Virus record (IMG/VR): IMGVR_UViG_3300025098_000012
Location: 1-64,000 of that record
Reading direction: 5' to 3' (one strand)
Length of the DNA stretch: 64,000 nt
The notes beneath the pieces are model-generated. The model saw nothing but the letters and a program-made list of their open reading frames with translations, had not been told where the DNA came from and did not search any database. The translations under genes were made by a program, and so were the position numbers. Shown one piece after another: positions 1-64,000 of this stretch; positions within the stretch are counted from its first letter, which is position 1; every line of letters starts with the position of its first letter.

Positions 1-2162
1 CTAAGACCACGATCAATAGATGGGTAGTCAAAGATCAGCTCGATAAAGATTTCTTTATCGCTTCCTGTAGACACTCCATTAGTCGCATCACCTACTAAAT
101 CGTAATCTCCTGCACCACTGATACCACCGTTGACTTTCAGTAAGGGGTTTGCGTCTAAAGTGAGAACGACTTGGTTTGACCCTAGACCTGTAATGCTTTG
201 AATACGAACTTGTTGCTCAATAGCGTTAACAAAATGTCCATCATTGTGCCAGCAATACCCGATGTCAATGAGCTTCGGTAGTATCGTGTTATTGTCAGCA
301 GGTAAGGGGTCATTATTGTTCTGAACCCAACCTAGATGCCCCGATATATCAAGAGTAGTCAGATCAATGGTGATCTGATCTCCCTCATACCAAAAGTTTC
401 CAGTACCCCCTACATGAGCAACAGATATACCTGTTGATGGTTGAGGGTTAGTGTTTGCAGGTTTGGCGATGATGTAAATTCGTTCTGTAGTAGGTTCGTT
501 TGACCATCTACGAGCGATGTGGTCAAAGTTCTGTCTCCATTGACCTAAGTTTGGAGCTATGTTTGCGTCATTCCTACCATACGCATCACACACAAGTGGT
601 GTATGACTGATACCACTCGAACCATCTCCTGTGGCTTGTAAGTTATGTGCCTTAGCATACCAAGTCTTATTCGTGTCATCTAACAGCGAGTGGTACTGAT
701 AGTCTAGCTCTGCCGAGAAATCAATTCCTCTAGGGTACACCCTTCGCCTTAAATCAAGGACATCGTATTCCGAGATTTGATCTGCGAATAGTCCATCGGG
801 TCGATCAGAACTTCCTACAGTGACATTACCCACATAGTCGTTATCTGCCAAAGTAGTACCGTCATGGTCATGTAATGCACCTGTATTAAAAGCACCTAGA
901 GTATTGAACCCATCAGCACCTAGATTGTCTGCTGTCCATCTACGAAAGACATAACAGATAGGGATAGCGTAGACATACCCATCAACAGTTCCGAGAGCAG
1001 TAGCGTCAGCCGAAGAACCTGTTCCTGCATACCATAGACCAGTATCGGTAGGGTGTTTAATAAAGTTGTATCCTCCGACAGTCCCACCTTGTGAGCCTTG
1101 AGCTTCAACATTGACATTCTCAAATCCAAAGATATGTTGAGACAAGTCAGTTGAAAAAGTGTCCATTCTAAGTCGGTATTGAACTTGGACTCTACGGGTA
1201 GAGGACACTGCTACATTTGGATCTTGGATTTTATCATCAAGGTATGTCGAGGAGTCTGAGAGTACATTCCCTGCAAAGTAAACTTTATTTGCGTTGGGTT
1301 TACCCTCGCCATTAGACCCACCTGCTGGCTGATTAAGAACCCTCATACCAGCATTATTTGAGCTTATAAGAGTGAAACTATCTGCTGTGCCATCATGGTT
1401 TCCATCTATTCCTCCATTATGGTTGAGGAATAGGTATTCTGTACCTCTAGTTTCAGCGAATGTGGTGACACCATCAACAGTCAGTCCAAGATTAGCACCG
1501 TCATAATCATTGATGGCTTGAGCTAGGTTGCGAGCTGTTTCGGCAGGGGTAGCACCAACTTGAAACTCATTTACCCCAATAACACCATTAGGGTCATCAA
1601 ATGCAGTTAAGATTTTGGTATCTTGGTTTTGCCCATTTAGAGGTGGTGGGTTGGATTGCCCATTTATTTGAAATTTGAATGTATCATTATGGAGAGGTGC
1701 GATGACCTTGATCCTAGACTTAGATTGCATAGCAGGAGTGACTTCTCTCCTCCATACTTCAAGGAATACAAATTCGCCTCTGTTTCCAGCACCAGCACCA
1801 GGTATGGGTCCAGGTAAAGTGATCTTGTTCGTACCATCAGTAGCATCGGTATTGCGAACATCAATGACCATTCCATTAACCATAGCTTTGAATGGGTTAA
1901 TGACGAAGCTGTTTGCTGTAAAGTCAGCGTTTAAGACTCCACCGACATAAGGATCTTCAAAAGAGAATGATCCTATAGTGTCATCTTGTCCTTGATAAGA
2001 AATCATGCCACTAGGGAGCGTGTTCTTCTTATTGAGGATGTCTTGGGTAAGGTTGAGTTCACTATCAAGCATAGGTCTACCTGCTTGATATACGACACTA
2101 TCCCACGCATAGTTTGTAGGGTCGAGATCCCGACTTGTAGAGGGAAGGTATTTTTTAGACAT
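1..2162 (-). CDS. Large virion tail/baseplate-associated structural protein (DUF4815-like N-terminus), truncated by the window edge
   Basis: Not in the ORF track; hand-translated from ATG at 2162 (SD-like AAGGGGAG upstream): MSKKYLPSTSRDLDPTNYAWDSVVYQAGRPMLDSELNLTQD...GEFVFLEVWRREV. The same frame is also open at positions 3-59 (...ELIFDYPSIDRGL); the middle was only spot-checked. Confidence 0.7.
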   Translation of the reverse strand, partial: MSKKYLPSTSRDLDPTNYAWDSVVYQAGRPMLDSELNLTQDILNKKNTLPSGMISYQGQDDTIGSFSFEDPYVGGVLNADFTANSFVINPFKAMVNGMVIDVRNTDATDGTNKITLPGPIPGAGAGNRGEFVFLEVWRREVTPAMQSKSRIKVIAPLHNDTFKFQINGQSNPPPLNGQNQDTKILTAFDDPNGVIGVNEFQVGATPAETARNLAQAINDYDGANLGLTVDGVTTFAETRGTEYLFLNHNGGIDGNHDGTADSFTLISSNNAGMRVLNQPAGGSNGEGKPNANKVYFAGNVLSDSSTYLDDKIQDPNVAVSSTRRVQVQYRLRMDTFSTDLSQHIFGFENVNVEAQGSQGGTVGGYNFIKHPTDTGLWYAGTGSSADATALGTVDGYVYAIPICYVFRRWTADNLGADGFNTLGAFNTGALHDHDGTTLADNDYVGNVTVGSSDRPDGLFADQISEYDVLDLRRRVYPRGIDFSAELDYQYHSLLDDTNKTWYAKAHNLQATGDGSSGISHTPLVCDAYGRNDANIAPNLGQWRQNFDHIARRWSNEPTTERIYIIAKPANTNPQPSTGISVAHVGGTGNFWYEGDQITIDLTTLDISGHLGWVQNNNDPLPADNNTILPKLIDIGYCWHNDGHFVNAIEQQVRIQSITGLGSNQVVLTLDANPLLKVNGGISGAGDYDLVGDATNGVSTGSDKEIFIELIFDYPSIDRGL

Positions 2163-2174
2163 ATTCCACTCCCC

Positions 2175-2849
2175 TTAAAAAGTCAATCGCCAAGTGATTG
2201 CTAAGATTGCACCACTTGGTTTATTGATCACAGGGAATGTGAGGTAGTTTACGAGGATGTCGCTATTTGTAATGTTAATGTTCAGATCACGATCTGGAAA
2301 TACTTCAGCGATTTGACTAAACTCATTAGCCCCTCCCGACACACCCGAAACGGTACACATCAGACCCATCTCTGTTAACGCACCCACAGCGTCTGCCGAC
2401 TCAAATGTGGTTGTAAAGTCAACGATGTTTGTAGGTACAGCACTCAAATCACCATTTGGTTTGCGATATACACGACTCGTAAATATCTTTCTAAACAGAG
2501 GTGTGTTGAGATTGCGTTGTCTGTAATCTGCAATGTCGGGGCTTGCAGATGAACCCGAAGCACCTGTACCAACAGCGAGCATATCAATACCACGAGCGAA
2601 CCCTGCTCCTAAGTTCTTGGAGAACAAGACAGCCGCTAAGATACCACCATCGAGGGTATAGACATTCGATTTGTCTAAGACTATTTCTTCTCGTCCATCC
2701 TCATATTGGAGGACACCAAAGACATCACCTTTGACCCTAACTCCGAGCGTTTCCTCAAAGCCAAACCCAAAGTTAACAGCAGTTGTTTTAGGGGGTGGGA
2801 TTTTTGTAGAGATCATATTTTCCTCCATTTGAAGATATGGGGCTGACAA
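2175..2849 (-). CDS. Baseplate/tail-collar fibre attachment protein (DUF3751/P2 gpH N-terminal-like)
   Basis: Motifs AVGTG, FTTTF, LTEMGL, LVNYLTFPVINK, ITWRLTF; sits in the baseplate operon. Likely true start is ATG 2816 (GGAGG 6 nt upstream). Confidence 0.6.
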   Translation of the reverse strand: MSAPYLQMEENMISTKIPPPKTTAVNFGFGFEETLGVRVKGDVFGVLQYEDGREEIVLDKSNVYTLDGGILAAVLFSKNLGAGFARGIDMLAVGTGASGSSASPDIADYRQRNLNTPLFRKIFTSRVYRKPNGDLSAVPTNIVDFTTTFESADAVGALTEMGLMCTVSGVSGGANEFSQIAEVFPDRDLNINITNSDILVNYLTFPVINKPSGAILAITWRLTF

Positions 2850-2896
2850 TGGAGGGTTATTTAAGACTTACAAATCTCCCACCCTCCTACCTTAAT

Positions 2897-3613
2897 TTAC
2901 GCACCGAAAGTTAAGGTGTAGCTGATGTCTAGTGTACCATCATCAGTCTTTGTGATCGTGTTACCGAGAACTTTTCTTGCGAACAACCTCATGTTAGTAG
3001 TTTCTGTAGGCACTTCTGCTGATACGAAGCCCTCAATGTCAACATTGTCTCCTACTGTCCAGAGAGCGATTTCTGAAATACCTTGAGCTATATTTCCTTG
3101 GGCTGTTCCAAAAGTGGTGGTGAACCTAATGGATTTAGCAGAGGGGAAAGTAACAGAGTCTATAATCCGACTTCTGACTGCGGCATCGGTATGATCGTGG
3201 TTTGTGTCTACCATATCAACTTGTTTTGCAGGTTGTGCTACATCAGCATTAGCGTTAGCGTGTGGGTTATTGAGTGAGTCAGCACCGTTGTTATTTCCCA
3301 CACAGATATAACCGATTTGGTTTATGTTTGAGGTCTCTTGAGTATGAAGTAAACCATTACCAATCCCAGTAGGGCCGATGTATAGACCACCAGTAGGATG
3401 AGTGGCATTATTAGTTATCGGTGCAGTAACAGGTCTTACAGCGGCGGCAATTCCATTACCAGCAGTTCCAAGTCTGGGGTAGATAGCGTCCATAACGATG
3501 TTATTCGACATCTCTACGACAGTGTTTTCACCTTTTTCATAGGCGATAACATTCCCATCAAGGTCTCTGAGTGTTGCTTCTACGAAGCCTTTGATTACGA
3601 GTGTACTTTTCAT
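2897..3613 (-). CDS. Paralogue of the neighbouring tail-collar/baseplate protein
   Basis: Same motif order: ICVGN, RFTTTF, ISEIAL, LFARKV, DISYTLTF. Confidence 0.6.
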   Translation of the reverse strand: MKSTLVIKGFVEATLRDLDGNVIAYEKGENTVVEMSNNIVMDAIYPRLGTAGNGIAAAVRPVTAPITNNATHPTGGLYIGPTGIGNGLLHTQETSNINQIGYICVGNNNGADSLNNPHANANADVAQPAKQVDMVDTNHDHTDAAVRSRIIDSVTFPSAKSIRFTTTFGTAQGNIAQGISEIALWTVGDNVDIEGFVSAEVPTETTNMRLFARKVLGNTITKTDDGTLDISYTLTFGA

Positions 3614-3670
3614 GGTTGATTCCTTCAGTTAAGGGTTGTTTGCATTATACTGACCATAATAAATAAAGTA

Positions 3671-6600
3671 TTAAGGTCTTGAAGCTGGATCATGTTCCCA
3701 TGCTACAAATCCATCATCTCTAATGTAGAAATAATGCCTATATGTAACAGTTCCAGTATTTACATCCTTTTGGAACAGGTTTGTGTATGTGAGTGTGTCA
3801 GAAGAGTTATATACAGTGTTGTAAGAAGCTCCAGTATCAATGACTGGATTAGCTCTGATGAACAATCCCACATCTACACCTGGGTGGTCTGCTGATACTG
3901 CGATCATTTTATACCTCTTCGCTCTGAGAAGTGAATAAGACAAAGGGGCTATATTGTCTGGGTTTGAGTAAGTTCTATATCCATATGTGGACAGGAAAGT
4001 ACCATTGACTACTTGGTTGTTAAATGCATTTATCCCATTAACAGGGGTTGTGTGTACAGTAGGCTCAATGAAGTTTGTCTCATTATTGAGGTTAGAGCTT
4101 GAAGCTACCTCTGTGTTGTCTGCTTCACATATTCGTATTGACCAAAACTCATTATTAGCGTTTGCGTTCACAATCATGTAAAAGTAAACAGTAGTAAAAT
4201 CGTTCCCATAATTTACAGAAGGTTCTGATACATAAGACTGATCTTCTGTAAACAAGAGGTCTTGTTCCACAGACCTTAGTCTGAATGTGTGGTACTTGAA
4301 ATAGCGATCATCAGCGTTCAGTGTACCTGTACCAGTCGGTGAGTTTCCTAAATCTGTATAAGTTTCCCCACTCAAGTAGTTGACTGGATCTGTGTTCGCT
4401 CTACCCCTTTTCATTGCTAACGGGCAGATCTCTGCCACATCAGAAATAGCAGTGGCTTGGAAGAAGATCGTGTAATCTTTATCCTCATCAAGAGGTCCTA
4501 TTCTCATCGTAGTTGTATCGTCTGCGTTATCATACTCCACCCAAGCGTTCAGTGAAGGAATTGAGTAAGGATTTACAGGACTGACTACCTGTCTTGACCT
4601 CCCTAAAGTAGTCTCTTGAGTCCAAGTATAAGTATTTTGTCCTGCGTCTACATAGTTTACATAACTATTTACATAAACGAGGCTGTCCATATATGTCCCA
4701 GCTTCATATATGTGCAACTCGAACCCAAACCATCCATTTGGGTATTTAAGTGCCATATAAACATAATCCCCTGCAATCACATTGTAAACAACATCGACAT
4801 CATCAACCACAGTAATTGGGTTTTCTGAATTGCTCTGGTTTGTTGAAGAGATAAAGGCAATAGCATCTGCATTAAAAGTGAAGGTATCTTCTAAGGGGAT
4901 GCCAATACCTAAGAGACAAGAATCAGTGGTTGTTGAAACTGTATCACCAGTAAATAACCTTAAGAATGATTCAATGTTACCATCCAGAACTTGGGGTGTT
5001 GTATCGTCTACATAAAGAGCTAGACTCGTGGCGATAAGATCACCAAGGGCTGGTATATCTCCCTTCATATCAAGAGACATATATCTTGGAACAATCAGTG
5101 AGTCGAGGATCTCTTCGGTCACATCCTCGATTGTGATTGATCTGCTTAGGCTAATACTATCTTGCAACGCACTAAAAGTGTCTTGGGCATTGAATGATGA
5201 AATATGAGAAGTTAAAGCGTCTTCTATGGGGTCAACGACATCATTAAAGTTGATGCTAGAGATATAAGAGATAACAGAGTCCTCACTAGCAAGAACATCA
5301 TCATTCAAGAACACTGGTACAAATCCTTGTTGTGTACTTACCTCATCTGTGATGTCTGGTATCAAACTGCTTGTTGATCTAGGCAAGAACAGGTAACTGG
5401 CTAAGAACCCATCTTCATCTGAGATCTGCCTAAACTCACTAGACACACCAATGCCAGATATGTAAGTGGATACTTCGTCTGTAATCAGAGAGATTGTTGA
5501 AGAAGGAACTACCCTCATGAATACAGGAGCATTTACTTCATCTTGAATCTCTGGGTAAATGTCCGAAACATTCCCATCGCTAAGTATATAGCTGTACTCA
5601 ACAATTTCTTCTATTTGAGGGAAATCAGATTGTTCGAGGACGGCAATATAATTTAACGCCCAAAGCACACTGTCTTCAATGTCTGGGATACTTTGATTGA
5701 TGTGTGATGGTGTAAGCAATAAGGTTGTTGTGAGAGCATCTGTGGGTAGATTAAATGAATCTGATAGATGTGTCCCAGGTATGATGATTTTATTTGCTTC
5801 AAGTTCTGCTATGATCGAGGGGAATCTGTCATCTACGCTTGTAAAGAAGAAACCAGTCGTTTCAAAAGACCCTTTCCACCCTAGATTTATTGAGGGTGGA
5901 GTTGCATAGTTATCGTTAGCCGAGTACCCAATGTTTTGGGAGTTATCTTCGATTAGATTAGTCGTTCTCCGATTGCTCCTCGTCAAAGATTCAAAAGATC
6001 TGATTTCACCTGGATTGAGTGTGAATGTAATCTCATAGGTATAGGTCACATTATTGACGGGAACCACAGCAGTGGATTGGTCTAGTCTGTACGCATGGGG
6101 AGATGTAGTCCAAGATGACTCAAGATCAAAGTTTGCATCAGTACCGCTTGTGAGGAAGTAAAGGTAATCAGCCCCATTATCTTCTTCCATGAAAACTTCA
6201 AGGAAGTATGTTTCATTAGCGAGGTGGTTAAATGATGCGTTGATTTCTGCTAGGAAGTTTGGTGCTGGGGCATTGTCATAATCTATAGTGTTTGGTGAAC
6301 CAAGACTGTCATCCCTAAACCTATAGGCGAGTGGTGATCCATTAGGTACAGGGTTGGGGTATTGTTCGAGGGCTGTAAACCCATTAGAGTCAGCTCTCAG
6401 TGATAGAGTTTGGTATTGTCTGTTTCCTTGAGCGTCTATCCTATATAGACTGAAATAGAATCCATCTCCACCCGAAGTATTTAGGTTGCTGTACCCGAAG
6501 AAGAAATGAGTGGGGATGTTGATTGGTCCTAATATGTAAAGTGATGGGTCTGGATATAACCATTCATCTTGTGGTACATGGGGGTTGTAGTCGTTTGTAA

Positions 6601-9298
6601 ACCCATCTCGTCCGTCTAGGTCGTAGCCTGTAATGACATCCTCATAAAAAGTCAGCTCTCCTTCAACACCCGAAGTTTGAGTGTCCTCCATTGAATAGAT
6701 AGATCGGATTTGATCTGGTGCTAGACCTAGAGGGTTGGTCATGTATTCTTCGGGAGTGGACTCGGTGAACGCACCTAAATCAACATTTACCTCTCCATTT
6801 ACCTCATTGATTGTTGAGGTATGTTTAAAGAACGCTTGCCCCTCTGCTAACTTTTCACCCTTGTACCAATCGAGATTCGAGTCAAAAGGGTTGGAAGAAA
6901 TACCAGATAGTGTTAGTGTCTTTTCTTCGGTAAGCCCATTAATAAGTACATGATCTTTATTGAGTTGGTATGTGTAGCTGACTCCATCACTATCTATGAC
7001 AGATGTGATATATGAAGGTCGGAAGCCTAACTGATAGAAAGAAATGTTAGGGTTGGCTGTATTGACTGTGCTAGAAGCAGGCTTGAATACCTGTTCTTGA
7101 GTAGCTGTTTGATTGAGTGAGAAGTTATTGAGTGTGTATGTGGTATTGAGCGTTTGATTGCTTGTATTGAGGAGGTCAGAACTACCTGCTGAATAGGTGG
7201 CAATCTTTTGCTCTTGCGTATAGGGAGTGATTGGTTGTGGTTCATTCAAGACATAAGAAATCGGGGATGTTGTCTCAATGATTCTGTTTTGCCTATCACC
7301 ACCCCGACCAGACATAGAGACTTTACGAGTTGGTCTAGTAGCGTTGAGTGTCATTTCAATGCTATTTAGCTCTCTAAAGCGTCTGATCTCTGACTTGGCT
7401 TTAGGGTATGTAAGAGTGATCCTGTCATCAGCTTGAGCAAGAGGAATATAGCTTGGGTTTGCTTCGTGTGAAGTGTCGTATATCCTCAACACATGAAGAT
7501 GAGGGTTTGTTATATTGGCATCTTCGGAGGTGTTCGTGTGTTCTAAAGATAGGGTGTGATAACTATAATCTACATCGACACCATTAACCTTAATCGTTAA
7601 GTCCTCAATACTAACAGGCAGTCCATCTTTAACCTTGAGCATATCTTTAACGATGTATGCAGGTAGATTGATTGCGTAGTTATAAACTAAACCTAGTGCT
7701 GGCCACATCGGATCGGGGTTGTTTACAAACTCTACAGTCTCATAAGCCACTTGATCTCTAGTAGACCATACAGACGAGTCATTCTTCACAACCTGTAGAC
7801 CAGTAGAGGTGATCTGAGCGTCAACTTCTACTTCAATATGGCTTAGTTTGATTGTGTGTCCACCTAATGATGTTTGTATGTTCCCTAACTCAGCGTCATC
7901 ATTATCAGACATTAGATCACAGAAATAAACAGAGCCATTAAAGTCGATAGGCTCTCCGTCATTTAAGACTTCTGATCTTGTTAGTTCACCTCTGAAAAAA
8001 GGCGGCCCAATGTTCTCTGGTAGAAATGTGCCATTTATTACCTCAATGTTGCTCGATGTAATTCTTTTATGTTTTTGAGGTCCTTTTTTTAAGTCTCTTA
8101 TTGTCCTGTAGGTGTATGCTTCACCATTAGAGTCTACAATAGAGGAATAAATCCCATCTAGTGGGAATATGCGTTCAGAGACAGAGATGACCCTTAGCTT
8201 TTGTGTGCCGATGACAAGGGTATCTGCGACCTTAATGTTGGTTCTCCAAAAGCGTATGGTCTTACCCTCTACATAACCATAGTTGTTCGGCTCAAAAACA
8301 CCCTCTCTCGCCTTTCTCATGTCCTCTTGGTACAAACTACCTAGTGAGACACCAACGAGTCCATACTGAGCGTTTTGGTTGTAATATGGGAGTGATGGAT
8401 CAATCTTGTTAGCTTCGATTATCTGCTCATCTGTCTGAGCAGGGTCGATACCGAGAATAGGACTAAATACATCCCCTTTGCCTTGAGCGAGGATAGGTGT
8501 GTCCTCATCAACGATAGAGGCAACTTCCCCTGTCTTAATGTGAGCAGGCTTGGTGATGTTGAGAACTTTGCGTAAGTTATTCTGTAGTCGAATAATGTTC
8601 TCTGGAATACCAAGATAAACTTCGTGAGAGTGGGAGTTCCCATCGGCATCAATGTACGGTTGAATGACACCATCCACTATGTCGTGCGTATGGAGTTCAT
8701 CTCCCCATTTGTACTCAATAGGTTTGTTGGTAGAACCGAGGCCAGACTCGTCAGTGAAAGCAAAGTGTCTGTGTGTCCTAAAAACTCCATCTGTATTGTA
8801 TTCTGTTGTCGCTAGGATGGAAGATTTGAGGTTAGCTATATACCCCTCAACGGTGCTGACAACTACAGCGTTTCCTTCTGCGATGTCATTCAACACTTCA
8901 TCCACAGAGTTCTTGGTAGCCCCTTGTAGTAGAGCTTCATAAGTCTGTAGAAGAAACGAGATAGTCTCTTCATGTGTATCACCGACAGGTACAGATTCCT
9001 CATCGGGGAATACGAGATACAAGAGTCGAGTGGCTACGAACTCAGCTCGTAGTTGGGTGTATTCTACATCTTCAAGATTATCTAAGGTGTCTACTAATAG
9101 CTCTGCGAGGAGTCGTCCTACACCTTCATAAATGATCCTATGATTCGGTCCATAACTACGAGTGAAGTAGTTTGAAGCTGTACCGAAAGACATAGAGTCT
9201 ACGATTTTATTGGTGAGGATGTCTTCTAAGAGTCGTCTAGGATAGGACTTTGAGTTTAGATTTTCTCTGTTTGTGCGAGGGTCGAAATCATAAACCAT
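3671..9298 (-). CDS. Large baseplate wedge/tail structural protein (1875 aa)
   Basis: Directly follows the baseplate-J-like gene (TAATG overlap). Helical wedge-like N-terminus, three HxH motifs, beta-rich body with degenerate repeats. Confidence 0.65.
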   Translation of the reverse strand: MVYDFDPRTNRENLNSKSYPRRLLEDILTNKIVDSMSFGTASNYFTRSYGPNHRIIYEGVGRLLAELLVDTLDNLEDVEYTQLRAEFVATRLLYLVFPDEESVPVGDTHEETISFLLQTYEALLQGATKNSVDEVLNDIAEGNAVVVSTVEGYIANLKSSILATTEYNTDGVFRTHRHFAFTDESGLGSTNKPIEYKWGDELHTHDIVDGVIQPYIDADGNSHSHEVYLGIPENIIRLQNNLRKVLNITKPAHIKTGEVASIVDEDTPILAQGKGDVFSPILGIDPAQTDEQIIEANKIDPSLPYYNQNAQYGLVGVSLGSLYQEDMRKAREGVFEPNNYGYVEGKTIRFWRTNIKVADTLVIGTQKLRVISVSERIFPLDGIYSSIVDSNGEAYTYRTIRDLKKGPQKHKRITSSNIEVINGTFLPENIGPPFFRGELTRSEVLNDGEPIDFNGSVYFCDLMSDNDDAELGNIQTSLGGHTIKLSHIEVEVDAQITSTGLQVVKNDSSVWSTRDQVAYETVEFVNNPDPMWPALGLVYNYAINLPAYIVKDMLKVKDGLPVSIEDLTIKVNGVDVDYSYHTLSLEHTNTSEDANITNPHLHVLRIYDTSHEANPSYIPLAQADDRITLTYPKAKSEIRRFRELNSIEMTLNATRPTRKVSMSGRGGDRQNRIIETTSPISYVLNEPQPITPYTQEQKIATYSAGSSDLLNTSNQTLNTTYTLNNFSLNQTATQEQVFKPASSTVNTANPNISFYQLGFRPSYITSVIDSDGVSYTYQLNKDHVLINGLTEEKTLTLSGISSNPFDSNLDWYKGEKLAEGQAFFKHTSTINEVNGEVNVDLGAFTESTPEEYMTNPLGLAPDQIRSIYSMEDTQTSGVEGELTFYEDVITGYDLDGRDGFTNDYNPHVPQDEWLYPDPSLYILGPINIPTHFFFGYSNLNTSGGDGFYFSLYRIDAQGNRQYQTLSLRADSNGFTALEQYPNPVPNGSPLAYRFRDDSLGSPNTIDYDNAPAPNFLAEINASFNHLANETYFLEVFMEEDNGADYLYFLTSGTDANFDLESSWTTSPHAYRLDQSTAVVPVNNVTYTYEITFTLNPGEIRSFESLTRSNRRTTNLIEDNSQNIGYSANDNYATPPSINLGWKGSFETTGFFFTSVDDRFPSIIAELEANKIIIPGTHLSDSFNLPTDALTTTLLLTPSHINQSIPDIEDSVLWALNYIAVLEQSDFPQIEEIVEYSYILSDGNVSDIYPEIQDEVNAPVFMRVVPSSTISLITDEVSTYISGIGVSSEFRQISDEDGFLASYLFLPRSTSSLIPDITDEVSTQQGFVPVFLNDDVLASEDSVISYISSINFNDVVDPIEDALTSHISSFNAQDTFSALQDSISLSRSITIEDVTEEILDSLIVPRYMSLDMKGDIPALGDLIATSLALYVDDTTPQVLDGNIESFLRLFTGDTVSTTTDSCLLGIGIPLEDTFTFNADAIAFISSTNQSNSENPITVVDDVDVVYNVIAGDYVYMALKYPNGWFGFELHIYEAGTYMDSLVYVNSYVNYVDAGQNTYTWTQETTLGRSRQVVSPVNPYSIPSLNAWVEYDNADDTTTMRIGPLDEDKDYTIFFQATAISDVAEICPLAMKRGRANTDPVNYLSGETYTDLGNSPTGTGTLNADDRYFKYHTFRLRSVEQDLLFTEDQSYVSEPSVNYGNDFTTVYFYMIVNANANNEFWSIRICEADNTEVASSSNLNNETNFIEPTVHTTPVNGINAFNNQVVNGTFLSTYGYRTYSNPDNIAPLSYSLLRAKRYKMIAVSADHPGVDVGLFIRANPVIDTGASYNTVYNSSDTLTYTNLFQKDVNTGTVTYRHYFYIRDDGFVAWEHDPASRP

Positions 9299-12200
9299 TA
9301 TCTTCTCTCCTCTTCATAAGTGAAGCTGAGATCGCCCACTTGAAAGTAACTAAAGTTGTTTAATCTAATCTCACCCACCACACCTGTTCCATTGCCACAA
9401 GTGTAGTTCACCTCAATGTCGTAATCCAAAGGTGTTTTACCTAACGGTAATGAGATCAGAAGTTTCCGAGCAGAGTTAGGGATCTCTGTTAGAACTCCGT
9501 TAGTGCTGATGTAGGCTTTCTCCAAACCTACGATGCTTCCTTTCACTCCGATCCAGTTAGAGGCATTTTCTCTTTGTCCTAGCGATAGCGTTTCGATTTC
9601 TGTTCGGTTCAAAAACACCCGAACATTTGATCCACCGCTAGTGGCAGGAACATGGTCTAGTTGCACATCCATGAGCCACACTTTATGACTAGAGCTTGTA
9701 AACTCTGTAATCTCTATCGGCACTGTGGGGTTCACTTCTTCACGAAGGATTTGATCTCCTTCGGTCAATGAAAGCTCTGTCAAAGGAACAGACACATAAG
9801 AAACACCTCGTACAGAGTCAATCGCCCGAATGAAATCGGAGGGGTAAAGATTACCCCCAAGAGTTGTTTCTGTTATGAGGTTGAACAATGAGGCTTTGAT
9901 GATCGAGTCAACACTCGTAGCAGATACCCCTTGTTCTAAGTAGACAAGACCTTTCACATTCACTCGAACAGGGGTCACTTCTTTTACGAGGACATCTGCT
10001 CCCATGTGCTTTTGCTCATCAACCTCTAGCTGTAAGTTAGAGACTACGAGGTTTGTCTGATAAGTAACTGTAATGTTTTCTAGGTACTCATAATCGACAA
10101 ATACCGTCTGACCCGATGTGATTGTGCTTGTTGTAGTCCTCTTAATCGTTGTCAGATCACCATTCACTTCAATCACATAATCTGGTGTCGTAGAGGTGAG
10201 AGGGCTAGAAAAGGTATTGCCATTTGAGTCTTTGGCTACGATGGTTGTGATGTCGATCCCACGATTAGATAGGGTTTCGGTGTAGAGTTCATTGAGGGTC
10301 TGTTGTTCGGCTGTGATTGAGATGATCTTCTCTAATCCGTCATTATCAATGATGATGTAGTCTTGAGCTTTTGATGACTGTCCTTGCACAAGAGGATCTT
10401 CAGTTTTGTAAAAGGTGTAGCTGAGATCAGTACCGTCTGCTTTACGAACAGAAATCACTTGTCTGACAGGTTGTCTATCTAGCACGACTTTATTAGTCAC
10501 ATCGGTTCGATAATCACCTAAGATAATGTCGGTCATACGATATGTGGGTTGAGGTATGGTGTCATCGAGGATAAGGGTTTTACCCTCAGAAATAGTTGCT
10601 CCTGTAAGGTCAAAGAACTGACCATTTGTTTGGTTTTTAAGTCCGAATGTACCTGCTCGATCAATCATTTGAAATAGGGGGTTCTCTGTGGTGGCATCAG
10701 ATGCTTGGAACTTGTACGCACCCTCTGACTGTATCGGGATGAACCTTGAGTCTCTTCTTGATTTGTAAGACGGAGCATATACATCGGTCACTCGGCTCAA
10801 CAGCTCTCCCCTAACCCAAATGTCTACCTTACCTCCTTGATCGTTGTCTCGGAGCATATATGGGTTGTCTGCATCTATAACCTCATAACCTAAGACACCT
10901 GCTGACTCTCTAGCTACTCGTTCATAACCAGCTCTTGTACCTACATCTACAGAAGATATGTAGGTCATTGCTCGTGTCATCAGTTCTTGGTTTGTCTCTC
11001 TTGTAGACCCACCGAATGTAGGTGCATTGTTAATCACACTTAACCCCAATGGAGCACCTGTTGTGATTTGACCCGATGTTACATTCCCACTCAGACCAGC
11101 TGTGTCAGCTTGAATAGGTAAGGTGATTTCATATCTGCGTGTGATAGGGTTGTAAAAGTTAGGTGCTTCAGAAACTGTGATCGTTCCAGCTTGAACAGTC
11201 CGAAATCTGACACCACTACTAGAGATGAGTTGTCCAATAGGTACGATAAGGTCAAATGTAGGCAGACTCCTTGAGAAAAAAGTAGCTTCACCTCTCGCAA
11301 CTTGCCCCGACAGTCTGACGATCCCTAGATTAGATGCTAGGCGATCAAAACAGATGTCGATAAGGTTTTGTACCTGTGTGTCGGTATCTAAGAAGTATGC
11401 CTCTTTTAAGAGCTGTTTGTAGCTAGAGTTTGATACAAAGATGGAATCCCCTAATCCTGTAGGGTCATCTATATCGTTAAGAGACACAAAGTTGGTCGCC
11501 TTGTAACAGAAATCTAAGAGGACTCTAATACGAGAAACCTCAGAGACAACAGGGTCAATGAATAAGTCTCTTATAGCTGACCCTGCTTGAACAGACGCTG
11601 TGGGATCTGTATCATAAATAGCTGAGATCATACTTTCTGTAATCTGTGAGTCAGTCACATTTGGTAAGGTCGTGTTGATGAGTTGTAAGTTGATAGGTGC
11701 TGACCCGACCTCAACACTAAATGCAGACTCCACTGATTGGTTTTCTACAACTTTGACTGCTGTAATGACATAATAAAGAGGTGTGTTTACATTGAGAGAA
11801 GAAAATTCACCAATCTCTATTGTGTTCGCAGAGTTAGGACTAGTTCGATTGTGTCTGAAGGATACCTTTGTCTCCAACTCGATTGAGGAGACACTTGTTG
11901 CGACCCTTAATCGAGCCACGCTCTCAGCGATCTCTTGTGTTCCAACATCGCTCTCTGTCGTGTTCTGTAGGGCTTTTATAGTGAGAACATTCGGATCTTC
12001 TTCGATGGCTTCGATGTCACTTGAGAAATCTACTAAGGGGGTAGCCTTCTCCGACTTGAACCCATAGGTGATCGGGTCGATAGGTATCTTGTTGACCTGT
12101 TGATAACCATTCCCTCCACCACTTACAGTTGAAGCGTACACATTATAAAAGCTAATCTCGGAGTCAGTATGCACCCAACTAAGGACTACATTATTATCAG

Positions 12201-12570
12201 CTCTTTCAGCTTTTATGTTGATGGGAGGTTGGGGTTTAGCTGTGTTTGAGTCTAAGCTAGAGATAACAATCAGTGTTAAAGAGGTCGTATTTGATCCATC
12301 CGTAGCTGAGATAAGGAAGCTGTTAGCTCCTTGATTTAAGTCAATCCCCTCTGAGGTATCGGGGTCTGGAAACACCCATGAACCATTACTAATAACGATG
12401 TCTGCGTCTACACCTACGGATGTAAACTCCTCATCTAAGAATGACACTGTGATTTGGTCATACCCTTCAACAAGACCATGAATGAATACTTCTTCTTTGT
12501 CGGTTGAATAGCTAGTTGATGTTGTGGAGCTGACCCCATCTGGCTTTACGATTTTTAAGCTATAACTCAT
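9298..12570 (-). CDS. Baseplate J-like wedge protein (T4 gp6/P2 gpJ family) with N-terminal Ig/FN3-like domains
   Basis: gpJ-type motifs GSAIRDLFIDP, ADTAGLSGNV, GGSTRETNQELMTRA; FN3-like segment (VVLSWVH...FYNVYAST). Confidence 0.85.
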   Translation of the reverse strand: MSYSLKIVKPDGVSSTTSTSYSTDKEEVFIHGLVEGYDQITVSFLDEEFTSVGVDADIVISNGSWVFPDPDTSEGIDLNQGANSFLISATDGSNTTSLTLIVISSLDSNTAKPQPPINIKAERADNNVVLSWVHTDSEISFYNVYASTVSGGGNGYQQVNKIPIDPITYGFKSEKATPLVDFSSDIEAIEEDPNVLTIKALQNTTESDVGTQEIAESVARLRVATSVSSIELETKVSFRHNRTSPNSANTIEIGEFSSLNVNTPLYYVITAVKVVENQSVESAFSVEVGSAPINLQLINTTLPNVTDSQITESMISAIYDTDPTASVQAGSAIRDLFIDPVVSEVSRIRVLLDFCYKATNFVSLNDIDDPTGLGDSIFVSNSSYKQLLKEAYFLDTDTQVQNLIDICFDRLASNLGIVRLSGQVARGEATFFSRSLPTFDLIVPIGQLISSSGVRFRTVQAGTITVSEAPNFYNPITRRYEITLPIQADTAGLSGNVTSGQITTGAPLGLSVINNAPTFGGSTRETNQELMTRAMTYISSVDVGTRAGYERVARESAGVLGYEVIDADNPYMLRDNDQGGKVDIWVRGELLSRVTDVYAPSYKSRRDSRFIPIQSEGAYKFQASDATTENPLFQMIDRAGTFGLKNQTNGQFFDLTGATISEGKTLILDDTIPQPTYRMTDIILGDYRTDVTNKVVLDRQPVRQVISVRKADGTDLSYTFYKTEDPLVQGQSSKAQDYIIIDNDGLEKIISITAEQQTLNELYTETLSNRGIDITTIVAKDSNGNTFSSPLTSTTPDYVIEVNGDLTTIKRTTTSTITSGQTVFVDYEYLENITVTYQTNLVVSNLQLEVDEQKHMGADVLVKEVTPVRVNVKGLVYLEQGVSATSVDSIIKASLFNLITETTLGGNLYPSDFIRAIDSVRGVSYVSVPLTELSLTEGDQILREEVNPTVPIEITEFTSSSHKVWLMDVQLDHVPATSGGSNVRVFLNRTEIETLSLGQRENASNWIGVKGSIVGLEKAYISTNGVLTEIPNSARKLLISLPLGKTPLDYDIEVNYTCGNGTGVVGEIRLNNFSYFQVGDLSFTYEEERR

Positions 12571-13607
12571 GTCAAACTCCCATCTAATGAAATGCTACCT
12601 GGTACTTCAAAAACTATATTTACGCTTACTTGACGGTTAGCACCACTACGAACTACGACATTACACAATAATGCAGTCGCATTGTCATTGAGTGCTGAAA
12701 CCTCCACAGATTGAACGCTCATTAATCTTTCTTCTTGGCTGAGGTATTGTACCCTCTTGAGGTCTTGTTGCATTTTCTGCAACTTATCTAGTGCTTGTTG
12801 AACGCTCATCCTTAATGCGACACCTACCGAAGCATTGTTCTTTTGACCGATGAGTCGGTTAGCATTTGATCCATACCAAGCGTGATATGGGTTAGATCCG
12901 ATCTCTGTAAGTAGAGTCTTAGCTATATTCTGATATAGAAGGTCTGTATCTTGTACCTTTTTAATGTCTCCATCTGTGCCGAACCTAAAGTCGTTCTCTA
13001 CTCCTGTTCCTCCACATCGCCTACAGTATCGCTTTTCGGTCGTGTAAGAGATTTCTAGTAGCCCCTCTGGTTCTAGTTCACTCTTGAACTGTATGTCGTG
13101 TCCGTTGAGTCGTGAAACCAGCCCCCAAGAAGGTGTGGTCTTTTTGGTCTTAGCGACTTGCTTTTGCCTCTTGAAACCTAGTGCTTTTAAAAGACTTCCT
13201 GTGAGGGTGAACCCAACCCCAAGTTTTTGGTCTGAAAACCTCAACGCTTTTGATGTAGTCTCTTCAACAAGGATAGCTCCGATTTGGTTTTGTATTACGG
13301 AGATGAGTGTCTTTGAGTTGTATATCTTTGGGGGTAAAGTGATTGTGTTGGAGAACCCTTCCGTAGTGGTGATTGTAAGCACATTAGATGTGCTTCTCAC
13401 CCTAAAGGGAGACACATTAGGAGTGGTGATAGTAGCCTCTCGGTTATTGCCTTGAGGTTCAAGGACGACACCATCTCGTTTAATCACTACAAGTCCAGCA
13501 CCATTGATCGGTGATGCTGGCATAATGTAGATACCATTTTGTAGCCCAACCCTCTCATATCGAATATAATGAGGGCAAGAATAAGAAATCTGTAGGTCTT
13601 CGCTCAT
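12567..13607 (-). CDS. Baseplate gp25/gpW-like sheath-initiator protein with N-terminal extension and a CxxC motif
   Basis: C-terminal gp25-like segment (LLTEIGSNPYHAWYGSNANRLIG...LMSVQSVEV...CNVVVRS); CRRCGGTG motif; first gene of the baseplate operon. Confidence 0.8.
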   Translation of the reverse strand: MSEDLQISYSCPHYIRYERVGLQNGIYIMPASPINGAGLVVIKRDGVVLEPQGNNREATITTPNVSPFRVRSTSNVLTITTTEGFSNTITLPPKIYNSKTLISVIQNQIGAILVEETTSKALRFSDQKLGVGFTLTGSLLKALGFKRQKQVAKTKKTTPSWGLVSRLNGHDIQFKSELEPEGLLEISYTTEKRYCRRCGGTGVENDFRFGTDGDIKKVQDTDLLYQNIAKTLLTEIGSNPYHAWYGSNANRLIGQKNNASVGVALRMSVQQALDKLQKMQQDLKRVQYLSQEERLMSVQSVEVSALNDNATALLCNVVVRSGANRQVSVNIVFEVPGSISLDGSLT

Positions 13608-13666
13608 GTTATCACCAGTAGTCTAGTGGTTATTTACTAGACTACCGATGATAAATAAACTAACGA

Positions 13667-15997
13667 TTAGTCTAAATCCATAAATGCTTGGTAAAGCTCT
13701 GTGTCCTCTTTTATTCCCAACGCTTTAAATAGCTCTTTAGCTTGGTTATTGAATGTTCTCCTCTCGTCCCATTTGAGTCGTACCCTAGCATTCAACGCAT
13801 CTTGTACTTCCTTCCCCCATTGAGTTAAAACTTCACCGTTATAAATCTCTTCTTTAACTTCGTTAATCGTAGAGGTAGGGATTGGACCCATTAATGAACG
13901 AACAGTATTATCACAATCGACCTTGCCTAGACCTTTTGGTACTAGAGGACTAGTTGACTCGGTTAAGCCAAGATCAAGGTAAAAACGATAGCGAACAAGT
14001 TCACTAGCAATAGCCCCAAAGAACGCTCTTAACTTGTTACCGCCTTTTGCACCTTTACCGACAATTTTTATTGCTTGGTTTCGATCTTTTTGGTTGGCGA
14101 GTTTTTCAACCCACATTTGACCGTTCATCTTGCTTGCTTTTGGTATAATCGGCTTGACTATTTGGTCAATCTTTCTAGCTAGTTCTTCTCTCTCTTTCTC
14201 ACTCATCATCTTAACGAGATCGTAAAACCCTTTCTCTTTATTAGGGAGTGTTCCAATAGTGTGAGGTATAAAGTAGGTCAGGCTGTCAACTGTCACCTCT
14301 TTTTCAGATCCTGCTACATCGAACTTTAAACTTCCTCCATTCAACAGAATGGCACACTCTACATACCAAGAGAAAGGACCTGTATCACTAAGGAATAACT
14401 TAGAGACATCCATACAGTTATCAGCGAACTTTTTGATCGCCTTAACTTTATCTTCGTCTATGAATGTCTGTGAGTTTAAGATATATCTCAGACCGACAGG
14501 GAGGAGAGGTGCTTGATGTTCTTTGATGGTATTTTGAAGGGCTACCATCGCATCTTTGTTGAAATAACGAATAGCGTAAGCCCATTCATCGTCCTTTAGA
14601 TACAGATTGGAGTCAATCATCCAATGGAATTGATCGTCCGAGAACAGCTTAGATAGCTTCTCTAACTCTACGATCTGTAGGTCGAGTTTGATTTTTTCTT
14701 CGACTACTTCTTGAAGCTCACCCTCACCCAAGTCCATACTATCAACTACAGCCTCAGCTCTTTCTTCGGCTGTTTCCACAATCATGTCAGCGGCTTCTTG
14801 AGCTTCGATAGAAGGCTCTATATTATTTATGACCCAACCACTTTCGATGAGATTTTCTTTCATCTCTTCTTTGAGTTGAAGATCTTCATCAAATTCGCCT
14901 GCTTCAAAACGAGAGAGTAGATCAAGACCATCAGCAGTTGAAAGAGTGAGTTCACCTACTTCGACTAATATGTCTCTATATGCGTCTTTTAAATCCCCAT
15001 CAAAACGACCTTCAGAGAAATCGTCATATAAAGTTTCAAAGTATTCGTGTCCAGACTTGAGGTTTCCATTTTTGACGAGTTGGTTGAGAATGACGAGCTT
15101 CTCATACAGATAATCCTCATCATCAAACTCACCACTAATCAGACGAGCCTTTAGTCTCTCTAACTCTTCGTCAGTCATTTCGTTGAGTTCGTTTTTAGAA
15201 TAGGTCTCAACCTGTTTTCTTGCGAGTCCTGGATTGTCGAAAGTTTCATCCCCTTTGCTTACCTCAAGACCTACAGGTCTGTTAATACCACCTTCATTTT
15301 TAACAACACCGAACTCAATCCTTTGTGTCTGCGTTAAAAACCTCCCCTCATAAGACATGACATTAAAAACACCTTTTTTGATAGCGTCCATCACAGATTC
15401 TGCTACGCTGGATGACCTTTGGGTTTTCTTTTGTATAGACGGGAACACATACGCATCAGATCTCATCGTCCTGCCTTCTTCAACCCGATCAATGACATCA
15501 GTGTTGTGCGACATAGACCATGAGGTTGCGGTGAGCCACAAGTCCTCAAGTGTAGTACCCACATTATAGCGTCTGTTGTTTCCTATGAAATTAGAATAGG
15601 TATCGTCTATTCCTATTTTAAGATTATTTTTAACCTTTTCATATAGGTCATTAACCATCACTGCGTGAGCATTTTTCCTTCTTAAACCTCTCATGACTTT
15701 CGACCCAAATTCAATCGCCTTATCCCCTGGATGTGGTTCGAGTATATCAAGGCTTTGTAAACTTGGTTCTCCTAGCTCTTTGAGCTTAAGCAAAGACGCA
15801 GTAGCCCAATATGCGAAGATATGGAGAAGGCTATTCTCATCTTCCTTGATAAGCCTCAGATCGGCTTGCTTTTTCATGCCAGCCGATCTGATGTAAAGCT
15901 CAAGCTCTCTTACAAGTTCTTGAGCAACTTTAGTCTTGGAGTGCAGATCAGATTTCTTGATCTGATCCAACATCTGTGTCGCTTGTTTTATATTCAT
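13667..15997 (-). CDS. Large acidic protein of unknown function, paralogue A (putative virion/internal protein)
   Basis: 776-aa ORF; first ~50 aa nearly identical to 16059-18449; preceded by the late-type motif. Confidence 0.8.
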   Translation of the reverse strand: MNIKQATQMLDQIKKSDLHSKTKVAQELVRELELYIRSAGMKKQADLRLIKEDENSLLHIFAYWATASLLKLKELGEPSLQSLDILEPHPGDKAIEFGSKVMRGLRRKNAHAVMVNDLYEKVKNNLKIGIDDTYSNFIGNNRRYNVGTTLEDLWLTATSWSMSHNTDVIDRVEEGRTMRSDAYVFPSIQKKTQRSSSVAESVMDAIKKGVFNVMSYEGRFLTQTQRIEFGVVKNEGGINRPVGLEVSKGDETFDNPGLARKQVETYSKNELNEMTDEELERLKARLISGEFDDEDYLYEKLVILNQLVKNGNLKSGHEYFETLYDDFSEGRFDGDLKDAYRDILVEVGELTLSTADGLDLLSRFEAGEFDEDLQLKEEMKENLIESGWVINNIEPSIEAQEAADMIVETAEERAEAVVDSMDLGEGELQEVVEEKIKLDLQIVELEKLSKLFSDDQFHWMIDSNLYLKDDEWAYAIRYFNKDAMVALQNTIKEHQAPLLPVGLRYILNSQTFIDEDKVKAIKKFADNCMDVSKLFLSDTGPFSWYVECAILLNGGSLKFDVAGSEKEVTVDSLTYFIPHTIGTLPNKEKGFYDLVKMMSEKEREELARKIDQIVKPIIPKASKMNGQMWVEKLANQKDRNQAIKIVGKGAKGGNKLRAFFGAIASELVRYRFYLDLGLTESTSPLVPKGLGKVDCDNTVRSLMGPIPTSTINEVKEEIYNGEVLTQWGKEVQDALNARVRLKWDERRTFNNQAKELFKALGIKEDTELYQAFMDLD

Positions 15998-16058
15998 ATA
16001 TATCTCTCTCTCTTTCCGATAGTTTACAAGAGAGATATGAATATAAATAAACTAACGA

Positions 16059-18449
16059 TTAACCTAACTGAACAAATGCCTCATATAGCTCAGTACCTTC
16101 CTCGATGCCGAACTCTTTGAATACCTTTTTAACTAAGGTGTTTAAGTCCGATTTCTTCTTGATCAAGACAGACTCTCTCGCACTTATAGCACTTTGTACT
16201 TCATTAGTCCAGTGCGGTAAAATGAGCTGATCATAACTTTCGCTCTTAACAGCGTTTAGTTCTTTTGTAGGGATGGGTCCGATGAGGTATAGGACACGAC
16301 TATCGCAGTCATTATTACCTAGACCCTTTGGTAAGTTAGTTCCCTCAGTCAGACCAATGTCGAGATAGAAACGATAACGAACAAGCTCACTAGCGATACC
16401 ACTGTAGAAGCCTTTAAGTTTACCACCACTGTTTGTGACGGTTTTATGAGCTTGCCCTGCTTTCGCTGGTATAGTTTTGTACTTTGGATTATTGTATATA
16501 GTAATGATGTTCTCCACAAAGTCAGACATCTTATAATCCAAACCGTTTGGCCTATACGGAGCAATAAGATCTTCAAGGTCTTTCGTAATCTTTGCAACCT
16601 CAGCGTCAGATGCCACAGAAAGTGCTTCAACCAATCCTTTATAAACGGATCTCGTGACTTTGAAGAACCTTAATCCCTCGACTTCAACTTTGAAGGTCTT
16701 TCCACCTGCTTTTAAAGAGACAGACCCACCGTTTAAGACGATTGCTAACTCAAGATACCAACCTAGAGGTCCTTTATTGCCACCGATAATCTTTTCAACG
16801 ACACCTTGATCCATACATTGGTCGGCAAACTCTTTGATCGCTACCACCTTTTTTTTGTCAGCAAAGACAGCAGGGTTAAAGATGTGCTTCAAACCTAGAG
16901 GTAAAAGAGGCTCTTGATGCTCTTCGATTGTGTCTTGGATAGCTCTCAAGGCTTGAGGGTCGGACTCTCTAAGAGCTAAAGCCCACTCTGTGTCATCAAG
17001 ATACAGGTTAGCATCGAGCATCCAATGAAAGCCCTCTTCGGTGAACATCTTTGACAGCTTTTTCATTTGGTCTAACTTTAGGTTGACCTTAGCGAGATCA
17101 GCAATAGCTTCTCCGAGCTTACCATCGGGTAAACTCATACCACTTACAGCGACTTCTGCCATCTCTTCAGCTTGATCTTCGATCATCTGAACAGCTTGAT
17201 CGGCATCAGTAGAGACTTCGATGTTTTCAATCAACCAACCATCATTAATGAGGTCATACTCTGCATCAGTACGATCAAGCTCATCGAGTTCACCCGAATG
17301 ATAGCTTCTGATAAGCTCATCAAGTTCATCGGTGACTGGGTTCCCTGTCAGTTCAAGAAGCTCTCTAGCGAGAGCATTTGACTCGACACTATCATATACA
17401 CCATTAAAGAAATTTGGCTTCAAGGAGTCTGAGATCAGAGCGTCATTCTTATTAATATGGTCAGATAACAAAAGCCCCTGTAGCCCCTTGAGCCACTTTA
17501 GATGTTGGTTATCAAGACTTCCATCAGTTAACTTTCCTTCGATTTCTTCCAAAGTCTCATCAGACAACCCTTGTTGTTCCATGTACTTTTGGCTGTCGGA
17601 CACACCGAGTAAGTTTTCAAGATGTCCCTCAGCAGAGAGTTGATCAAGTCTGCTGTATTCTTCGCCAGAAGATGATTGACCCTCTGTGGACTCTTGTCTT
17701 ATTTTCTTTCCGTCTACGAGAGCTATTCCTAATGCCCTTCTCTCCTCAAGACTTAGGTAGCGTCCTTTAGAAGCCATCGCACTGAATACACCCTTACGAA
17801 TAGCTTTCATAACTCTCTCAGCGATAGAGCTTCCCCCCTCGACCTTTTCCTCGATCCTTTTCCAAGGGGTTATATATGTTTCCCTACTTTCACTAGACTT
17901 AGGTATTCCACTTTTGCCTGTGACAGCCCACATCGTAGATCTCTGCCAAAGATCGTCAAGAATGTCGCTTCTTAGTCGCCTAAATTCTTTGTTATTTTTA
18001 ACAAATTGATTGAAGGTGATGTTGATGCTTTTAGAGAGAGCTGGTTTGATTTGCTCATAGAGACTGTTCAAGAAGTTTGCGTATCTTGCAACGCTTGCTT
18101 GTCGCCTTCTCATTCGACTTCTAAAACCACCTCCACCTCCACCAAGTTGGTTGAGGATCTTTGTCCCATACTCTGTGGGGGTATCAGAACCAACAGGAGG
18201 GATAGTCATCCCTTGTAACTCTGGTTCACCTGTCATCTGAGAAAGAGCGGCACTCGCCCAATAGAAGAAGATCTTCTTAAGATCTCCATCACTTTGAAGG
18301 TACAGCCTCAGATCAGCTTGCTTTTTCATTCCAGCCGATTTGATATACAGTTCAAGCTCTCTTACAAGCTCTTGAGCAACTTTAGTCTTGTTGTGGAGGT
18401 TAGATTTCTTGATCTGATTTAACATCTGATTTGCTTGTTTTATATTCAT
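16059..18449 (-). CDS. Large acidic protein of unknown function, paralogue B
   Basis: 796-aa ORF colinear with paralogue A (shared ELVRYRFYLD(L/I)GLTE, FHWM.D.NLYL, EHQ.PLLP.GL). Confidence 0.8.
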   Translation of the reverse strand: MNIKQANQMLNQIKKSNLHNKTKVAQELVRELELYIKSAGMKKQADLRLYLQSDGDLKKIFFYWASAALSQMTGEPELQGMTIPPVGSDTPTEYGTKILNQLGGGGGGFRSRMRRRQASVARYANFLNSLYEQIKPALSKSINITFNQFVKNNKEFRRLRSDILDDLWQRSTMWAVTGKSGIPKSSESRETYITPWKRIEEKVEGGSSIAERVMKAIRKGVFSAMASKGRYLSLEERRALGIALVDGKKIRQESTEGQSSSGEEYSRLDQLSAEGHLENLLGVSDSQKYMEQQGLSDETLEEIEGKLTDGSLDNQHLKWLKGLQGLLLSDHINKNDALISDSLKPNFFNGVYDSVESNALARELLELTGNPVTDELDELIRSYHSGELDELDRTDAEYDLINDGWLIENIEVSTDADQAVQMIEDQAEEMAEVAVSGMSLPDGKLGEAIADLAKVNLKLDQMKKLSKMFTEEGFHWMLDANLYLDDTEWALALRESDPQALRAIQDTIEEHQEPLLPLGLKHIFNPAVFADKKKVVAIKEFADQCMDQGVVEKIIGGNKGPLGWYLELAIVLNGGSVSLKAGGKTFKVEVEGLRFFKVTRSVYKGLVEALSVASDAEVAKITKDLEDLIAPYRPNGLDYKMSDFVENIITIYNNPKYKTIPAKAGQAHKTVTNSGGKLKGFYSGIASELVRYRFYLDIGLTEGTNLPKGLGNNDCDSRVLYLIGPIPTKELNAVKSESYDQLILPHWTNEVQSAISARESVLIKKKSDLNTLVKKVFKEFGIEEGTELYEAFVQLG

Positions 18450-18626
18450 ATCTATCTCGCTTTCTGATGGGAATGAAGTTTACAGAAGATACCGACTATA
18501 AACGAACTATAAATATCTGAAAGAGGATAAAAGTCTTGTCCTGTCGGGTTGTGTGTGATAAGGTAGGGGCTGACTTGGATAGATGTCCAATAAGTCAACC
18601 TTTAACCCGATAACTCGGAGACACAA

Positions 18627-19499
18627 ATGAATAGAATAACTAAGGGTTTACAGTACCCTATTAGGAGTGGTGCGAGTACCCACTTCGACATGATGTTTGG
18701 AGTGTCAGCAGACGACCACTTCGACTTGATCTTCTCATATTTACAACCCAAAAAGGCAAAGCCTGTTGAGGTAGTGCGTAATGAGACTGAAAATTGGCTC
18801 TATGACGCACGATGTGAGAACTATGAGCGTGTGCTTGAGATGGTTCAGAGAAGAACCCCTTACAACAAGCGTTTCACGCTACCAGAGGATCAGATCGTAA
18901 GCTACTTCCATAGCTTCCTTACCGAACACTTCATCGAGAAAAATCAGCTCAAAAAAGAGCTTGATAAAGGCAAGACGGTGAAGCCATCGGTGGTCTATGA
19001 GTGGTTCTTGCAGTATGTGGTGCGTGAAAAGTACCAAGAAGGTCAAGATGCTCTCCAACGGACTCGTGGTGCGAGGACTCAATCAGAGGTGAATAAAATC
19101 AAGGCTTACGAGACAAAGCAGACTACGACCCCTTATGCTCCTGTCCATCATATCCAAAACCTTGAGTCAGAAGGTTGGCAGGTTGCTCAAGTGGTTTCCA
19201 AGACCGACTCTGAAACAGGTGTGCAAGTGGGAGAACCCGACTACTATGTAGATGGTGATACTCACAGTAGCGTTGAGGAGCGTTCGGAAAATGCGTACAT
19301 GAAAGAGCTGTTGCTTGATCGCTTTGGTAAAGACAAACTGAATATGTACTACTCGCTGTGGCTTGAGCTTCGCTATGATGAATACGAGAGCAAGAGGATG
19401 TGGGCTTCGGCTCGTAAGGTGTCATATAAAGTCTTGAATGCTCAAATCACTCAAGTCCGAGAGGTCTTTAAGGATAACCTAGAAGCCTTCGGTCATTGA
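18627..19499 (+). CDS. Possible divergent sigma-factor-like/HTH transcription protein
   Basis: Helical region-2-like segment (EDQIVSYFHSFLTEHF...VVYEWFLQYVVREKY) and C-terminal HTH-like segment (KRMWASARKVSYKVLNAQITQVREVF); SD GGAG. The ORF looks real; function is weakly supported. Confidence 0.35.
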   Translation: MNRITKGLQYPIRSGASTHFDMMFGVSADDHFDLIFSYLQPKKAKPVEVVRNETENWLYDARCENYERVLEMVQRRTPYNKRFTLPEDQIVSYFHSFLTEHFIEKNQLKKELDKGKTVKPSVVYEWFLQYVVREKYQEGQDALQRTRGARTQSEVNKIKAYETKQTTTPYAPVHHIQNLESEGWQVAQVVSKTDSETGVQVGEPDYYVDGDTHSSVEERSENAYMKELLLDRFGKDKLNMYYSLWLELRYDEYESKRMWASARKVSYKVLNAQITQVREVFKDNLEAFGH

Positions 19500-19518
19500 C
19501 GCTCTGAGAGCGTATAGG

Positions 19519-19890
19519 CTATCGCTTACCACCATCGTAAGCGACAGCATGACCCATACGGATCATCTCATCATTAAGAGACTCACCTAGCTCATTCATG
19601 TCCTCTTCATAAGCCCATAGGACACCGAGCCATCGACCAAACTTACCTTTTTTAACGGTATGAACGACAACCGTTTTACCCTCGATGCGAGATTTAAGGT
19701 ACTCTTTGGCTTCATATCCTCTAGCCTTTTCATCTAGGTCTTTGGTTCTGATCTCTGGTGTGTTGATCCCCACCATACGAACCTTGACTCTCGCAAAGTG
19801 TTTCATGCCTTGATCTATCATGAGGGTGACGGTATCTCCGTCATATACTGATAAAACTTCTGCTTTGTAGTGATATAAATTAAGCGACAT
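19519..19890 (-). CDS. Thermonuclease (staphylococcal nuclease family)
   Basis: VLSVYDGDTV, VRMVGINTPE, GKFGRWLG, LNDEMIRMGHAVAY. Confidence 0.92.
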   Translation of the reverse strand: MSLNLYHYKAEVLSVYDGDTVTLMIDQGMKHFARVKVRMVGINTPEIRTKDLDEKARGYEAKEYLKSRIEGKTVVVHTVKKGKFGRWLGVLWAYEEDMNELGESLNDEMIRMGHAVAYDGGKR

Positions 19891-19899
19891 ATATTCCTC

Positions 19900-20268
19900 C
19901 TACGGTCTTAAGCCTAAATCTAACAGGGTCTTGTAAACGACTTTATTGACTTCTTTAAGGTCATCAGTCTTTTTAATGACCCGACCATTGACCTCTACGA
20001 TTAAGTTTTTGTAGTCATATCCAGATCCACTGCTAGTGAAACCACTGATAGAAATCTTAGTCTTTGAGGCTTCAACTTTGATAACCTTCTCTCCCTTTCG
20101 GTCGAGGACACTAGTTACTTTGTGTTGCCCTTTCTTGAACATCCACTGTAGCTGTTTCTCAAATCGGCTGAGATCTTGCCACCCAATGTGGTTACTTAGT
20201 AGTCCAAAGAGCTTTGCTTCCATGTACCTAGAAGCGACTCTTTTACTAGAATTTTGATTACTCATCAT
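19900..20268 (-). CDS. Small basic protein with RVASRY leader
   Basis: N-terminal SKRVASRYMEA; overlaps the upstream gene. Confidence 0.7.
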   Translation of the reverse strand: MMSNQNSSKRVASRYMEAKLFGLLSNHIGWQDLSRFEKQLQWMFKKGQHKVTSVLDRKGEKVIKVEASKTKISISGFTSSGSGYDYKNLIVEVNGRVIKKTDDLKEVNKVVYKTLLDLGLRP

Positions 20269-20818
20269 CTGCCTCTTTCTTAGGTTCGGGTGTATCTTCT
20301 ACACCTAGTGATTTCTTGACCTTTGCTTTGAACATCTTGATTACGAACGCATTGATTGCACCAGCACAAGCACCCATATACACATCAATCATCATAAATG
20401 GCTTTGATAAGGTATAGGCGATCCCTGCTCCTGTTAGGACTGCAAAGAGTCTTATTACAGCGTCTGATTTCTCATTGCAGGTTTTGAAGATGAAAGGCTT
20501 AATGATCTGAGTCAGAGCGAGACTCAAGATAGCCGCTACCACTACAAGATAAGCATGACCTACAAAGACATCTTGCATCGTTGGTCTAGTTTCTGATTTC
20601 AAATCAATCGACTCTGCTATGTGTTTACAGGAAACACCACTTTCAGTGATCTCACATTCTTGGTTTTCTGATCCACACAGAAGTTCATTCCCCTCGATGA
20701 TTTCGCAGAGGTCAGCTCCTTCTTCCCCTTTACTACAGAGGATTGTATGAAGATCAACGAACTGACAGTTATCTGGTAGATTAACTAGTGGCTCACTTAT
20801 TGGGATATACTTTTCCAT
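20258..20818 (-). CDS. Membrane protein, holin-like candidate (Cys-rich N-terminus, ~3 TM segments, basic/acidic tail)
   Basis: Hydrophobic stretches YLVVVAAILSLALTQII, AVIRLFAVLTGAGIAYTL, VYMGACAGAINAFVI; charged C-terminus; late motif and SD hairpin upstream. Confidence 0.45.
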   Translation of the reverse strand: MEKYIPISEPLVNLPDNCQFVDLHTILCSKGEEGADLCEIIEGNELLCGSENQECEITESGVSCKHIAESIDLKSETRPTMQDVFVGHAYLVVVAAILSLALTQIIKPFIFKTCNEKSDAVIRLFAVLTGAGIAYTLSKPFMMIDVYMGACAGAINAFVIKMFKAKVKKSLGVEDTPEPKKEADDE

Positions 20819-20878
20819 GTTTTTACCTCGCTTCGATTTTTCAATAAAGCGAGGCGATAAAGAAACTATTAAGCTCTC

Positions 20879-21412
20879 TTACAAATGAGGGGTTCTGTCT
20901 ATTACGATGACATCACCCTCTGAGTGATACTTTTTAGCGAATGACTTCCATACCCTTAGAGCCTTATCAGAGGTAGACTTTTTGTGGCAGTAGTTAGGCA
21001 TGAACAGCAAAGGCAACCTACCATGTTTAAGGAACACTTCTTTGACCACCTCAACATACATTTGAACTCCACACCTCTGGCCTTGTAGGTCTGGGTGGAG
21101 ATAAGAATTGACAACCTCTACAACAAGAACCACAGGTTCATCTTTACTGCTATCATATCGAAACATCTCGTCCTCAAACCAATACTCTTCGGATAACTTT
21201 TCAATGTCATCTGCACAAGCAAAGTGTCCTCTACCCATCTCCTCAAGAGTGTAAGTGCCTACATGGGCTTCACAGTGTCCTCTGTATTCACCATCGACTC
21301 TTAACTCAACACTAACTTTACCACCATCGCTAGACACAACTTCGATAGTGATGTTGCCCTTTTGGTATTTAGCTTTCATGTAGCGACTAGCGACTCTTTG
21401 ATAAGGCTTCAT
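20879..21412 (-). CDS. GNAT-fold acetyltransferase-like protein with RVASRY leader
   Basis: GNAT motif-A-like SYLHPDLQGQRCGVQMY followed by SDKALRVWKSF. Confidence 0.55.
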   Translation of the reverse strand: MKPYQRVASRYMKAKYQKGNITIEVVSSDGGKVSVELRVDGEYRGHCEAHVGTYTLEEMGRGHFACADDIEKLSEEYWFEDEMFRYDSSKDEPVVLVVEVVNSYLHPDLQGQRCGVQMYVEVVKEVFLKHGRLPLLFMPNYCHKKSTSDKALRVWKSFAKKYHSEGDVIVIDRTPHL

Positions 21413-22314
21413 ACTGGTTGTCCCTGTTCGTTTACTAAACCTTTAGTGTAGAGGGCATATAACTGTATGCCAACAGCAGGAACTAAGATAGCGTTCCAAC
21501 CGATTGATAGAGACTTAGCGAGCCAACCACCAGGTATGCCTGGGAATAAAAGACTTACGATAAATCCAATCCCACTTTCGGGTAGACTTTCAAGTAAGTC
21601 CGTCCACGAGATCATGCCTAGAAATCCTTTTATCAAGTCTGAGATCTTCCAACTGATCTCTGTAACATTGATCCATATGACCCAATAGAGATATGCTTTA
21701 GCAGGCATCGTAATGAGCTTCAGCAAAGGGTGCTTCTCTAAAAAGTTATCTATCCATTCCGACATATTTTTTGCTCTGCCGACCACAGGTGTGATCGTCT
21801 TTGACAACCATTTACCTAGTTCACCTGTCTTTCCTCCATGCTTTTCAAGTACGCTTTCAATAATGGAAGTGAAGGTAGGAGCGTTAGATGCGTATAGGAA
21901 CAGAAAGTGAATGATCTTACTGTCTTTCTTCATCTTCTTCTTTAGATTACCCCACCATCTCGCACCCTCGTCTAAGAGGTTTTGAAACTTCTTCGATAGT
22001 TCAAAGTAGAGCTTTGCAGGGTTCGTTGATGTGATCCCTAAAACCTCTTTGAACTTTTCCCAAAGTTTAGGAGCTTTTTGAAACGCTTGGTACAGCTCTC
22101 TTAGCTTCTTACCTAGACCTTTGATGATCGCTGTTTTGTTGTGAGCTTGTCGGAGCATACCCTCGCCAAACACGCTCAATACTCGGACATCTATCTCACG
22201 AGTGATTGTGCTTGAGACTCTAGTGTTGGGGCTGTTTTGGATCGCCCACATTGACGCTCTTAATGAAACATTTCTATGGTAATGTCGAGTAGCGACTCTC
22301 TGATATGGCTTCAT
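21409..22314 (-). CDS. Putative virion protein with RVATRHY leader and hydrophobic C-terminal helices
   Basis: MKPYQRVATRHY; C-terminal AYLYWVIWINV and GIGFIVSLLFPGIPGGWL...AILVPAVGIQLYAL; SD AAGGAG. Confidence 0.7.
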   Translation of the reverse strand: MKPYQRVATRHYHRNVSLRASMWAIQNSPNTRVSSTITREIDVRVLSVFGEGMLRQAHNKTAIIKGLGKKLRELYQAFQKAPKLWEKFKEVLGITSTNPAKLYFELSKKFQNLLDEGARWWGNLKKKMKKDSKIIHFLFLYASNAPTFTSIIESVLEKHGGKTGELGKWLSKTITPVVGRAKNMSEWIDNFLEKHPLLKLITMPAKAYLYWVIWINVTEISWKISDLIKGFLGMISWTDLLESLPESGIGFIVSLLFPGIPGGWLAKSLSIGWNAILVPAVGIQLYALYTKGLVNEQGQPV

Positions 22315-22377
22315 ATTTATACTCCTTTAATAAGTACAATAGGATGCTCATAAATAAGTTATTGAAAGGAGTCGGTC

Positions 22378-22752
22378 ATGGGAGCAGGTGTAATGCTATT
22401 ATGTGGAAACAAAACCCTCATAATGAAGAGGGACCACTACAAACACGATAAATGGTCGGGTTATTGGAACTTTCCAGGAGGTCAAGGAGAGCCAAATGAA
22501 ACGACCTATCAGACAGCTCTAAGAGAGACTGAAGAAGAGACAGGCATCACACCCGATCAATATAAAGTTGTAGATCATGTAGAGGACAAGATTTACACGA
22601 TGTATGTCGGGGTGTGTAAGGAAGAGATCGTACCTGTTTTAGATCACGAGCATACGGAGTGGGAGTGGATAGTCATCTCTAAGATACCTAGTATGACTCG
22701 TGAGATGCACCCCAAAGATTGGCGAGGGTTTAAGAAGTATTATCGGCTTTAG
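22378..22752 (+). CDS. NUDIX hydrolase
   Basis: Nudix box GGQGEPNETTYQTALRETEEETG. Confidence 0.93.
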   Translation: MGAGVMLLCGNKTLIMKRDHYKHDKWSGYWNFPGGQGEPNETTYQTALRETEEETGITPDQYKVVDHVEDKIYTMYVGVCKEEIVPVLDHEHTEWEWIVISKIPSMTREMHPKDWRGFKKYYRL

Positions 22753-22755
22753 AAA

Positions 22756-23853
22756 TCACCAGACTTGAAAGTGAACACCTAAAGACCAAGTGTTCGACCC
22801 ATCAGTTCCGTAAACCCAACCAATACCAGGAGCGATGTTGAGGTTTTTACCCATGATGTAAGGATGCCATGTACCCATCAATCCTAGATACTGATTGGAC
22901 TCGGTTAGAGAAAAGTTAGCACCTAAACGATACTGACCTTTAACAAAGTTGACGAAACTCCCCCCTATAGATAGCCCAAACTCCCCCCCTTGATAAGTTG
23001 ACCCTACAAGTAAGCTCGGCTCGAACATCTTTAGCGTTAACCCTAAACCACCTGCGGGTACTTGGGGTATATAGATGAGTTGAGGATCAAGATTGGGATC
23101 ACCAGAATACATTTCGGACTCAAGACCCTCTATATTAATAAACTTTCCTTGATCATCAAAGTACCCACCATAAATGTGTATGCCTTGGTTCTGTACAGCA
23201 CCACTACCTAAACGAGATTGGTCTTCGCCATAACTAATCGCTACTACTTTAAACGCTAAGTTGAAGTCTACACCCGAACCTTCACCAGTCCAAAGATTTC
23301 TACTTGTAAACGAGTAAACAGGTTTACCATGTAAACGGAAAGGTGATTCCCATGTAAACTTGAAAGGTTGACACCTTTCGTCTGTTCGGTTCTCACACCA
23401 CTGTTGATCTTGTGTACTTACACCTCTCCAATCTTGAGGTGGTGGGGTTGTGGGTTTTTCTCTGTCTGTGAAGTCTCCGATGCGTGTTACACCTGCTTCT
23501 ACCCTTGACTCCATACGAACAAATCTTCGACTAATCGCATTGATTTTCGCTCCTGTCTCAGAGGTGTATCTGTCTATAGCCTGTTGTGTTCTTTGATCAA
23601 GACCACTAATGATTTCTGACGCTCTTTGTTCAAGCGTAGCTCGATCAACCATCTGAGACTGCACAGTTCCTAGTTTGGTATTTATCGCCGCAATTTTCGT
23701 AGCGTTATCATTAAGAACTCCATTTAGCTGATCTTGGATCGTAGCGTCCATCTGTTGCATTTTGTAGACAGACCAAGCGTTGCCCCCTACAGAAACCAAG
23801 AACAGGCTCAATAGAGCGTAAATACCATATTTTAGGTTCGCCAACTCAACCAT
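22756..23853 (-). CDS. Membrane-anchored coiled-coil protein with C-terminal beta-barrel-like domain (spanin-like candidate)
   Basis: N-terminal TM (YGIYALLSLFLVSVGGNAW), heptad-rich helical region, C-terminal amphipathic strands ending WSLGVHFQVW; SD AAGGAG. Confidence 0.6.
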   Translation of the reverse strand: MVELANLKYGIYALLSLFLVSVGGNAWSVYKMQQMDATIQDQLNGVLNDNATKIAAINTKLGTVQSQMVDRATLEQRASEIISGLDQRTQQAIDRYTSETGAKINAISRRFVRMESRVEAGVTRIGDFTDREKPTTPPPQDWRGVSTQDQQWCENRTDERCQPFKFTWESPFRLHGKPVYSFTSRNLWTGEGSGVDFNLAFKVVAISYGEDQSRLGSGAVQNQGIHIYGGYFDDQGKFINIEGLESEMYSGDPNLDPQLIYIPQVPAGGLGLTLKMFEPSLLVGSTYQGGEFGLSIGGSFVNFVKGQYRLGANFSLTESNQYLGLMGTWHPYIMGKNLNIAPGIGWVYGTDGSNTWSLGVHFQVW

Positions 23854-23894
23854 AGTAAATCTCCTTCGTTTAGATGGAGATACTATACCATGTC

Positions 23895-24227
23895 TTAATG
23901 AGCAAACACTCGTAGAACTGTTGTCCCCTCAATAAGATAGAGTCCACCTAGTCGTAGATTTTGTGTAGTACGCTGAAGGCTGTGAACCATATCTTTGAAG
24001 GTATTCATCTCTTTTGGGTCTACTTTTAGTACAATAAAACCACCATCGTGAATACCATCGTATGCAGACATAGTGGTCTTTTCCACAGAGATGAGATGAG
24101 GGTATGTGTGATCTTCAATGTAGTCTTGAGCATGGAGTCCAAGCTCGTTGAGTTTTTCTTCAAAAGAAGCGTCCTGCATCGTGTTTACTTTTCTCGATCT
24201 ACTCTCAAAGCGATTTATCATAGACAC
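23895..24227 (-). CDS. Hypothetical protein
   Basis: 110-aa ORF, last of a closely packed minus-strand run. Confidence 0.6.
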   Translation of the reverse strand: MSMINRFESRSRKVNTMQDASFEEKLNELGLHAQDYIEDHTYPHLISVEKTTMSAYDGIHDGGFIVLKVDPKEMNTFKDMVHSLQRTTQNLRLGGLYLIEGTTVLRVFAH

Positions 24228-24228
24228 C

Positions 24229-24474
24229 CTATTCTTTATCTTCTACGACAATGATCTCTCGTGTCGTCTTACCTGTGTTGTAGTCGATGTTCTCTCGAAC
24301 CCGAAAGACAGGTTCGGGGGCAGGCTGTGGTGGTCGGCTGTAGTAGCGAACTTCATTTCGCCACCGACCACCAACTTCGACCCATACAGTCTCTCCATTT
24401 TCCATTCGTTTGTAAGGCATATTCATTCTCCTTTTTAGATTGTTTTGATAACTTCCCACCAGCCTGGACCACAT
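24229..24474 (-). CDS. Small hypothetical protein
   Basis: Closely packed in the operon; real start probably the internal ATG after AAGGAG (~24426). Confidence 0.5.
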   Translation of the reverse strand: MWSRLVGSYQNNLKRRMNMPYKRMENGETVWVEVGGRWRNEVRYYSRPPQPAPEPVFRVRENIDYNTGKTTREIIVVEDKE

Positions 24475-24671
24475 TGTTCGGTACGCTGTAGGACTAAGGT
24501 TTGTGAGCCAAGAGGTTCAAGGTATTCACGATGTGTTTTGTCATATCCATCGCCACCTTTGGAGCGTAAGAGAGCGTCTGCTGAACAGACAAGCATCTCG
24601 TTAAGCCCAAAGTATTTAGCTCCGAATAATCCACACTGATCGACATCTGTGTAGATCTGCATACTCGCCAC
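24435..24671 (-). CDS. Small hypothetical protein
   Basis: Immediately downstream of the DUF1874-like gene. Confidence 0.5.
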   Translation of the reverse strand: MASMQIYTDVDQCGLFGAKYFGLNEMLVCSADALLRSKGGDGYDKTHREYLEPLGSQTLVLQRTEQCGPGWWEVIKTI

Positions 24672-24674
24672 CTG

Positions 24675-25067
24675 TCAATGCTGAAGCATTGAGAGGGGGA
24701 TCTGCTGGATCACTTGGAAGATACACTCTTTAAAGTGTTCGACTACGAACTCTGTGTCGTTTCGTGAACTTGCTGAGGGCTGTATGATGACCACCACATC
24801 ACCGTCAGAGAGGCTGACATTACCACCGACACACTCGCTCTTGGTCAGACCTTGAGCGAGAGCCACAGTAGACTCATGGCGAGGGTTGATAGCGTTGGAG
24901 AAGGTTATGTTCGACCCCATTTCAGCGAGACTGACGATAGCCTTAGCTTGGTCAACATCAATGTTGACTTTGTGGCATAGAGCTTCATCAATTAGCATCC
25001 GATTGCTGAAAGCCGAGCTGAGGATGATTCGTGATGTAGGTGCTTTGAAGATGTTTGCGATTGTCAT
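24675..25067 (-). CDS. DUF1874 / AcrIII-1-like cyclic oligoadenylate ring nuclease candidate
   Basis: RIILSSAFSNRML and NAINPRHESTVALAQGL match the family signatures (YLxNAFSxNML; SxGHxSTxxL); VSLSDGDVVVIIQ follows; SD AAAGGAG. Confidence 0.62.
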   Translation of the reverse strand: MTIANIFKAPTSRIILSSAFSNRMLIDEALCHKVNIDVDQAKAIVSLAEMGSNITFSNAINPRHESTVALAQGLTKSECVGGNVSLSDGDVVVIIQPSASSRNDTEFVVEHFKECIFQVIQQIPLSMLQH

Positions 25068-25112
25068 GTGGTTCTCCTTTCAAGAGAGAGATTGTGTTGA
25101 TGACATAAAGGT

Positions 25113-25128
25113 ATAAATAAGGGGTTAC
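25113..25128 (-). promoter_or_regulatory. Early-type motif copy 1 (GTAACCCCTTATTTAT)
   Basis: 61 nt upstream of the DUF1874-like start; near-identical copies at 35157, 35386 and 36028. Confidence 0.6.
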
Positions 25129-25188
25129 GCTTTGCCTTTTCTCATATAATAAGAGGATGCAAGCTGTACTTATAAGGAGGTGCGACAT

Positions 25189-27918
25189 ATGTTTGCCGAT
25201 ATGCTTGAGTCATTAAGACGACCAAATATACAACCCAAGTTGTGGATGAAAGATTGCGAGTTAATCTTAGGCACAAAGGAAAACCTAGACCAATGTATTG
25301 ATGAGTGTATCAACAGCGTTGCGTATGGGCTTGACCTTGAGACAACAGGTCTTGATAATCGTGTGTTCAACGGACGCACAAGAGATACGATTGTAGGGGT
25401 CTGCTTGTCAGCCCATAAGGATAAGGGGTACTATTTCCCTGTTGGTCATCAAGAGGGTGTGGAACATAACATTCCTTGGAGATTGATGTATCCTGCACTT
25501 GAGCGTCTGCTTGACCTCTCTGTGAAAGCAGAGCCTATATTCCACAACGCCGCTTTTGACCAAGAGTTTTTGGAGTTCAACGAGTACAAGTCGGGTCTTG
25601 GTGAGGAGCGTTGGGACTCATTTGAATGGCACGACACCTATATCATTCAGTATCTCTTGAACCCTCGTGAAAAAGGTGGTCGAGGACTAAAGCATTTAAC
25701 TAATGCCCACCTTGAGCGAGAGATGATTGAGCTATCAGATCTTATGCCCGATGCTCCCGACAAGAACTACTCCAAACTTGATGTGAGTTGGGAACCATGT
25801 GTTTGGTATGCCGCTAGTGATGCAATGTGTACGCTTGGACTATGGGAAGTACTTTATAAGAAGTACACCGAAGCTAAAGAACACACTAACTCGATGTATA
25901 AGTTAGAGCGTATGTGTCTACTTTCAACTCGTTGGATGCACAGAAATCGTGTCTACATTGATCGAGACACAGCCTTAAAGTATAGCCAACAGGGGCAGAA
26001 GCTATGGTTCGACTCTCTGATTGATGTCTATGATGGAGCAAAAGAAATCTTAGGTCGAGACATTACCCCTAACTATGTTCGAGTCCTTAAAGGAGATCTG
26101 AAGGGAGAAAACAAGTTTAACCACATGGAAGTGGAGGGGATGAGCTATAAGACTCGTGTAGACGAAGCTCGTAAAGAAGCCTCTCGACTTTACCCCGATG
26201 AAAAGGGAGTAGTCACTAAGGCTGTGAAGATTATCGGTAAGAGTGTAGGTACAGAGGAGATTGAGTTTCCACTTACTTATGACATCCTATCCCCTCAAAA
26301 GCTCGGCTTGTTATTTAGAGAGTTGAGTGTTCCAGGTCTTAAGGCGAGTGAAAAATCGGGTCAGGTCGTTACTTCCAAAGACATTCTTGAAGAGGTCATT
26401 GAGAAGGCTTCTGATGACTTTCCATTTATGGCTAAGGTTAAGACCTTTCGTGAGCTTGGGAAGGCAATGGGTCAGTATCTCATTCCATTTGTAGAAGATG
26501 TTGGACCAGATGGGACTCTCAAGCCTAAGTTTGATCAGTTTGCCGCTGACACAGGTCGTTTTTCATGTAAGACGAATAGTAAGCCTTGGAAAGTTAAAGA
26601 TGGAGGGTGTCGTGTTCCCTTTCAAGGCATACCTGCTACCTATGACCCAAATAAACCCGAAGCTGTTGCTAAGATGCGTTCTTGTGTGGCTGTGCGTGAT
26701 GACGATTGGTGGTTAGCGGCCATTGATTACGCAGGTGTAGAGCTTCGGCTAGTTACGAACTTGAGTCTTGAGCCTAAGTGGATCAAGGCTTTCTTTGAAT
26801 GTTCAGAATGTGGCACAGCTTACCCACAAGAAATTCAAGAAGACGGATTCGCCAAAGCACCTCCATCTAACTGCGTGAACTGTGGGTCTGATAAGATTGG
26901 AGACTTACATACGATCACAGCAGTTGCGTTTTATGGCGAGGGAGCTAAGAAGCGTGATGATTGGAAAGCGTTAAGAGGTAATGGTAAGGGTTGCAACTTT
27001 GCTTTGTCTTATGGTGGTACAGGTAAGGCTGTTCAGCGTACTATTGGTTGTTCAGCCGAAGAAGCAGATGAGAAGTTCAAGAAGTTTACATCAACTTATA
27101 GTGAACTGACTAAATGGTGGTCTAAGCAACACAACTTTGGTCGTAAGCATGGATATGTAAAGACAGGTATGGGTCGTGTTCAACCATTACCCGACATCAA
27201 GTCTGATGACTTTAGGTTTAAATCCAAAGATGAGCGTAAGGCTGTTAATGGTCCAGTACAGGGTACGAGTGCTGATGTCACCAAGTTGGCGATGAGCTTC
27301 ATCTACCAAGAGACTAAGAAGCGTGGTTGGCAAGATAAACTGATGATGATCTTGACCGTCCATGACGAAATCGTGTTCGAGATCCATAAGTCGATCTTGA
27401 AAGAGGCGATTGATATGATCTCCGAGATGATGACTCGCAACAAAGTGATTAAGCGTCTAGGTTGGCGAGTGCCTTTACTTGTCGATGTTGAGCTTGGTAA
27501 GGATTGGACTGTTCCTTTTGATGTGAAAGATGTGATTGCAGGAGAAGCAGGGGATAAGGTCATTAACGCTAAGTACAAGTGCAAGGATTGTGGTGAAAAG
27601 ACTCCTCGTGACCCTAAACCGACTGCGTGTATGCACTGTGGTTCGACTAACATTAAAATTGATTACAAAGATGACTTCATTGCCAAGATCAAGAAGCAGA
27701 CGGAACAACTTTATGCCGACTATGGGGTAAATCCCGATGAAGTTGTCAAAGAGGTGGTTGTAGAAGACCCTGTTGAGAAATCGTCCGATAAGCCCACCTT
27801 TTGTGTTGAGGGACTGACGGAAGAAATCGCAAAAAACCTGTCCGATTGGATTAAATCGCAAGATGGTGAGTATGATGTGGTATATGAAGGACGGAGTATT
27901 ATTGCATTATTAGAATGA
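25189..27918 (+). CDS. polA: Family A DNA polymerase with 3'-5' exonuclease and two zinc-ribbon insertions
   Basis: Exo motifs DLETTG, HNAAFD, YAASD; polymerase motifs A (IDYAGVELR), B (RGNGKGCNFALSYG), C (TVHDEIV). ATG 25189 has AAGGAGG 8 nt upstream (the track uses GTG 25180). Confidence 0.96.
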   Translation: MFADMLESLRRPNIQPKLWMKDCELILGTKENLDQCIDECINSVAYGLDLETTGLDNRVFNGRTRDTIVGVCLSAHKDKGYYFPVGHQEGVEHNIPWRLMYPALERLLDLSVKAEPIFHNAAFDQEFLEFNEYKSGLGEERWDSFEWHDTYIIQYLLNPREKGGRGLKHLTNAHLEREMIELSDLMPDAPDKNYSKLDVSWEPCVWYAASDAMCTLGLWEVLYKKYTEAKEHTNSMYKLERMCLLSTRWMHRNRVYIDRDTALKYSQQGQKLWFDSLIDVYDGAKEILGRDITPNYVRVLKGDLKGENKFNHMEVEGMSYKTRVDEARKEASRLYPDEKGVVTKAVKIIGKSVGTEEIEFPLTYDILSPQKLGLLFRELSVPGLKASEKSGQVVTSKDILEEVIEKASDDFPFMAKVKTFRELGKAMGQYLIPFVEDVGPDGTLKPKFDQFAADTGRFSCKTNSKPWKVKDGGCRVPFQGIPATYDPNKPEAVAKMRSCVAVRDDDWWLAAIDYAGVELRLVTNLSLEPKWIKAFFECSECGTAYPQEIQEDGFAKAPPSNCVNCGSDKIGDLHTITAVAFYGEGAKKRDDWKALRGNGKGCNFALSYGGTGKAVQRTIGCSAEEADEKFKKFTSTYSELTKWWSKQHNFGRKHGYVKTGMGRVQPLPDIKSDDFRFKSKDERKAVNGPVQGTSADVTKLAMSFIYQETKKRGWQDKLMMILTVHDEIVFEIHKSILKEAIDMISEMMTRNKVIKRLGWRVPLLVDVELGKDWTVPFDVKDVIAGEAGDKVINAKYKCKDCGEKTPRDPKPTACMHCGSTNIKIDYKDDFIAKIKKQTEQLYADYGVNPDEVVKEVVVEDPVEKSSDKPTFCVEGLTEEIAKNLSDWIKSQDGEYDVVYEGRSIIALLE

Positions 27919-27928
27919 GAGTAAGCAT

Positions 27929-28516
27929 ATGAAGCCCAATAAAGATTTCTTTTTAGAGTGTAATGAGGGTGGGTTAATGAGTCCACCAGAGTTTGAACGC
28001 ACTTTTTGTAATCAATGTAAGAACCGACAATGTGTTCGAGCTGATTGGGCTTTTAGCACTTGGGATAAGCGTATCCTTACTCAAGTAGATCGCTTATTAA
28101 CAAACCCTAACATCGTACTTCAAGCAGAAGCGAGTCGATGGGAAGGTGTTTCAGACTTTGAGGGTTTTCAAGAGCCACAAGAGATAGAGGTGTGGGGTGT
28201 CCCTCAAGAACCACAAGCACCTTTGATTGTAGATGATGAGGAAGATACAATCCCTGCTCCTCCTGTAGAACCTCCAGAGATTGAAGAGGAAGAAGATGCT
28301 GTGGTAACCTCAGCACCTAAGATCGACTTACAGCCTCAGCCGATACCTCAACCACAGGTGTATCATAACCCTTTGAATACACCTCCACAAGAAATCACGA
28401 TAGGTGAAGCACCTAAGCCTGCTCAAACACAGTCTCGCCCTAAGAGGTTTCAAGAAGACCCCTGGGCAGTTTCTGAAACGCTACCTGTAGGTGGCAAGTT
28501 TAAGATGGGGAAGTAA
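27929..28516 (+). CDS. Hypothetical protein: Cys-cluster N-terminus, Pro/Glu-rich disordered C-half
   Basis: CNQCKNRQC motif; PAPPVEPPEIEEEED linker. Confidence 0.7.
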   Translation: MKPNKDFFLECNEGGLMSPPEFERTFCNQCKNRQCVRADWAFSTWDKRILTQVDRLLTNPNIVLQAEASRWEGVSDFEGFQEPQEIEVWGVPQEPQAPLIVDDEEDTIPAPPVEPPEIEEEEDAVVTSAPKIDLQPQPIPQPQVYHNPLNTPPQEITIGEAPKPAQTQSRPKRFQEDPWAVSETLPVGGKFKMGK

Positions 28517-28518
28517 GT

Positions 28519-28722
28519 ATGATAGAGCTAGTAATATGTAAACACATCCGTAATGGGTACAAAGTCGTTTTACCTAAAAGCATGAATGTAAAGGTCTTAC
28601 CTAAATACACTAAAGGGATTGTATCTAGCCCATCCGAGTTGAAGCCTAATGATAAGATTAAGTTTGTAGGGTGGGTGTCAGCTTCAAATGATGATCGTTC
28701 ATTATGGCGAGATTATCTTTGA
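28519..28722 (+). CDS. Small hypothetical protein
   Basis: Fills the gap in a tightly packed operon. Confidence 0.45.
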   Translation: MIELVICKHIRNGYKVVLPKSMNVKVLPKYTKGIVSSPSELKPNDKIKFVGWVSASNDDRSLWRDYL

Positions 28723-29072
28723 AATATGAGCGTCTTGTTAAGCCATCTAAAGTCCTTCCTCCCGACCTTATAAGAGGCTATTATGAACAAGACCTTAAGA
28801 GTATTAAAGAGATCGAGGCTTGGCTCTCTAAGAATGGGTTGACCATATTATTTACGCTTGGGGAAGCCTACGGAAATGAGAGTGTTTATTTAGGTGAAGA
28901 TAGTCGTGTCTATATAGGAACTGAAAAGATCCCTCGCATTGACTGGTTAAAGAAACAGATCTTAAGAGTAAGTACAGAGCTTTTACAACAAGCGATTAGA
29001 GAGGGTTGGACTCGCAAAAAAATGTTTGAAGTGCTTAAAAAAAGGTCTGAAGAAGAGAACAAGATAGTATAA
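28704..29072 (+). CDS. Hypothetical protein
   Basis: 122-aa ORF in the polymerase operon. Confidence 0.6.
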   Translation: MARLSLKYERLVKPSKVLPPDLIRGYYEQDLKSIKEIEAWLSKNGLTILFTLGEAYGNESVYLGEDSRVYIGTEKIPRIDWLKKQILRVSTELLQQAIREGWTRKKMFEVLKKRSEEENKIV

Positions 29073-29134
29073 TGAGCGTGTTGAGTGGGCGATCCACTCA
29101 TAAACTCAAACCATACACAACAGGAGAAATCACT

Positions 29135-29323
29135 ATGAGTGGTATCGCTGATCGTATTGCAAATCTAAAGCAACTTCTCACTGACCTTGAGTCAGACGCA
29201 ACCAAGACAGACAGTGGTAATAAGGCCGCAGGTACTCGTGTTCGTAAGACACTTCAAGAAGTGGTCAACGAGTCTAAAGAGATCCGTAAGGCTGTCATCG
29301 AGGCTCGTAATAGCGACAGCTAA
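29135..29323 (+). CDS. Histone H1-like nucleoid protein (Hc1 family)
   Basis: Signature GNKAAGTRVRK within a helical hairpin; ATG 29135 follows AGGAG (in frame with track ORF 29072). Confidence 0.8.
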   Translation: MSGIADRIANLKQLLTDLESDATKTDSGNKAAGTRVRKTLQEVVNESKEIRKAVIEARNSDS

Positions 29324-29338
29324 TCGAACCTCTATACA

Positions 29339-29355
29339 ACACACACACACACACA
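29339..29355 (+). repeat. (AC)8A dinucleotide microsatellite
   Basis: ACACACACACACACACA just upstream of the SD of 29371-29679. Confidence 0.9.
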
Positions 29356-29370
29356 GAAAGGACATGACCT

Positions 29371-29679
29371 ATGTCTAACTTAAAAGGCGATCTAGCCCCT
29401 AAGCCAAATAAGACACCTTATGAGCTTCGGCTTGAGATTTTACATCTCGCTCAACACATCGTTGAAGACAATGTTGAAAAACAAATTCAGTATATGCACT
29501 CACAAGGCGACATTGCAGGTAGCTTTTATGATCGTCATGAAGATACGATTGGTGTAGCTGCCGCTGAGTTGATTGCCTCAGCGAAAGAAAACATTGAGGG
29601 TTTGAAAATGCCCCCAATGGGGGTTGACGAAGTTTTGAGTATTGCGAAAAAGTTAAATAACTTTGTCTCCAATGGGTGA
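29371..29679 (+). CDS. Phage hypothetical protein (KTPYELRLEIL motif)
   Basis: N-terminal PYE(L/I)RL motif of a kind I recall from myovirus hypotheticals; last gene before a terminator. Confidence 0.65.
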   Translation: MSNLKGDLAPKPNKTPYELRLEILHLAQHIVEDNVEKQIQYMHSQGDIAGSFYDRHEDTIGVAAAELIASAKENIEGLKMPPMGVDEVLSIAKKLNNFVSNG

Positions 29680-29717
29680 CAAGTCATATAACTAAAGCAT
29701 ATTCATTTGTGTCGGAG

Positions 29718-29756
29718 AAACCCTCGATTGCCCCAGTGGTGGTCGGGGGTTTTTCT
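29718..29756. terminator. Probable (bidirectional) intrinsic terminator
   Basis: AAACCCTCGATTGCC-loop-GGTGGTCGGGGGTTTTTT stem with G-U pairs and a U tract, between convergent genes. Confidence 0.7.
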
Positions 29757-30113
29757 TTAGAGGTCGCAGAACTGACCCCACCAATCAGTATAGGTGACTT
29801 TGACCACATTAGATTTCTCGATGTGCCTTCGGCAATACTTACAAGGTCGAGCCATTGTCATCGTACCGTCTTTGAGAAATCTAATGACCTCAAGGCGATC
29901 TCCTTTTTGAGTATGCCTAAGAGCATCCATTTCAGCGTGTAGGTTGGAAACGAGAGTTCCGTCTTTAACCCTCCGAGCAAACCTTAAGTCTGTCTTGCTT
30001 GAGTTTACACCGATGTAAACAGGCTTCTTTTTTCTGAATACAATACAAGCGACATGGTACTTTTCACCATTAGACAATGCCATTCTCATAGCTTGTTTAT
30101 AAATGCGTTTCAT
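29757..30113 (-). CDS. Zinc-dependent cytidine/dCMP deaminase-fold protein
   Basis: HAEMDAL and RPCKYC motifs; YIGVN. Confidence 0.85.
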   Translation of the reverse strand: MKRIYKQAMRMALSNGEKYHVACIVFRKKKPVYIGVNSSKTDLRFARRVKDGTLVSNLHAEMDALRHTQKGDRLEVIRFLKDGTMTMARPCKYCRRHIEKSNVVKVTYTDWWGQFCDL

Positions 30114-30182
30114 AATAGGAGGTACATTATGTGTTATTATGACCCGATACTTTTGATGTGTATATGCGAGATTATTGAAGAG

Positions 30183-30611
30183 CTACTTGTAGTTTGATTT
30201 ATCGAGAGCGTCCTCTAAGGCTTTCGCATTGAAGCCATAGTCGTGATACTTTTTAAGGACTCTCCAAAGATACTCTTCTTCTGGAGATATGAGATTTTTG
30301 TTCTCGGTGTAATAGACATGGGCTGTTACATATTCACCATTATCACACATGACATCCATGATTGAACAAGAACACCCTTCAAATGGTTCGGGTAGCTCCC
30401 AATGATCTACGGTATAGAGGACACCCTCTAAGTAGTCGTTCATCTTCCCTGCTATCATAGAGCAGAAGCCTTGCTCCCCTTCGCTTTTGTTCGAGAAGAT
30501 CAGTTTGAACCCTCTAATCATTGCAAACTTATAAAATCGTGCTGATGGGTATTGATCGACCATAGTGTGTTCTTCGAGGCTTAATCCGTAAGCAAAGTAG
30601 AGTGCTTTCAT
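30183..30611 (-). CDS. Gamma-glutamylcyclotransferase (AIG2-like)
   Basis: LYFAYGLSL, LEGVLY, FEG, AHVYY, PEEEYL; start ATG 30611 after GAAAGGA (track start 30662). Confidence 0.8.
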   Translation of the reverse strand: MKALYFAYGLSLEEHTMVDQYPSARFYKFAMIRGFKLIFSNKSEGEQGFCSMIAGKMNDYLEGVLYTVDHWELPEPFEGCSCSIMDVMCDNGEYVTAHVYYTENKNLISPEEEYLWRVLKKYHDYGFNAKALEDALDKSNYK

Positions 30612-30622
30612 CGCATTTCCTT

Positions 30623-30943
30623 TCAGTGATGAACGACAAGGGCTGCCGCTCCGCATAGACAAAGTGCTAAAACACCTTTCCAGTTAAACCCGAAAAAGTA
30701 GCAGTTAAGAATAAGGTCTACAGTTAAGCTACACAATCCCCAAGTAACTCCTGCTTTCCACACATCACCCATTTCAATAAGTTTCCACCAAGCGTACAGG
30801 GTCATATAGTTGGTGAACAAGCTCGTGTAGAGCCACCATTTAAATGGCGACCAATCGAACCCATAAATGACTTTGGCATTTCCTTTGAACCAAAACACTA
30901 TATTAGCGAGGCATAACAGACCCACAGGGATGATATAATTCAT
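30623..30943 (-). CDS. Small four-TM membrane protein (SMR/DMT-like)
   Basis: Four hydrophobic segments in 106 aa. Confidence 0.55.
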   Translation of the reverse strand: MNYIIPVGLLCLANIVFWFKGNAKVIYGFDWSPFKWWLYTSLFTNYMTLYAWWKLIEMGDVWKAGVTWGLCSLTVDLILNCYFFGFNWKGVLALCLCGAAALVVHH

Positions 30944-31450
30944 TTAATGCACCAGACAGTCTACTTCAAAATCGTACCCCAAGAAAGAGGGTACAATCTG
31001 ATGTGGGTCTGTTAACAGTGAAGGTTCTGATTGAAAATCTATGTCCGATAGAAATCCCTCGAACCCTTCTCCTTTAAAGTAAGACATCCCAAAAATTGAC
31101 TGTTCTCCACTCCTGCTATCTTCAATCAAGCACCAAAAAACGAAACCTATACTTTTTTCTTCTTCGTACATTTTTTGATGTGCTATAAAAGACCAAAATT
31201 CAGGATTAACATCTTGCAGGATTTCTGGTAAAGAGAATCCGAGCATAACTTTATTATGAAGTAAATCATCACCTGTCATAATAGACAAATGAGGAGGTAA
31301 AGTAGATACATCAAGACCGTAATCTCTAGCACCCGTTACCGTTGTGCTTATCATGTTATAGGCTTCGTTATGAAAGTCAAAAGGGGAAATGTTCATGTCA
31401 ACTCCATTAAGATCTGCTAGGTCTATCCAACAAAAACTCCTCACAAGCAA
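30944..31450 (-). CDS. Hypothetical protein
   Basis: AT-rich ORF; true start probably ATG ~31396 after GGAG. Confidence 0.55.
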   Translation of the reverse strand: MLVRSFCWIDLADLNGVDMNISPFDFHNEAYNMISTTVTGARDYGLDVSTLPPHLSIMTGDDLLHNKVMLGFSLPEILQDVNPEFWSFIAHQKMYEEEKSIGFVFWCLIEDSRSGEQSIFGMSYFKGEGFEGFLSDIDFQSEPSLLTDPHQIVPSFLGYDFEVDCLVH

Positions 31451-31649
31451 GGAAGCTATCAGATCAGTTATTTCTTATTGTACTTATAGAAAAGACGATA
31501 GGGTATGCTCCGATAAAGATTTAGCGAAAAAACTCAAGCAAGTAGATCGAGAGATTGGTAGATTACTAGAGTATGTTCAATCCTTAGAGGGTCAAACTCG
31601 AAGAACACTGCGAGAAGAACGACTTAAAAAAGAAAGAGAGAATAGATAA
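31389..31649 (+). CDS. Small coiled-coil hypothetical protein
   Basis: Coupled (TAATG) to the FmdB-like gene. Confidence 0.5.
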   Translation: MFMSTPLRSARSIQQKLLTSKEAIRSVISYCTYRKDDRVCSDKDLAKKLKQVDREIGRLLEYVQSLEGQTRRTLREERLKKERENR

Positions 31650-31831
31650 TGCCTACTTATAACTACAGATGCAAAAACGAAGAGTGTAAACATGAGTTTC
31701 AAGCGATGCACAAGATGAGCGACCCACCACCCCCATGCCCTAAATGTAGTGGTGAACAGGTTGAGAAGCTGATAAAGGGTATGAACTTTGTCTTAAAAGG
31801 TAGTGGATGGTTCAATTCTGGTGGATACTGA
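31649..31831 (+). CDS. FmdB-family zinc-ribbon protein
   Basis: MPTYNYRC...C...PCPKC...VEKLI...FVLKGSGWF. Confidence 0.9.
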   Translation: MPTYNYRCKNEECKHEFQAMHKMSDPPPPCPKCSGEQVEKLIKGMNFVLKGSGWFNSGGY

Positions 31832-32111
31832 TCTGCTTAAGTCTCTTGTCAACCATCCCAAATGGGTATGGCAAATGGGCCTGCTAGGTTTCCCCTACTT
31901 TAAACCGACACAGAGGGTTAGGAAGATAGGAGTTGGGGATGACTCTTGGCTTCCTGCTTTAGATGATCCTGTGACTCTCGGCTACTTACACCACCTGTAT
32001 GTAATCAATAATGGGTCTGTAAGGCGAGATGGTGAGCTATGGGTAAGCTCACATGGGGTTGAGGGAAAAGACTTAGCAGATGTGCTTGTAGAGTCTTTCC
32101 TCAAACTTTAA
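31803..32111 (+). CDS. Hypothetical protein
   Basis: Overlaps the FmdB-like gene; protein-like composition. Confidence 0.55.
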   Translation: MDGSILVDTDLLKSLVNHPKWVWQMGLLGFPYFKPTQRVRKIGVGDDSWLPALDDPVTLGYLHHLYVINNGSVRRDGELWVSSHGVEGKDLADVLVESFLKL

Positions 32112-32115
32112 TAGT

Positions 32116-32442
32116 TTAAAATCTAGGTTCTCTACCTCGACACCACTTAGACTGTTCCTCTGTCCAATAGAGCCTAGCCTTACCACGCTTCTTCTTTAGA
32201 GCCATTTCAGCTTTCATGGCTTCTGATCTGTTAGCGTATGGACCATAGGTACACATTAACACCCAAGGTCGGTGCTTTGATGTGTACTTAGCACCACCTT
32301 TGATTTCTCCCTGGTGCTGTCTCAGCCTACGGTTAACATCTGTAGTGCAACCCACATAGAAAAAACCTGGTAGTTGTTTACCTGTCTTAGCTGATCTTCT
32401 CATCTGCTGACTCTGAATAACATATACGACCCATTCGCTCAT
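32116..32442 (-). CDS. GIY-YIG endonuclease (SLX1/YhbQ-like)
   Basis: WVVYVI...FYVGCTTDVNRRLRQH.G..KGGAKYT...RPW...EAMKAE; start ATG 32442 after AAGGA (track start 32550). Confidence 0.9.
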   Translation of the reverse strand: MSEWVVYVIQSQQMRRSAKTGKQLPGFFYVGCTTDVNRRLRQHQGEIKGGAKYTSKHRPWVLMCTYGPYANRSEAMKAEMALKKKRGKARLYWTEEQSKWCRGREPRF

Positions 32443-32469
32443 TTGTAGTTCCTTTATACACTGCTTTAG

Positions 32470-32949
32470 GTGATCTATTATACTAAAGGAAATATGATGA
32501 GAAATCATAACAAGATGGCAAGTCGAGTTGCATATCGCTACATGAAACAAGCAGGTCTATTGAGTAAGATCGTAGATTTCTTTACCGAGAGTCCTCGTGA
32601 GAAAGAGAAGAAGCCTGTGTTTGATGTCGCTAAAGTCTGGGTGACAGCAGGTATCTATGGGGCTACTATGGGTTGGGTATCAAAGACTCTTAAGCTCAAA
32701 GGCAAAGATACTGCGATCATTGACTACAAAGGGGATAATCTCAAGCTCTCCATCTCACAAGAACGAGTTAGGGGGATGAAGGACAATGGGGGCATCAAAG
32801 GAGACTTCTTTGTAGTGATTTCTTTGACTGGTGTTGATAAGAACATACCTAAGAGTCAGTTAGATAAAGTCTTAGCAGGTATTCTTAGAGAGGTTCGGCT
32901 TGAACCCGACTTTACCGAAACTCCTGTTGAACACCCCAATATGCGTTAG
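32470..32949 (+). CDS. Small basic protein with RVAYRYMKQA leader
   Basis: Leader shared with the 19900/20879/21409 genes; likely ATG ~32494. Confidence 0.7.
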   Translation: MIYYTKGNMMRNHNKMASRVAYRYMKQAGLLSKIVDFFTESPREKEKKPVFDVAKVWVTAGIYGATMGWVSKTLKLKGKDTAIIDYKGDNLKLSISQERVRGMKDNGGIKGDFFVVISLTGVDKNIPKSQLDKVLAGILREVRLEPDFTETPVEHPNMR

Positions 32950-33545
32950 ACCTCTAAGCTCACTCCAAAGAGCCGACCCTCTGATACCCTGTCGATCTTA
33001 ATTGACTTCATTCCTTGCAGGTTCAGTGACTCTGTGGACAGCTCACCAATCGTGAGGCTTGACCCTTTAGTGAGGGTGAACATTAGACCCCCGATGTTCA
33101 CCTCTTTAGTGCTTGTATCAGTAGGCTCTTGTGGTGAGAGGAGTACAGGTTCTTCGCTAGAGGATGCCTCACCACCTTCCATGATGTTATACATCTGATC
33201 CCTAAACTTCTTTGGAAGCTCACAACCGTACAACCCTTTGAGGTGGTAGTTGAGCTGATTGACCGATTTAAACTTGTGGCATACCATCTTTGAGTATTTG
33301 AGGATTGAGGTATGGATGAGGTCTTTCTCCTCTCCCACAGCACCCCTCTGAGAAGCGTACTTACGGATAGACATAAGTGCTTTCACAAAGACCTCTTTAC
33401 TGAGGACACCTGTTGCTAGATAGTTCTTGCGATGCTTGAGAGTCCAAATGTGCGTGGAGTCTACAACATCTTTTTGACCATGATTAAGGTCGAGGTATTT
33501 CATTGGTTCATTTAAGAGGAGGCAAGCCTCTGAGGATAGGTTCAT
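32946..33545 (-). CDS. Hypothetical protein
   Basis: 199-aa ORF; its C-terminal beta segment resembles that of 33548-34786. Confidence 0.65.
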   Translation of the reverse strand: MNLSSEACLLLNEPMKYLDLNHGQKDVVDSTHIWTLKHRKNYLATGVLSKEVFVKALMSIRKYASQRGAVGEEKDLIHTSILKYSKMVCHKFKSVNQLNYHLKGLYGCELPKKFRDQMYNIMEGGEASSSEEPVLLSPQEPTDTSTKEVNIGGLMFTLTKGSSLTIGELSTESLNLQGMKSIKIDRVSEGRLFGVSLEV

Positions 33546-33547
33546 GT

Positions 33548-34786
33548 TTAACCTTTCTTGATCTTAACCCCATACAGGGTGTTGTTTTCAATGCGATCTA
33601 CTTCGAGGTTGATGCCACCATAGATGTGGACTCCCCCTTCAATCTGTACCTCCCCAATACAGATCACATTGTCGTTGGGAGTGAGTTTAAGAGTACCGAG
33701 CAGGACATAAGGCTCTGCCGATGATTGTTCTTCATTTGAGACAAGAGGCTCAACAGGAGGTTGCTCCACTTCCACTTTGGGGATTGGGTTTTGAGCCATT
33801 AAGTCATCGCATTCCTCTTGAGTCATAGGTACGACCATGTTCTCCTCTGCTGTGGCTTCAATGACAGCAACAAAGCTATCTTCTCGCTCTTGCCTGTTCT
33901 TCTTAGCCTTCTTTGGACGACCAGGCTTTGGGAAGTGTTCCTCAATAACCTCTAAGGTTTCAGCCGACAAGTTATCAAGGCTCAAGCCAAAGATCAGTTT
34001 CAAAGCGTAGTTGAGGTTGTTCTTAGCTGTAAAGTCTCGTAGGTTCGTTCCTAGATAAGCATCTCGCACCCATTGATCAGCGATCATCTTTACTTGACCT
34101 CGACCTAAGCTATCCTCTTTGAAAGACTTAAAGACATCAAGGAGTTTGATGTACGGAGACTTGCCTTTATTGACCATATGGAGAGGTTGAAGGGTTGCCT
34201 TTCGACCTTCGAGCGATGCTACACGATTGAGCATATTCCGAGTTTCCTCTGAACTCTCTTTGGAGTAGCTGACCCAAAGTCGATCCCACTTGGAGATCAT
34301 TTTTTTCTTGCCCTCTCGAACCCAAGGCATACGCTCATAGGCATCTTTACCGTTAAACACACCCTCATCTTCCATGCCGAGAAGGGGTAATATGAAGGTG
34401 TGTTCGCCTAGAAACTCGTTCCAAGTCTCATAAAGGTCAAGCTCCTCTTGAGTGGTATCGAGGTCGGTGTTTATTGGTAGCTGATAACAGTGTCGTATGT
34501 CTGTTTCTGCGATAGCTGTCTTATGACTGCACTCGATAAACTTGACATTGGACTTAGTAGCCTCTTGTCTAGCCCAGTTTCTTAAACTGTGGTTGCAGTT
34601 GGATTTGAGAACCAACACTAAGTCAGTGTTAGATGGGATGTTCTCTCTTCGATCTGCCGACTGATCCCAAGTCTTGTGGTTGCTGATGATGAGCTTTAGC
34701 TCTTTGCCGAAACGCTTGTTAAGACGCTCAACAAACTTAGAGGCGAACTTAGACTCGCCACCTATAACGAATGTGTTTTGTTGCAT
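33548..34786 (-). CDS. Protein with N-terminal DUF2325-like alpha/beta domain
   Basis: VIGG...IPSNTDLVLVLKSNCNHSLRNWARQEA...VKFIEC pattern; SD AAAGGAG. Confidence 0.55.
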   Translation of the reverse strand: MQQNTFVIGGESKFASKFVERLNKRFGKELKLIISNHKTWDQSADRRENIPSNTDLVLVLKSNCNHSLRNWARQEATKSNVKFIECSHKTAIAETDIRHCYQLPINTDLDTTQEELDLYETWNEFLGEHTFILPLLGMEDEGVFNGKDAYERMPWVREGKKKMISKWDRLWVSYSKESSEETRNMLNRVASLEGRKATLQPLHMVNKGKSPYIKLLDVFKSFKEDSLGRGQVKMIADQWVRDAYLGTNLRDFTAKNNLNYALKLIFGLSLDNLSAETLEVIEEHFPKPGRPKKAKKNRQEREDSFVAVIEATAEENMVVPMTQEECDDLMAQNPIPKVEVEQPPVEPLVSNEEQSSAEPYVLLGTLKLTPNDNVICIGEVQIEGGVHIYGGINLEVDRIENNTLYGVKIKKG

Positions 34787-34826
34787 AATACTCCTTTCGA
34801 GAGTCGTTGAAGGTAAGGTACTTATA

Positions 34827-35105
34827 TTATTCGGACTCGATTACTGCCGAACATTTGCTCGCAAACACCGACCTTCCGTCTGTGGTCAAGAACTTCCACA
34901 CACCCGACCTGTACACACTAGCGTTTGTAGGGTGTCGGAGGGTCTGAAAGTTGACCCACCCATTCGGCATCTCGCACGAGATGGTGTAGACCTTACCTGC
35001 TTCGACCGAAGTCGATGGTTTGGTTTCGAGATGGTTCTCGTATTGTGGGCTTCTTCCACAGCCCACAGCGAGTAAGGCTAAGAGTGTAAAAGTAAGGGCT
35101 TTCAT
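34827..35105 (-). CDS. Small lipoprotein
   Basis: Signal peptide MKALTFTLLALLAVG-C with lipobox; two further Cys. Confidence 0.75.
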   Translation of the reverse strand: MKALTFTLLALLAVGCGRSPQYENHLETKPSTSVEAGKVYTISCEMPNGWVNFQTLRHPTNASVYRSGVWKFLTTDGRSVFASKCSAVIESE

Positions 35106-35156
35106 GTATAATGTCCTTTCAAGACTATTAAGAGCAAGATCGCTCGATACTAGACG

Positions 35157-35172
35157 ATAGATAAGGGGTTAC
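35157..35172 (-). promoter_or_regulatory. Early-type motif copy 2
   Basis: GTAACCCCTTATCTAT, 67 nt upstream of the lipoprotein ATG. Confidence 0.6.
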
Positions 35173-35174
35173 CC

Positions 35175-35408
35175 ATGTATTATGTTCAGAATAAATCTAC
35201 AGGACAACCACTCTACTACACGCATAAAGGCAAGGTAGAGAAGGTCTATTCGCTACGCATCGTGGCAGAAATCGAAGCCGAGAAGGTGGATCAAGCAACT
35301 CACTTAAAGACAGCTAGGGTTGATGTCGTTGAGTTATCTAAGTCAGCTCGTCTATATATGGAGAATCAATCAAGAATGTGTGGTTGTAACCCCTTATCTA
35401 GCACTTAG
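35175..35408 (+). CDS. Small hypothetical protein
   Basis: AAGGGG 7 nt upstream of ATG; protein-like sequence. Confidence 0.5.
   Translation: MYYVQNKSTGQPLYYTHKGKVEKVYSLRIVAEIEAEKVDQATHLKTARVDVVELSKSARLYMENQSRMCGCNPLSST
35386..35400 (+). promoter_or_regulatory. Early-type motif copy 3
   Basis: GTAACCCCTTATCTA, 73 nt upstream of ATG 35459. Confidence 0.6.
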
Positions 35409-35458
35409 TGTCGAGGGCAATGAAGCCCACCAACTTCCACTCCACTAAGGAGAACGAA

Positions 35459-36016
35459 ATGACAGCAACCCCAACATACATCATCGGTGATCCATGCTAC
35501 TCTCTGCACACAGTTGAGGCAGAGGGTACTCCACACTCTGAGGGTCTTTGGGTCAAGAGCTTCTGCGAGGCTCTTTGGTCTGCTCAAGAAACAGAGGACT
35601 TTGACGGACACTTCACCTACATGGGTCATCCCATCTTTGTGCATAGCACAGCGTATGGTGATGGTCAGTATGAGGGTAGTGATGGTCGATCTTACTCTGT
35701 TGACGCAGGGATCATCGGGGCAATCCCTGTGGATCTGATCGAAGATGAGGTCGCTCAAGAGATGCTCAAACAACCTTATGTCCGAACAGTGAGCATGACC
35801 AAGAGTCAGCTTAGTAAGGCTGACTACTATGATGGTACTTTCACCTTCCACACAAGCGAGGGTCGCCTTGAGATCGAGACTGATCCAGAGGAGGAGTACG
35901 AGTGCGAGGACTGTGGCTCAGAGATCAGCGAGTACGAGTACAACGATGATGGTGTCTGTAAGTGGTGTCGAGCTGACCGAGAGGAGCAGGAGCGAGAGGA
36001 GAAAGATGAGGACTAA
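35459..36016 (+). CDS. Acidic phage hypothetical protein (IGDPCY motif, C-terminal CxxC...CxxC)
   Basis: YIIGDPCY; CEDCG...CKWC; SD AAGGAG before ATG 35459 (track start 35408). Confidence 0.75.
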   Translation: MTATPTYIIGDPCYSLHTVEAEGTPHSEGLWVKSFCEALWSAQETEDFDGHFTYMGHPIFVHSTAYGDGQYEGSDGRSYSVDAGIIGAIPVDLIEDEVAQEMLKQPYVRTVSMTKSQLSKADYYDGTFTFHTSEGRLEIETDPEEEYECEDCGSEISEYEYNDDGVCKWCRADREEQEREEKDED

Positions 36017-36027
36017 GGGAGGAAACC

Positions 36028-36043
36028 GTAACCCCTTATCTAT
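36028..36043 (+). promoter_or_regulatory. Early-type motif copy 4
   Basis: GTAACCCCTTATCTAT, 67 nt upstream of ATG 36095. Confidence 0.6.
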
Positions 36044-36094
36044 AACCTTACATGAGGAATGAACCTCACCAACTACTCTTACAAGGAGAACAAT

Positions 36095-36487
36095 ATGAGC
36101 ATGGCTTGGGATCACTATCGTGAAGTAATGGCTGACAATGGGTACTTTGATGACGATGGACTCGTTCGTGGTCATCTCGCTGACAATGGGTATTACTACG
36201 AGGACGGTTATTGGGTATCCACCTTTGTTAACAAAGTGGTGGTCGCTCGTAAAGATCACCCGAAGTTCGGGGTCGTCAAGGGCGAGAAGCATCGCTTCAT
36301 CAAGACTAAGTACATCTGTGATGAGACAGGTTGTAGCTCTTGGGAGGTACAGCGTAAGACTCTTGGAGTGGTTGTAAATATAACCCCAAGAGAGGATCCA
36401 GCTCCTGTCAAGTCAAGTTGGGGAACACCACCTACGACACCGAACCTTTGGAACACCCGAAGTTGGTTTCAAAAAGAGGACAAATAA
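36095..36487 (+). CDS. Hypothetical protein
   Basis: SD AAGGAG before ATG 36095 (track start 36059); internal duplicated ADNGYF/HLADNGYY. Confidence 0.7.
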   Translation: MSMAWDHYREVMADNGYFDDDGLVRGHLADNGYYYEDGYWVSTFVNKVVVARKDHPKFGVVKGEKHRFIKTKYICDETGCSSWEVQRKTLGVVVNITPREDPAPVKSSWGTPPTTPNLWNTRSWFQKEDK

Positions 36488-36564
36488 TGCCATACGCTTT
36501 AATCTGTGGACTAATAGAGGTGGCTATTATTGTAGCCTTAGTGAAATCTTGGAGATCACCATGA
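36487..36564 (+). CDS. 25-aa hydrophobic peptide (not in ORF track)
   Basis: MPYALICGLIEVAIIVALVKSWRSP; TAATG overlap upstream and ATGA overlap downstream. Confidence 0.5.
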   Translation: MPYALICGLIEVAIIVALVKSWRSP

Positions 36565-36815
36565 GAGAGATCGAAGCTATCAGTTATCTTGTAGGACTCG
36601 ATCCAGAACCAAATGGTTCAAACTTCAACTGGTTTGCCATGACTCATTCGGGCATTCCACTTAGCCTCTATTATGAGGTCAATCGTAAACCTTGTGATCT
36701 TCATTGGGTCGAGGTCATGGACTCTAAAGGAATACTAGGGCTACCCACAGACCAAGATGGTCTAGTAGGGATCGACATCAAAGACTTACCCAAATACTTC
36801 AAACAAGGAAGGTGA
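36561..36815 (+). CDS. Hypothetical protein
   Basis: ATG 36561 after GGAG (track start 36549). Confidence 0.6.
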   Translation: MREIEAISYLVGLDPEPNGSNFNWFAMTHSGIPLSLYYEVNRKPCDLHWVEVMDSKGILGLPTDQDGLVGIDIKDLPKYFKQGR

Positions 36816-36819
36816 ATAA

Positions 36820-37152
36820 ATGGGACTAGATCAATATGCGTTGACTCGCAAAAAAAACGAAAAGGACACCCAAATCATGCAGTGGCGTAAACACGCTAAT
36901 CTTGAAGGGTGGATGAGCGACCTATACTATGAAAAGGGAGGTGATGCCGAAGTGTTTAACTGTGTTGAGCTTTCCCTAGACAAAGATGACTTGTTAAGAC
37001 TCTTGGCAGAGTATCAAAGTCTACAAACAGCAACAGGCTCGTTTTGGGGTGTGAGCAATAGCCACGATCTTGAGCAGACTAAGGTATTCATCGAGTCGGC
37101 TATAAAGGCTATAGATGATGGTTATGAGGTCATATACGCATCGTGGTGGTAG
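36820..37152 (+). CDS. Conserved phage hypothetical protein (MGLD...WRK family)
   Basis: MGLDQYA, QWRKHANLEGWM, FNC, YASWW pattern. Confidence 0.75.
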   Translation: MGLDQYALTRKKNEKDTQIMQWRKHANLEGWMSDLYYEKGGDAEVFNCVELSLDKDDLLRLLAEYQSLQTATGSFWGVSNSHDLEQTKVFIESAIKAIDDGYEVIYASWW

Positions 37153-37177
37153 TCTCGTCTAAAGCACTTAACCTTGA

Positions 37178-37525
37178 TTAAGATTTCCACCAATCATCGA
37201 ACGCACCCCATTCGATCATCTCATATAGATCAGTAGGGATCGACCCGACACAATCATGGTGAAACCACTCACCATTTTGCCTTATACGCCACCTTTTAAG
37301 GTCTTCATGTAGGTGTGGTTCTCTCCACCCTAAACCTTCAAAAGAGGCTATAAGACGAAGCGTATTTGAGTTTCCTGTTTGAAGTTGCTTGAGTCTCTTC
37401 TTTGGGTGCTTAGAGCGACCTATCTTAATCATCCCTGTTTTGCTTTACTGGATGAAGTACAGATAGTCGCCCTGCTTTCGTTGCTTCTGCTCACGATTTC
37501 TATTTAACATTTCTTCTAAAGTCAT
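37178..37525 (-). pseudogene. T5orf172/GIY-YIG-like nuclease with in-frame TAA at codon 27
   Basis: From ATG 37525 (SD AAGGAG): MTLEEMLNRNREQKQRKQGDYLYFIQ*SKTGMIKIGRSKHPKKRLKQLQTGNS; stop at 37445-37447 falls inside the conserved first motif. Confidence 0.75.
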
Positions 37526-37573
37526 ATTTTACTCCTTACTTACATTATATGAGATTAGAAGAATGGAGTCTGT

Positions 37574-38749
37574 TCAGAAAAAATACTCATTATCATTCCA
37601 TTTAGGTTCGGGTGTTAAACCCTTACTCCAAATGAAGATCGGCTCACAAGTTGGTTGGTCTGTTTTCTGACCACCTCGCTCGGACATACGATAGCCAACC
37701 ACACCCTCATAGGTCGCTCCTAAGTTCTTCATGTGGTCAAGCATTGGTGTGCAGATGTCCTCTCCTTTTTTATCTGCAATGTTGATTGCTATCCGACCAC
37801 CTTCTTTGAGTACAGACCAACATTTAGTGAGGGTAGCGAGTAAGAAATCATTCACCCAATCATTAAGGTTTGGATAACGCTTCCACGATTGAGTCTCCTC
37901 CTCACTATATCTCTCGATGTCGAAGTAAGGAGGACTCGTGAAAACGAAGTCTACACTTATGTCAGATAAATCAGCATCCTCAGCAGGGGAACAGATAAAC
38001 CTAGTCGTTTTGCCTGTATCACAGAGGCTGACGATTTGCTTGTATGGCTCATGGAGCTGAGTATTAGGATCTATACCTATGTACGACTCAGCGTTCGAGG
38101 CGAGGAAGCCTACAAGCCTATCACCCCAACCAGCCGAGAAATCTAAGACGCTTTTGGGTTGGAACAGGTCATAGAGAGCTTTAGCCGACTCAGCTTTAAA
38201 CTGACTCGCAGTATAGGTGTGCATCTTTAAGGCTCTTCTGAGGGTTTGCTTATTGACTCCACCTCTCTCATAGATGTCTCTTTCACAAATGCCGAAGAAG
38301 CATCTTAGGAACGAGTTGCTTCTACTCGCATTGACCCACTCATCATAGGGTGAGTTTCCTTGTTTACGATAGCTACATTTCATTCTCTGTTCTTGGGTGA
38401 ACAGATTGGAAACAGTTTTCCCTCTATAGTAGTTATCAAGGTAGACTGACTTGCCTAGATAACTTGTGTCTAAGGGTTTAGCTTGACGAGGAGCGACCCA
38501 CCCTTCAAAGCAGAATGGATCTTTCCTTGCTTTGAGGGATTTAAAATCCTCGATTGCCATCTCTCTTGTGTACTCGAAGTACGGATAGGGCAAAGACTCA
38601 ATAATGGGTGCTAGATGGTCTTTGATCTGTTCCTTACTATATGTCTCACGAAGCATACTCCATTCGTTAGGGAGTATGTGAAGATACCCATCTTTAATGT
38701 ACTCGATGTCATCTAGCGAATTAAGATTGGTCTTATATTCAAAGTACAT
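37574..38749 (-). CDS. SAM-dependent amino (N4-C/N6-A) DNA methyltransferase, paralogue 3
   Basis: Motif I VLDFSAGWGDRL and motif IV FTSPPYF. Confidence 0.88.
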   Translation of the reverse strand: MYFEYKTNLNSLDDIEYIKDGYLHILPNEWSMLRETYSKEQIKDHLAPIIESLPYPYFEYTREMAIEDFKSLKARKDPFCFEGWVAPRQAKPLDTSYLGKSVYLDNYYRGKTVSNLFTQEQRMKCSYRKQGNSPYDEWVNASRSNSFLRCFFGICERDIYERGGVNKQTLRRALKMHTYTASQFKAESAKALYDLFQPKSVLDFSAGWGDRLVGFLASNAESYIGIDPNTQLHEPYKQIVSLCDTGKTTRFICSPAEDADLSDISVDFVFTSPPYFDIERYSEEETQSWKRYPNLNDWVNDFLLATLTKCWSVLKEGGRIAINIADKKGEDICTPMLDHMKNLGATYEGVVGYRMSERGGQKTDQPTCEPIFIWSKGLTPEPKWNDNEYFF

Positions 38750-39610
38750 TTAAGCACCTAAGTTCCAGAATAGGGTTTTCCCTTTTAACTTGTAAGGGTT
38801 TTCAGTGATCCACTCCCACGCTTTTTTATCCCAAAGTTTATTGCAAGGGAAAGGGGTTGTGAAGTGATCCATCTCATCGTAGAAATCAAACTCTGACTTA
38901 TAAATCTTGAGGCAAGATGGAACGCTACCAAGATTAGAGATCAGAGCATTTTGTATTGTCTTAACGCTAGAAGTAGCAACGATTACAATCTTCTTGCCTT
39001 CAAAGTCTGGCTCAAACATCGCTCCTGCAATGTAATCAACACCTAAGAAACCTTTAATCAGCCCAACACTTGTGATCCCACTTCCGCCTTGAATGACTAG
39101 GGTGTTGTACTCATTTTGAGAAAAGAACTCTTTAGAACGCTCTGTCCAATAGTTGATATAGACAGGGTGGTTGAACGCATCTGGACTCATTTGCCAATTA
39201 TTTTTTCTAGCCATCTTCTTTGTCTGAGAAGACAAGATAGCTACCATGTTGTGTCTTAAGGGGATCAGCTCTCCACCGTACAGCTCGATCTTCTTAAGAA
39301 TTTCTTGAGAGTACGCTTTTGTGTTTGGGTAAGCTATTTTGATGTCATAACCTAGCTCTTTGCCCCAATAGGCTAACGCCCAGCCTGTATATGATCCTCT
39401 AACTGTGAGATGTACGATGGGCTTATCTTTTGTGAAATAGTCTGAGGAGAGAAGTCTCCTTATGCCTTCAAGTTTAGCCCAAGGGGGGAGGTCGAGAGTT
39501 CCGTTGAGCAGATCATCTCTTTTGACATCGACATTTTTGTGTTTGACTTTGTAAGTTTCAATCGGTGTATTAAAATTTAGCACTAAACATTGCCTTTTCT
39601 TCAAACTCAA
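38750..39610 (-). CDS. Fold-type II PLP-dependent enzyme (ACC deaminase/D-Cys desulfhydrase/Cys synthase-like)
   Basis: TPIE...VKRDD...PPWAK (candidate PLP lysine), GSYTGWALAY, LVIQGGSGITSVGL, YD.KAW-like WDKKAWEW, LFWNLG. Start may be GTG ~39583. Confidence 0.82.
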   Translation of the reverse strand: MSLKKRQCLVLNFNTPIETYKVKHKNVDVKRDDLLNGTLDLPPWAKLEGIRRLLSSDYFTKDKPIVHLTVRGSYTGWALAYWGKELGYDIKIAYPNTKAYSQEILKKIELYGGELIPLRHNMVAILSSQTKKMARKNNWQMSPDAFNHPVYINYWTERSKEFFSQNEYNTLVIQGGSGITSVGLIKGFLGVDYIAGAMFEPDFEGKKIVIVATSSVKTIQNALISNLGSVPSCLKIYKSEFDFYDEMDHFTTPFPCNKLWDKKAWEWITENPYKLKGKTLFWNLGA

Positions 39611-40481
39611 TGTCCTTGAGTATTTGGTTATATATTGCTCTTGTGTCTTTATATGAAGTGCCTTTTAACAGCACTCTTCTATGTAAACCTTTTAGACCAC
39701 CGTCAGTGCCTGTAGTATGGAAGTTTGATCTGTTCGTATTGTGTTTATCAAAGTATTCTTTATGTGTATGCTGAGTAATGAACCATTTAGGTTGGATCTT
39801 ATTATTTGCAGGATTAATGAGTAGCTGATCCCATAGTAAAGTCTTACATAAAGATTCTATTTGAGGTGTGCGAAAAGGACACAACACTTCAACCCCTGTT
39901 TTTTTTAAAAATTGTCTTATCACCCACAAGTTGTGTGGGCTACCAGAGAGGTACTTTTCCTCTAACTGTTTCTCTACTAAGTTTTTAAAATAGTTATCGA
40001 GGGAAGCCCTAGACCCACCTTTTTTGTATGCACCCCAAAGGCTGTTGATTTTAGCTCCTGTATGAGCAAACATCGTAGTGTAAAAGCCTGTTACTAGATA
40101 AGGTGTAGTTATCAACTGTCTCATGTAAGTATAAGCATGACAAACCTGTGTCTCTATATTCCTCGTTGTGCGTGTAATCTTAATGACTTCTTTAACTTCC
40201 CTTAACAGGTCATCACGAATGGGATTTGAGGGTATCACTGCAACTTTCAAAGGTAGGTCATAATGCTTTGCTATTTGTCGAGCATACTCAAGGTCTTTGG
40301 AATACTCACCTTCAATCTCAAAGGTAATCAACTCTTTTGGTGGCCTTCCTAGTTCTATCATTGTGAACAAAAGCATGGAAGAGTCTATCCCACCAGAAAA
40401 CGATAAACTGATTTCATTGGGAAGGTTTTTCACAGAGTCATAGATTGCTTCTTTAAAGTCTTGTACCCATGTGTGTGTCAT
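39570..40481 (-). CDS. Stand-alone asparagine-synthetase-like PP-loop ATP pyrophosphatase (no glutaminase domain)
   Basis: LSFSGGIDSS, DLEYARQIAKHY, LVTG, LCPF; lacks the N-terminal Ntn domain and the QueC Cys cluster. Confidence 0.8.
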   Translation of the reverse strand: MTHTWVQDFKEAIYDSVKNLPNEISLSFSGGIDSSMLLFTMIELGRPPKELITFEIEGEYSKDLEYARQIAKHYDLPLKVAVIPSNPIRDDLLREVKEVIKITRTTRNIETQVCHAYTYMRQLITTPYLVTGFYTTMFAHTGAKINSLWGAYKKGGSRASLDNYFKNLVEKQLEEKYLSGSPHNLWVIRQFLKKTGVEVLCPFRTPQIESLCKTLLWDQLLINPANNKIQPKWFITQHTHKEYFDKHNTNRSNFHTTGTDGGLKGLHRRVLLKGTSYKDTRAIYNQILKDIEFEEKAMFSAKF

Positions 40482-41160
40482 ATCTTCTCATCAACTCTCT
40501 TGAGTTTTTTAACTCATTGTTTTGAGTTCTTACATGACAAGAATGAGCAAACGAGGTTACGAGTCCGAAATCTAAACAGCCACTCTCTTTACAGAGAAAA
40601 TCACAGAGATCAACGAGTGCCATATAGTCTGCGTATCCAGACTTAGATACAGCTTGGCTTCTAAAGTTAGCTGTTAAGTTAAGTTTCCCACCTCTAGGTT
40701 TCAAGTCGATTGTCAGTAAGCAAGGCAAACCGCCCATTACTTTTTTACCATCCGATTGAGGATCATACACACCAATAACGATTGTTTTAGCTTGCTTGTT
40801 CTCTCTTAGTCTCTTGATCGCCTGCTCGATTTGATTAAATCCACCGTTCCAAGAAATCATGCGACCCCAATAACTATTTGTCCATTTCCCCTCTTTGTTC
40901 TGTTTATACTCCAACATTTGTGGGAACAACATATTCGGTTCTGGCTTCACAAATGTAACAGACTTAGCGTAGTCGATACGCTCATCTCCAAAGATGCCTC
41001 TGAACTCCCGATCAAATACAGGACAAACATCGGATGATTTGATCTCGATACCCATGTTCAAGATCTCATAAAGACCACCCATATTCATGCCTTTGTCAAG
41101 AATGTCTTGAGTCGCTTTGACCCATGCTTCTGCACAGTTATTTGCTGTTATATGGTACAT
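40453..41160 (-). CDS. Thymidylate-synthase-fold pyrimidine-modifying enzyme, dCMP-hydroxymethylase-like (divergent)
   Basis: NQIEQAIKRL, catalytic LPC, KLNLTANFRSQAVSKSGYADY (Asp at the TS Asn177 position), AHSCH. Confidence 0.82.
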   Translation of the reverse strand: MYHITANNCAEAWVKATQDILDKGMNMGGLYEILNMGIEIKSSDVCPVFDREFRGIFGDERIDYAKSVTFVKPEPNMLFPQMLEYKQNKEGKWTNSYWGRMISWNGGFNQIEQAIKRLRENKQAKTIVIGVYDPQSDGKKVMGGLPCLLTIDLKPRGGKLNLTANFRSQAVSKSGYADYMALVDLCDFLCKESGCLDFGLVTSFAHSCHVRTQNNELKNSRELMRRYDTHMGTRL

Positions 41161-41163
41161 ATC

Positions 41164-42369
41164 TTATACTCCAAAGTAGCTATCTTGAGTCCACTTAGGT
41201 TCGGGGGCTGAACCCTTACTCCAAATGAAAATCGGCTCACAGAATACATCCATCTTGGATAGCTCATCATTTAATGAGTGATGGTTTCCTGGTCTCTTTG
41301 CCATACGATAACCAATCACTCCCTCATAGTTTGCCCCTAATGAATTCATATACTCGATCATGGGCTGACACACTCGGATGTTTCCTCTTACTTTATCGGA
41401 GATGTTTACGCATATCCTCCCTCCCTCTTCTAAGCAATCCCAACATTGCTTGAGGGTTGGGTAAAGAAACCCATTCAGCCAATCGTCAGTCTCTGGATAA
41501 CGCTTCCATGATTGAGTCTCTTCTTGACTATATTTCTCGGTGTCGAAATAAGGTGGACTCGTGAAAACGAAGTCTACTTTAACATCGGACAGGTCAGCAT
41601 CTTCGGCAGGTGAACAGATGAACCTAGTGGTCTTACTCGTAGAACAATAATCAGCGATCTTCTGATAAGGTTCATGTAACTTTGTGTTAGGGTCGAGTCC
41701 TACATAGGACTCGGCATCAGAAGCGAGGAATCCAACTAATCTATCGCCCCATCCCATAGAGAAATCCAATACTCTTTTAGCTCCGAAGAAGTTATACATA
41801 GCCTTAGCTAAAGTAGGTTTGAACTGTGCAGGGATATAACCAGACATACCGATAGCGTTTACAAGTATCTTGCTGTTCACACCTTTTGACGGATCATACA
41901 ATGTCCATAAAGGTCTAAGGAACGCTCTCTTTTTGGACTTGAGGTTAGTTCGTGTCCATTGTCTCATTGCACTTGGGAACTGCTTATGGTCTACCTCTAA
42001 ACGCATAGGTTCACTATATTGATTAGAGACTTTGAGTCCTTTGTTATTAGGTGCGAAGTAAAGATACTTACCTTTGTAAGTATGGTCTTCGTCTAACTGA
42101 CATCGAGGCAATCCCCAAGCACCCGATTGAGGGATCATGTAATCGGACTGAACCTCCAACCAATCTTTCTTGATCTCTTGTGGTGTGTACTTAGTGAGGG
42201 GGTAAGGTAAATCTTCAATCTTTGCAGACAGATAATCAGTGATCTCATCTCTGCTAAAGCTATCTACCATTTCTAACCACTGATGGGGTGGGATAAAGAT
42301 TTCATCCCCTTTCAAAACCTCATACTCTTCTAGGTTATCTTTTTTGGTTTTTTCATAGTCAAAGAACAT
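41164..42369 (-). CDS. Amino DNA methyltransferase, paralogue 2
   Basis: VLDFSMGWGDRL; FTSPPYF; highly similar to 42403-43608. Confidence 0.88.
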   Translation of the reverse strand: MFFDYEKTKKDNLEEYEVLKGDEIFIPPHQWLEMVDSFSRDEITDYLSAKIEDLPYPLTKYTPQEIKKDWLEVQSDYMIPQSGAWGLPRCQLDEDHTYKGKYLYFAPNNKGLKVSNQYSEPMRLEVDHKQFPSAMRQWTRTNLKSKKRAFLRPLWTLYDPSKGVNSKILVNAIGMSGYIPAQFKPTLAKAMYNFFGAKRVLDFSMGWGDRLVGFLASDAESYVGLDPNTKLHEPYQKIADYCSTSKTTRFICSPAEDADLSDVKVDFVFTSPPYFDTEKYSQEETQSWKRYPETDDWLNGFLYPTLKQCWDCLEEGGRICVNISDKVRGNIRVCQPMIEYMNSLGANYEGVIGYRMAKRPGNHHSLNDELSKMDVFCEPIFIWSKGSAPEPKWTQDSYFGV

Positions 42370-42402
42370 ACTTAAATCCTTTCAAGATACTTACTTATAA
42401 GA
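42370..42402. repeat. Duplicated intergenic spacer/RBS (second copy 43609-43637)
   Basis: Sense strand TCTTATAAGT...TCTTGAAAGGATTTAAGT precedes both 401-aa MTases. Confidence 0.85.
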
Positions 42403-43608
42403 TTATATCTTAAAGTAAGTATCTTGAGTCCATTTAGGTTCGGGAGCTGAACCCTTACTCCAAATGAAAATCGGTTCGCAAAACACATTTACCTTAGACA
42501 GATCCTCGTTCAATGAGTGATGGTTTCCTGGTCTCTTCGACATCCTATAACCAATCACTCCCTCGTAAGTAGCACCTAATGACTCCATGTATTCAATCAT
42601 GGGTTGGCATACTCGTATATCACCATAAACCTTGTCTGATATATTGACGCAGATCCGTCCTCCGTCTTCTAATACCTCCCAACATTTTTTAAGAGTCGGG
42701 TAAAGAAATCCATTGAGCCAGTCATCTGTTTTGGGGTATCTCTTCCAACTCTGAGTATCTTCTTGGCTATACTTCTCGGTATCAAAGTAAGGAGGGCTTG
42801 TGAAGATAAAGTCTACTTTAACATCAGTTAGGTCTGCATCCTCAGCTGGAGAACAAATGAACTTAGTTTCTTTGTTTGCATTACAGTACGAATCTATTTG
42901 TCCATAAGGTTCATGGAGCTTAGTGTTAGGGTCGAGTCCTACATAGGACTCAGCGTCAGAAGCCAGAAACCCTACGAGCCTATCGCCCCACCCCATTGAG
43001 AAATCTAAGACCTTCTTTGCACCGAAGAAGTTATACATAGCTTTAGCTAGTGTTGGTTTGAACTGTGCAGGTATGTAATAAGCCATATTTATAGCGTTAA
43101 AGAGCATTTTCCTATTAACCCCTTTAGACCTGTCGTATAGGGTGAAAAAGGGTCTAAGGAAGTATCTCTTATCGCCTTTCATCCCTATACGAGTCCATTG
43201 AGTCATAGCACATTTGTACTCTCGATGATCTACTAATACTCTTGCGAACTCGGTGAACTGATTAGAGACTTTGAGTCCTTTGTTATTAGGTGCAAAGTAA
43301 AGATGCCTACCTTTATAAGTATGGTCACCATCTAACTGACATCGAGGCAATCCCCACTCTCCTGTGATTAGAGGCATATAGTCCGACTGAGTATCTAGCC
43401 AATCACGATGCACTTCTTGAGGAGTATATTTAGTATATGGGAATGGCAGTCCTTCAATCTTGCTTGATAGGTAAGTGATGATCTCATCACGAGTAAACTT
43501 ATCAAGCATCTCTGACCACTGATGAGGGGGTATGAAGATCTCTTGTCCTCTTACGACATCATATTCCTCTATGTCTTCTTTGGGTTTCTTTTCATAATCA
43601 AAAAACAT
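42403..43608 (-). CDS. Amino DNA methyltransferase, paralogue 1
   Basis: VLDFSMGWGDRL; FTSPPYF. Confidence 0.88.
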   Translation of the reverse strand: MFFDYEKKPKEDIEEYDVVRGQEIFIPPHQWSEMLDKFTRDEIITYLSSKIEGLPFPYTKYTPQEVHRDWLDTQSDYMPLITGEWGLPRCQLDGDHTYKGRHLYFAPNNKGLKVSNQFTEFARVLVDHREYKCAMTQWTRIGMKGDKRYFLRPFFTLYDRSKGVNRKMLFNAINMAYYIPAQFKPTLAKAMYNFFGAKKVLDFSMGWGDRLVGFLASDAESYVGLDPNTKLHEPYGQIDSYCNANKETKFICSPAEDADLTDVKVDFIFTSPPYFDTEKYSQEDTQSWKRYPKTDDWLNGFLYPTLKKCWEVLEDGGRICVNISDKVYGDIRVCQPMIEYMESLGATYEGVIGYRMSKRPGNHHSLNEDLSKVNVFCEPIFIWSKGSAPEPKWTQDTYFKI

Positions 43609-43637
43609 ACTTAAATCCTTTCAAGACACTTATAAGA

Positions 43638-43923
43638 TTATACTCCAAAGTAAGTATCTTGAGTCCATTTAGGTTCGGATGGGTTAGAACCTTTATACCA
43701 AACAAAGATCGGTTCGCAAAACACGCACCCTCCAACAACCCCTTGATTTTCCTGGTCTCTTTTTCGTCCTGTATCCGATAACTCCCTCATATGATTTCTT
43801 TCCTTGTGTATTGATCTAGGATAGAATCCCACAGGTCAGACGGTATTGAGAACTCGTTGTTCTCATTTAATAGCTTTATCTCCTTGAGGGGTGGGAGTTT
43901 AGGCTTTTCGATTTCAAAAACAT
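43638..43923 (-). pseudogene. Internally deleted, frameshifted relic of a fourth methyltransferase paralogue
   Basis: N-terminal piece (MF-fs-EIEKPK...IPSDLWDSILDQYTRKEII) abuts C-terminal pieces (YEGVIGYRTKKRPG; VFCEPIFVWYKG...EPKWTQDTYFGV), each in a different frame; about 0.9 kb including both catalytic motifs is missing. Confidence 0.85.
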
Positions 43924-45449
43924 TACAGATCCATCAGAGCATCTAAAGGATCATCAAACACTTCGGTCTTTTTGTTCTTATTCTTGTAGGTGGTGTTCGT
44001 TTGGAACTGCAAAGGCATATTTAGAACACGACCATAGGGCCAGACGATTTGAGCGTCAAACTCCTCAAAAGGTGCTTGATCACGAGACTTGAGGCATTGG
44101 TATTTAACCATGCTGTTCTCACGCTTATCGTCACCATACCAACTTGAGATAACCACATCTGCTGAACGCTCTGCTTCATTGGCATAACTCAAGTGGGTAA
44201 GGTTGTATGACCCACCATTCTTCTCAGCCGACTTAAAACCCTCACGACTGATTTGGAATAGGCAGAGAACAGGAATGCCCTCACCCCGATTGAAGCCAAG
44301 AGCTGTCTTTTTAAGATCACGAATGACCTCATTAAGACGATCTGTAGTTGAGGCTACCCATTTACGAGGTGAAACGAGTAAGGCATGGTCTACAACCATC
44401 ATCTTGAATGGGGTTTTTTGATAAAGTAGCTCGGAACGAGTACGGATGTTCTCAACAGTAAAATCAAGCACATCTGGATCAGCTACCTCGATATGGATTG
44501 ACCCATAAACCCCATTTTTCATATTGTCATCAAGATCTTTGACAACCTCTTTCATGTATGCAACTTCGTCTACACTTAACAGACCCTTTTTGATCTTATC
44601 GGGATCTATCCCTGCGTCTGTTTGCCCTTGTTGAATACCTAGAGCAATACGCTTCTCTCGGAACTTGGGGTGCATGGAATGATACACATAGATAATGCGT
44701 CTACATTGAGGGTAGTGCATTTCAAGAGAGAAATATAGAGTGCTTGTGCCACCATAAACTGCTTGGTTGTAAACCCAGTTAAGTGATGAAGTAGACTTAA
44801 GGTGTCCTGTAAACGCCGCCATGATGTAAAGCTCTTTACGCTTAAATCCACCAATAGCATTATCAATGATCTGTAATCCTGTCTGTGGTCTTATATCTGT
44901 GGAGGCATTTTTGGTGCGTTCATATTCTTCCCAAAAGTCAGACCCATCACCTAAGATTTCTCCCCCGATACGAGAGCCGAATGTTGGTGTGTTGATCTTA
45001 GCGATCTCATTTAAGAGGAAGTTCCCTGCATCTCTTGACCCCTTAAGGATCTTCTTTTGTCTACCCTCTTTGACTTCTAGTCCTGTACGAGCGATAACCT
45101 TAGCGTCTGCCATAACGGACGCTAGTTGAGTCATGCGTCCTTCCTCTACTCGCCTTTCAATGAGCGATACAAAGTCTCCACGATAAGAGACAGGACGGTT
45201 AGCGATCTGTTGGATACGATCAGCTTCATCAAATGATTGGTTTTCTTCAAAGTGTTCACGAACAGATTGTTGTGATGGTAAATGTCCATGTTTGAGGGTG
45301 AAGTCCTCAACATACTCAAACACATTGATCTCGGCAGGTAGGTCAAAGCGTAAGACCGACTCTTTAAGAGCACAATAGTTTTGGAACATGAGCTTGGGGT
45401 CATCCCCTCTAGGCTCATCTGGAAGTACGCTTCGTAATATATCACTCAT
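43923..45449 (-). CDS. dnaB: DnaB-like replicative helicase
   Basis: Walker A-like AAFTGHLKS, Walker B MMVVDH, FQISREG, EAERSADVV, LKSRD. Confidence 0.9.
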   Translation of the reverse strand: MSDILRSVLPDEPRGDDPKLMFQNYCALKESVLRFDLPAEINVFEYVEDFTLKHGHLPSQQSVREHFEENQSFDEADRIQQIANRPVSYRGDFVSLIERRVEEGRMTQLASVMADAKVIARTGLEVKEGRQKKILKGSRDAGNFLLNEIAKINTPTFGSRIGGEILGDGSDFWEEYERTKNASTDIRPQTGLQIIDNAIGGFKRKELYIMAAFTGHLKSTSSLNWVYNQAVYGGTSTLYFSLEMHYPQCRRIIYVYHSMHPKFREKRIALGIQQGQTDAGIDPDKIKKGLLSVDEVAYMKEVVKDLDDNMKNGVYGSIHIEVADPDVLDFTVENIRTRSELLYQKTPFKMMVVDHALLVSPRKWVASTTDRLNEVIRDLKKTALGFNRGEGIPVLCLFQISREGFKSAEKNGGSYNLTHLSYANEAERSADVVISSWYGDDKRENSMVKYQCLKSRDQAPFEEFDAQIVWPYGRVLNMPLQFQTNTTYKNKNKKTEVFDDPLDALMDL

Positions 45450-46150
45450 AGTTTAACTCGCTTGTGTGAACCCATATTGGACACGCTTTTCTTAGTTGAT
45501 CGAGATGGTGAACGACTTGAAGAAGTCTTTTCATTGAGGTTTATACGATCCCAAGGATGAATAGTGTCCTCTAAAAGACGACTCCACGCAATATGCCCTT
45601 CTTCAAGAGGCTTGTCTGGATCAATGATCAACCAAGTAGGTTTCTTGAGGTGTTCTCGGATCTCGATAGTCTCGGTCACAACCTCAGACATAGCCGCGTT
45701 TCGTGCGACTTTCGTACCAAGCCGAATGACCATCAGATAAGGAGCTTCAGCAAGATCATCTAAAGAATATACCTTCAAATCTCGCTGAAAATCGGGATCG
45801 GCAATGTCTTTGCCTTGAATCATCATAGACCCAAGCCAAGCTGACATCAGCGTGTGATCTCCAATGACCTTAACGAACAGGTTTGGGTTTCTCACATTGC
45901 CTAGTGCTGATCTAAGATGTAGCCTTAGTTGATCTGTCGTAGCTGTGATGACAAGGTTCTTAGAAATCTTACCGTTAAGCATAGAACGCTTGCGTATCGG
46001 GGCAACGCTTAGATGCGTCCATGCTCTCTCAGCTTGCTCATCAATCGCTTTATCAATAACGCAATCGCATTGGACGGCTTGTGGCATACCCATGTGTCCG
46101 TTATCGGTTTGGGTATAACCTAAGCCACCACATTTTTTACATTCACTCAT
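45446..46150 (-). CDS. Zn-ribbon + degenerate AAA+ protein (DnaC/IstB-like helicase loader)
   Basis: CKKCGGLGY...QCDC; Walker-B-like position reads YLMVIRLG; directly upstream of dnaB with ATGA overlap. Confidence 0.65.
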   Translation of the reverse strand: MSECKKCGGLGYTQTDNGHMGMPQAVQCDCVIDKAIDEQAERAWTHLSVAPIRKRSMLNGKISKNLVITATTDQLRLHLRSALGNVRNPNLFVKVIGDHTLMSAWLGSMMIQGKDIADPDFQRDLKVYSLDDLAEAPYLMVIRLGTKVARNAAMSEVVTETIEIREHLKKPTWLIIDPDKPLEEGHIAWSRLLEDTIHPWDRINLNEKTSSSRSPSRSTKKSVSNMGSHKRVKL

Positions 46151-46249
46151 AGTCTTGCTGACCTCCTTTGGTTATTCCATTATATGAATGAGGGGTCAAC
46201 AAGATACAGATTAGTATAAACAGACCAAGAAAAACCACAGGAGTAAATT

Positions 46250-47125
46250 ATGATCAAGTCGCCTCTTAATTACATTGGAGGGAAATCAAAGCTGTTAACT
46301 CAAATCGTACCCAGATTCCCTACTCAAGTTGATACCTTTGTAGACCTCTTCGCAGGAGGGTGTACTGTAGGCTTAAATGTTCGCTCAAATAAAACTATCT
46401 TCAATGATAATCTAACTTACTTGATAGACCTATATCGGAAGCTACAAGATTTAAGTGCCGAAGAGGTTTTTGAACACATAAATGGAAGGATTGACACTTT
46501 AGGTCTTTCTAAAACGAATGAGACTGGATACATCGCCTTAAGGTCTGAGTACAATGCAAACAAAAATCCGTTAGACTTGTTTGTTCTAGTGGCATACTCA
46601 TTCAACCATCAAATTAGGTTCAACAATAGCCATCAGTTCAACTTGCCTTTTGGTAAAGACAGAAGCCACTTCAATAAAACAATGAAGAGAAACCTTCGCT
46701 CGTTCTTAACGAGAATTAAAGAGATGGACTGCACATTTTCAAATGTCTCTTTTGAGGACTTTGATTTCTCGGATCTGACTAAGGAGGATCTTGTTTACTG
46801 CGATCCTCCTTACTTGATCTCTACTGGAAGTTATAATGATGGAAAGCGTGGCTTTAAAGGATGGGGGAATACAGAAGAGGAATGTCTACTAGACTTGCTC
46901 GACAGTTTAAATGAGAGAGAGGTACGCTTTGCTTTATCTAATGTCGTGGAACATAAGGGAGAAGAAAACAATCTCCTCAAAGATTGGGTTGGGGATAGAG
47001 GGTACAACCTCTACCCTCTTAACTTTGACTACAAAAACAGCTCATATCAAGGTTCTTCAGAAGGTGAGACTAAGGAAGTGCTTATAACTAACTACCCAAC
47101 GAACTATTCTCTTTTGTTTTTTTGA
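46250..47125 (+). CDS. dam: Dam-like (D12 class) N6-adenine DNA methyltransferase
   Basis: SPLNYIGGKSKL, FVDLFAGG, SFNHQIRFN...FNLPFG, YCDPPY, EVLITNY. Confidence 0.92.
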   Translation: MIKSPLNYIGGKSKLLTQIVPRFPTQVDTFVDLFAGGCTVGLNVRSNKTIFNDNLTYLIDLYRKLQDLSAEEVFEHINGRIDTLGLSKTNETGYIALRSEYNANKNPLDLFVLVAYSFNHQIRFNNSHQFNLPFGKDRSHFNKTMKRNLRSFLTRIKEMDCTFSNVSFEDFDFSDLTKEDLVYCDPPYLISTGSYNDGKRGFKGWGNTEEECLLDLLDSLNEREVRFALSNVVEHKGEENNLLKDWVGDRGYNLYPLNFDYKNSSYQGSSEGETKEVLITNYPTNYSLLFF

Positions 47126-47128
47126 TGC

Positions 47129-48784
47129 TTACTTAACTTTTATAATGTCTCGTGCGTCATCGAGCAGACCATCAAACAGATCAGCGATTTCAGACTGACC
47201 CACCTCAAGAACAGCATCATCTTCTCCGTCCTCTTTAAGACGCTTACCTAAGACAGCTTCAATGAGGTTCATCTTAGCCTTTAGGGTTTTCATTACCCTC
47301 TCGTCAATCGTCTTAGGAGCACAGATATGGTAGCTATAGACTTTATCGTGAATAGACCCAATACGGATCATGCGACCAATAATCTGTAAGTAATCACCTG
47401 CTGACCAAGGAGTGTCGAAAAAGATAACAGCCTTAGCAAGTTGGAGGTTTACACCTTCGGCAGCCGCCATTGTGATGAGGCAAACCTTAGTGTCGCTCTC
47501 AGCATCTTGGAAAGCCTTCTGACTCTCAAGACGCTGTTCGCCCGACTCAGCTCCTGTGATACGACAAGTCTTGACCTTCTTGCTCTCGATTTCTGCTTCG
47601 AGGATGTCTACCATACCCCTAAAGCGAGAGAAGATGATGACCTTTTCACCCTCAAGCTCATTCTCTAAAAGGTCAAGCAAGGTGTCGAGCTTACCAGAGT
47701 CTCCATCACAGTCAATCAATGCAGGGTGGTTTACGATTTGTTGACAAACGGTGACTGCTGTCAGTTTCGTTACTTCACGCTCCATGACCTCGCCTGTTTC
47801 GGGGTCGAGATACTCAAGTAAACCTTCAAGAGCTTCTGCGTATTTGTTCTTTTGAGGCTTAGATAGCTCGCAGTTTACAACCTTTGTTGTAAGAGGGGGC
47901 AACTCCTGTGCAACCTCATGCTTAGGGCGACCTAAGAAATAAGGGTCGATGTGTTCCCTAAACGCTTCGATGTCTCGCTTACGGTGTCCGACTACGATTT
48001 GAATTCGCCTACGAGAACCAGGGATGGGTTGATCTCTAGTGATGCAATACTCACGCATAAAGTGAGTCTTTGTAGAAAACAGATGGGGAACAGTCACCTT
48101 ATAGATCGCCCATGCTTCCATAAGTCGGTTCTTAATGATGGTCGCTGATAAAGACCACACACGCTCTGCTGAACCTGCGAGATGTTTACAGACTTGGTGG
48201 ACTTGAGAGCGATCATTCTTGAAGGCTGTCGCTTCATCAAAGATCATCACATGACCTGTGATGTCTTGGAGGTGTTGGAAATCTTGGACTGCTGTCCGAT
48301 AACCCATAATGAGAGCTTTAGGGCCTTCATAAGCCTTGAACTCATTGTGGATTTTCTCACGCTTCTTCTTTGTGCCTAGACACTTAAAGACCTTAACCCC
48401 TGTGGTGAACTTATCGAACTCGGACTCCCACTGACCTACAGCCGACTTGGTAGTACAGATAAGAGCAGGTATATCGGGTCGTTTATCCCATAAGTAAGAG
48501 AGCGTAGCGATGGTTTGTAAAGTCTTACCTAGACCTGTATCATCACCAAGTACAAAGCGAGGCATAGCGAGTAAGTGCAATACACCTTGTATCTGATACT
48601 GTCTTAGCTGAAGCTCTGCCCCATTAGAGAGATGAGTGTTGAGTATCTTACAGGCAGGTGGAGTCAGATCGTCTTTGACTCTGATCTCTCTGAGCTTTTC
48701 AATCGTAGCGAGTAGTTTCTTGTTGTCCATATGAGTACACCCCTCCTTTGGGTGTGGAATGTACTTATATGATCTATCCTTCAA
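47129..48784 (-). CDS. SNF2-family helicase/translocase
   Basis: GDDTGLGKT, FDEAT, SAT, KVIIFS, AEGVNLQ, QIIGRMIRIG. Confidence 0.93.
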   Translation of the reverse strand: MKDRSYKYIPHPKEGCTHMDNKKLLATIEKLREIRVKDDLTPPACKILNTHLSNGAELQLRQYQIQGVLHLLAMPRFVLGDDTGLGKTLQTIATLSYLWDKRPDIPALICTTKSAVGQWESEFDKFTTGVKVFKCLGTKKKREKIHNEFKAYEGPKALIMGYRTAVQDFQHLQDITGHVMIFDEATAFKNDRSQVHQVCKHLAGSAERVWSLSATIIKNRLMEAWAIYKVTVPHLFSTKTHFMREYCITRDQPIPGSRRRIQIVVGHRKRDIEAFREHIDPYFLGRPKHEVAQELPPLTTKVVNCELSKPQKNKYAEALEGLLEYLDPETGEVMEREVTKLTAVTVCQQIVNHPALIDCDGDSGKLDTLLDLLENELEGEKVIIFSRFRGMVDILEAEIESKKVKTCRITGAESGEQRLESQKAFQDAESDTKVCLITMAAAEGVNLQLAKAVIFFDTPWSAGDYLQIIGRMIRIGSIHDKVYSYHICAPKTIDERVMKTLKAKMNLIEAVLGKRLKEDGEDDAVLEVGQSEIADLFDGLLDDARDIIKVK

Positions 48785-49526
48785 ATAAGTACCTAAGCAG
48801 TCTGGTGTATTCTACATTGTATTTGACATTATGAAGCGTTAAAAACTCAACCCGAATGGTACGGATCGGTATATCTCCCGATGCGACCCATACCTTAGAC
48901 CACACTTTACTCGACCAATAAATGTGGCAGTATTTACAGATCTTATAGAGGGTTTTGTAAGCTACCTTTTCTTCTTGGTAAGTGATGTCCTTTACCTTCT
49001 TCTCGTGGTGCATTAGGCTAGAAATCTTACCTAAGATGCGAGCTTCACTAGACATTCTAAACATATATGTAGGAAACTTACCATAGGTGAACATATACCA
49101 TACGAGTTGTTCTTCACGCTCTGTTGTTGTGTTGACCTTAATAATCTTAGAGATATGGTCAAGACCTTTGCTCACAAGCTGATCCAACTTACCACTGATC
49201 CTCATTGTCCTTCTTCTGATCTCTTTCTGTTCTTGCTTCGTCCAAGTCGCTTTTTTCTTCTTCCTACTAGGGAAGTATTCATCTGTCTCTTTTTTACAGT
49301 GTGGTGATCCTGGCTTCTTGTACTTACAATAAATAGACCAAGCGACTGCCCATGCCTTGCCTTCGTCTTTTTCTTTTTGCTTCTCCATGATCTCTTCTAC
49401 TTTGTCATGGACATAAGCAGGTACATTCTTGTTTCTCTCTTTTTTGTCTGCCGATCTCTCGGCATTACGCATGGGAGAGAAAGACGAATAACCCCCATAA
49501 GATTTCTCATTTGATGTAAATGACAT
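48774..49526 (-). CDS. Basic hypothetical protein (AWAVAWS motif), possibly virion-associated
   Basis: Probable ATG 49526 after GAGG (track start 49583); preceded by a late-type motif. Confidence 0.65.
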   Translation of the reverse strand: MSFTSNEKSYGGYSSFSPMRNAERSADKKERNKNVPAYVHDKVEEIMEKQKEKDEGKAWAVAWSIYCKYKKPGSPHCKKETDEYFPSRKKKKATWTKQEQKEIRRRTMRISGKLDQLVSKGLDHISKIIKVNTTTEREEQLVWYMFTYGKFPTYMFRMSSEARILGKISSLMHHEKKVKDITYQEEKVAYKTLYKICKYCHIYWSSKVWSKVWVASGDIPIRTIRVEFLTLHNVKYNVEYTRLLRYLFEG

Positions 49527-49546
49527 AGTACCTCGCATAGTCTTTA

Positions 49547-49581
49547 ATAGTTTGTTTATAGTCCGACTATAAATGAATAAC
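49547..49581. promoter_or_regulatory. Back-to-back late-type motifs around a short palindrome
   Basis: ATAGTTTGTTTAT (+, 49547-49559) and GTTATTCATTTAT (-, 49569-49581) flank TTATAGTC-C-GACTATAA between divergent genes. Confidence 0.55.
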
Positions 49582-49619
49582 AAAACTTTCCCTTAGCTCA
49601 TGTTATCTAGGAGGACATT

Positions 49620-50468
49620 ATGTCTACAAACAAAGATATGAACCCACAGGCAGGTATTGCAGGTACATCTGCCCTGTATAAGTTCAACTCATCACCTAAC
49701 ACTCGTGCTGTTGTGTCGCAAAAATGTCGTATTCTTACACCTGCTTATGGAAGTACCGATGGTCTTCTATATCAAATCGGTGTAGTTGCTTCATTCTCAA
49801 TCTCAGCTTCTTCAAGATCGGCAGAGCCATATCGTGGTGTCGGTTTCGGTGATCAGATCGCTGAACTCGTACCTGGTGTTTCTGACCCACACAGTGCTTC
49901 ATTCACTCGTACACTCCTTTACCTCTCAAACGCTCACCAAGCATTCGGTTATGCAGGTGGTGTTGATGGACCAGTTCGTACTTTGCAACAGCATAGATGG
50001 CCTTTTGACATTGAGCAACAGCTTGTGTTCTCAACTCTTGCAGACACCGAAGCACCTACAACCAGTCCAGATGGTCTTGTAAATGTCGATTTCACAGCAC
50101 AAAACGCTAGTCAAGGTATCGGACCTAATGGTGCATTAGAAGAAGGTGCTGTACCTAATGTTGATGGAGAACCAGGAACAGTAGGTTCTCAGAAGCACAA
50201 AGCTCTTATCACTTATTGTGAGGGCTGTTGGATCACCTCGATGGATCATGGTGAGATGTCAGCCGATGGTGGCATCATTCAGCAATCTATCGAAGCTCAG
50301 ATTACTGATGTGCATGACCTATACTCTACCTACGGTGAGTTCATGGCTACAGGTAATGATCCGACACTCGGTCAGAATAGTTCACTTCTTTACAATGAGA
50401 GAGCTGTTAGTGCTGATCGTAGTGCAGGAGATGATGCCGCTAGTGGTGGTTCAGAGCTTGGAGATTAA
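49620..50468 (+). CDS. Tail tube protein (contractile tail, T4 gp19-like)
   Basis: IGVVASFSIS..R.AEPYRGVGFGDQIAELVPG, HRWPFDIEQ, TYCEGCWITS; first gene before chaperones and tape measure; SD AGGAGG. Confidence 0.8.
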   Translation: MSTNKDMNPQAGIAGTSALYKFNSSPNTRAVVSQKCRILTPAYGSTDGLLYQIGVVASFSISASSRSAEPYRGVGFGDQIAELVPGVSDPHSASFTRTLLYLSNAHQAFGYAGGVDGPVRTLQQHRWPFDIEQQLVFSTLADTEAPTTSPDGLVNVDFTAQNASQGIGPNGALEEGAVPNVDGEPGTVGSQKHKALITYCEGCWITSMDHGEMSADGGIIQQSIEAQITDVHDLYSTYGEFMATGNDPTLGQNSSLLYNERAVSADRSAGDDAASGGSELGD

Positions 50469-50492
50469 TCTTTAGCCTAAGCATGGTACTAT

Positions 50493-50510
50493 GAGGGTAG
50501 CCGTACCCTC
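50493..50510 (+). terminator. Stem-loop after the tail tube gene (attenuator/stabiliser; no U tract)
   Basis: GAGGGTA-GCCG-TACCCTC. Confidence 0.5.
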
Positions 50511-50538
50511 TACAAATAAACGGACAGGATGAAATAAA

Positions 50539-51078
50539 ATGACGATCAACTTATCACAGCTCAAAGAGCTGATGTCTCCTCTTACTCAGCTTTGTCAAAG
50601 GGAAAGAGAAGTAGACCTTCAAGGCATTAAGGTTGTCATCAAGCACCTCACACCCAAAGAGGAGCTTGATGTACAAAAGATGTTACCCGAACTTGAAGGG
50701 GCTACTGCTGTAGAGTTTGCCGATGTGTTTCGTAGAGAGACACTTGCTCGGTCTATCGTTCAAGTAGGGGATCTCGATTTACGAGACACAAAAGAAATCG
50801 AGACAGGTGAAACCTTACCGAACGGTAAAGCAGTTAAAGTCTCCAAAGAAGAAGCAGTCGTTCAAGTGATGGACAACTGGTCTAAATATGTACTCGCTAA
50901 GTTATTCGAGCAGTACGGACATTTATCTGAGGAGATCGAGAAGGGTTTAGATGAGAGCTTAAAGATCAACATTGAGGACACAGAGGTAGAAAAAGAACAG
51001 TTGAAAGCTCGTATTGAAAACCTTGAAGTTTCTCAAAAGTTAGAAAATCTTGAAAGCAATGAAAAAGAAGTACCATGA
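50539..51078 (+). CDS. Tail assembly chaperone
   Basis: Between tube and tape measure; IKHLTPKEELD, LARSIVQV, LFEQY pattern. Confidence 0.7.
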   Translation: MTINLSQLKELMSPLTQLCQREREVDLQGIKVVIKHLTPKEELDVQKMLPELEGATAVEFADVFRRETLARSIVQVGDLDLRDTKEIETGETLPNGKAVKVSKEEAVVQVMDNWSKYVLAKLFEQYGHLSEEIEKGLDESLKINIEDTEVEKEQLKARIENLEVSQKLENLESNEKEVP

Positions 51079-52129
51079 AGCTATACACGACTACATTAAG
51101 ACTGGTGGTCAAGGCTTAGTAGTCTCTGTTAAAAAGGGGTACACTCTTCGGTTTAGGCTACCAATGCTTGAAGATGTACAGCGTAGTATTGACTATGCTG
51201 ACTACGATGTCGAAAAAAGCTCTTTCGTATTAGCTAGGACTTTACAGTCTATTGGTGGGTTTGATGCACCTCAAGATGTTTCTTTTGAGGTGTTAAAACA
51301 TTTCATGTCCTGCCCTCGTTTCACAAATAGGGTGATACGGTATTACTGGAGCTGTGTGAAAGAGTCTCACTCTTTTGCGAGCTTCTTTGAAGCGTTTTGC
51401 TACACAAATCAGTCTCGTGTTTTGTGGGATGAGTGGAAGCAAGCATCTCGGTTCGGAATGGCTTTTACTGCACAGAACTTTCCCCTCACCGACTTACAAA
51501 AGAGTTGGATTGCTTATAATGAAGCTGAGGACAAGAAGATCGAAATAGAGGACGAGTGGGGTAGGGCGTTCTTCATCGCTTCTTCAATGAACCCTAAAGG
51601 TGTTCAAAAAGCACAGAGAGATTGGGAAGGGCGAAAGAAAAAAGAAAATGAGTATCGAGCAAGGTTAATCGAAGAGGCGAACAAGGGTGATTTGGATGAG
51701 AAGAAGGCTGAGGATCTCAAAGCAGAGAAATCTGTGGAGGAGCTACAGGGCGAGTACTGGGATTGGGTTGATGGCAAAGAGGATGATCACGATAGGGCAG
51801 TTAAAGAATATAAAGCCCAAGTGATGAAACATATAGAAGAGAGAAAAGGTTTTTTGAGTCGTCAAGCACAAGAAGCTCGTGAAATGGCGATGCAAGTGCA
51901 GGAGATGAATAGTTTATCTATGAGTTCACCTATTAGAGCATACACTGATGAAGAGGTATCTAAGATGACTCAAGGAAGAGAACGAAGCACGATTAACTTT
52001 GACGAGGGTCAAGAATACTCGGATCACCTCTCTAAGAGATACTTTAAATCACAGCAAGTGCCAGGTGGCAAGATGCCTTCTTTACAGGAGCAGATTGCGA
52101 CTAGACCTTTACCGAAGTTAGAGAGTTAA
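51050..52129 (+). CDS. Second pre-tape-measure chaperone-like protein
   Basis: Overlaps the chaperone gene; coiled-coil C-half; probable ATG 51059. Confidence 0.6.
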   Translation: MKAMKKKYHEAIHDYIKTGGQGLVVSVKKGYTLRFRLPMLEDVQRSIDYADYDVEKSSFVLARTLQSIGGFDAPQDVSFEVLKHFMSCPRFTNRVIRYYWSCVKESHSFASFFEAFCYTNQSRVLWDEWKQASRFGMAFTAQNFPLTDLQKSWIAYNEAEDKKIEIEDEWGRAFFIASSMNPKGVQKAQRDWEGRKKKENEYRARLIEEANKGDLDEKKAEDLKAEKSVEELQGEYWDWVDGKEDDHDRAVKEYKAQVMKHIEERKGFLSRQAQEAREMAMQVQEMNSLSMSSPIRAYTDEEVSKMTQGRERSTINFDEGQEYSDHLSKRYFKSQQVPGGKMPSLQEQIATRPLPKLES

Positions 52130-52133
52130 GATC

Positions 52134-55100
52134 ATGGCTAATCCAACAGAGTTAACAAGCATATTTGAGACATTAGTTAAAGAAATCAATGAGGCTGGAC
52201 AGTCCGATTTATTAAAAGGTTCGGTAGGGTCTATTAAAGACTTACAGGCTGTCCTTAAAGAGCAAGACAAACTCATAGATAAGACTCTTAGGGCAGGTGA
52301 TCAAAAAGCGGCGATGCGTATCATCAAGTCAGCCAAACAAGCTCAAGAGGCACAAGTAGAGGCGACTAATAACCTTAGAGATGCAAAAGAAAAACTATTA
52401 AAGTTAGAGCAAGAAGGCAACACGAAAGCGAGAGATGCACAGCTCAAGGTCATTGGGAAGATCAACCAAGAAATCAACAAGTTGGCTAGAGAAGCCAAAC
52501 TCATGCAGAAGAACGCCGCTGAGTTTGGTAAGGGTGCAGAGTACAGCCTCTTGCAATACTCAAGGGTCTTGGAGAACCGAGAAGAGCGTATCAAAGAGCT
52601 TGGTAAAACAGGTGCTTTGATTGAGGAGAAGTTCTCGAACAGATTTGAAGGAGCAGTTAATGCGTTCACATCGGGAGTTGGGGATCTTAATAGTTTTGGG
52701 GATACTTTTACAGGTGGGCTTAAAACATTAGGGAGTTATTTACAGGAGAGAAAAGGTAAATTGGAGGAAAAGGGTTCCGCAGGTAAGGGTGGTTTGGGCA
52801 TAGCTAGAATGCTCGGTGGTCTGTCTAAGGTAATGAGTACACTTGCTGTTGTAGGTGGCTCTATAATGATGATGGTAAAGTTATTTCAGTTCGTAGAGGG
52901 AACTGTCCTCGAAGCAAATAAAGCACTCTTAGAGGGTGGTGTAGCGATCAATGATATTAACTTAGGGACAGGAGACACTCAGAAAAATCTTGCAAAAATA
53001 AGAGACACCTTTAGAGATCCAGATTTTGCCAACGCTATGGGTATACCTCTTGAAGACACTATGGCTCTAGTAGCAGGGTTCAATAGTTTGAATATGGGCA
53101 TTAAACAGTTTGGGGGTGGGGAAGAAAGCATGGTGAAAATGAAAGAAGCCATGAAGGACGCTAAGGGTATGGCTTATGGTCTTGGTATCTCGATGGACGA
53201 AGCCCAACAATATATGGCTAAGTTTTCACATGATTTAGGGGTGTCTGCTAAAGACGGTTCTATTATAGGCAAAATGGCAGGAGACTTTGCCAACATTAGA
53301 GATATGGCTTTACAATCAAGCTACTCTACAGGGAACTTCTTCAAAAAAGTTGAGGAACTTTCTGATAGCTTAGAGAACATGAACTATCGCTCCAAAGAAG
53401 CTGGTACTTTATTCCTTAGATTCGCTTCTGTTCTTGGTAAGAGTGGGCTAGATAAAGCTCTTCAATCTCTGTTCTCTGGGTTCAGAAGTGAAGGATACCT
53501 TGAGCAAATGAAGCGTAATATGCTGTCTAAGTCAAAGGAAGTCAAAAAGGCTTTAAAGGTAGAAGCGATTAAGTTTGGGAAATCCTTTAAAGAGTCTTTT
53601 GGTGGGGAAGACGGAGAAGGGGGGATGAATGCAAAACTGATGGCGGCGACTAAATCTTCTTCTCAAGAACAGTTGATCCAAAATTTAGCAAAAATGGACG
53701 AGAAGGGAAGACAGGACTTATTTACGAGGATGAAAAAGGAGGGTGCTGATGCAGGTATTAATACTGATGAGTTCACCGACCAACTATATAAGTTCATAAG
53801 GCTTGCTAGAGGAACAAAGGACAAAGCAACAGGGGCAGAGGTGCAAGGTGCTCAAGAAGAGATGGGGGCATCGGGTAACTTAAAGACTAAGTTTGCTCTG
53901 ATCGAGGCGAGGGTTGGAGACAAGAATATAAATGACGCAGGCGTGATTACAAAAGAAATGTTAACTAAGTTTGATGTGACTAAAGAGCAAATAGAATTGT
54001 TCGGTCAGCTCCAAACAACAATGAAGGGTGATATGAGGGAAGCCCAAAGAATCGCAAAGGACGCTAAAAAGGAGAACAGAGAACTCAATAAAGAAGAAAA
54101 AGACTTCTTAGCGAAACAAGGGTTGGAAGCAAAAGACGGTAAAATTATTTCCTTAGAAACTAAGACGGCTATTGAGAACTTCTCTGATTACTTGCAAACA
54201 CAAGACTCGGCTAAGTTTGAACCCCCCGATACAGAAGAAGCGGCTAAAACCCAAGAGCAGTATTTATCTGAGGGAGTGAATGCGACTACCTCTGTATTCA
54301 ATGTCTTGAATAACACGATTGCAGGGATCTTGAATGACATTTCGGGTGGGATATATAGTATGGTGACCTTCTTCACAAGTAAGGGCGAAGATAAAACTGA
54401 AAAAAAGAACAAGAAAGAAGCTGTGAGGATTGTAGGCGAAAGGCTGAAAGCTCTTTCAGGACAAAGAAAAGAACAGGACGCTTCTATAAAAGCTGAAAAA
54501 GAAAGACTCCACGATTTGTCTTTTAAAACAAAGGGGATGAAAGCTAAGGAGAAGGAAAAATATGAGAAGGACAAAAAAGCACTAGCTGAGAAAGAAAAAG
54601 ATCTGGTGGAGTTGAAGGCAAGAGAGAGTAGATCAAGAGAACAGTTAAGAACATTACAAACTACAACTTACGACAAGGGTTTAGGTAAAAGTTATACTAC
54701 AGAAGAGATGCTAGATAAGAGTGGTAAGGCATCATTAGAGACAAGGAAAAGGACAGGCACAGAAACGGGAGCATTAGGAGATCTTCAAGAAAAGCAGAAA
54801 CTCTTTTATGCCCCTATTGCAGATATAATAGGTGATACAACCACAAAGGCTCTTCTTGATTACCTAGCAAAAACCAACGACATCCATGTAGACTCAAAGA
54901 TTGTTGAGTTTCTGGCAAAAAACGACCTTTCAGTTAAGCGGACTCAGACTGAGACGGGGGGTAGATTTTCTGGTGAGGGTAGAGTTGAACAAAGGCTATT
55001 AAAAAATAATAATGCTGTAGCTAAATTGTCAAGAGCGTATAACAGAGAGAGTGGGAGGGAAACAGCAAGAATATACGATACACAGGAGGGTAGACTTACA

Positions 55101-55754
55101 ACAGAAACAATAAAAGAGCTGAACGCACCTCTGCCCAAGTCGCAGAGAGATAAGGAAGCCCAAGACGCTGTGAAAGCCACAGAGAAGCTACAAATAGAGA
55201 TACAGACAAAGGCTATTCTCAGAGCGGCAAAAGAAACTAAAGAAGATGAGCTAAAAGCAGTAGCGAAAGCATTGGGTCTAAGTGCCAATGCAAATCCAGA
55301 TCGGATCGCTAAACAGTATGCTAATGCAAGTGAGGCTCAAAAAGGTAAGTTAAAGGCATTGAGTATACAAGGTAATGAAACTGTTAGAAGACTAATGGGT
55401 CATTCAGAAGTACCTACACCTGCGAGTGCTACACCTGCTAAACCAGTAGGTGAACAGGAAGACTTTTGGATTGATGGGAAGGGTAATCTTTGGAGCATTG
55501 ACCCTCAAGATTTCCCTACCCCTTTAGGTGGAGGTGGATTGGCGATGACCAAGCCAGGAGGTCCTGTTGCAGAATATGTAAACACAGCGATTCGAGGTCT
55601 AACAGGTTTAGGTGGAGGTCAAAGTACTAGCCCTAGTGGAAACTTTAACATCACAGTCAATGTTGATGGATCTAAGAACCCTGTAGATACAGGTCGTCAA
55701 GTCGTACAAGAAATAAAACGATCACAAGAGAAACTTACAGGAACATCGAGATGA
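52134..55754 (+). CDS. Tape measure protein
   Basis: 1206 aa, long helical/coiled-coil Ala/Lys/Glu-rich, one hydrophobic segment, C-terminal NITVNVDG, canonical position. Confidence 0.85.
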   Translation: MANPTELTSIFETLVKEINEAGQSDLLKGSVGSIKDLQAVLKEQDKLIDKTLRAGDQKAAMRIIKSAKQAQEAQVEATNNLRDAKEKLLKLEQEGNTKARDAQLKVIGKINQEINKLAREAKLMQKNAAEFGKGAEYSLLQYSRVLENREERIKELGKTGALIEEKFSNRFEGAVNAFTSGVGDLNSFGDTFTGGLKTLGSYLQERKGKLEEKGSAGKGGLGIARMLGGLSKVMSTLAVVGGSIMMMVKLFQFVEGTVLEANKALLEGGVAINDINLGTGDTQKNLAKIRDTFRDPDFANAMGIPLEDTMALVAGFNSLNMGIKQFGGGEESMVKMKEAMKDAKGMAYGLGISMDEAQQYMAKFSHDLGVSAKDGSIIGKMAGDFANIRDMALQSSYSTGNFFKKVEELSDSLENMNYRSKEAGTLFLRFASVLGKSGLDKALQSLFSGFRSEGYLEQMKRNMLSKSKEVKKALKVEAIKFGKSFKESFGGEDGEGGMNAKLMAATKSSSQEQLIQNLAKMDEKGRQDLFTRMKKEGADAGINTDEFTDQLYKFIRLARGTKDKATGAEVQGAQEEMGASGNLKTKFALIEARVGDKNINDAGVITKEMLTKFDVTKEQIELFGQLQTTMKGDMREAQRIAKDAKKENRELNKEEKDFLAKQGLEAKDGKIISLETKTAIENFSDYLQTQDSAKFEPPDTEEAAKTQEQYLSEGVNATTSVFNVLNNTIAGILNDISGGIYSMVTFFTSKGEDKTEKKNKKEAVRIVGERLKALSGQRKEQDASIKAEKERLHDLSFKTKGMKAKEKEKYEKDKKALAEKEKDLVELKARESRSREQLRTLQTTTYDKGLGKSYTTEEMLDKSGKASLETRKRTGTETGALGDLQEKQKLFYAPIADIIGDTTTKALLDYLAKTNDIHVDSKIVEFLAKNDLSVKRTQTETGGRFSGEGRVEQRLLKNNNAVAKLSRAYNRESGRETARIYDTQEGRLTTETIKELNAPLPKSQRDKEAQDAVKATEKLQIEIQTKAILRAAKETKEDELKAVAKALGLSANANPDRIAKQYANASEAQKGKLKALSIQGNETVRRLMGHSEVPTPASATPAKPVGEQEDFWIDGKGNLWSIDPQDFPTPLGGGGLAMTKPGGPVAEYVNTAIRGLTGLGGGQSTSPSGNFNITVNVDGSKNPVDTGRQVVQEIKRSQEKLTGTSR

Positions 55755-56479
55755 TTAAATCACCAATCCCACATAAAGATATAGCCGACTCCAATCTCGG
55801 TATCAGACCTTTTGTATTCGATATAGTCGCACCCGATGGAGTAACCTCTTTACTACCCGATGATGTAAAGATGACCTTACACGCAAACCCAAAGAACATC
55901 TCATTCTCATACGAGAAGAAGCATGAGATTTCTCCTACGCTGAGTGGTTGGGTTGAATACTATTGGGGAGATAACCCTACGACCATCTCACTTGAAGCAT
56001 CTAGTGGTGCTTTCATTCGACCATATACAGGTTTAAGTGCAGTAACTGGTCCTGTGGCTATTCCAAATGAAAGAAAATCATCTCGTTTCAAACCACCACC
56101 ATCATCATCACCTCCTCCACAACAAAATAGATCTAGTAATGCTGTGGTTAGAGTTATTGGGCGAGGGCCGAAAGATCAACCAACCACAATCGGAGCAAGT
56201 ATAGGTGGAACCAGACGAGACACAATCACTTATGACAAGTATCTCGACCTTCTCGCTCTCTTTCATAACAATGGGTCTATCTATGATCAGACAGGTCGGG
56301 TCATCGTACAAGGGAAGATCAAGATGATCTTTGATGGAGGGGTGTGGTTTGGGTGGTTTCAGTCGTTCAGTGTAACCGATGACGCAAACACTCCTTACAG
56401 CTTCAATGTGAGCTTGGCTATGCAAATAGAGAGGGAGTATCATGGAGTAAGAACTCAAATGCCATCAGAAAGGTTTTAG
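55751..56479 (+). CDS. Baseplate-proximal tube initiator (gpU/gp48/gp54-like)
   Basis: LHANPKNISFSYEK...WVEYYWGDNPTTISLE; GWFQSFSVTDDA...PYSFNVSL. Confidence 0.7.
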   Translation: MIKSPIPHKDIADSNLGIRPFVFDIVAPDGVTSLLPDDVKMTLHANPKNISFSYEKKHEISPTLSGWVEYYWGDNPTTISLEASSGAFIRPYTGLSAVTGPVAIPNERKSSRFKPPPSSSPPPQQNRSSNAVVRVIGRGPKDQPTTIGASIGGTRRDTITYDKYLDLLALFHNNGSIYDQTGRVIVQGKIKMIFDGGVWFGWFQSFSVTDDANTPYSFNVSLAMQIEREYHGVRTQMPSERF

Positions 56480-56481
56480 TC

Positions 56482-57516
56482 ATGGCTAAAGCGACAGTAG
56501 ATACAAAGCCCTTTGTAGACTTACCGACCACAGAAGAGTTTATATTATTCCCCGAAGATAATCCAGGAACGATCCCTTTAGATCATGGACGCTTAGAACA
56601 TCTGAGGTCAATGTCTCCCTTCGTGTTAAGGATCAAGCCCCCTTATATCGGTGAGTACATAAAGGGTAGATCACAGACACCTTTCAGTGGAGTGATGAGA
56701 TCTAGGGGCAGGATTTCTTCAATGCAGAATAAAGAAGTGGCGATGTTCAAGCCCAACTTGCCCACTTACGCTTTAAGACCGATAGGTGGGGCGAGGAGAG
56801 ATGAGAACAACGAGCTGAGGCAAGATGCAGGTGTCACAGATCGAGATCAGATCCGTTCAATCATGGCACAGCATCGAAGAATGTTAGAGTTGCCCCCTAT
56901 TGTCTTTGCTATCAATCCCAACTCTATTGCTTTTAACTATACAGATAGGCAGAGTTATGCTGATGTGACTCGTTATGGTTTTATCTTTCATCGTTGGGGG
57001 GAGGAACAAACAGAGATCACAATCAACTGTACGATAGGTGCGTTCATAGCAGGTAGGGATAAAGTGGAGACTCCCGACTTTAACGGAAACATACAAGGCA
57101 TATCTGGCTTACAATATGTGAGTCGCAGAGATAGTTTAGCGTTCCGAAATCTAACATCCATTCTCGCTTTATATAGGAACAGTGCCACTATCGTTGATCT
57201 TCTTGGTAGGTCGAGAGCTTATCATGCTGTGGGTACACAATGTATTCACTATGATGGTCAGACTTGGGAAGGTCGTCTTAAAAGCATGGAGTATTCTTTA
57301 AGTGAAGATCAACCACATGGGGGCATAGAGTTTAGTTTGAGTTTTACAGTGTTCAAGCACACACAAGAGGGCTTTGAATATAAGTCTCAGTTATTCCCTA
57401 TGAAGCCACCTTCAGCGAGTGCCGATCAAGTAGGTAATATAAATCAGATAGGTAGTGATCTCGGTGATGTAGCGAGTGATATACTTGATCCTTTTATTGG
57501 CAATATAGGAGGTTAA
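56482..57516 (+). CDS. Second tube-initiator-like baseplate protein
   Basis: FAINPNSIAFNY...HRWGEEQTEITIN; GRLKSMEYSLSEDQP; paralogous fold to the previous gene. Confidence 0.7.
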   Translation: MAKATVDTKPFVDLPTTEEFILFPEDNPGTIPLDHGRLEHLRSMSPFVLRIKPPYIGEYIKGRSQTPFSGVMRSRGRISSMQNKEVAMFKPNLPTYALRPIGGARRDENNELRQDAGVTDRDQIRSIMAQHRRMLELPPIVFAINPNSIAFNYTDRQSYADVTRYGFIFHRWGEEQTEITINCTIGAFIAGRDKVETPDFNGNIQGISGLQYVSRRDSLAFRNLTSILALYRNSATIVDLLGRSRAYHAVGTQCIHYDGQTWEGRLKSMEYSLSEDQPHGGIEFSLSFTVFKHTQEGFEYKSQLFPMKPPSASADQVGNINQIGSDLGDVASDILDPFIGNIGG

Positions 57517-57517
57517 C

Positions 57518-60500
57518 ATGAAAGTTAGTAATAGACCATACGCAGGAAACTGGTCAGAGGACTTTGTAAATAAATACAGAAAGACTCGCTCTTGGACTCC
57601 CGATGCCATCGTTACTTTTAATGGCGAGACTACGCTACCAGGTTGTCCTACTTGCAGGAACAAGATTGATTTCTCTAGGTTCATCACTACCGTCAGTGCA
57701 AGTGGTGGCTTAGATGGTTCAAATGGTTGCGATATAAGTTTAAAGATCCCCTGGGGTTATGGAGACTCTGTATATAAAGACGGTAAGTTTATCCTCGTAT
57801 CGGGTATTGAGGTTTTCGTTTATTATAGGGGTTTCTTCCAAGTTGCAGAGCTTGCTTTAAAAGCAGATAACATCGACCTAGACGGTGGTGCTGAAACTTT
57901 ATCTGCTCCAGATGCTGAGATCCGACCTTATTATCCTGTCTTTCATGGTGTCATATCGAGTGTAGATGTTAGTCTAACAGACGGTGCGTATGATGTGTCT
58001 ATCTCCACGAGAAATATGCTCTCTTTTTGGGATAACCAACAGATCAATACACAGCAAGGGTACTTTGCCGCTGACCCTACGATGTCTCGTGGTTCAGTTA
58101 ATACTAGGGGTCATGTATATACAGGCATGACTCCACACCAAGTCATCTATGATCTGTTCTTAGATGCAGGTGGTAGTGCAGAGGGAACAGGGTTTGCTTT
58201 ATCAAAACAGTCCAATGTTAAAGCTCGATCAAGCACAGGCCCACAGCTTTATTCTTTGATGATTAGGTACTTAGAGCAACGCTTTAAGAATGGTATGTAT
58301 GGCTTACGGATGTATGGAGCATCGGGTCGTATGTACTCAGCGATAGAGACACAGATTGTAGCAAATAAAGAGATCACTAAAGGCGAAAAGAAAGCCGAGT
58401 TTAGGAAGGTGATTACAAGACAGAATAAACCTTACGCTAAAAGTAAATCGGAAGGGATTTCTTTTTCTCGTATGGTCAAAGCAGGCATGGTCGCTTTTGA
58501 ACATAACAACGCAACTAATGGTCGTGTTCAAAGGACGATGGACGCTAGGTTTTTAGGTAAAGTAACACCCGAAGATAAGACTCCCTTGAGCGTTTTTCAA
58601 CTTAAGCCTTTCGTACCAGATATAAGTGCGTTTGGTCAGATTGAGTTTTTTGAGTCTCAAATGGAGACAAAAAAGTCTATCGCAGATCGTGTATGTGAAG
58701 CGACTGGTTATGAGTTCTATCAAGACATGGATGGAGACTTAGTATTCAAACCTCCTATGTATAACATGGATACTTCGGCAGATCGGGTCTATAACATTTT
58801 TAGAGAAGATTGTATCGACATCAGCTTTACCCATGCTGAACCCGAAGCGACTTATATCACCATGAAGGGAGATCACTTTAGGAACTTTAAAGCCGCTCCT
58901 ACAGGGGAGTGGGGTGTGAAAGGTGTCTATGTAGATTATGCTTTGGTCGCTAAGTATGGATGGAAGAGTCAAGATTTCGACTCGTCTTTTTACACTTCGG
59001 GAAGGCAAGCATACTATGCGGCGGCTGTAGAGCTAGACAAACAAAATAAGACGACAGAGGGATGTAGTGTGACCATCCCTCTTAGACCCGAAATCAAAGC
59101 TGGCTACCCTGTCTACATTGAGGAGAACGACTGTTATTATTATATAGAGTCAGTTCAACATTCGTTCACCTATGGTGGATCTTGCACGACATCACTTACT
59201 TTAACCTGTCAGCGTAAAAAGTTTATTCCACCAGGAGACTCATCTGTTAAGTTTAGAGATGATCCTGCGAAAGCTGTAGACTTAGGTCGTACTGAGTTGC
59301 CCGAAAGGTATATCTACAAGAGGTATGACCGTACCGATGAAGGCAGTAGGCAAATCAACGCTCAATCACAAGACACAGATGTTGCGTACAAAAAGATTAC
59401 AGGATTTCCTAATGTGGTGATGGCATTTGATCATCAAAACGCAAGTCCGAGTATGTTGTTCTTCACACCAGACTATCAAAACATAGGGGGTAAGGGTACA
59501 AAGGAGCGTGAGCGATATAGGAACATGATTATTAACGAGGGTATACGATTGGGTGTCCTTAGAGTAGATGCAGGAAGTGAACCCGATGCTATCCGTAGAG
59601 GTCCTTGGAAACTTTTAGTTCCATCGGCAGATGGTGGATCACCAAGAGAAGTGATACTTCCTTTGGATGGGACTGACATTGCAGGTACAGAACAGTTAAG
59701 GACGATTTCAGAGGACTCTCGTGTGGCGGCACAGAAAGCGGCAAAGAGGATAGGTAAAGGTGGGAGGTCAGCTAGAGTTCAGAAAGCAAGGGAGGATGAA
59801 GCTGATAGGTTAGAAGCATTACAAGGGAACATTCAAAGAGCTGTCGGTACAGCAGGTGTATATGGTGCAACAGGTACAGAGGAAAACCCCAACCCAACAG
59901 GGTCATCTCAGACAGCTACGATCCTTGATCTCATTTATCTTATTCAATCACCACTAGGTCGCAACCCTAACAACTCACCATTACAAAACTTGATGTCTGC
60001 TTTGTCGGACAAGAAATCGAGCTTTGTCCCTAAAGCACAGGGGTACTTTAGATACTATTCATCATCACACCCTAGCCCCGAACATCAAGGTCCAGATTTA
60101 ACTGAATATAATCTTAGGAATGTGGGAAGTGTTAAAGGCAAAGCACCCGAACTTATTTTTAACGACAATGTACCCGATACAGTTAGGGATAATGTAGTTA
60201 AAGCTAAACCCGATGGTGATGGCGATACGGTCATTTTTGGTAATGACGCAGATTCTCGGCAACAGATCGTTCGTGGACTTATGACAAAGACCATGTATTC
60301 AAATGGTTTGGAGTATGTACCTACTAAAGACATTACCTCTTTATCTTTTCAAGTCAGTGGTGATTACTTGGTAGGCAGTGCAGACGGTCCTAAAGTTCAA
60401 GTGTCGCAAGTTTGGTATCAACAGAATCAGAAACCAGGAGTAGAGTTTTGGGAGGTTGCGTATAGGTCAGTAAGGACTGAGTTAAAAGGTCGGAGGGGGA

Positions 60501-61885
60501 TTACAAAAACCACTAAACTTGGTGAGTTGTTTAGGTACTTTAATAACGAGGCAACAGATGCAGTTACAAAGTTGATTATTCCTACCGTTAAACAAGACTA
60601 CCCTCCTTCAACTTGGGATAGCAATGAAGCCGAAGCGTATTTCAGTTCTGGGTATTCGGTGGATGCTTCTATTACCACGAATTTTGAGGCTAATGAAAGT
60701 CCTATTAAATACAGCCCCGATAGTGGGAGTCGTGCAAATAGGGTCATTACAAACAAAACTACACTAGCGAGTCATATAGCTTCAGTATTTTTATATACTC
60801 TTTGGAAGAAATCTAAAGAGACATATGAGGAAGCGTACAATGTTGAGATATGGCAGAGGCTAATTGCAGATCAATCTTCTGATTCTATAGCGACTCAAGA
60901 AGGTTTTGTAAATGAAGTGAGGGCATATGTGAACCAACTAGGAGGATTATTGATGGGGATACCATTCACCCCGACCATAGAGATACCTCGACAAACTTTG
61001 ACAATAGAAAAGAATGCTCAGACCATCACTCCAATCTTCCCTATCTCTGACGCTAAGGGATATGAGGTATTTGGAGCGTATCAATATGGTCGTGGATTAA
61101 AACCTGCTAGGGGTACATTGTTTGATGCTCTTTTAAGGCAAGACCCTTCTCAGATCTTTACACCAGATGAACTTAGAAGGGTGATGGATCAGTTAGATGA
61201 AGCGAGTAATCAAACAGATTTTCGAGCGAGCTTGAAGCAAATGTATATTGAAAGAGTGATGTCGTTATCAGCAGAGGATCGAGATCGTCTTAAAGTTGGC
61301 TTAGGGTTGGACGCTGAAGTACGAGACACTGATGAAAATAAGATCGAGCATGAAGCGAGTTTGTTAGCGAATAGGCTTATGACTCGTAGTGATGAGCAGG
61401 TGATCTCGAACATCCCTTCGGCTCTTTCAGAGATTTACCCTAGTGAAGATGGGAATGAGGTTTGTGAATGTAGAATACACAGTACAGACGCAATCTTATT
61501 GGAGGGGTCATTAGACTTAGACAACTTCTTAGAGATTGAGAATCCAGCAGTTAGAGGTATTAGAAACATGACCGAAAAGAAATCAGTTGAATGGAGAGAG
61601 CGTCAGACAGCTCTGCGAGGTGAAAATATAGAGCGAGTACCACCCGAAAAGAGAGGTAGCTTCGCCACATCAAATGATTTTGGTTCGAGCTTTGACTTTA
61701 ATAATCGTGGCAACAATCGCTTGTTGAACTCGTTTACCAACATAGATGAGAACAACGATCTTGAGCTTTCAAACCCATTTGCAGGGGCAGTTTCAAGTAC
61801 AAGAGCAGGTGCTGATCAGTTAAGCGATCAAGCAAAAGCCATCAAAGCGGCTGCTCAACGAGTAGGAGGAGATGACAATGAGTGA
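57518..61885 (+). CDS. Baseplate hub protein (gp27/gpD/VgrG-like) with large C-terminal extension
   Basis: YPVFHGVISSV, EFYQDMDGDLVFKPP, SVTIPLRPEIKAGYPVYI, YYIESVQHSF. Confidence 0.8.
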   Translation: MKVSNRPYAGNWSEDFVNKYRKTRSWTPDAIVTFNGETTLPGCPTCRNKIDFSRFITTVSASGGLDGSNGCDISLKIPWGYGDSVYKDGKFILVSGIEVFVYYRGFFQVAELALKADNIDLDGGAETLSAPDAEIRPYYPVFHGVISSVDVSLTDGAYDVSISTRNMLSFWDNQQINTQQGYFAADPTMSRGSVNTRGHVYTGMTPHQVIYDLFLDAGGSAEGTGFALSKQSNVKARSSTGPQLYSLMIRYLEQRFKNGMYGLRMYGASGRMYSAIETQIVANKEITKGEKKAEFRKVITRQNKPYAKSKSEGISFSRMVKAGMVAFEHNNATNGRVQRTMDARFLGKVTPEDKTPLSVFQLKPFVPDISAFGQIEFFESQMETKKSIADRVCEATGYEFYQDMDGDLVFKPPMYNMDTSADRVYNIFREDCIDISFTHAEPEATYITMKGDHFRNFKAAPTGEWGVKGVYVDYALVAKYGWKSQDFDSSFYTSGRQAYYAAAVELDKQNKTTEGCSVTIPLRPEIKAGYPVYIEENDCYYYIESVQHSFTYGGSCTTSLTLTCQRKKFIPPGDSSVKFRDDPAKAVDLGRTELPERYIYKRYDRTDEGSRQINAQSQDTDVAYKKITGFPNVVMAFDHQNASPSMLFFTPDYQNIGGKGTKERERYRNMIINEGIRLGVLRVDAGSEPDAIRRGPWKLLVPSADGGSPREVILPLDGTDIAGTEQLRTISEDSRVAAQKAAKRIGKGGRSARVQKAREDEADRLEALQGNIQRAVGTAGVYGATGTEENPNPTGSSQTATILDLIYLIQSPLGRNPNNSPLQNLMSALSDKKSSFVPKAQGYFRYYSSSHPSPEHQGPDLTEYNLRNVGSVKGKAPELIFNDNVPDTVRDNVVKAKPDGDGDTVIFGNDADSRQQIVRGLMTKTMYSNGLEYVPTKDITSLSFQVSGDYLVGSADGPKVQVSQVWYQQNQKPGVEFWEVAYRSVRTELKGRRGITKTTKLGELFRYFNNEATDAVTKLIIPTVKQDYPPSTWDSNEAEAYFSSGYSVDASITTNFEANESPIKYSPDSGSRANRVITNKTTLASHIASVFLYTLWKKSKETYEEAYNVEIWQRLIADQSSDSIATQEGFVNEVRAYVNQLGGLLMGIPFTPTIEIPRQTLTIEKNAQTITPIFPISDAKGYEVFGAYQYGRGLKPARGTLFDALLRQDPSQIFTPDELRRVMDQLDEASNQTDFRASLKQMYIERVMSLSAEDRDRLKVGLGLDAEVRDTDENKIEHEASLLANRLMTRSDEQVISNIPSALSEIYPSEDGNEVCECRIHSTDAILLEGSLDLDNFLEIENPAVRGIRNMTEKKSVEWRERQTALRGENIERVPPEKRGSFATSNDFGSSFDFNNRGNNRLLNSFTNIDENNDLELSNPFAGAVSSTRAGADQLSDQAKAIKAAAQRVGGDDNE

Positions 61886-64000
61886 TGTAAACTTAATGAG
61901 GGAACAAAACGCAATAGACAGCATGAACGCTGACTCTAGTAGAGGCTGGTCAGCTCTTTCTATGTGTCTTGCTCAGATCGTTGAGATCCATTGGGAGGAG
62001 ATGAGGTGTACTTTAGAAATGCTTCATGGTAGTGGTGCAGACACGAGGGCATTAACAGGGGTTGAGCTACTGATGCCCTGTATGGGTAATCGGCACTTCA
62101 TGGGAGGTATACCAGAGATTGGGGATAGGTGTGTTGTTGGTTGGTTTGCAAATGACACAAGAGCAGGTACATCGGGTAAGACTCCTGCGATCTTAGCGTG
62201 GTGGCCTTCAACACCTTGGATCAAACATGATTGGCACATGACTCAAGGTTTCGACCCCGATGAGAATATAATGGAGGACAATGTAAAGAGACAGATTGTC
62301 CAAAACTTCCATCAGCGTGTCCGACATAAGATGAGGCACTTCTCTCCTGGTAATATAGGTGCTAGTTCATCTCAAGGATCTGATATGGTTCTTGATGAGA
62401 GCGTCTTATTGAGCAATCGGAGAGCGAATGAGATCATCATAAGAGATCAAGACCAAGCGATTGTAATGAGGTCTTTACAGCAGTTCCATGCGATGTCGGG
62501 AGCTAGAGTCTATGCAGGTATGGTTCAAAGAGATGCTAGAACTCTACCTAGAGAGATGTTCTCTGATGGGATTAAGTGGGATGCCAACATACAGATAGAC
62601 TCTGAGGGTAATCCTTATAACCCATTCAGTGGGGGAGAGGGTTTTCAAAATCCTTTAGAGCAAGGGGAGCTACAGCCTCATCCAGTTTTTCAAAGAGATG
62701 ACTTTGAGGGAGTCGGTGTAAACATTGAGGGAGAGCGTACCAACTACAAGGGGAGCTTCCCTACTCATTTAGACCCTTATGTTTTCTTATATAACGCAGG
62801 GTTTGTGGATGATGATTATGAAGAACTGAACGAAGAGAGCGACATCATTTATGGAGGTAAGTCGATACTAAGAGTGGGTAAAGAGTTTGGTAAAAATGCG
62901 TTTGATAATGGTCAAGCCTTTACCGAGTATCGCATTGAGATGAACCATCTAACTGATGGCATCCTTCCTGTGACCGAACAAACAGATGGGTTTGACTCGG
63001 ACAGGGCGAGCAATAAACCTAACGAGAACAGGACACCTCCATTCATCGAATGGGTGTTAGGGACACCTGTAGGTAATGATGCGTTTTCATCTAAAGGCAA
63101 AGAAGAATATGGACTACCTGTCGTCCCTAGTTTAACAACTCTTGGGGTGGCGAACGAAGCAACCCCTTTTGCCGACCATGCCGCTACTCTTTTGAGGATT
63201 ACACCTGTTGTTCCTAACATAGACGAATCTTTTGTGTCATTCACGAAGGGTGGGAAGCTCAAGGCTAAGATTTCTAGTCCATCAGAAGATGCTCTTGAAG
63301 CTACAGTCGAAGGAGGAGCGTTCTTAAATGTAAATAACGAGCTGTCTGTACAGAGTGATAAGTCAACTTTCTCTAGTCTAACAAAGACGAACATTAACTC
63401 TTTAGGGTCTGTTGAGATCAATGGTTCGGGTAGTGTAGAGGGAGAGCCATTAGAGGGTTCAGATAACTCGGTGTCCGTCATCATCAAAGGCACTAAGCGT
63501 ATTAGCATACAGTCGGACACAGCAATAGCGTTCAAAGCTCCTGTCGTTGACTTCTCTCAAGTAGGTCAGTTGAGGTTAGCCTCTTCCGACCAAATGGAGT
63601 TCAATACAGGGGCAGGGTTATCACAGACAGCCGATACCATTAAGCAATCCTCAATGGGTCAGTTTGAGCAAGTATGTGGAGGACCAGCAGGGTTTAATCC
63701 CCTTGCAGGACCAGCTCGTAAAGTCACAGTAACCGAGTCTCCAGTGACAGGAGGTGCAGGTTTACCCTCTGACTCATACACCAATGCGTTTGGTGGTAAG
63801 TCAGAAATCTTTATTGGACCAGCTACGAACACTAGGACACTCGCTGTTGGCACAGAGACTAAAACTATTGTAGCAGGTTCTGATCAAACAATTGTGGGTA
63901 CGACTGTTAATATGACCGATCCCACAGGTACTAAGTTTCTTGCTCCTGCTGGAGCTGTTATAGCCACAGCAGGTACAGTCATTGCGATGACTGCGAATGT
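61878..64000 (+). CDS. Baseplate central spike (gp5/gpV OB-fold), truncated by the window edge
   Basis: Not in the ORF track; ATG 61878 after AGGAGGAG: MSDVNLMRE...LAQIVEIHWEEMRCTL...GGIPEIGDRCVVGW; Gly/Thr/Ala-rich beta repeats open to the window end. Confidence 0.8.
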   Translation, partial: MSDVNLMREQNAIDSMNADSSRGWSALSMCLAQIVEIHWEEMRCTLEMLHGSGADTRALTGVELLMPCMGNRHFMGGIPEIGDRCVVGWFANDTRAGTSGKTPAILAWWPSTPWIKHDWHMTQGFDPDENIMEDNVKRQIVQNFHQRVRHKMRHFSPGNIGASSSQGSDMVLDESVLLSNRRANEIIIRDQDQAIVMRSLQQFHAMSGARVYAGMVQRDARTLPREMFSDGIKWDANIQIDSEGNPYNPFSGGEGFQNPLEQGELQPHPVFQRDDFEGVGVNIEGERTNYKGSFPTHLDPYVFLYNAGFVDDDYEELNEESDIIYGGKSILRVGKEFGKNAFDNGQAFTEYRIEMNHLTDGILPVTEQTDGFDSDRASNKPNENRTPPFIEWVLGTPVGNDAFSSKGKEEYGLPVVPSLTTLGVANEATPFADHAATLLRITPVVPNIDESFVSFTKGGKLKAKISSPSEDALEATVEGGAFLNVNNELSVQSDKSTFSSLTKTNINSLGSVEINGSGSVEGEPLEGSDNSVSVIIKGTKRISIQSDTAIAFKAPVVDFSQVGQLRLASSDQMEFNTGAGLSQTADTIKQSSMGQFEQVCGGPAGFNPLAGPARKVTVTESPVTGGAGLPSDSYTNAFGGKSEIFIGPATNTRTLAVGTETKTIVAGSDQTIVGTTVNMTDPTGTKFLAPAGAVIATAGTVIAMTAN

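What the first reader, a model, noticed from the sequence alone, without database searches (positions are those of the whole stretch)
19900..32949. Shared N-terminal RVA(S/T/Y)R(Y/H) leader on otherwise unrelated proteins: possible capsid-targeting/protease-cleaved signal
Seen: SKRVASRYMEA (19900), MKPYQRVASRYMKA (20879), MKPYQRVATRHY (21409; later RQAHNKTA), ASRVAYRYMKQA (32470). The 13667/16059 paralogues also end a conserved ~45-aa leader in GMKKQA. Downstream domains differ (GNAT, membrane helices, small basic domains), and most of these genes sit behind the late-type motif. Established: T4 internal proteins carry a short capsid-targeting sequence removed by the prohead protease. Inference: a modular packaging tag with cleavage after K-[Q/T]-A or similar, marking cargo injected with the DNA.
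Basis: partly seen in the sequence, partly recalled or inferred. Interest (0 to 1): 0.68.

Follow-up and report, generated by a model that had tools for sequence, protein, structure and literature searches.

The report
Shared docking peptide on jumbo-phage proteins
An uncultured giant phage puts the same short peptide (R-V-A-x-R-Y-M/L) on at least eight unrelated late proteins, at their start, end or in linkers; it most likely loads them into the forming head, as phage T4's capsid-targeting tag does, but no experiment has tested this.

Summary
RVA.R[YH] occurs four times in the six-frame translation of the window, always at an ORF start. It occurs seven times in the 226.7-kb contig, against 0.05 expected. 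With variants, at least 14 copies sit on at least eight unrelated protein families. Copies use different codons, so selection acts on the peptide.

The motif is not only N-terminal. It also ends proteins and sits in linkers. It comes and goes as a 10-17-residue indel, and it changes position on the same cargo domain in a relative.

Carrier genes lie beside the portal and the head-maturation protease, or behind a late promoter-like motif that also precedes the decoration/capsid and baseplate operons. Cargo includes a GNAT-like protein, an RNA-repair HAD domain, HExxH proteins and a membrane protein.

N-terminal leaders are often followed by K-[K/Q/T]-A (10 of 21 leader proteins against 19 of 257 others). 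The same pattern is invariant in the protease N-terminus and at two scaffold sites, and recalls herpesvirus assemblin sites (YLQA|, VQA|S).

A second leader family (MRRSASE.IRNLE.RIARLE) tags 11 more genes here and 33 in a 376-kb relative.

A capsid-targeting, protease-trimmed tag is the best reading (about 0.45). There are no proteomic data and no cultured close relative.

The parts
20215..20268 (-). Leader A on the 122-aa protein (gene 19900-20268): MMSNQNSSKRVASRYMEA
   Evidence: The orthologue motif is conserved in L006 and L010. In L004, L005 and L014 the same 113-aa domain is fused behind an 835-aa N-terminal part, with the motif at the junction.
21371..21412 (-). Leader A on the 177-aa GNAT-like protein (gene 20879-21412): MKPYQRVASRYMKA
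   Evidence: GNAT lead: Atlas feature score 0.94. A paralogue with the same leader lies at contig 186306-186854.
22279..22314 (-). Leader A on the 301-aa protein with C-terminal membrane helices (gene 21409-22314): MKPYQRVATRHY
22129..22137 (-). K-T-A, residues 60-62 of the 301-aa protein; candidate end of a longer propeptide
   Evidence: sequence pattern only
32494..32553 (+). Leader A on the 159-aa ORF (32470-32949), read from its likely start: MMRNHNKMASRVAYRYMKQA
   Evidence: The orthologue in the 376-kb relative G001 keeps the leader.
15863..15997 (-). 45-residue shared leader, ending in MKKQA, of the 776-aa paralogue (gene 13667-15997)
18315..18449 (-). 45-residue shared leader, ending in MKKQA, of the 796-aa paralogue (gene 16059-18449)
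   Evidence: Orthologues at 60-80% identity occur in 12 viral contigs.
20857..20868 (-). Late promoter-like motif TAGTTTCTTTAT ahead of the 186-aa/122-aa gene pair
32446..32457 (+). Late promoter-like motif TAGTTCCTTTAT ahead of the 159-aa gene
16043..16054 (-). Late promoter-like motif ahead of the 776-aa gene
18498..18509 (-). Late promoter-like motif ahead of the 796-aa gene
22350..22361 (-). Degenerate copy (TAACTTATTTAT, 2 mismatches) ahead of the 301-aa/177-aa gene pair
13651..13662 (-). The same promoter-like motif ahead of the baseplate-wedge genes (12567-13607 and 9298-12570). This ties the motif to structural, late expression.

Best explanation
Leader A, roughly [basic]-R-V-A-x-R-Y-[M/L]-[K/E]-x-A, is a short transferable docking peptide. 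Its residue pattern (V, A, Y, M spaced i, i+1, i+4, i+5) fits a basic amphipathic helix; no prediction settled its structure. During late infection it probably recruits otherwise unrelated proteins into the assembling prohead, by binding the scaffold core or the inner face of the phage-G-type HK97 capsid shell. N-terminal copies are then probably trimmed by the head-maturation protease after a small residue, typically K-[K/Q/T]-A. Terminal or linker copies may simply stay attached. The cargo is a set of probable effector or ejection proteins delivered with the DNA: two GNAT-like proteins, an RNA-repair-type HAD domain, a possible cyclic phosphodiesterase, three HExxH proteins next to the portal gene, a membrane protein, and a 1081-aa charged protein upstream of the protease. 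Shown here: the motif, its non-randomness, selection at the peptide level, modularity, conservation in relatives, genomic and promoter association with head genes, and K[KQT]A enrichment. Inferred: the binding partner, packaging, cleavage and injection.
For: (1) Non-random and acting at the peptide level. (2) At least 14 copies on at least 8 unrelated families: N-terminal (contig 20241, 21397, 22299, 32524, 186839, 196167, 202427, 133414, 225048), C-terminal (224990, 177281, 226575) and in linkers (222265, 174209). (3) Modularity. In the conserved module just upstream of the protease, the motif is a 10-17-residue indel between an SH3-like and a zinc-ribbon domain; five relatives lack it, and AlphaFold2 places it in a low-confidence segment between two better-modelled domains. 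The HAD domain carries the motif N-terminally here, but after the domain and at the C-terminus in LR745208.1. The motif sits at a fusion junction in L004, L005 and L014. (4) Head-module context. The order here is 259-aa protein (C-terminal motif), 1081-aa protein (motif), protease (phrog_18299, E=1.8e-15), acidic scaffold, decoration protein, capsid protein; three motif-bearing HExxH paralogues lie about 2 kb downstream of the portal, across a small group of opposite-strand genes. In LR745208.1 the motif proteins lie between portal and protease in one contiguous block. (5) The late promoter-like motif occurs 39 times in the contig, about 17 of them before leader genes and others before the baseplate and decoration/capsid operons. 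(6) Conserved in relatives: 15 hits in the complete 376-kb G001, 4-5 in each of three fragments, and recognisable copies in LR745208.1, whose PolA is only 46% identical. (7) K[KQT]A in residues 8-80: 10 of 21 leader proteins against 19 of 257 others (Fisher p=5e-6); permuted tripeptides give 1-2 of 21. KKQA occurs 6 times against 0.8 expected. L-x-x-[QKR]-A is invariant in the protease N-terminus across 24 distinct N-terminal sequences from relatives at 43-94% identity. L-K-K-A|M, and K-K-A|S 45 residues from the C-terminus, are invariant in the scaffold. This parallels the YLQA| and VQA|S sites of a herpesvirus assemblin, whose M-site frees the scaffold from the capsid protein (PMC4498786). 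(8) Cargo type: HAD_SAK_1, E=6.7e-19; GNAT lead. This matches the T4 pattern of diverse defence-related internal proteins that share only a targeting sequence (PMC3012670).
Against: There are no virion proteomes, N-terminomics data or cultured close relatives. About half of the leader proteins lack a strict K[KQT]A. C-terminal and internal copies do not fit the T4 model. The protease has no Pfam family and no sequence match in the PDB, and its AlphaFold2 model is poor, so its specificity is unknown; the SPN3US paper describes its protease's cleavage motif without the letters in the passages read, and, from memory, the characterised T4, phiKZ and SPN3US proteases cut after Glu. The contig also encodes ClpP-like and GroEL-like proteins that could be alternative hubs. 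Motif A is rare (0-3 weak hits) in four other large relatives with near-identical capsid proteins (95-99% identity), and absent from Tunturi_5 and phage G. If a conserved receptor exists, it does not force retention of the tag.
Confidence: 0.45

Rival explanations
1. The tag docks proteins into the head, or elsewhere in the virion, but is not cut off. The nearby K[KQT]A is compositional or serves another purpose.
For: C-terminal copies end within 5-8 residues of the stop codon, so cleavage after them would remove almost nothing. Half of the leader proteins lack a strict K[KQT]A. SPN3US mass spectrometry found 42 head proteins that are not cleaved (PMC10052503).
Against: K[KQT]A is enriched after leaders relative to permuted tripeptides. 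The same pattern is invariant in the protease and the scaffold.
Confidence: 0.17
2. The peptide is a docking or recognition motif for a hub unrelated to the capsid interior. Candidates are the phage ClpP-like protease (a degron), the GroEL-like chaperonin, a tail or baseplate assembly factor, or a host protein.
For: ClpP-like (PF00574, E=1e-25) and GroEL-like genes are present. The T4 capsid protein N-terminus directs proteins to GroEL (cited in PMC10052503). [quoted passage not shown] The window cluster lies next to tail and baseplate genes.
Against: The best-conserved copies flank the portal and the head-maturation protease. Degrons recognised at either end or inside a protein, all with the same strict sequence, would be unusual.
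Confidence: 0.18
3. The peptide is a membrane-targeting amphipathic helix, like those at the ends of MinD or MreB, that brings late proteins to the inner membrane.
For: Basic, amphipathic residue pattern. It occurs at either terminus. One carrier (301 aa) and a neighbour (186 aa) are membrane proteins.
Against: Invariant V-A and near-invariant R and Y across paralogues and distant relatives point to a specific protein partner rather than lipid binding. Established knowledge: membrane-targeting helices tolerate wide sequence variation.
Confidence: 0.08
4. There is no shared function. The similarity is a by-product of recombination at gene starts, or all carriers descend from one domain whose first helix is the motif.
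For: MKPYQRVA(S/T) is identical on three genes. The 122-aa and 159-aa proteins may be remote homologues (24% over 137 aa, E=0.011), and p177 and p191 are paralogues.
Against: Synonymous and non-adjacent codon differences between copies. C-terminal and linker copies. The indel within a conserved protein. Retention in genomes whose PolA is only 46% identical. No similarity among most carriers.
Confidence: 0.05

Closest known systems
Phage T4 capsid targeting sequence (CTS) of internal proteins IPI-III and Alt
   Same: A short conserved peptide is the only thing shared by a diverse set of proteins. In T4 it directs them into the scaffolding core, and the cargo is defence-related (PMC3012670; Mullaney & Black 1996 as cited in PMC10052503). 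Here too the tag is about 10-14 residues, sits on unrelated late proteins, and lies in a genome with a dedicated head-maturation protease. From memory only: the T4 CTS begins MKTYQ, and three copies here begin MKPYQ.
   Different: Here the tag also occurs at C-termini and in linkers. The candidate cleavage site ends in Ala rather than Glu. At least two leader families coexist, and they tag far more genes: at least 25 here and about 48 in the relative G001. There is no sequence homology to T4 proteins, and packaging is unproven.
Propeptides of head and ejection proteins in giant phages phiKZ, 201phi2-1 and SPN3US
   Same: Giant phages in which many head proteins carry N-terminal propeptides of 20-254 residues, removed by one prohead protease that also cuts itself (PMC10052503). 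The protease here gave tblastn hits in 34 Erwinia and 10 Pseudomonas phage records, whose kind was not examined.
   Different: From memory, those propeptides share only a cleavage motif ending in Glu, not a conserved docking sequence. The capsid protein here is phage-G-like rather than phiKZ-like.
Herpesvirus assemblin R- and M-sites and the C-terminal capsid-binding tail of the scaffold
   Same: Cleavage after Ala in Y-L-Q-A| and V-Q-A|S contexts. The M-site lies a few dozen residues from the scaffold C-terminus and frees the scaffold from the major capsid protein (PMC4498786). Here the candidate sites are RYMKQA|, LYLQA|, an invariant KKA|S 45 residues from the scaffold C-terminus, and an invariant site in the protease N-terminus.
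   Different: This is a pattern resemblance only. The fold and catalytic triad of the protease here could not be determined.
Cargo-loading peptides of encapsulins and encapsulation peptides of bacterial microcompartments
   Same: Short peptides joined by flexible linkers to unrelated cargo, working at either terminus. Encapsulin shells have the HK97 fold, as this capsid protein does (established knowledge; weak PF05065 hit and precomputed PF25209).
   Different: No sequence similarity. Those systems are cellular compartments without DNA packaging or maturation proteolysis. Binding to the shell was not established here.

Membership tests
T4-type capsid targeting sequence system | One short conserved peptide shared by otherwise unrelated phage proteins | tested here: met
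T4-type capsid targeting sequence system | The tag is strictly at the N-terminus | tested here: not met
   C-terminal copies at contig 224990, 177281 and 226575; linker copies at 222265 and 174209; the same is seen in G001.
T4-type capsid targeting sequence system | The tag ends in the protease consensus (L/I-x-E in T4, from memory) and is removed in the prohead | tested here: not met
   The leaders do not end in [LI]xE. They are followed by K-[KQT]-A or another small residue. Actual removal cannot be tested with these tools.
T4-type capsid targeting sequence system | Tagged proteins are present in proheads or virions and are injected | not testable with these tools
   No proteome and no cultured close relative. 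The nearest cultured phages, Tunturi_5 and phage G, lack the motif.
phiKZ/SPN3US-type head-protein propeptides | A dedicated prohead protease encoded in the head module | tested here: met
   phrog_18299, E=1.8e-15. The order protease, scaffold, decoration protein, capsid protein matches Tunturi_5 and phage G.
phiKZ/SPN3US-type head-protein propeptides | Propeptides bounded by a cleavage motif ending in Glu (from memory) | tested here: not met
   No conserved x-x-E follows the leaders.
Herpesvirus assemblin-type maturation | Sites with Ala at P1 in Y-[LV]-[QK]-A or V-x-A contexts, including one near the scaffold C-terminus | tested here: met
   Sequence pattern only: RYMKQA, LYLQA, scaffold K475-K-A477|S, protease L37..A41, compared with PMC4498786.
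Herpesvirus assemblin-type maturation | Assemblin / T4 gp21 fold with a Ser-His-(His/Asp) triad | tested here: inconclusive
   AlphaFold2 mean pLDDT 50; no PDB sequence match; no Pfam family.
Encapsulin / microcompartment targeting peptides | A short peptide on a flexible linker, functional at either terminus of unrelated cargo | tested here: met
   Positions; indel in a linker; low-confidence inter-domain segment. Function at each position is inferred.
Encapsulin / microcompartment targeting peptides | The peptide binds the inner face of the HK97-fold shell protein | not testable with these tools
   No conclusive computational test was obtained; see Tried and rejected.

The most novel reading that the evidence does not exclude
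A widespread clade of uncultured jumbo phages uses position-independent encapsidation peptides: at least two families, RVAxRY[ML] and MRRSASE.IRNLE.RIARLE. These load dozens of proteins per genome into the head, about 48 genes in a 376-kb member. The cargo includes RNA-repair enzymes and acetyltransferases, so a ready-made counter-defence proteome would be injected with the DNA. The tags would be trimmed by a head protease with herpesvirus-like Ala-P1 specificity.
Probability: 0.3. Interest if true: 0.8.

Novelty: new variant of a known kind. Interest (0 to 1): 0.62.

Why it matters
If the reading is right, the tags are a sequence-readable label for the packaged and injected proteome of a large, environmentally common and uncultured jumbo-phage clade. 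More than 2,100 capsid-protein homologues were found, at 92-100% identity across the 80 best viral contigs. Effector cargo could then be predicted from sequence alone. The tags would also extend the T4 capsid-targeting principle to tags that work at either end of a protein, link phage and herpesvirus maturation-site logic, and supply a compact tag for loading foreign proteins into large capsids. If the partner turns out not to be the capsid, this is still an unusually clear short linear motif network in a virus, with an unknown hub.

Tried and rejected
1. Complex prediction. Chains: capsid protein, scaffold residues 1-180, and the first 40 residues of the 177-aa protein. The tool returned no answer (score 0.30 against a mark of 0.32), so it counts neither for nor against binding.

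2. AlphaFold2 of the protease from a 29-sequence alignment gave mean pLDDT 50, too poor for a fold search. A profile search of PDB sequences found nothing relevant.

3. Further homologue searches returned only close relatives in the listed top 120: 63-94% identity for the protease and 88-96% for the capsid protein.

4. A Foldseek search of the SH3/zinc-ribbon module against viral models gave no match with E below 0.001.

5. Pfam and PHROGs gave no family for most carriers.

6. The Atlas leads for the 653-aa HExxH protein (polyvalent-protein domains LPD23, DUF6321; scores 0.75-0.82) were not confirmed. Neither family matches anywhere in the contig.

7. A weak Pfam hit 'Lock_Gag1-like' on a leader-B ORF lay partly in a probably untranslated N-terminal extension and vanished when the true start was used. 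No paper was found on it.

8. No homology between the 1081-aa protein and the Tunturi_5 'DNA ejection protein', nor between the 653-aa protein and phage G gp15.

9. A loose motif match inside the capsid protein itself (RVARVFM) falls in a stretch partly conserved among capsid homologues and was excluded as unrelated.

10. A literature search for LR745208 found nothing.

11. Not tried: sequencing-run and read tools, which do not bear on packaging.

Full report
WHAT THE WINDOW IS. The window is the first 64 kb of a single 226,698-bp linear viral contig with 43% G+C. CheckV rates it about 73% complete. It encodes the following:
- a family-A DNA polymerase (25180-27918);
- DnaB-like and other helicases, a sliding clamp and clamp loader, a UvsX-like recombinase and ribonucleotide reductase;
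- a large terminase and a portal protein (contig 217408-219084);
- a head-maturation protease (172551-173990);
- baseplate-wedge proteins (window 9298-13607).

The major capsid protein (169304-170182) is 38% identical to phage G gp27, 46% to the Tunturi_5 major head protein and 89% to a 485-kb uncultured phage, LR745208.1. It has more than 2,100 homologues in public data. It is 92-100% identical in the 80 best viral contigs, which come from records of up to 376 kb. The element is therefore an uncultured jumbo myovirus with a phage-G-type head, from a large environmental clade.

THE OBSERVATION.
- RVA.R[YH] occurs exactly four times in the six-frame translation of the window, each within 9-19 codons of the upstream stop.
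- In the whole contig it occurs seven times in predicted proteins. Residue shuffles give a mean of 0.047 (maximum 1 in 300), and the 239 other orderings of the same letters give a mean of 0.06.
- Relaxing the pattern gives at least 14 copies.
- Copies use different codons for the same residues, including AGT versus TCT for serine, so conservation is on the peptide rather than on DNA or RNA.
- An all-against-all BLASTP of the carriers finds only three paralogue groups (177/191 aa; the 620/653/558-aa HExxH trio; the 776/796-aa pair) and one weak pair (122/159 aa). All other carriers share only the motif.

THE MOTIF IS NOT ONLY A LEADER.
- N-terminal copies start at contig positions 20241, 21397, 22299, 32524, 186839, 196167, 202427, 133414 and 225048.
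- Copies at 224990 and 177281 end their proteins, 14 and 11 residues before the stop. The copy at 226575 lies near a C-terminus.
- The copy at 222265 follows a long low-complexity linker between the two HExxH halves of the 620-aa protein.
- The copy at 174209 lies 71 residues before the end of a 1081-aa charged protein.

THREE RESULTS SHOW IT IS AN AUTONOMOUS MODULE.
(a) The C-terminal roughly 190 residues of the 1081-aa protein form a conserved module: an SH3-like domain, a linker and a zinc ribbon. This module is a separate gene in some relatives. In an 18-sequence alignment the motif is an insertion of 10-17 residues in the linker. Five relatives lack it and one retains only a remnant, while the flanking K-[QKT]-A-[IL]-Y-W is kept. 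AlphaFold2 models the two domains at pLDDT 73-82 and the motif segment below 50, mostly as helix.
(b) The HAD domain of the protein at 196167 (PF10307, HAD_SAK_1, E=6.7e-19) is 35% identical (E=5e-32) to the extreme N-terminus of a 508-aa protein of LR745208.1. That protein has no N-terminal tag, but it has motif-like sequences directly after the domain and at its C-terminus.
(c) In three viral contigs the 113-residue body of the window's 122-aa protein is fused behind an 835-residue N-terminal part, with the motif exactly at the junction.

CONTEXT. On the minus strand the gene order is:
- a 259-aa protein with a C-terminal motif;
- the 1081-aa protein with the motif;
- the protease (phrog_18299, E=1.8e-15);
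- a very acidic 522-aa scaffold-like protein with an EF-hand;
- a 197-aa protein at the position of phage G's decoration protein;
- the capsid protein.

The portal gene is followed, about 2 kb downstream and across a small group of opposite-strand genes, by the three HExxH paralogues. These carry four motif copies between them. In LR745208.1 the portal, the motif-bearing proteins, the protease, the scaffold, the decoration protein and the capsid protein form one contiguous block, and the motif is retained there, for example as HRVASAYIKQA and as an N-terminal ADRVASRFLQA.

A 12-nt promoter-like motif, TAG[TA]T..TTTAT, occurs 39 times in the contig. In the window the stricter form gives 6 hits against 0.24 expected. 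It precedes the baseplate genes, the decoration/capsid operon, the portal region and about 17 leader-bearing genes or operons. The carriers are therefore late genes embedded in, or co-regulated with, the structural modules.

CONSERVATION. A profile of the 14 copies gave the following:

| Record | Motif-A hits |
|---|---|
| G001 (376 kb, complete) | 15, again N-terminal, C-terminal and internal |
| Three smaller fragments | 4-5 each |
| LR745208.1 | 3 weak but plausible |
| Four other large relatives | 0-3 weak |
| Tunturi_5 | 0 |
| Phage G | 0 |

The tag system is lineage-specific and expands and contracts.

THE CANDIDATE CLEAVAGE SITE.
- KQA occurs 24 times against 11 expected, and KKQA 6 times against 0.8.
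- K[KQT]A falls within residues 8-80 of 10 of 21 leader-bearing proteins against 19 of 257 others (Fisher p=5e-6). Permuted tripeptides give 1-2 of 21.
- The remaining leaders are followed by related small-residue endings (MKA, MEA, RQA, KEA, RSA).
- The protease N-terminus carries S-L-K-K-Q-A|E. Across 24 distinct N-terminal sequences from relatives at 43-94% identity the pattern L-x-x-[QKR]-A is kept, and L37 and A41 are invariant in a 29-sequence alignment of orthologues at 48-95% identity.
- The scaffold has invariant L105-K-K-A108|M and K475-K-A477|S. The second site lies 45 residues before a strongly conserved C-terminal tail.
- This mirrors herpesvirus assemblin logic. The pseudorabies R- and M-sites are given as YLQA-T and VQA-S, and M-site cleavage frees the scaffold from the capsid protein (PMC4498786).
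- All of this is pattern evidence. The protease has no Pfam family, no PDB sequence match and a poor model.

CARGO.
- Two GNAT-like paralogues (Atlas feature score 0.94, 183 shared features; no Pfam hit).
- An RNA-repair-type HAD domain, and a borderline 2H cyclic-phosphodiesterase match (PF08302, 22.5 bits against a cut-off of 23).
- Three HExxH proteins.
- A protein with C-terminal membrane helices.
- Several small proteins of unknown function.
- No replication or housekeeping enzyme carries the tag.

This profile resembles the T4 situation, described as a highly diverse set of defence proteins sharing only a capsid targeting sequence that brings them into the scaffolding core (PMC3012670). 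It also resembles the cleaved ejection proteins of giant phages (PMC10052503).

INTERPRETATION. I conclude that leader A is a short linear docking motif under strong peptide-level selection, used by late proteins. Shown: it exists, is non-random, is modular, is conserved, and is associated with head genes, late promoters and K[KQT]A. Inferred:
- its partner is in the prohead (probability about 0.5);
- N-terminal copies are removed by the head protease (about 0.4);
- the cargo is injected.

Rivals are a non-cleaved virion tag; a tag for another hub, such as the phage's ClpP-like or GroEL-like proteins; a membrane-binding helix; and recombinational or homologous ancestry. The last is largely excluded.

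COMPARISON AND NOVELTY. It works most like the T4 capsid targeting sequence. It fails membership on strict N-terminal position and on the Glu-ending cleavage consensus. It resembles encapsulin and microcompartment targeting peptides in being independent of position. Its candidate sites resemble herpesvirus assemblin sites. I rate it a new variant of a known kind, with unusual breadth (see the second leader family under 'noticed in passing').

Noticed in passing
G000 contig 89703, 114467, 124799, 136483, 138842, 154027, 164598, 167394, 185417, 212356, 219109 (outside the window; loci L001, L002, L016-L021): A second shared N-terminal leader, MRRSA(S/N)E.I(R/K)(N/D)LE.RIARLE. Its hydrophobic residues have heptad-like spacing. 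It sits on 11 small proteins that are unrelated outside the leader by N-terminal comparison, mostly right behind the late promoter-like motif and often followed by K(Q/T)A or another small residue. The profile finds 33 copies in the 376-kb relative G001 and 15 in a 107-kb fragment, but none in LR745208.1, Tunturi_5 or phage G.
   Followed up: partly
G000 contig 169304-170182 (L002:3305-4183, minus strand): The major capsid protein is extraordinarily conserved. It is 100% identical to that of G001, whose 796-aa protein orthologue is only 78% identical. It is 92-100% identical across 80 viral contigs, and 89% identical to LR745208.1, whose PolA is 46% and protease 43% identical.
   Followed up: partly
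G000 contig 196167 and 201897-202451 (L021): Two motif-A carriers look like RNA-repair enzymes: HAD_SAK_1 (PF10307, E=6.7e-19) and a borderline tRNA-ligase-type cyclic phosphodiesterase domain (PF08302, 22.5 bits against a cut-off of 23). This suggests cargo that counters RNA-cleaving defences.
   Followed up: partly
G000 contig 188865-190064 (L021:5866-7065, plus strand): Strong match (E=1e-86) to phrog_1211, annotated '2-aminooxy adenylosuccinate synthetase'. From memory this looks PurZ-like, so the phage might replace adenine with 2-aminoadenine in its DNA. Not examined further.
   Followed up: no
G000 contig 170944-172512 (L002:4945-6513, minus strand): The acidic scaffold-like protein contains an EF-hand calcium-binding motif (PF13202, E=1.7e-9) and two internal repeats containing RVARLADNAVQVG-like sequence. 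An EF-hand in a scaffolding protein is unusual.
   Followed up: no
G000 contig 212806-213522 and 144581-145960: The phage encodes a ClpP-like protease (PF00574, E=1e-25) next to a leader-B gene, and a GroEL-like chaperonin. [quoted passage not shown]
   Followed up: no
G000 contig 125207-128329 (L018:2207-5329, minus strand): The large terminase is 1040 aa, with the terminase matches in its C-terminal half and an endonuclease-like match (phrog_4645) in the N-terminal part; this may be an inserted or fused nuclease module. One protease homologue elsewhere carries intein domains (P0365).
   Followed up: no
window 37574-38749, 41164-42369, 42403-43608; contig 141514-144600: Three paralogous methyltransferase-like genes of about 400 aa lie in the window. 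Further along the contig is an array of short paralogous ORFs that share either an MIITILRKPLEGSV... start or an MIEIKIGDCTQRL...DPPYG start; they look like repeated or split methyltransferase genes.
   Followed up: no
L004:7465-7584, L005, L014 (viral contigs related to window 19900-20268): In these relatives the homologue of the 122-aa protein is the C-terminal end of a 948-aa ORF. The N-terminal 835 residues were not characterised.
   Followed up: no
G000 contig 172551-173990, C-terminal 20 residues of the protease: The protease ends in a conserved amphipathic tail, (L/I)(V/I)(R/K)(L/F)(A/S)K(L/I)LS(L), which loosely resembles motif A (R-L-A-x-L-L). It could be the protease's own incorporation signal.
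   Followed up: partly

What the first reader, a model, noticed from the sequence alone, without database searches (positions are those of the whole stretch)
22756..23853. Single protein that could span the Gram-negative envelope: N-terminal TM, coiled coil, C-terminal beta-barrel
Seen: uncleaved-type N-terminal TM, ~100 aa of helical heptads, a middle beta region, then at least six alternating amphipathic strands ending in an aromatic residue (SLGVHFQVW), as in BAM beta-signals. Established: i-spanins have an N-terminal TM plus coiled coil; the u-spanin T1 gp11 uses an outer-membrane lipoprotein end. Inference: an inverse one-component spanin anchored in the outer membrane by a barrel, or a phage-encoded envelope bridge or receptor-blocking protein.
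Basis: inference. Interest (0 to 1): 0.66.

Follow-up and report, generated by a model that had tools for sequence, protein, structure and literature searches.

The report
Jumbo-phage inner-to-outer-membrane bridging protein candidate
A conserved protein of uncultured giant phages has an inner-membrane anchor, a helical stalk and a six-stranded tail that looks built for the outer membrane, so one chain may bridge the whole Gram-negative envelope; what it does is untested.

Summary
The ORF is real: window 22756-23853, minus strand, 365 aa, GGAG ribosome site. The described anatomy holds: a 22-residue uncharged N-terminal segment, about 95 aa of amphipathic helix, a Pro-rich linker with an invariant Cys pair, a middle beta domain, and exactly six C-terminal strands ending in Trp.

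The family is small: 39 hits among 1.84 billion representatives. It occurs only in uncultured phage contigs, many of 100-375 kb. It has no Pfam, PHROG or PDB sequence match.

AlphaFold2 on residues 126-365 gives pLDDT 84, and 95-98 on the last six strands. They form an up-and-down meander closest to a designed six-stranded barrel (Z 10.2) and next to 8-stranded outer-membrane barrels (Z 5-7). One strand face is large and hydrophobic (0.2% charged) with aromatics at both strand ends. The other is Gly/Ser/Ala/Asn and more conserved. This argues for a membrane-embedded sheet.

Six strands are too few for a canonical monomeric barrel, and the terminal motif is out of register with the classical BAM signal.

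A spanin role is plausible but unsupported by context. The gene sits between DNA polymerase A and NUDIX, and the genome has a separate Rz-like candidate and a distant amidase.

Verdict: architecture confirmed, outer-membrane insertion likely but unproven, function open.

The parts
22756..23853 (-). Whole ORF, 365 codons plus stop (P0001)
   Evidence: Thirty close homologues of 354-367 aa. Thirty-nine hits in 1.84 billion representatives.
23861..23864 (-). Shine-Dalgarno GGAG, 8 nt upstream of the ATG at 23853
   Evidence: Read directly.
23764..23829 (-). Residues 9-30: an uncharged 22-residue hydrophobic segment, read as an N-in signal anchor. Conserved W27, Y30 and K31 lie at its periplasmic end.
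   Evidence: Hydropathy. Invariant W27, Y30 and K31. A signal-peptidase-like site in only 16 of 47 members. Cleavage in this subclade is not excluded.
23479..23763 (-). Residues 31-125: amphipathic helical stalk with conserved motifs (TIQxQLxG, LGTVKSxMV, IISxLDxKTQ)
   Evidence: Periodicity. Low-confidence AlphaFold2 helices at 7-43, 46-60, 71-83 and 87-100. Invariant Q42, G45, S66, M68, T89 and Q90.
23359..23478 (-). Residues 126-165: Pro-rich linker (TTPPPQDW) and a short helix carrying the invariant pair C153/C161, a likely periplasmic disulfide
   Evidence: Invariant P138, W142, C153 and C161 in the close-relative alignment A1. Helix at model residues 22-30. The disulfide is an inference.
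23104..23358 (-). Residues 166-250: middle beta domain, with ordinary charge content (16% charged in its strands)
   Evidence: Strands at pLDDT about 78-89. Charge content. Its fold was not searched on its own.
23029..23103 (-). Residues 251-275: variable, low-confidence connecting loop
   Evidence: pLDDT about 63-65. Least conserved segment among close relatives.
22759..23028 (-). Residues 276-365: six-stranded amphipathic up-and-down beta meander ending FQVW. This is the most conserved part of the protein.
   Evidence: pLDDT 92-98. Z 10.2 to 9xzt_A and Z 5-7 to outer-membrane barrels. Face statistics and aromatic belts. Identity of 87-92% here where the stalk is 65-79%.

Best explanation
The protein is a single-pass, N-in inner-membrane protein whose whole remaining length lies in the periplasm.

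A helical stalk of about 95 residues, a Pro-rich linker, a disulfide-stapled helix and a soluble beta domain carry the C-terminal 90 residues up to the outer membrane. That tail is a six-stranded amphipathic beta meander. It sits in the outer membrane either as an unusually small barrel or as a subunit of a shared oligomeric barrel. One polypeptide would then tie the two membranes together.

The function I commit to is a one-component, spanin-like device. It would be held extended by the peptidoglycan mesh during infection. Once the wall is degraded, its segmented stalk would collapse, pulling and destabilising or fusing the outer membrane.

Shown: the ORF, the domain order, the family conservation, the strand pattern and its face chemistry.

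Inferred: the topology, the disulfide, outer-membrane insertion, oligomeric state and the whole functional step.
For: - Domain order and conservation hold across 47 homologues.
- The N-terminal uncharged 22-mer carries a net positive charge on its N-terminal flank in most members. It has no conserved peptidase site.
- The invariant Cys pair in the main clade fits an oxidising compartment.
- The C-terminal six strands are modelled with high confidence.
- Structural neighbours after a designed six-stranded barrel are a designed transmembrane barrel and then OprF, OmpA, PagL, NspA, OmpW and CarO.
- 26 large hydrophobic positions are 0.2% charged. They swap freely between aliphatic and aromatic residues.
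- 20 small positions have a mean volume of 93 cubic angstroms, are more conserved and are almost never charged.
- Aromatics concentrate at strand ends and aliphatics at mid-strand.
- 45 of 47 members end in W, Y or F.
- The tail is the most conserved region.
- Stalk, linker and beta domain together are long enough to cross a periplasm. This is an inference from lengths.
- One distant homologue lies next to a Peptidase_M23 gene.
Against: - Six strands are below the eight of every known monomeric outer-membrane barrel.
- The top structural match is a soluble design, and I could not inspect coordinates to see which face points outward.
- The terminal motif is out of register with the classical beta-signal.
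- There is no sequence link to any outer-membrane protein or spanin family.
- BAM-type insertion of a chain still tethered to the inner membrane has no precedent that I know of.
- Genomic context is replication and early-like, not lysis.
- The genome has its own Rz-like candidate.
- The homotrimer test gave no answer.
- The host is unknown, so even a diderm envelope is assumed.
Confidence: 0.35

Rival explanations
1. Same envelope-spanning or inner-membrane-anchored architecture, but the job is protective rather than lytic. It would be an early or middle gene product that blocks superinfection or stabilises and remodels the envelope during the long jumbo-phage cycle. It would act by occupying or plugging an outer-membrane or periplasmic site that incoming phages need, or by tethering the membranes.
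For: - The gene is the last of a short operon that diverges from the DNA polymerase A gene. It sits among replication and nucleotide-metabolism genes in all related genomes examined.
- It evolves much faster than its neighbour. NUDIX is 97.6% identical where this protein is 71% identical. That fits a host- or phage-interacting surface.
- The genome already has an Rz-like candidate.
Against: - There is no homology to any known exclusion protein, and PADLOC was not searched.
- The fast-evolving parts are the stalk and linker. The outer tail is highly conserved.
- Gene position is a weak guide in jumbo phages, whose lysis genes are often scattered.
Confidence: 0.25
2. The C-terminal domain is not in the outer membrane. 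The protein is an inner-membrane-anchored periplasmic protein, i-spanin-like or regulator-like. Its small six-stranded barrel is soluble, or is buried in a homo- or hetero-oligomer that hides its hydrophobic face.
For: - The best fold match, at Z 10.2, is a soluble designed n=6 barrel.
- Six strands do not make a known outer-membrane barrel.
- The beta-signal register is non-canonical.
- No outer-membrane protein family matches.
Against: - Thirty-odd large hydrophobic or aromatic side chains are hard to fit inside a barrel of about 6 angstrom radius. This is my own rough geometric estimate, not a tool result.
- The other face would then be a solvent-exposed surface made of Gly, Ser, Ala and Asn with 4.5% charge. 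It is also more conserved than the supposed core, the opposite of what soluble proteins show.
- Aromatic belts sit at both strand ends.
Confidence: 0.25
3. The N-terminal segment is a cleaved Sec signal peptide, at least in this subclade. The mature protein is an outer-membrane protein with a periplasmic coiled-coil stalk, like OmpM or DcaP. It would not be attached to the inner membrane.
For: - The sequence VSVGG-NA|W has a helix breaker and small residues at -3 and -1.
- Hydropathy of the segment is moderate (1.3-1.6) in the main clade.
Against: - The site is absent in 31 of 47 members, while the hydrophobic segment and the following W-x-x-Y-K are kept.
- The uncharged stretch is 22 residues, long for a signal peptide h-region.
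- The distant clade has strongly hydrophobic segments with means of 2-3.
Confidence: 0.15

Closest known systems
Phage T1 gp11 unimolecular spanin
   Same: One polypeptide is proposed to be fixed in both membranes, with a beta-rich periplasmic part. It has the same logical role in the envelope.
   Different: gp11 is about 130 aa and is held in the outer membrane by an N-terminal lipoylated Cys and in the inner membrane by a C-terminal helix (my own knowledge). Here the polarity is reversed. There is no lipobox, the protein is 365 aa, and the outer end is an amphipathic beta meander. No sequence similarity was found.
Lambda Rz / Rz1 two-component spanin (Rz-like i-spanins)
   Same: N-terminal type II anchor followed by a segmented helical periplasmic domain. 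The Pro-rich segment is reminiscent of Rz1.
   Different: - There is no downstream or embedded lipoprotein gene. The next gene is a convergent NUDIX.
- The PHROG Rz-like match is insignificant at E 0.27.
- There is no profile similarity to the genome's own Rz-like candidate.
- An extra 240-residue beta region is present.
[quoted passage not shown]
Small 8-stranded outer-membrane barrels (OmpA/OprF N-domain, OmpW, NspA, PagL; phage lambda Lom)
   Same: Up-and-down meander, aromatic belts, a Gly-rich inward face and a C-terminal aromatic residue. Z is 5-6 over 81-88 residues.
   Different: It has six strands, not eight. All loops are very short (2-5 residues). The lumen face has almost no charged residues. 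There is no Pfam match. The N-terminus is an anchor rather than a conserved cleavable signal.
OmpM/SlpA and DcaP (periplasmic coiled-coil stalk plus C-terminal outer-membrane barrel)
   Same: The order is an inner-side anchor or stalk, then a coiled coil, then an outer-membrane beta domain at the C-terminus. DcaP appears among weak Foldseek rows.
   Different: Those proteins have 16-18-stranded trimeric porin barrels and bind peptidoglycan or nothing at the inner end (my own knowledge). This protein has a membrane helix and six strands. No homology was detected.
BBn6, a designed six-stranded beta barrel (PDB 9XZT)
   Same: Closest backbone match: Z 10.2, rmsd 2.5 angstroms over 83 of 90 residues.
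   Different: BBn6 is a soluble design with a hydrophobic core. Its authors report that the fold is rarely if ever seen in nature (PMC12478100). The phage domain has a Gly/Ser-rich conserved face and an uncharged hydrophobic face.

Membership tests
Rz-like i-spanin | N-terminal type II transmembrane anchor | tested here: met
   A 22-residue uncharged segment at residues 9-30, conserved in position across the family. No dedicated topology predictor was available.
Rz-like i-spanin | Cognate o-spanin lipoprotein gene embedded in, overlapping or immediately downstream of the gene | tested here: not met
   No lipobox ORF lies inside or after the gene. The next gene is a convergent NUDIX.
Rz-like i-spanin | Detectable similarity to established i-spanin families | tested here: not met
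   phrog_89 at E 0.27 only. hhalign probability of 2% against the genome's own Rz-like candidate.
Unimolecular spanin (T1 gp11 type) | N-terminal lipobox and outer-membrane lipoprotein signal | tested here: not met
   There is no Cys in the first 150 residues. The lipobox scan is negative here.
Unimolecular spanin (T1 gp11 type) | C-terminal transmembrane helix | tested here: not met
   The only hydrophobic helix-length segment is N-terminal. The C-terminus is beta.
Spanins in general | Required for outer-membrane disruption; complements a lambda Rz/Rz1 defect | not testable with these tools
   Needs expression and lysis assays.
Spanins in general | Location in or near a lysis cassette | tested here: not met
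   Neighbours are DNA polymerase A, NUDIX, an SNase-like nuclease and GNAT-like paralogues. The Amidase_2 domain is at genome position 146 kb. This is a usual feature, not a defining one.
Outer-membrane beta-barrel proteins (BAM substrates) | Even number, eight or more, of amphipathic transmembrane strands closing a barrel | tested here: not met
   The number is even, but only six strands have the membrane-type pattern. A shared oligomeric barrel is not excluded. The trimer test gave no answer.
Outer-membrane beta-barrel proteins (BAM substrates) | Lipid-facing hydrophobic face with aromatic girdles | tested here: met
   The hydrophobic face is 0.2% charged. Aromatic fractions are 0.5-0.96 at strand ends and 0-0.1 at mid-strand. 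The direction of the faces in the model could not be inspected.
Outer-membrane beta-barrel proteins (BAM substrates) | C-terminal beta-signal: terminal aromatic residue in phase with hydrophobic positions 3, 5, 7 and 9 | tested here: inconclusive
   The terminal residue is W, Y or F in 45 of 47 members. The conserved hydrophobic residues are at positions 2, 4, 6 and 8 from the end.
Outer-membrane beta-barrel proteins (BAM substrates) | Cleavable Sec signal peptide | tested here: inconclusive
   A G-N-A|W site is present in this protein and in 16 of 47 relatives. SignalP was not available.
Outer-membrane beta-barrel proteins (BAM substrates) | Sequence membership of a known outer-membrane protein family | tested here: not met
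   No Pfam hit at E up to 10 for six C-terminal domains. No hit in the PDB sequence profile search.

The most novel reading that the evidence does not exclude
This would be a third architectural class of spanin. It is a single chain with reversed polarity relative to T1 gp11, fixed in the inner membrane by an alpha helix and in the outer membrane by a minimal six-stranded beta element. That element would be monomeric or part of a shared barrel. It would be a natural example of a barrel geometry so far seen essentially only in designed proteins, and the first outer-membrane beta protein inserted while still tethered to the inner membrane.
Probability: 0.2. Interest if true: 0.85.

Novelty: new variant of a known kind. 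Interest (0 to 1): 0.58.

Why it matters
If the tail is truly in the outer membrane, three things follow.
- It would be a new way for one protein to span a diderm envelope.
- It would be a new test case for BAM-dependent or spontaneous insertion of a tethered substrate.
- It would be a natural six-stranded membrane beta unit.

If it also acts in lysis, it would extend the spanin concept. It would help explain how some uncultured giant phages breach the outer membrane. It would also give annotators a signature for a family that is now entirely hypothetical.

If the tail is soluble, the family is still a conserved, fast-evolving periplasmic protein of a jumbo-phage clade, but of ordinary interest.

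Tried and rejected
Searches that found nothing useful:
- Pfam and PHROGs on the whole protein gave nothing significant.
- Pfam on six C-terminal domains gave nothing.
- The PDB sequence profile search gave only coiled-coil noise.
- INPHARED phages gave no match by DNA or by protein, with three family members as queries.
- A scan of prokaryote genomes gave none.
- The nearest deposited genome by DNA polymerase A, LR745208.1 (485 kb), gave no match to the family profile. The tool notes that an empty answer there shows nothing.

Structure work:
- The full-length AlphaFold2 model was too poor to use (pLDDT 57.5). Its Foldseek search was uninformative.
- Foldseek against PDB, the ESM Atlas and BFVD with the good model gave only weak outer-membrane-protein-like rows. 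BFVD also gave one uncharacterised uncultured-phage relative.
- Atlas feature searches gave leads below threshold only.
- The homotrimer prediction of residues 126-365 gave no answer (score 0.16 against a mark of 0.42). It is not evidence either way.

Context of the distant branch:
- IMG/VR pattern searches with the distant branch failed.
- The word search was saturated.
- The contexts recovered for distant members were short or inconsistent.

Other:
I have no environment or expression data.
- Endolysin families PF00959, PF01464 and PF00182 were absent from the 226-kb record, which is only 73% complete.
- I considered a trimeric-autotransporter-like or TolC-like shared barrel and a beta pore-forming-toxin-like oligomeric pore. 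Neither could be tested.
- I considered a virion or ejection protein because the baseplate module is about 4 kb away. There is no evidence for or against it.

Full report
THE GENE

The window is the first 64 kb of a 226,698-base linear IMG/VR virus record that CheckV rates 73% complete. It is therefore a jumbo phage.

The ORF at 22756-23853 on the minus strand is open for 365 codons. GGAG lies 8 nt before the ATG. It is the last gene of a run of small minus-strand genes that diverges from the DNA polymerase A gene at 25180-27918. It ends 3 nt from the stop of a convergent NUDIX gene at 22378-22752.

FAMILY

- Pfam and PHROGs give nothing significant. The best PHROG hit is a tape-measure family at E 0.059. 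An Rz-like spanin family reaches only E 0.27.
- The word-index search finds 30 unnamed metagenomic proteins of 354-367 aa at 39-84% identity, plus two truncated fragments.
- An exhaustive profile search of 1.84 billion representatives finds only 39 proteins. About 15 are full-length clusters. A distant branch of 310-354 aa has the same layout.
- No prokaryote genome carries the gene.
- No deposited phage carries it either.
- Nineteen IMG/VR contigs carry it, several of 100-375 kb.
- BFVD holds one uncharacterised relative from an uncultured Caudovirales phage.

ANATOMY

Residues 9-30 form a 22-residue uncharged segment between K8 and K31.
- The following W27, Y30 and K31 are invariant in the close-relative alignment A1.
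- A small-x-small site before W27 exists in this protein, but in only 16 of 47 relatives.
- I therefore read the segment as an uncleaved anchor, without excluding cleavage in this subclade.

Residues 31-125 show strong helical amphipathic periodicity.
- The heptads are imperfect.
- Several invariant polar motifs occur.
- AlphaFold2 splits the region into four helices at low confidence.

Residues 126-165 hold a Pro-rich linker and a short helix. The helix carries the Cys pair C153/C161, invariant in the main clade. This suggests a disulfide and hence a periplasmic location, which is an inference.

Residues 166-250 form a beta domain with ordinary charge content.

Residues 276-365 form six strands joined by turns of 2-5 residues.

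STRUCTURE

The full-length model was poor (pLDDT 57.5). Folding residues 126-365 with a 47-row alignment gave pLDDT 84, and 92-98 on the six strands.

The exhaustive structural search placed this tail closest to BBn6.
- The match is Z 10.2, rmsd 2.5 angstroms over 83 residues.
- BBn6 is a designed soluble barrel with six strands and shear number 8.
- Its authors say the fold is rarely if ever found in nature (PMC12478100).

Next come a designed transmembrane barrel (Z 7.1) and then the natural outer-membrane barrels OprF, OmpA, PagL, NspA, OmpW and CarO (Z 5-6). By the tool's own guidance, only the first match stands above background.

IS THE TAIL A MEMBRANE ELEMENT?

I could not see coordinates, so I used the alignment.

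Within the six strands, 26 positions carry large hydrophobic residues.
- They are 0.2% charged and 2.5% polar.
- They exchange freely among Leu, Ile, Val, Phe, Tyr and Trp.

Twenty alternating positions carry Gly, Ser, Ala, Asn or Thr.
- Their mean volume is 93 cubic angstroms and they are 4.5% charged.
- They are more conserved than the hydrophobic positions, at 1.53 against 1.95 bits.

Aromatic residues are concentrated at both ends of the strands and aliphatic residues in the middle. The last 90 residues are 11% charged, against 28% for the rest of the protein. They hold twice as much Gly and aromatic residue as the rest.

A soluble barrel would be expected to show the reverse, with a conserved core and a variable, charged surface. 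The pattern therefore favours a hydrophobic environment around a tightly packed small-residue interior.

Three points argue against a canonical outer-membrane protein.
- There are six strands, not eight or more.
- The conserved hydrophobic residues lie at positions 2, 4, 6 and 8 from the C-terminus. The final Trp is out of phase with the classical signal.
- No outer-membrane protein family is detectable by sequence.

A shared oligomeric barrel would resolve the strand count. The one complex job, a homotrimer of residues 126-365, gave no answer.

CONTEXT AND FUNCTION

The DNA polymerase A, small genes, target, convergent NUDIX arrangement recurs in related genomes of 316 and 375 kb. NUDIX is convergent just downstream in 15 of 19 IMG/VR loci.

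The surrounding genes are as follows.
- Between the target and the baseplate module lie GNAT-like paralogues, a three-segment membrane protein and an SNase-like nuclease.
- The baseplate module begins about 4 kb further on in this window.
- The replication genes lie on the other side.

This is not a lysis cassette. Elsewhere in the same genome:
- A 101-aa protein at 111778-112083 has an N-terminal anchor and a coiled coil. It matches several Rz-like spanin PHROGs, the best at E 1.4e-4.
- The gene after it encodes a signal-peptide protein without a lipobox.
- Two lipoprotein candidates lie at 110996-111310 and at window 34827-35105.
- An Amidase_2 domain lies at 146383-146610.

Contexts of distant family members are inconsistent.
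- One is next to a Peptidase_M23 gene.
- One lies among giant tail-like ORFs beside a trypsin-like protease.
- One lies among unknown genes.

Between close relatives, the tail is 87-92% identical while the stalk is 65-79% and the linker 44-80%. The whole protein is 71% identical where the neighbouring NUDIX is 97.6% identical.

VERDICT

The architecture is real, conserved and unlike any described family.

The most economical reading is an inner-membrane-anchored chain whose C-terminal six-stranded element sits in the outer membrane. That makes it an analogue of the T1 unimolecular spanin with reversed polarity and a beta anchor.

The rival readings are an exclusion or envelope-remodelling role, a soluble or oligomer-buried tail, and a cleaved signal peptide. 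They are about as likely, taken individually, as the spanin reading.

I file it under no existing family. Features that are defining or usual for i-spanins, u-spanins and outer-membrane barrel proteins were tested and not met, as listed in the membership table.

NOT DONE

- No signal-peptide or beta-barrel predictor was available.
- No model coordinates could be inspected.
- The middle domain's fold was not searched on its own.

Noticed in passing
window 21409-22314 (-), 20879-21412 (-), 19900-20268 (-); also L002:11526-12897 and L004:12781-13299: Tandem paralogues share an N-terminal motif, MKPYQRVA(S/T)RY. In the shorter copies they also share a C-terminal FxPNYC...S..ALRVW(K/D)S motif. One relative has a faint Acetyltransf_1 hit. 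The 301-aa copy instead ends in several hydrophobic segments.
   Followed up: partly
window 20258-20818 (-): A 186-aa protein with a Cys-rich N-terminal half, two to three hydrophobic segments and a highly charged C-terminal tail. The layout is holin-like. It is conserved as a 191-aa protein in L002:12948-13523. It has no Pfam or PHROG match.
   Followed up: partly
outside the window, genome G000:C1:111778-112439 (L006:3779-4440): A 101-aa protein with an N-terminal anchor and a coiled coil hits five Rz-like spanin PHROGs, the best at E 1.4e-4. The overlapping next gene encodes a 119-aa signal-peptide protein with four Cys but no lipobox. A lipobox ORF (LLSGC) lies about 470 nt upstream, at 110996-111310.
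   Followed up: partly
window 34827-35105 (-): A 92-aa ORF with a clean lipoprotein signal (LLAVGC), next to a 412-aa gene whose relatives carry a weak N6_N4 methyltransferase hit. Its function is unknown.
   Followed up: no
outside the window, G000:C1:146383-146610 (+) (L007): The only peptidoglycan-hydrolase-type domain found in the record is Amidase_2 (E 1.4e-9), in a 324-aa open frame. It is far from both the target and the Rz-like candidate. It could be the endolysin or a virion-associated hydrolase.
   Followed up: no
window 22378-22752 (+) against 22756-23853 (-); loci L019, L020: The convergent NUDIX gene is 97.6% identical in related phages where the target protein is only 71% identical. 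Adjacent genes therefore have very different evolutionary rates, or the target has been exchanged by recombination.
   Followed up: partly
window 25180-27918 (+): The DNA polymerase A has an internal CxxC...CxxC insertion and a C-terminal extension with another CxxC...CxxC pair. Relatives show a faint HypA-like hit. The nearest deposited genome is the 485-kb uncultured phage LR745208.1, at 45.6% identity, where the match is split into three pieces over about 4.9 kb.
   Followed up: no
window 3-18449 (-), 52134-63998 (+): A run of very large ORFs (1875, 1090, 776, 796, 1206, 1455 and over 709 aa). Only the 1090-aa one has a Pfam hit, to Baseplate_J. The rest have no detectable family.
   Followed up: partly

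What the first reader, a model, noticed from the sequence alone, without database searches (positions are those of the whole stretch)
24675..25067. AcrIII-1-like ring nuclease candidate as first gene of an early cassette
Seen: SAFSNRML, RHEST and a later SSR segment line up with the DUF1874/AcrIII-1 signatures, including the catalytic His. Differences: GH becomes RH with a 2-aa insertion, and the conserved NR Arg appears absent (VGG). Established: AcrIII-1 degrades cA4 to silence type III CRISPR. Inference: an anti-type-III gene expressed immediately after infection, possibly with altered cyclic-nucleotide specificity (e.g. cA3/cA6 or CBASS signals). DNA modification would not protect against RNA-targeting type III systems, so the two would be complementary.
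Basis: partly seen in the sequence, partly recalled or inferred. Interest (0 to 1): 0.75.

Follow-up and report, generated by a model that had tools for sequence, protein, structure and literature searches.

The report
Divergent AcrIII-1-like ring nuclease gene
A 130-residue gene of an uncultured marine huge phage is a distant relative, missed by Pfam, of the viral enzymes that destroy the cyclic-nucleotide alarm signal of type III CRISPR; it keeps the catalytic histidine, but two other residues needed for activity are replaced, so what it acts on is unknown.

Summary

Homology to the family:
- Pfam, PHROGs and NCBIfam do not recognise the protein.
- A profile of its 28 relatives matches a profile of 17 PF08960 (DUF1874/AcrIII-1) proteins at 98.4% probability, E 6e-15.
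- A homodimer is predicted (0.79 against 0.06 for the best control).

Active site:
- The catalytic His (H64) and the Ser/Thr after it are conserved across all 91 family members, with a few exceptions.
- The equivalents of N8 and R66, which Crn2 needs for activity, are Ser18 and Gly81.
- An Arg sits directly before the His, and the lid loop differs.

Context:
- The family occurs only in uncultured, mostly marine, phage-like contigs, never beside CRISPR-Cas.
- The gene lies 50 nt behind a phage-specific promoter-like motif with 40 exact copies in the genome, mostly ahead of small non-structural genes. Expression timing is not established.

Verdict: this is a new variant of a known kind. It is most likely a cyclic-oligonucleotide phosphodiesterase used against host immunity, with an untested substrate.

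The parts
24675..25067 (-). CDS, 130 aa: divergent DUF1874/AcrIII-1-fold protein ('NPRH clade'). Key codons: S18 25016-25014, R63 24881-24879, H64 24878-24876, S66/T67 24872-24867, G81 24827-24825, R102 24764-24762, E106 24752-24750.
25074..25079 (-). Ribosome-binding site AAGGAG, 6 nt before the ATG.
   Evidence: Read from the sequence; conserved in relatives.
25112..25129 (-). Promoter-like motif CGTAACCCCTTATTTATA (consensus YGTAACCCCTTATYTATA). The GTAACCCCTTA core (25118-25128) ends 50 nt before the ATG.
   Evidence: 40 exact core copies in the 226.7-kb genome, 47 with <=1 mismatch, against 0-9 in shuffles. 45 of the 47 point at an RBS plus start codon. Conserved upstream of the homologue in relatives L005-L012.
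22756..24662 (-). Four tightly packed co-oriented downstream genes with no family match: 75 aa (24435-24662), 63 aa (24229-24420), 108 aa (23895-24221) and 365 aa (22756-23853). They probably share the candidate's transcription unit.
   Evidence: Gene calls and order are conserved in three contigs. No Pfam or PHROG hits. No further promoter motif before 18651.
25189..27918 (+). Divergently transcribed family-A DNA polymerase (909 aa from ATG 25189). It is a neighbour, not part of the system.
   Evidence: Pfam DNA_pol_A 7.8e-64. The same divergent arrangement occurs in the 375-kb relative L010, but not in the 50%-identical L013.

Best explanation
The gene encodes a homodimeric protein of the DUF1874 (STIV B116 / AcrIII-1 / Crn2) fold. 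It belongs to a clade so divergent that Pfam does not detect it. I propose that it works like the viral ring nucleases. A cyclic oligonucleotide second messenger made by a host defence system (cA4 or a related cyclic oligoadenylate or cyclic oligonucleotide) binds in the pocket at the dimer interface. A flexible loop (about residues 97-108, carrying invariant R102 and E106) closes over it. H64 then acts as general acid for metal-independent cleavage by in-line attack of a ribose 2'-OH. This removes the signal and keeps host effector proteins inactive. What is shown here: homology, fold, predicted dimer, family-wide conservation of the His-x-Ser-Thr motif, strictly phage-borne distribution, and a position behind a phage-specific promoter-like motif. 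What is inferred: ligand binding, catalysis, the identity of the substrate, the anti-defence role and the timing of expression. The scissile-phosphate contacts of the classical enzymes (N8, R66) are replaced by S18 and G81, and a family-specific Arg (R63) sits next to the His. The phosphate-binding part of the site is therefore rebuilt, and the substrate may differ from cA4.
For: Sequence homology:
- A profile of the close family pulls STIV B116 as top PDB hit (E 0.077). It also finds a bona fide PF08960 protein, P0094, at E 6.6e-4 among 1.84 billion proteins.
- hhalign of A1 against DUF1874 members: 97.5% probability, E 4.9e-12.
- The clean comparison A4 against A6, which share no sequences: 98.4% probability, E 6e-15. 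Rerun locally: 98.7%, E 1.7e-16.

Structure:
- AF2 model: pLDDT 90.8, pTM 0.86, no templates, no PF08960 sequence in the alignment.
- All 16 Foldseek PDB hits at E <= 1e-3 have the DUF1874 fold, and the next hit has E 0.027.
- AFDB and BFVD searches agree.
- Homodimer score 0.79 against 0.06 for the best control. The tool's pass mark was reached by 20 of 30 proteins solved as pairs of one chain and by 1 of 23 solved as single chains. The interface uses residues 19-23 and 27-35, which are the substrate motif and strand beta2, as in Crn2 (PMC11317161).

Conservation over 91 sequences: H64 90/91, T67 89/91, S66 86/91 plus 4 Thr, R102 90/91, E106 90/91, N58 91/91, P97 91/91, R63 85/91.

Other:
- pLDDT dips to 76 in residues 101-110, as expected for a mobile lid.
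- All contexts examined are phage-like.
- H47 is the catalytic residue of gp29, and S49/T50 contact cA4 (10.1101/778746).
Against: - The Pfam PF08960 model gives no match at all.
- N8 and R66 of AcrIII-1 stabilise the scissile phosphate, and their alanine mutants in Crn2 (N451A, R514A) markedly reduce activity. Here they are S18 and G81, and both substitutions hold across almost the whole clade.
- The lid region does not align in register: R102 lies 2 residues after the position aligned to R85, and E106 lies 3 residues after the position aligned to E88.
- The fold alone does not prove the activity. AFV3-109 (2j6b) shares it and has no known ring nuclease function.
- The host is unknown, so whether it has a cyclic-nucleotide defence system is unknown.
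- No expression data exist.
- In its native host, SIRV2 gp37 does not act as an anti-CRISPR during infection and also binds a host methyltransferase.
- The structure and complex predictions may partly reflect memory of solved DUF1874 dimers.
Confidence: 0.55

Rival explanations
1. The protein is a non-catalytic DUF1874-fold protein. It would act by binding rather than cleaving: either as a sponge that sequesters a nucleotide signal, or as an inhibitor of a host protein, as reported for SIRV2 gp37 and the lysine methyltransferase SiL_1451.
For: Two of the four residues whose mutation cripples Crn2 (the N8 and R66 equivalents) are missing. gp37 has a second, protein-binding function and shows no native anti-CRISPR activity. 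Phage sponges for immune nucleotides are a known strategy.
Against: The His-x-Ser-Thr motif is conserved in 90/91, 86/91 (+4 Thr) and 89/91 sequences, down to 21-30% identity. An extra Arg next to the His is present in 85/91, and the Arg/Glu pair in the lid loop in 90/91 each. This is the pattern of a maintained active site, not just a binding surface.
Confidence: 0.2
2. The protein is a nucleic-acid-binding or nucleic-acid-processing accessory factor of replication or transcription. This is the older proposal for DUF1874-fold proteins. One version would be a small metal-independent RNase acting on linear RNA and leaving 2',3'-cyclic phosphates.
For: It lies head-to-head with the family-A DNA polymerase, and this arrangement is kept in close relatives. 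From my own knowledge, not checked here: B116 and SIRV1 ORF114 were first described as DNA-binding proteins. The His-based general-acid chemistry would also suit linear RNA.
Against: The polymerase adjacency is lost in the 50%-identical homologue of a 290-kb phage, and distant members have unrelated neighbours. The predicted dimer keeps the closed basket-type interface of ring nucleases. The biochemical function established for the family is cA4 cleavage.
Confidence: 0.12
3. The similarity is fortuitous and the ORF is an unrelated small phage protein.
For: No direct hit in Pfam, PHROGs or NCBIfam. The ESM Atlas feature search gave only weak alpha/beta-hydrolase leads.
Confidence: 0.02

Closest known systems
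AcrIII-1 (SIRV1 gp29; PDB 6SCF, 2X4I), viral ring nuclease, DUF1874 / Pfam PF08960
   Different: About 20% identity and not detected by the PF08960 model. N8 becomes S18. G46 becomes R63, with a two-residue insertion (N61 P62) before it. N65/R66 become V80/G81. The lid loop has a different length and register (R102...E106 against R85..E88). The helix after the lid is about 6 residues shorter. The host is a bacterium of marine plankton (inferred), not a thermophilic archaeon. Activity is untested.
STIV B116 (PDB 2J85)
   Different: The active-site differences are the same as for gp29. 21-23% identity.
Crn2 domain of Marinitoga Csx1-Crn2 (PDB 8Y7F, 8Y7G)
   Different: Crn2 is cellular, fused to Csx1 and encoded in a type III CRISPR locus. 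N451, R514 and E536 are needed for its activity, and the first two have no counterpart here. No member of the present clade was seen near CRISPR-Cas genes.
AFV3-109 (PDB 2J6B), crenarchaeal virus protein of unknown function
   Different: It is a weaker match than the true DUF1874 enzymes. It is listed as a reminder that the fold does not by itself prove ring nuclease activity.

Membership tests
DUF1874 / AcrIII-1 / Crn2 (Pfam PF08960 STIV_B116-like) | Match to the Pfam PF08960 HMM above its gathering score (26 bits) | tested here: not met
   No hit even at E <= 10 for the protein or for the six-frame genome. Of the 22 sequences of alignment A2 only one, the bridging hit P0094, matches the model. 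Positive controls: gp29 100.7 bits and B116 89.9 bits.
DUF1874 / AcrIII-1 / Crn2 (Pfam PF08960 STIV_B116-like) | Homology detectable by profile methods | tested here: met
   hhalign 98.4% probability, E 6e-15, with no shared sequences; 97.5%, E 4.9e-12. hmmsearch of the family profile reaches PF08960 member P0094 at E 6.6e-4 in 1.84e9 proteins.
DUF1874 / AcrIII-1 / Crn2 (Pfam PF08960 STIV_B116-like) | Alpha/beta fold with a five-stranded sheet and three helices | tested here: met
DUF1874 / AcrIII-1 / Crn2 (Pfam PF08960 STIV_B116-like) | Homodimer with the ligand site at the interface | tested here: met
   Prediction only. ipSAE 0.79 against 0.06 for the best control; the tool's pass mark was reached by 20 of 30 proteins solved as pairs of one chain and by 1 of 23 solved as single chains. 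The interface includes residues 19-23 and 27-35. The result could partly reflect memory of solved DUF1874 dimers.
DUF1874 / AcrIII-1 / Crn2 (Pfam PF08960 STIV_B116-like) | Catalytic histidine (gp29 H47, Crn2 H495) followed by x-Ser-Thr | tested here: met
   H64/S66/T67 align with H47/S49/T50. H is present in 90/91 family members, S in 86/91 (+4 Thr), T in 89/91.
DUF1874 / AcrIII-1 / Crn2 (Pfam PF08960 STIV_B116-like) | Asn of the NAFS motif (gp29 N8, Crn2 N451), which stabilises the scissile phosphate | tested here: not met
   The aligned residue is S18. Ser occupies this position in 84 of the 86 sequences that have a residue there. N451A markedly lowers Crn2 activity.
DUF1874 / AcrIII-1 / Crn2 (Pfam PF08960 STIV_B116-like) | Arg of the NR motif (gp29 R66, Crn2 R514), which stabilises the scissile phosphate | tested here: not met
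   The aligned residue is G81 (Gly in 88/91), followed by G/A82. R514A markedly lowers Crn2 activity. Whether R63 or R23 compensates could not be tested, because no model coordinates were available.
DUF1874 / AcrIII-1 / Crn2 (Pfam PF08960 STIV_B116-like) | Mobile lid loop with locking Arg (R85) and His-stabilising Glu (E88) | tested here: inconclusive
   A loop at residues 97-108 with lower pLDDT (76) carries R102 and E106, each present in 90/91 sequences. In the gapless alignment R102 lies 2 positions after R85 and E106 lies 3 positions after E88, and the loop length differs.
DUF1874 / AcrIII-1 / Crn2 (Pfam PF08960 STIV_B116-like) | Metal-independent cleavage of cA4 to A2>P | not testable with these tools
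   Needs biochemistry. cA4 is not among the ligands of the complex predictor.
DUF1874 / AcrIII-1 / Crn2 (Pfam PF08960 STIV_B116-like) | Protection of a virus or plasmid from type III CRISPR targeting | not testable with these tools
   The host is unknown and the phage is uncultured. Only marine DNA metagenome runs hold it.
YeeU/CbeA antitoxin (PDB 2H28, 2INW) | Significant sequence or fold similarity | tested here: not met
   Only a 20-residue local resemblance around NPRH..T..L.A.GLT, at E 1.3-1.9. It is absent from both fold searches.

The most novel reading that the evidence does not exclude
The 'NPRH clade' would be a distinct family of phage ring nucleases. Its rebuilt phosphate-binding site (Ser for N8, Gly for R66, a new Arg beside the catalytic His, a different lid) would give it a different substrate from AcrIII-1. 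Candidates are cA6 or cA3, or a CBASS-type cyclic oligonucleotide. That would make it the DUF1874-fold counterpart of the viral cA3/cA6-degrading enzymes that the field has been expecting (PMC8284326), deployed by marine huge phages.
Probability: 0.2. Interest if true: 0.8.

Novelty: new variant of a known kind. Interest (0 to 1): 0.55.

Why it matters
Viral ring nucleases are among the few anti-CRISPRs that disable a whole class of type III systems by destroying the signal. Surveys of anti-defence genes that rely on a PF08960-type model would miss this clade, as that model does here. The clade extends the fold to uncultured marine huge phages.

The active site keeps the catalytic His while both scissile-phosphate ligands are exchanged. 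If the protein is active, it shows how specificity or catalysis can be rebuilt on this scaffold. It could also supply an enzyme for other immune cyclic nucleotides.

The accompanying promoter-like motif (40 exact copies in the genome) gives a handle on the transcription programme of a phage lineage with no cultured member.

Tried and rejected
- Direct family searches of the protein found nothing useful. Pfam gave nothing at E <= 10. PHROGs gave only phrog_35921 at E 0.15. NCBIfam gave only noise. A single-sequence search of the PDB gave only noise.
- The ESM Atlas feature search gave alpha/beta-hydrolase clusters at 0.65-0.79, below the level that means anything. Rejected.
- The local resemblance to YeeU/CbeA (NPRH..T..L.A.GLT, E about 1-2) was rejected, because neither fold search supports it.
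- The comparison of A2 with A3 (E 1e-20) was discarded as evidence, because P0094 is in both alignments. It was replaced by A4 against A6.
- My slip: the pattern scan of genome contigs had a gap of 42 N instead of 40 and was out of frame. Absence of the clade from cellular genomes was therefore NOT tested by that route. The same faulty pattern on viral contigs found nothing.
- The corrected pattern works on the window and finds only the close relatives in IMG/VR.
- tblastn of the protein against 50,697 GenBank phage records found no match at E <= 1. megablast of the region found no match.
- The sigma-70 promoter and terminator scan showed nothing upstream of the gene. The real signal was the phage-specific motif found later.
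- Transcript evidence: no RNA run was listed. Only marine DNA metagenome contigs hold the region.
Model coordinates are not exposed, so I could not measure whether R63 or R23 reaches the position of R66.

Full report
**1. What is there**

The finding's coordinates hold a real gene. It is an ORF of 130 codons on the minus strand, 24675-25067. It starts at ATG 25067 and has an AAGGAG ribosome-binding site 6 nt upstream.

The window is the first 64 kb of a 226,698-base IMG/VR virus record, estimated 73% complete. Homologues lie on contigs of up to 376 kb. The neighbouring genes include baseplate J, a sheath initiator, a family-A DNA polymerase, DnaB, SNF2 helicases and N6/N4 DNA methyltransferases. 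This is therefore an uncultured huge tailed phage.

Only marine and seawater metagenome runs hold the sequence. Its polymerase has no close cultured relative. The best GenBank phage match is an uncultured 485-kb phage at 45.6% identity.

**2. Is it related to AcrIII-1?**

Direct searches say no. Pfam finds nothing at E <= 10. The PF08960 model does not ring anywhere in the phage genome. PHROGs and NCBIfam are also blank.

Profile methods say yes.
- The protein has 73 metagenomic homologues of 45-93% identity (alignment A1).
- A profile of them ranks STIV B116 first in the PDB (E 0.077), aligned over residues 12-97.
- The same profile, run against 1.84 billion representative proteins, finds about 20 more distant clusters. 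It also finds, at E 6.6e-4, P0094, which is a bona fide PF08960 protein (5.4e-20).
- I built an independent DUF1874 alignment from SIRV1 gp29 (L001:16362-16706, PF08960 at 100.7 bits).
- Profile-profile comparison between the two families, with no sequence in common, gives 98.4% probability and E 6e-15 over 85 columns. A local rerun gives 98.7% and E 1.7e-16.

**3. Fold and quaternary structure**

An AlphaFold2 model was built from the 28-sequence alignment A4. It used no templates and no PF08960 member, and it is confident (pLDDT 90.8, pTM 0.86).

Foldseek against the PDB returns 16 significant chains, and all have the DUF1874 fold. They are STIV B116 (TM 0.72/0.79, rmsd 2.1 A), SIRV1 gp29 with and without cA4, the Crn2 domain of Csx1-Crn2, and AFV3-109. 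The next hit has E 0.027.

A homodimer is predicted with score 0.79, against 0.06 for the best of three controls. The tool's pass mark was reached by 20 of 30 proteins solved as pairs of one chain and by 1 of 23 solved as single chains. The interface uses residues 19-23 (the AFSNR motif) and 27-35 (strand beta2). This matches the description of the Crn2 dimer as formed through the second strands (PMC11317161). These predictions may owe something to memory of solved DUF1874 dimers.

**4. The active site**

In gp29, H47 is the general acid, and H47A loses more than 2500-fold in activity. R85 on a mobile loop (residues 82-94) locks the closed dimer. N8, S11, N13, S49, T50, R66 and Q81 contact cA4 (10.1101/778746).

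In Crn2, the scissile phosphate is held by N451 and R514 (= N8, R66). E536 (= E88) supports the His. N451A, H495A, R514A and E536A all markedly lower activity.

The alignments map these residues as follows:

| gp29 residue | Residue here |
|---|---|
| N8 | S18 |
| S11 | S21 |
| N13 | R23 |
| G46 | R63, preceded by a two-residue insertion (N61 P62) |
| H47 | H64 |
| S49 / T50 | S66 / T67 |
| N65 / R66 | V80 / G81 |
| Q81 | Q96 |

Conservation over 91 family members, 72 close and 19 distant:

| Residue | Conserved in |
|---|---|
| N58 | 91/91 |
| P97 | 91/91 |
| H64 | 90/91 |
| R102 | 90/91 |
| E106 | 90/91 |
| T67 | 89/91 |
| N61, P62 | 89/91 each |
| G81 | 88/91 |
| S66 | 86/91, plus 4 Thr |
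| R63 | 85/91 |
| S18 | 84 of the 86 sequences with a residue there |

The catalytic His and its Ser/Thr neighbours are therefore under strong constraint. Both classical phosphate ligands are consistently absent. New invariant residues appear: R63 beside the His, and an R-x-x-x-E pair in a loop whose pLDDT drops to 76.

The lid does not align in register with R85/E88, and the helix that follows is about six residues shorter.

My reading is a maintained but rebuilt active site. Whether R63 takes over the role of R66 could not be measured, because model coordinates are not exposed.

**5. Distribution and context**

Every context I could read is phage-like.
- In close relatives (83-84% identity), including a 375-kb contig, the gene sits head-to-head with the DNA polymerase. 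It is followed by the same small genes.
- In a 290-kb phage with a 50%-identical copy the neighbour is different.
- Distant members lie among runs of small unknown ORFs on Tara and other contigs. Their neighbours include thymidine kinase, dNK, an AAA_5 ATPase, UvdE, a CCA-adding-type enzyme and PhoH.
- None is next to CRISPR-Cas genes.
- There is no tblastn match in 50,697 GenBank phage records.
- There is a single copy in the phage's own genome.

My scan of cellular genomes was spoiled by a miscounted gap. It says nothing about whether the clade occurs in cellular genomes.

**6. 'First gene of an early cassette'**

Aligning the upstream regions of relatives exposed a conserved element. Its core, GTAACCCCTTA, occurs 5 times in the window against 0.74 expected. 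In the whole genome it occurs 40 times exactly and 47 times with <=1 mismatch, against 0-9 in shuffles.

The consensus is YGTAACCCCTTATYTATA. Of the 47 copies, 45 point at an RBS and start codon, mostly 30-70 nt downstream. The median downstream ORF is 130 aa, and 29 copies are packed into 82-109 kb.

The larger genes behind the motif encode an AAA_5 ATPase, a VWA protein, a CNNM/CBS protein and an SNF2 helicase. None is structural.

The candidate's copy (25112-25129, minus strand) has its core ending 50 nt before the ATG. It is kept in all close relatives. No further copy follows until 18651, so the candidate probably leads a unit with the 75-, 63-, 108- and 365-aa genes.

The polymerase on the other strand has a different upstream element, TCTCATATAAT.

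This supports 'first gene behind a dedicated phage promoter class that drives small non-structural genes'. That the class is early remains an inference, because no RNA run could be found. Timing matters here: SIRV2 gp37, a classical family member, is expressed middle/late and fails as an anti-CRISPR during native infection (10.1101/2023.01.10.523387).

**7. Mechanism and verdict**

The most likely explanation (0.55) is a homodimeric, His-dependent, metal-independent phosphodiesterase that degrades a cyclic oligonucleotide immune signal. The substrate is undetermined. cA4 is the default by homology, but the rebuilt phosphate site makes a different substrate a live possibility (about 0.2 overall).

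The rivals are:
- a non-catalytic binder or host-protein inhibitor (0.2);
- a nucleic-acid-directed function linked to replication (0.12);
- chance similarity (0.02).

The protein is not a member of Pfam PF08960 as defined and lacks two functionally tested residues. I therefore file it as a new variant of a known kind rather than as an AcrIII-1.

Noticed in passing
window 25112-25129(-), 35155-35173(-), 35385-35402(+), 36027-36044(+), 18634-18652(-, 1 mismatch); 42 more copies in G000 beyond the window, densest at 82-109 kb: A promoter-like motif, YGTAACCCCTTATYTATA, is specific to this phage. It has 40 exact core copies in 226.7 kb (47 with <=1 mismatch, against 0-9 in shuffles). Nearly all sit 30-70 nt upstream of an RBS and start codon of small, non-structural genes. 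It suggests a dedicated (phage-encoded or redirected) RNA polymerase specificity..
   Followed up: partly
window 25140-25150(+) and 37544-37554(-): The DNA polymerase gene has a different upstream element, TCTCATATAAT (extended -10-like). The exact 11-mer recurs once more in the genome, upstream of a gene starting near 37505 on the minus strand. It is possibly a second promoter class.
   Followed up: no
window 25189-27918(+): The family-A DNA polymerase carries a C-terminal zinc-ribbon/HypA-like segment (residues ~795-830) and a further Cys-rich insert near residue 550. The better start is ATG 25189 rather than GTG 25180. The nearest GenBank phage relative is an uncultured 485-kb phage (LR745208.1, 45.6%).
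   Followed up: partly
window 37574-38749(-), 41164-42369(-), 42403-43608(-): Three N6/N4-type DNA methyltransferase genes, two of them tandem 401-aa paralogues.
   Followed up: no
window 22378-22752(+): A NUDIX hydrolase gene sits on the opposite strand inside the otherwise minus-strand gene run downstream of the candidate. The arrangement is conserved in relatives.
   Followed up: no
window 19519-19890(-): A staphylococcal-nuclease-like endonuclease (PF00565; phrog_452, 1.2e-35) lies at the end of the small-gene run, just before the baseplate module.
   Followed up: no
protein P0073 (NCBI, Myxococcales MAG, 118 aa): The C-terminal 47 residues of this protein match residues 84-130 of the candidate at 67% identity, while the protein itself is annotated with a thioesterase domain (PF03061). 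It is possibly a chimeric gene call or a phage fragment in a MAG.
   Followed up: no
L042 8001-9687; G000 93630-94769 and 96514-97326: In an 85-kb contig a distant clade member lies directly upstream of an AAA_5 (MoxR-like) ATPase gene. In the window's own phage an AAA_5 gene and a VWA gene lie behind the same promoter motif as the candidate, but elsewhere in the genome. The link may be coincidence.
   Followed up: no
BFVD hits A0A1B2IEC3, J7KCD4 (Erwinia jumbo phages Kwan, phiEaH2): Weak fold matches (TM about 0.5, 6-17% identity) suggest that further unrecognised DUF1874-like proteins exist in cultured jumbo phages.
   Followed up: no
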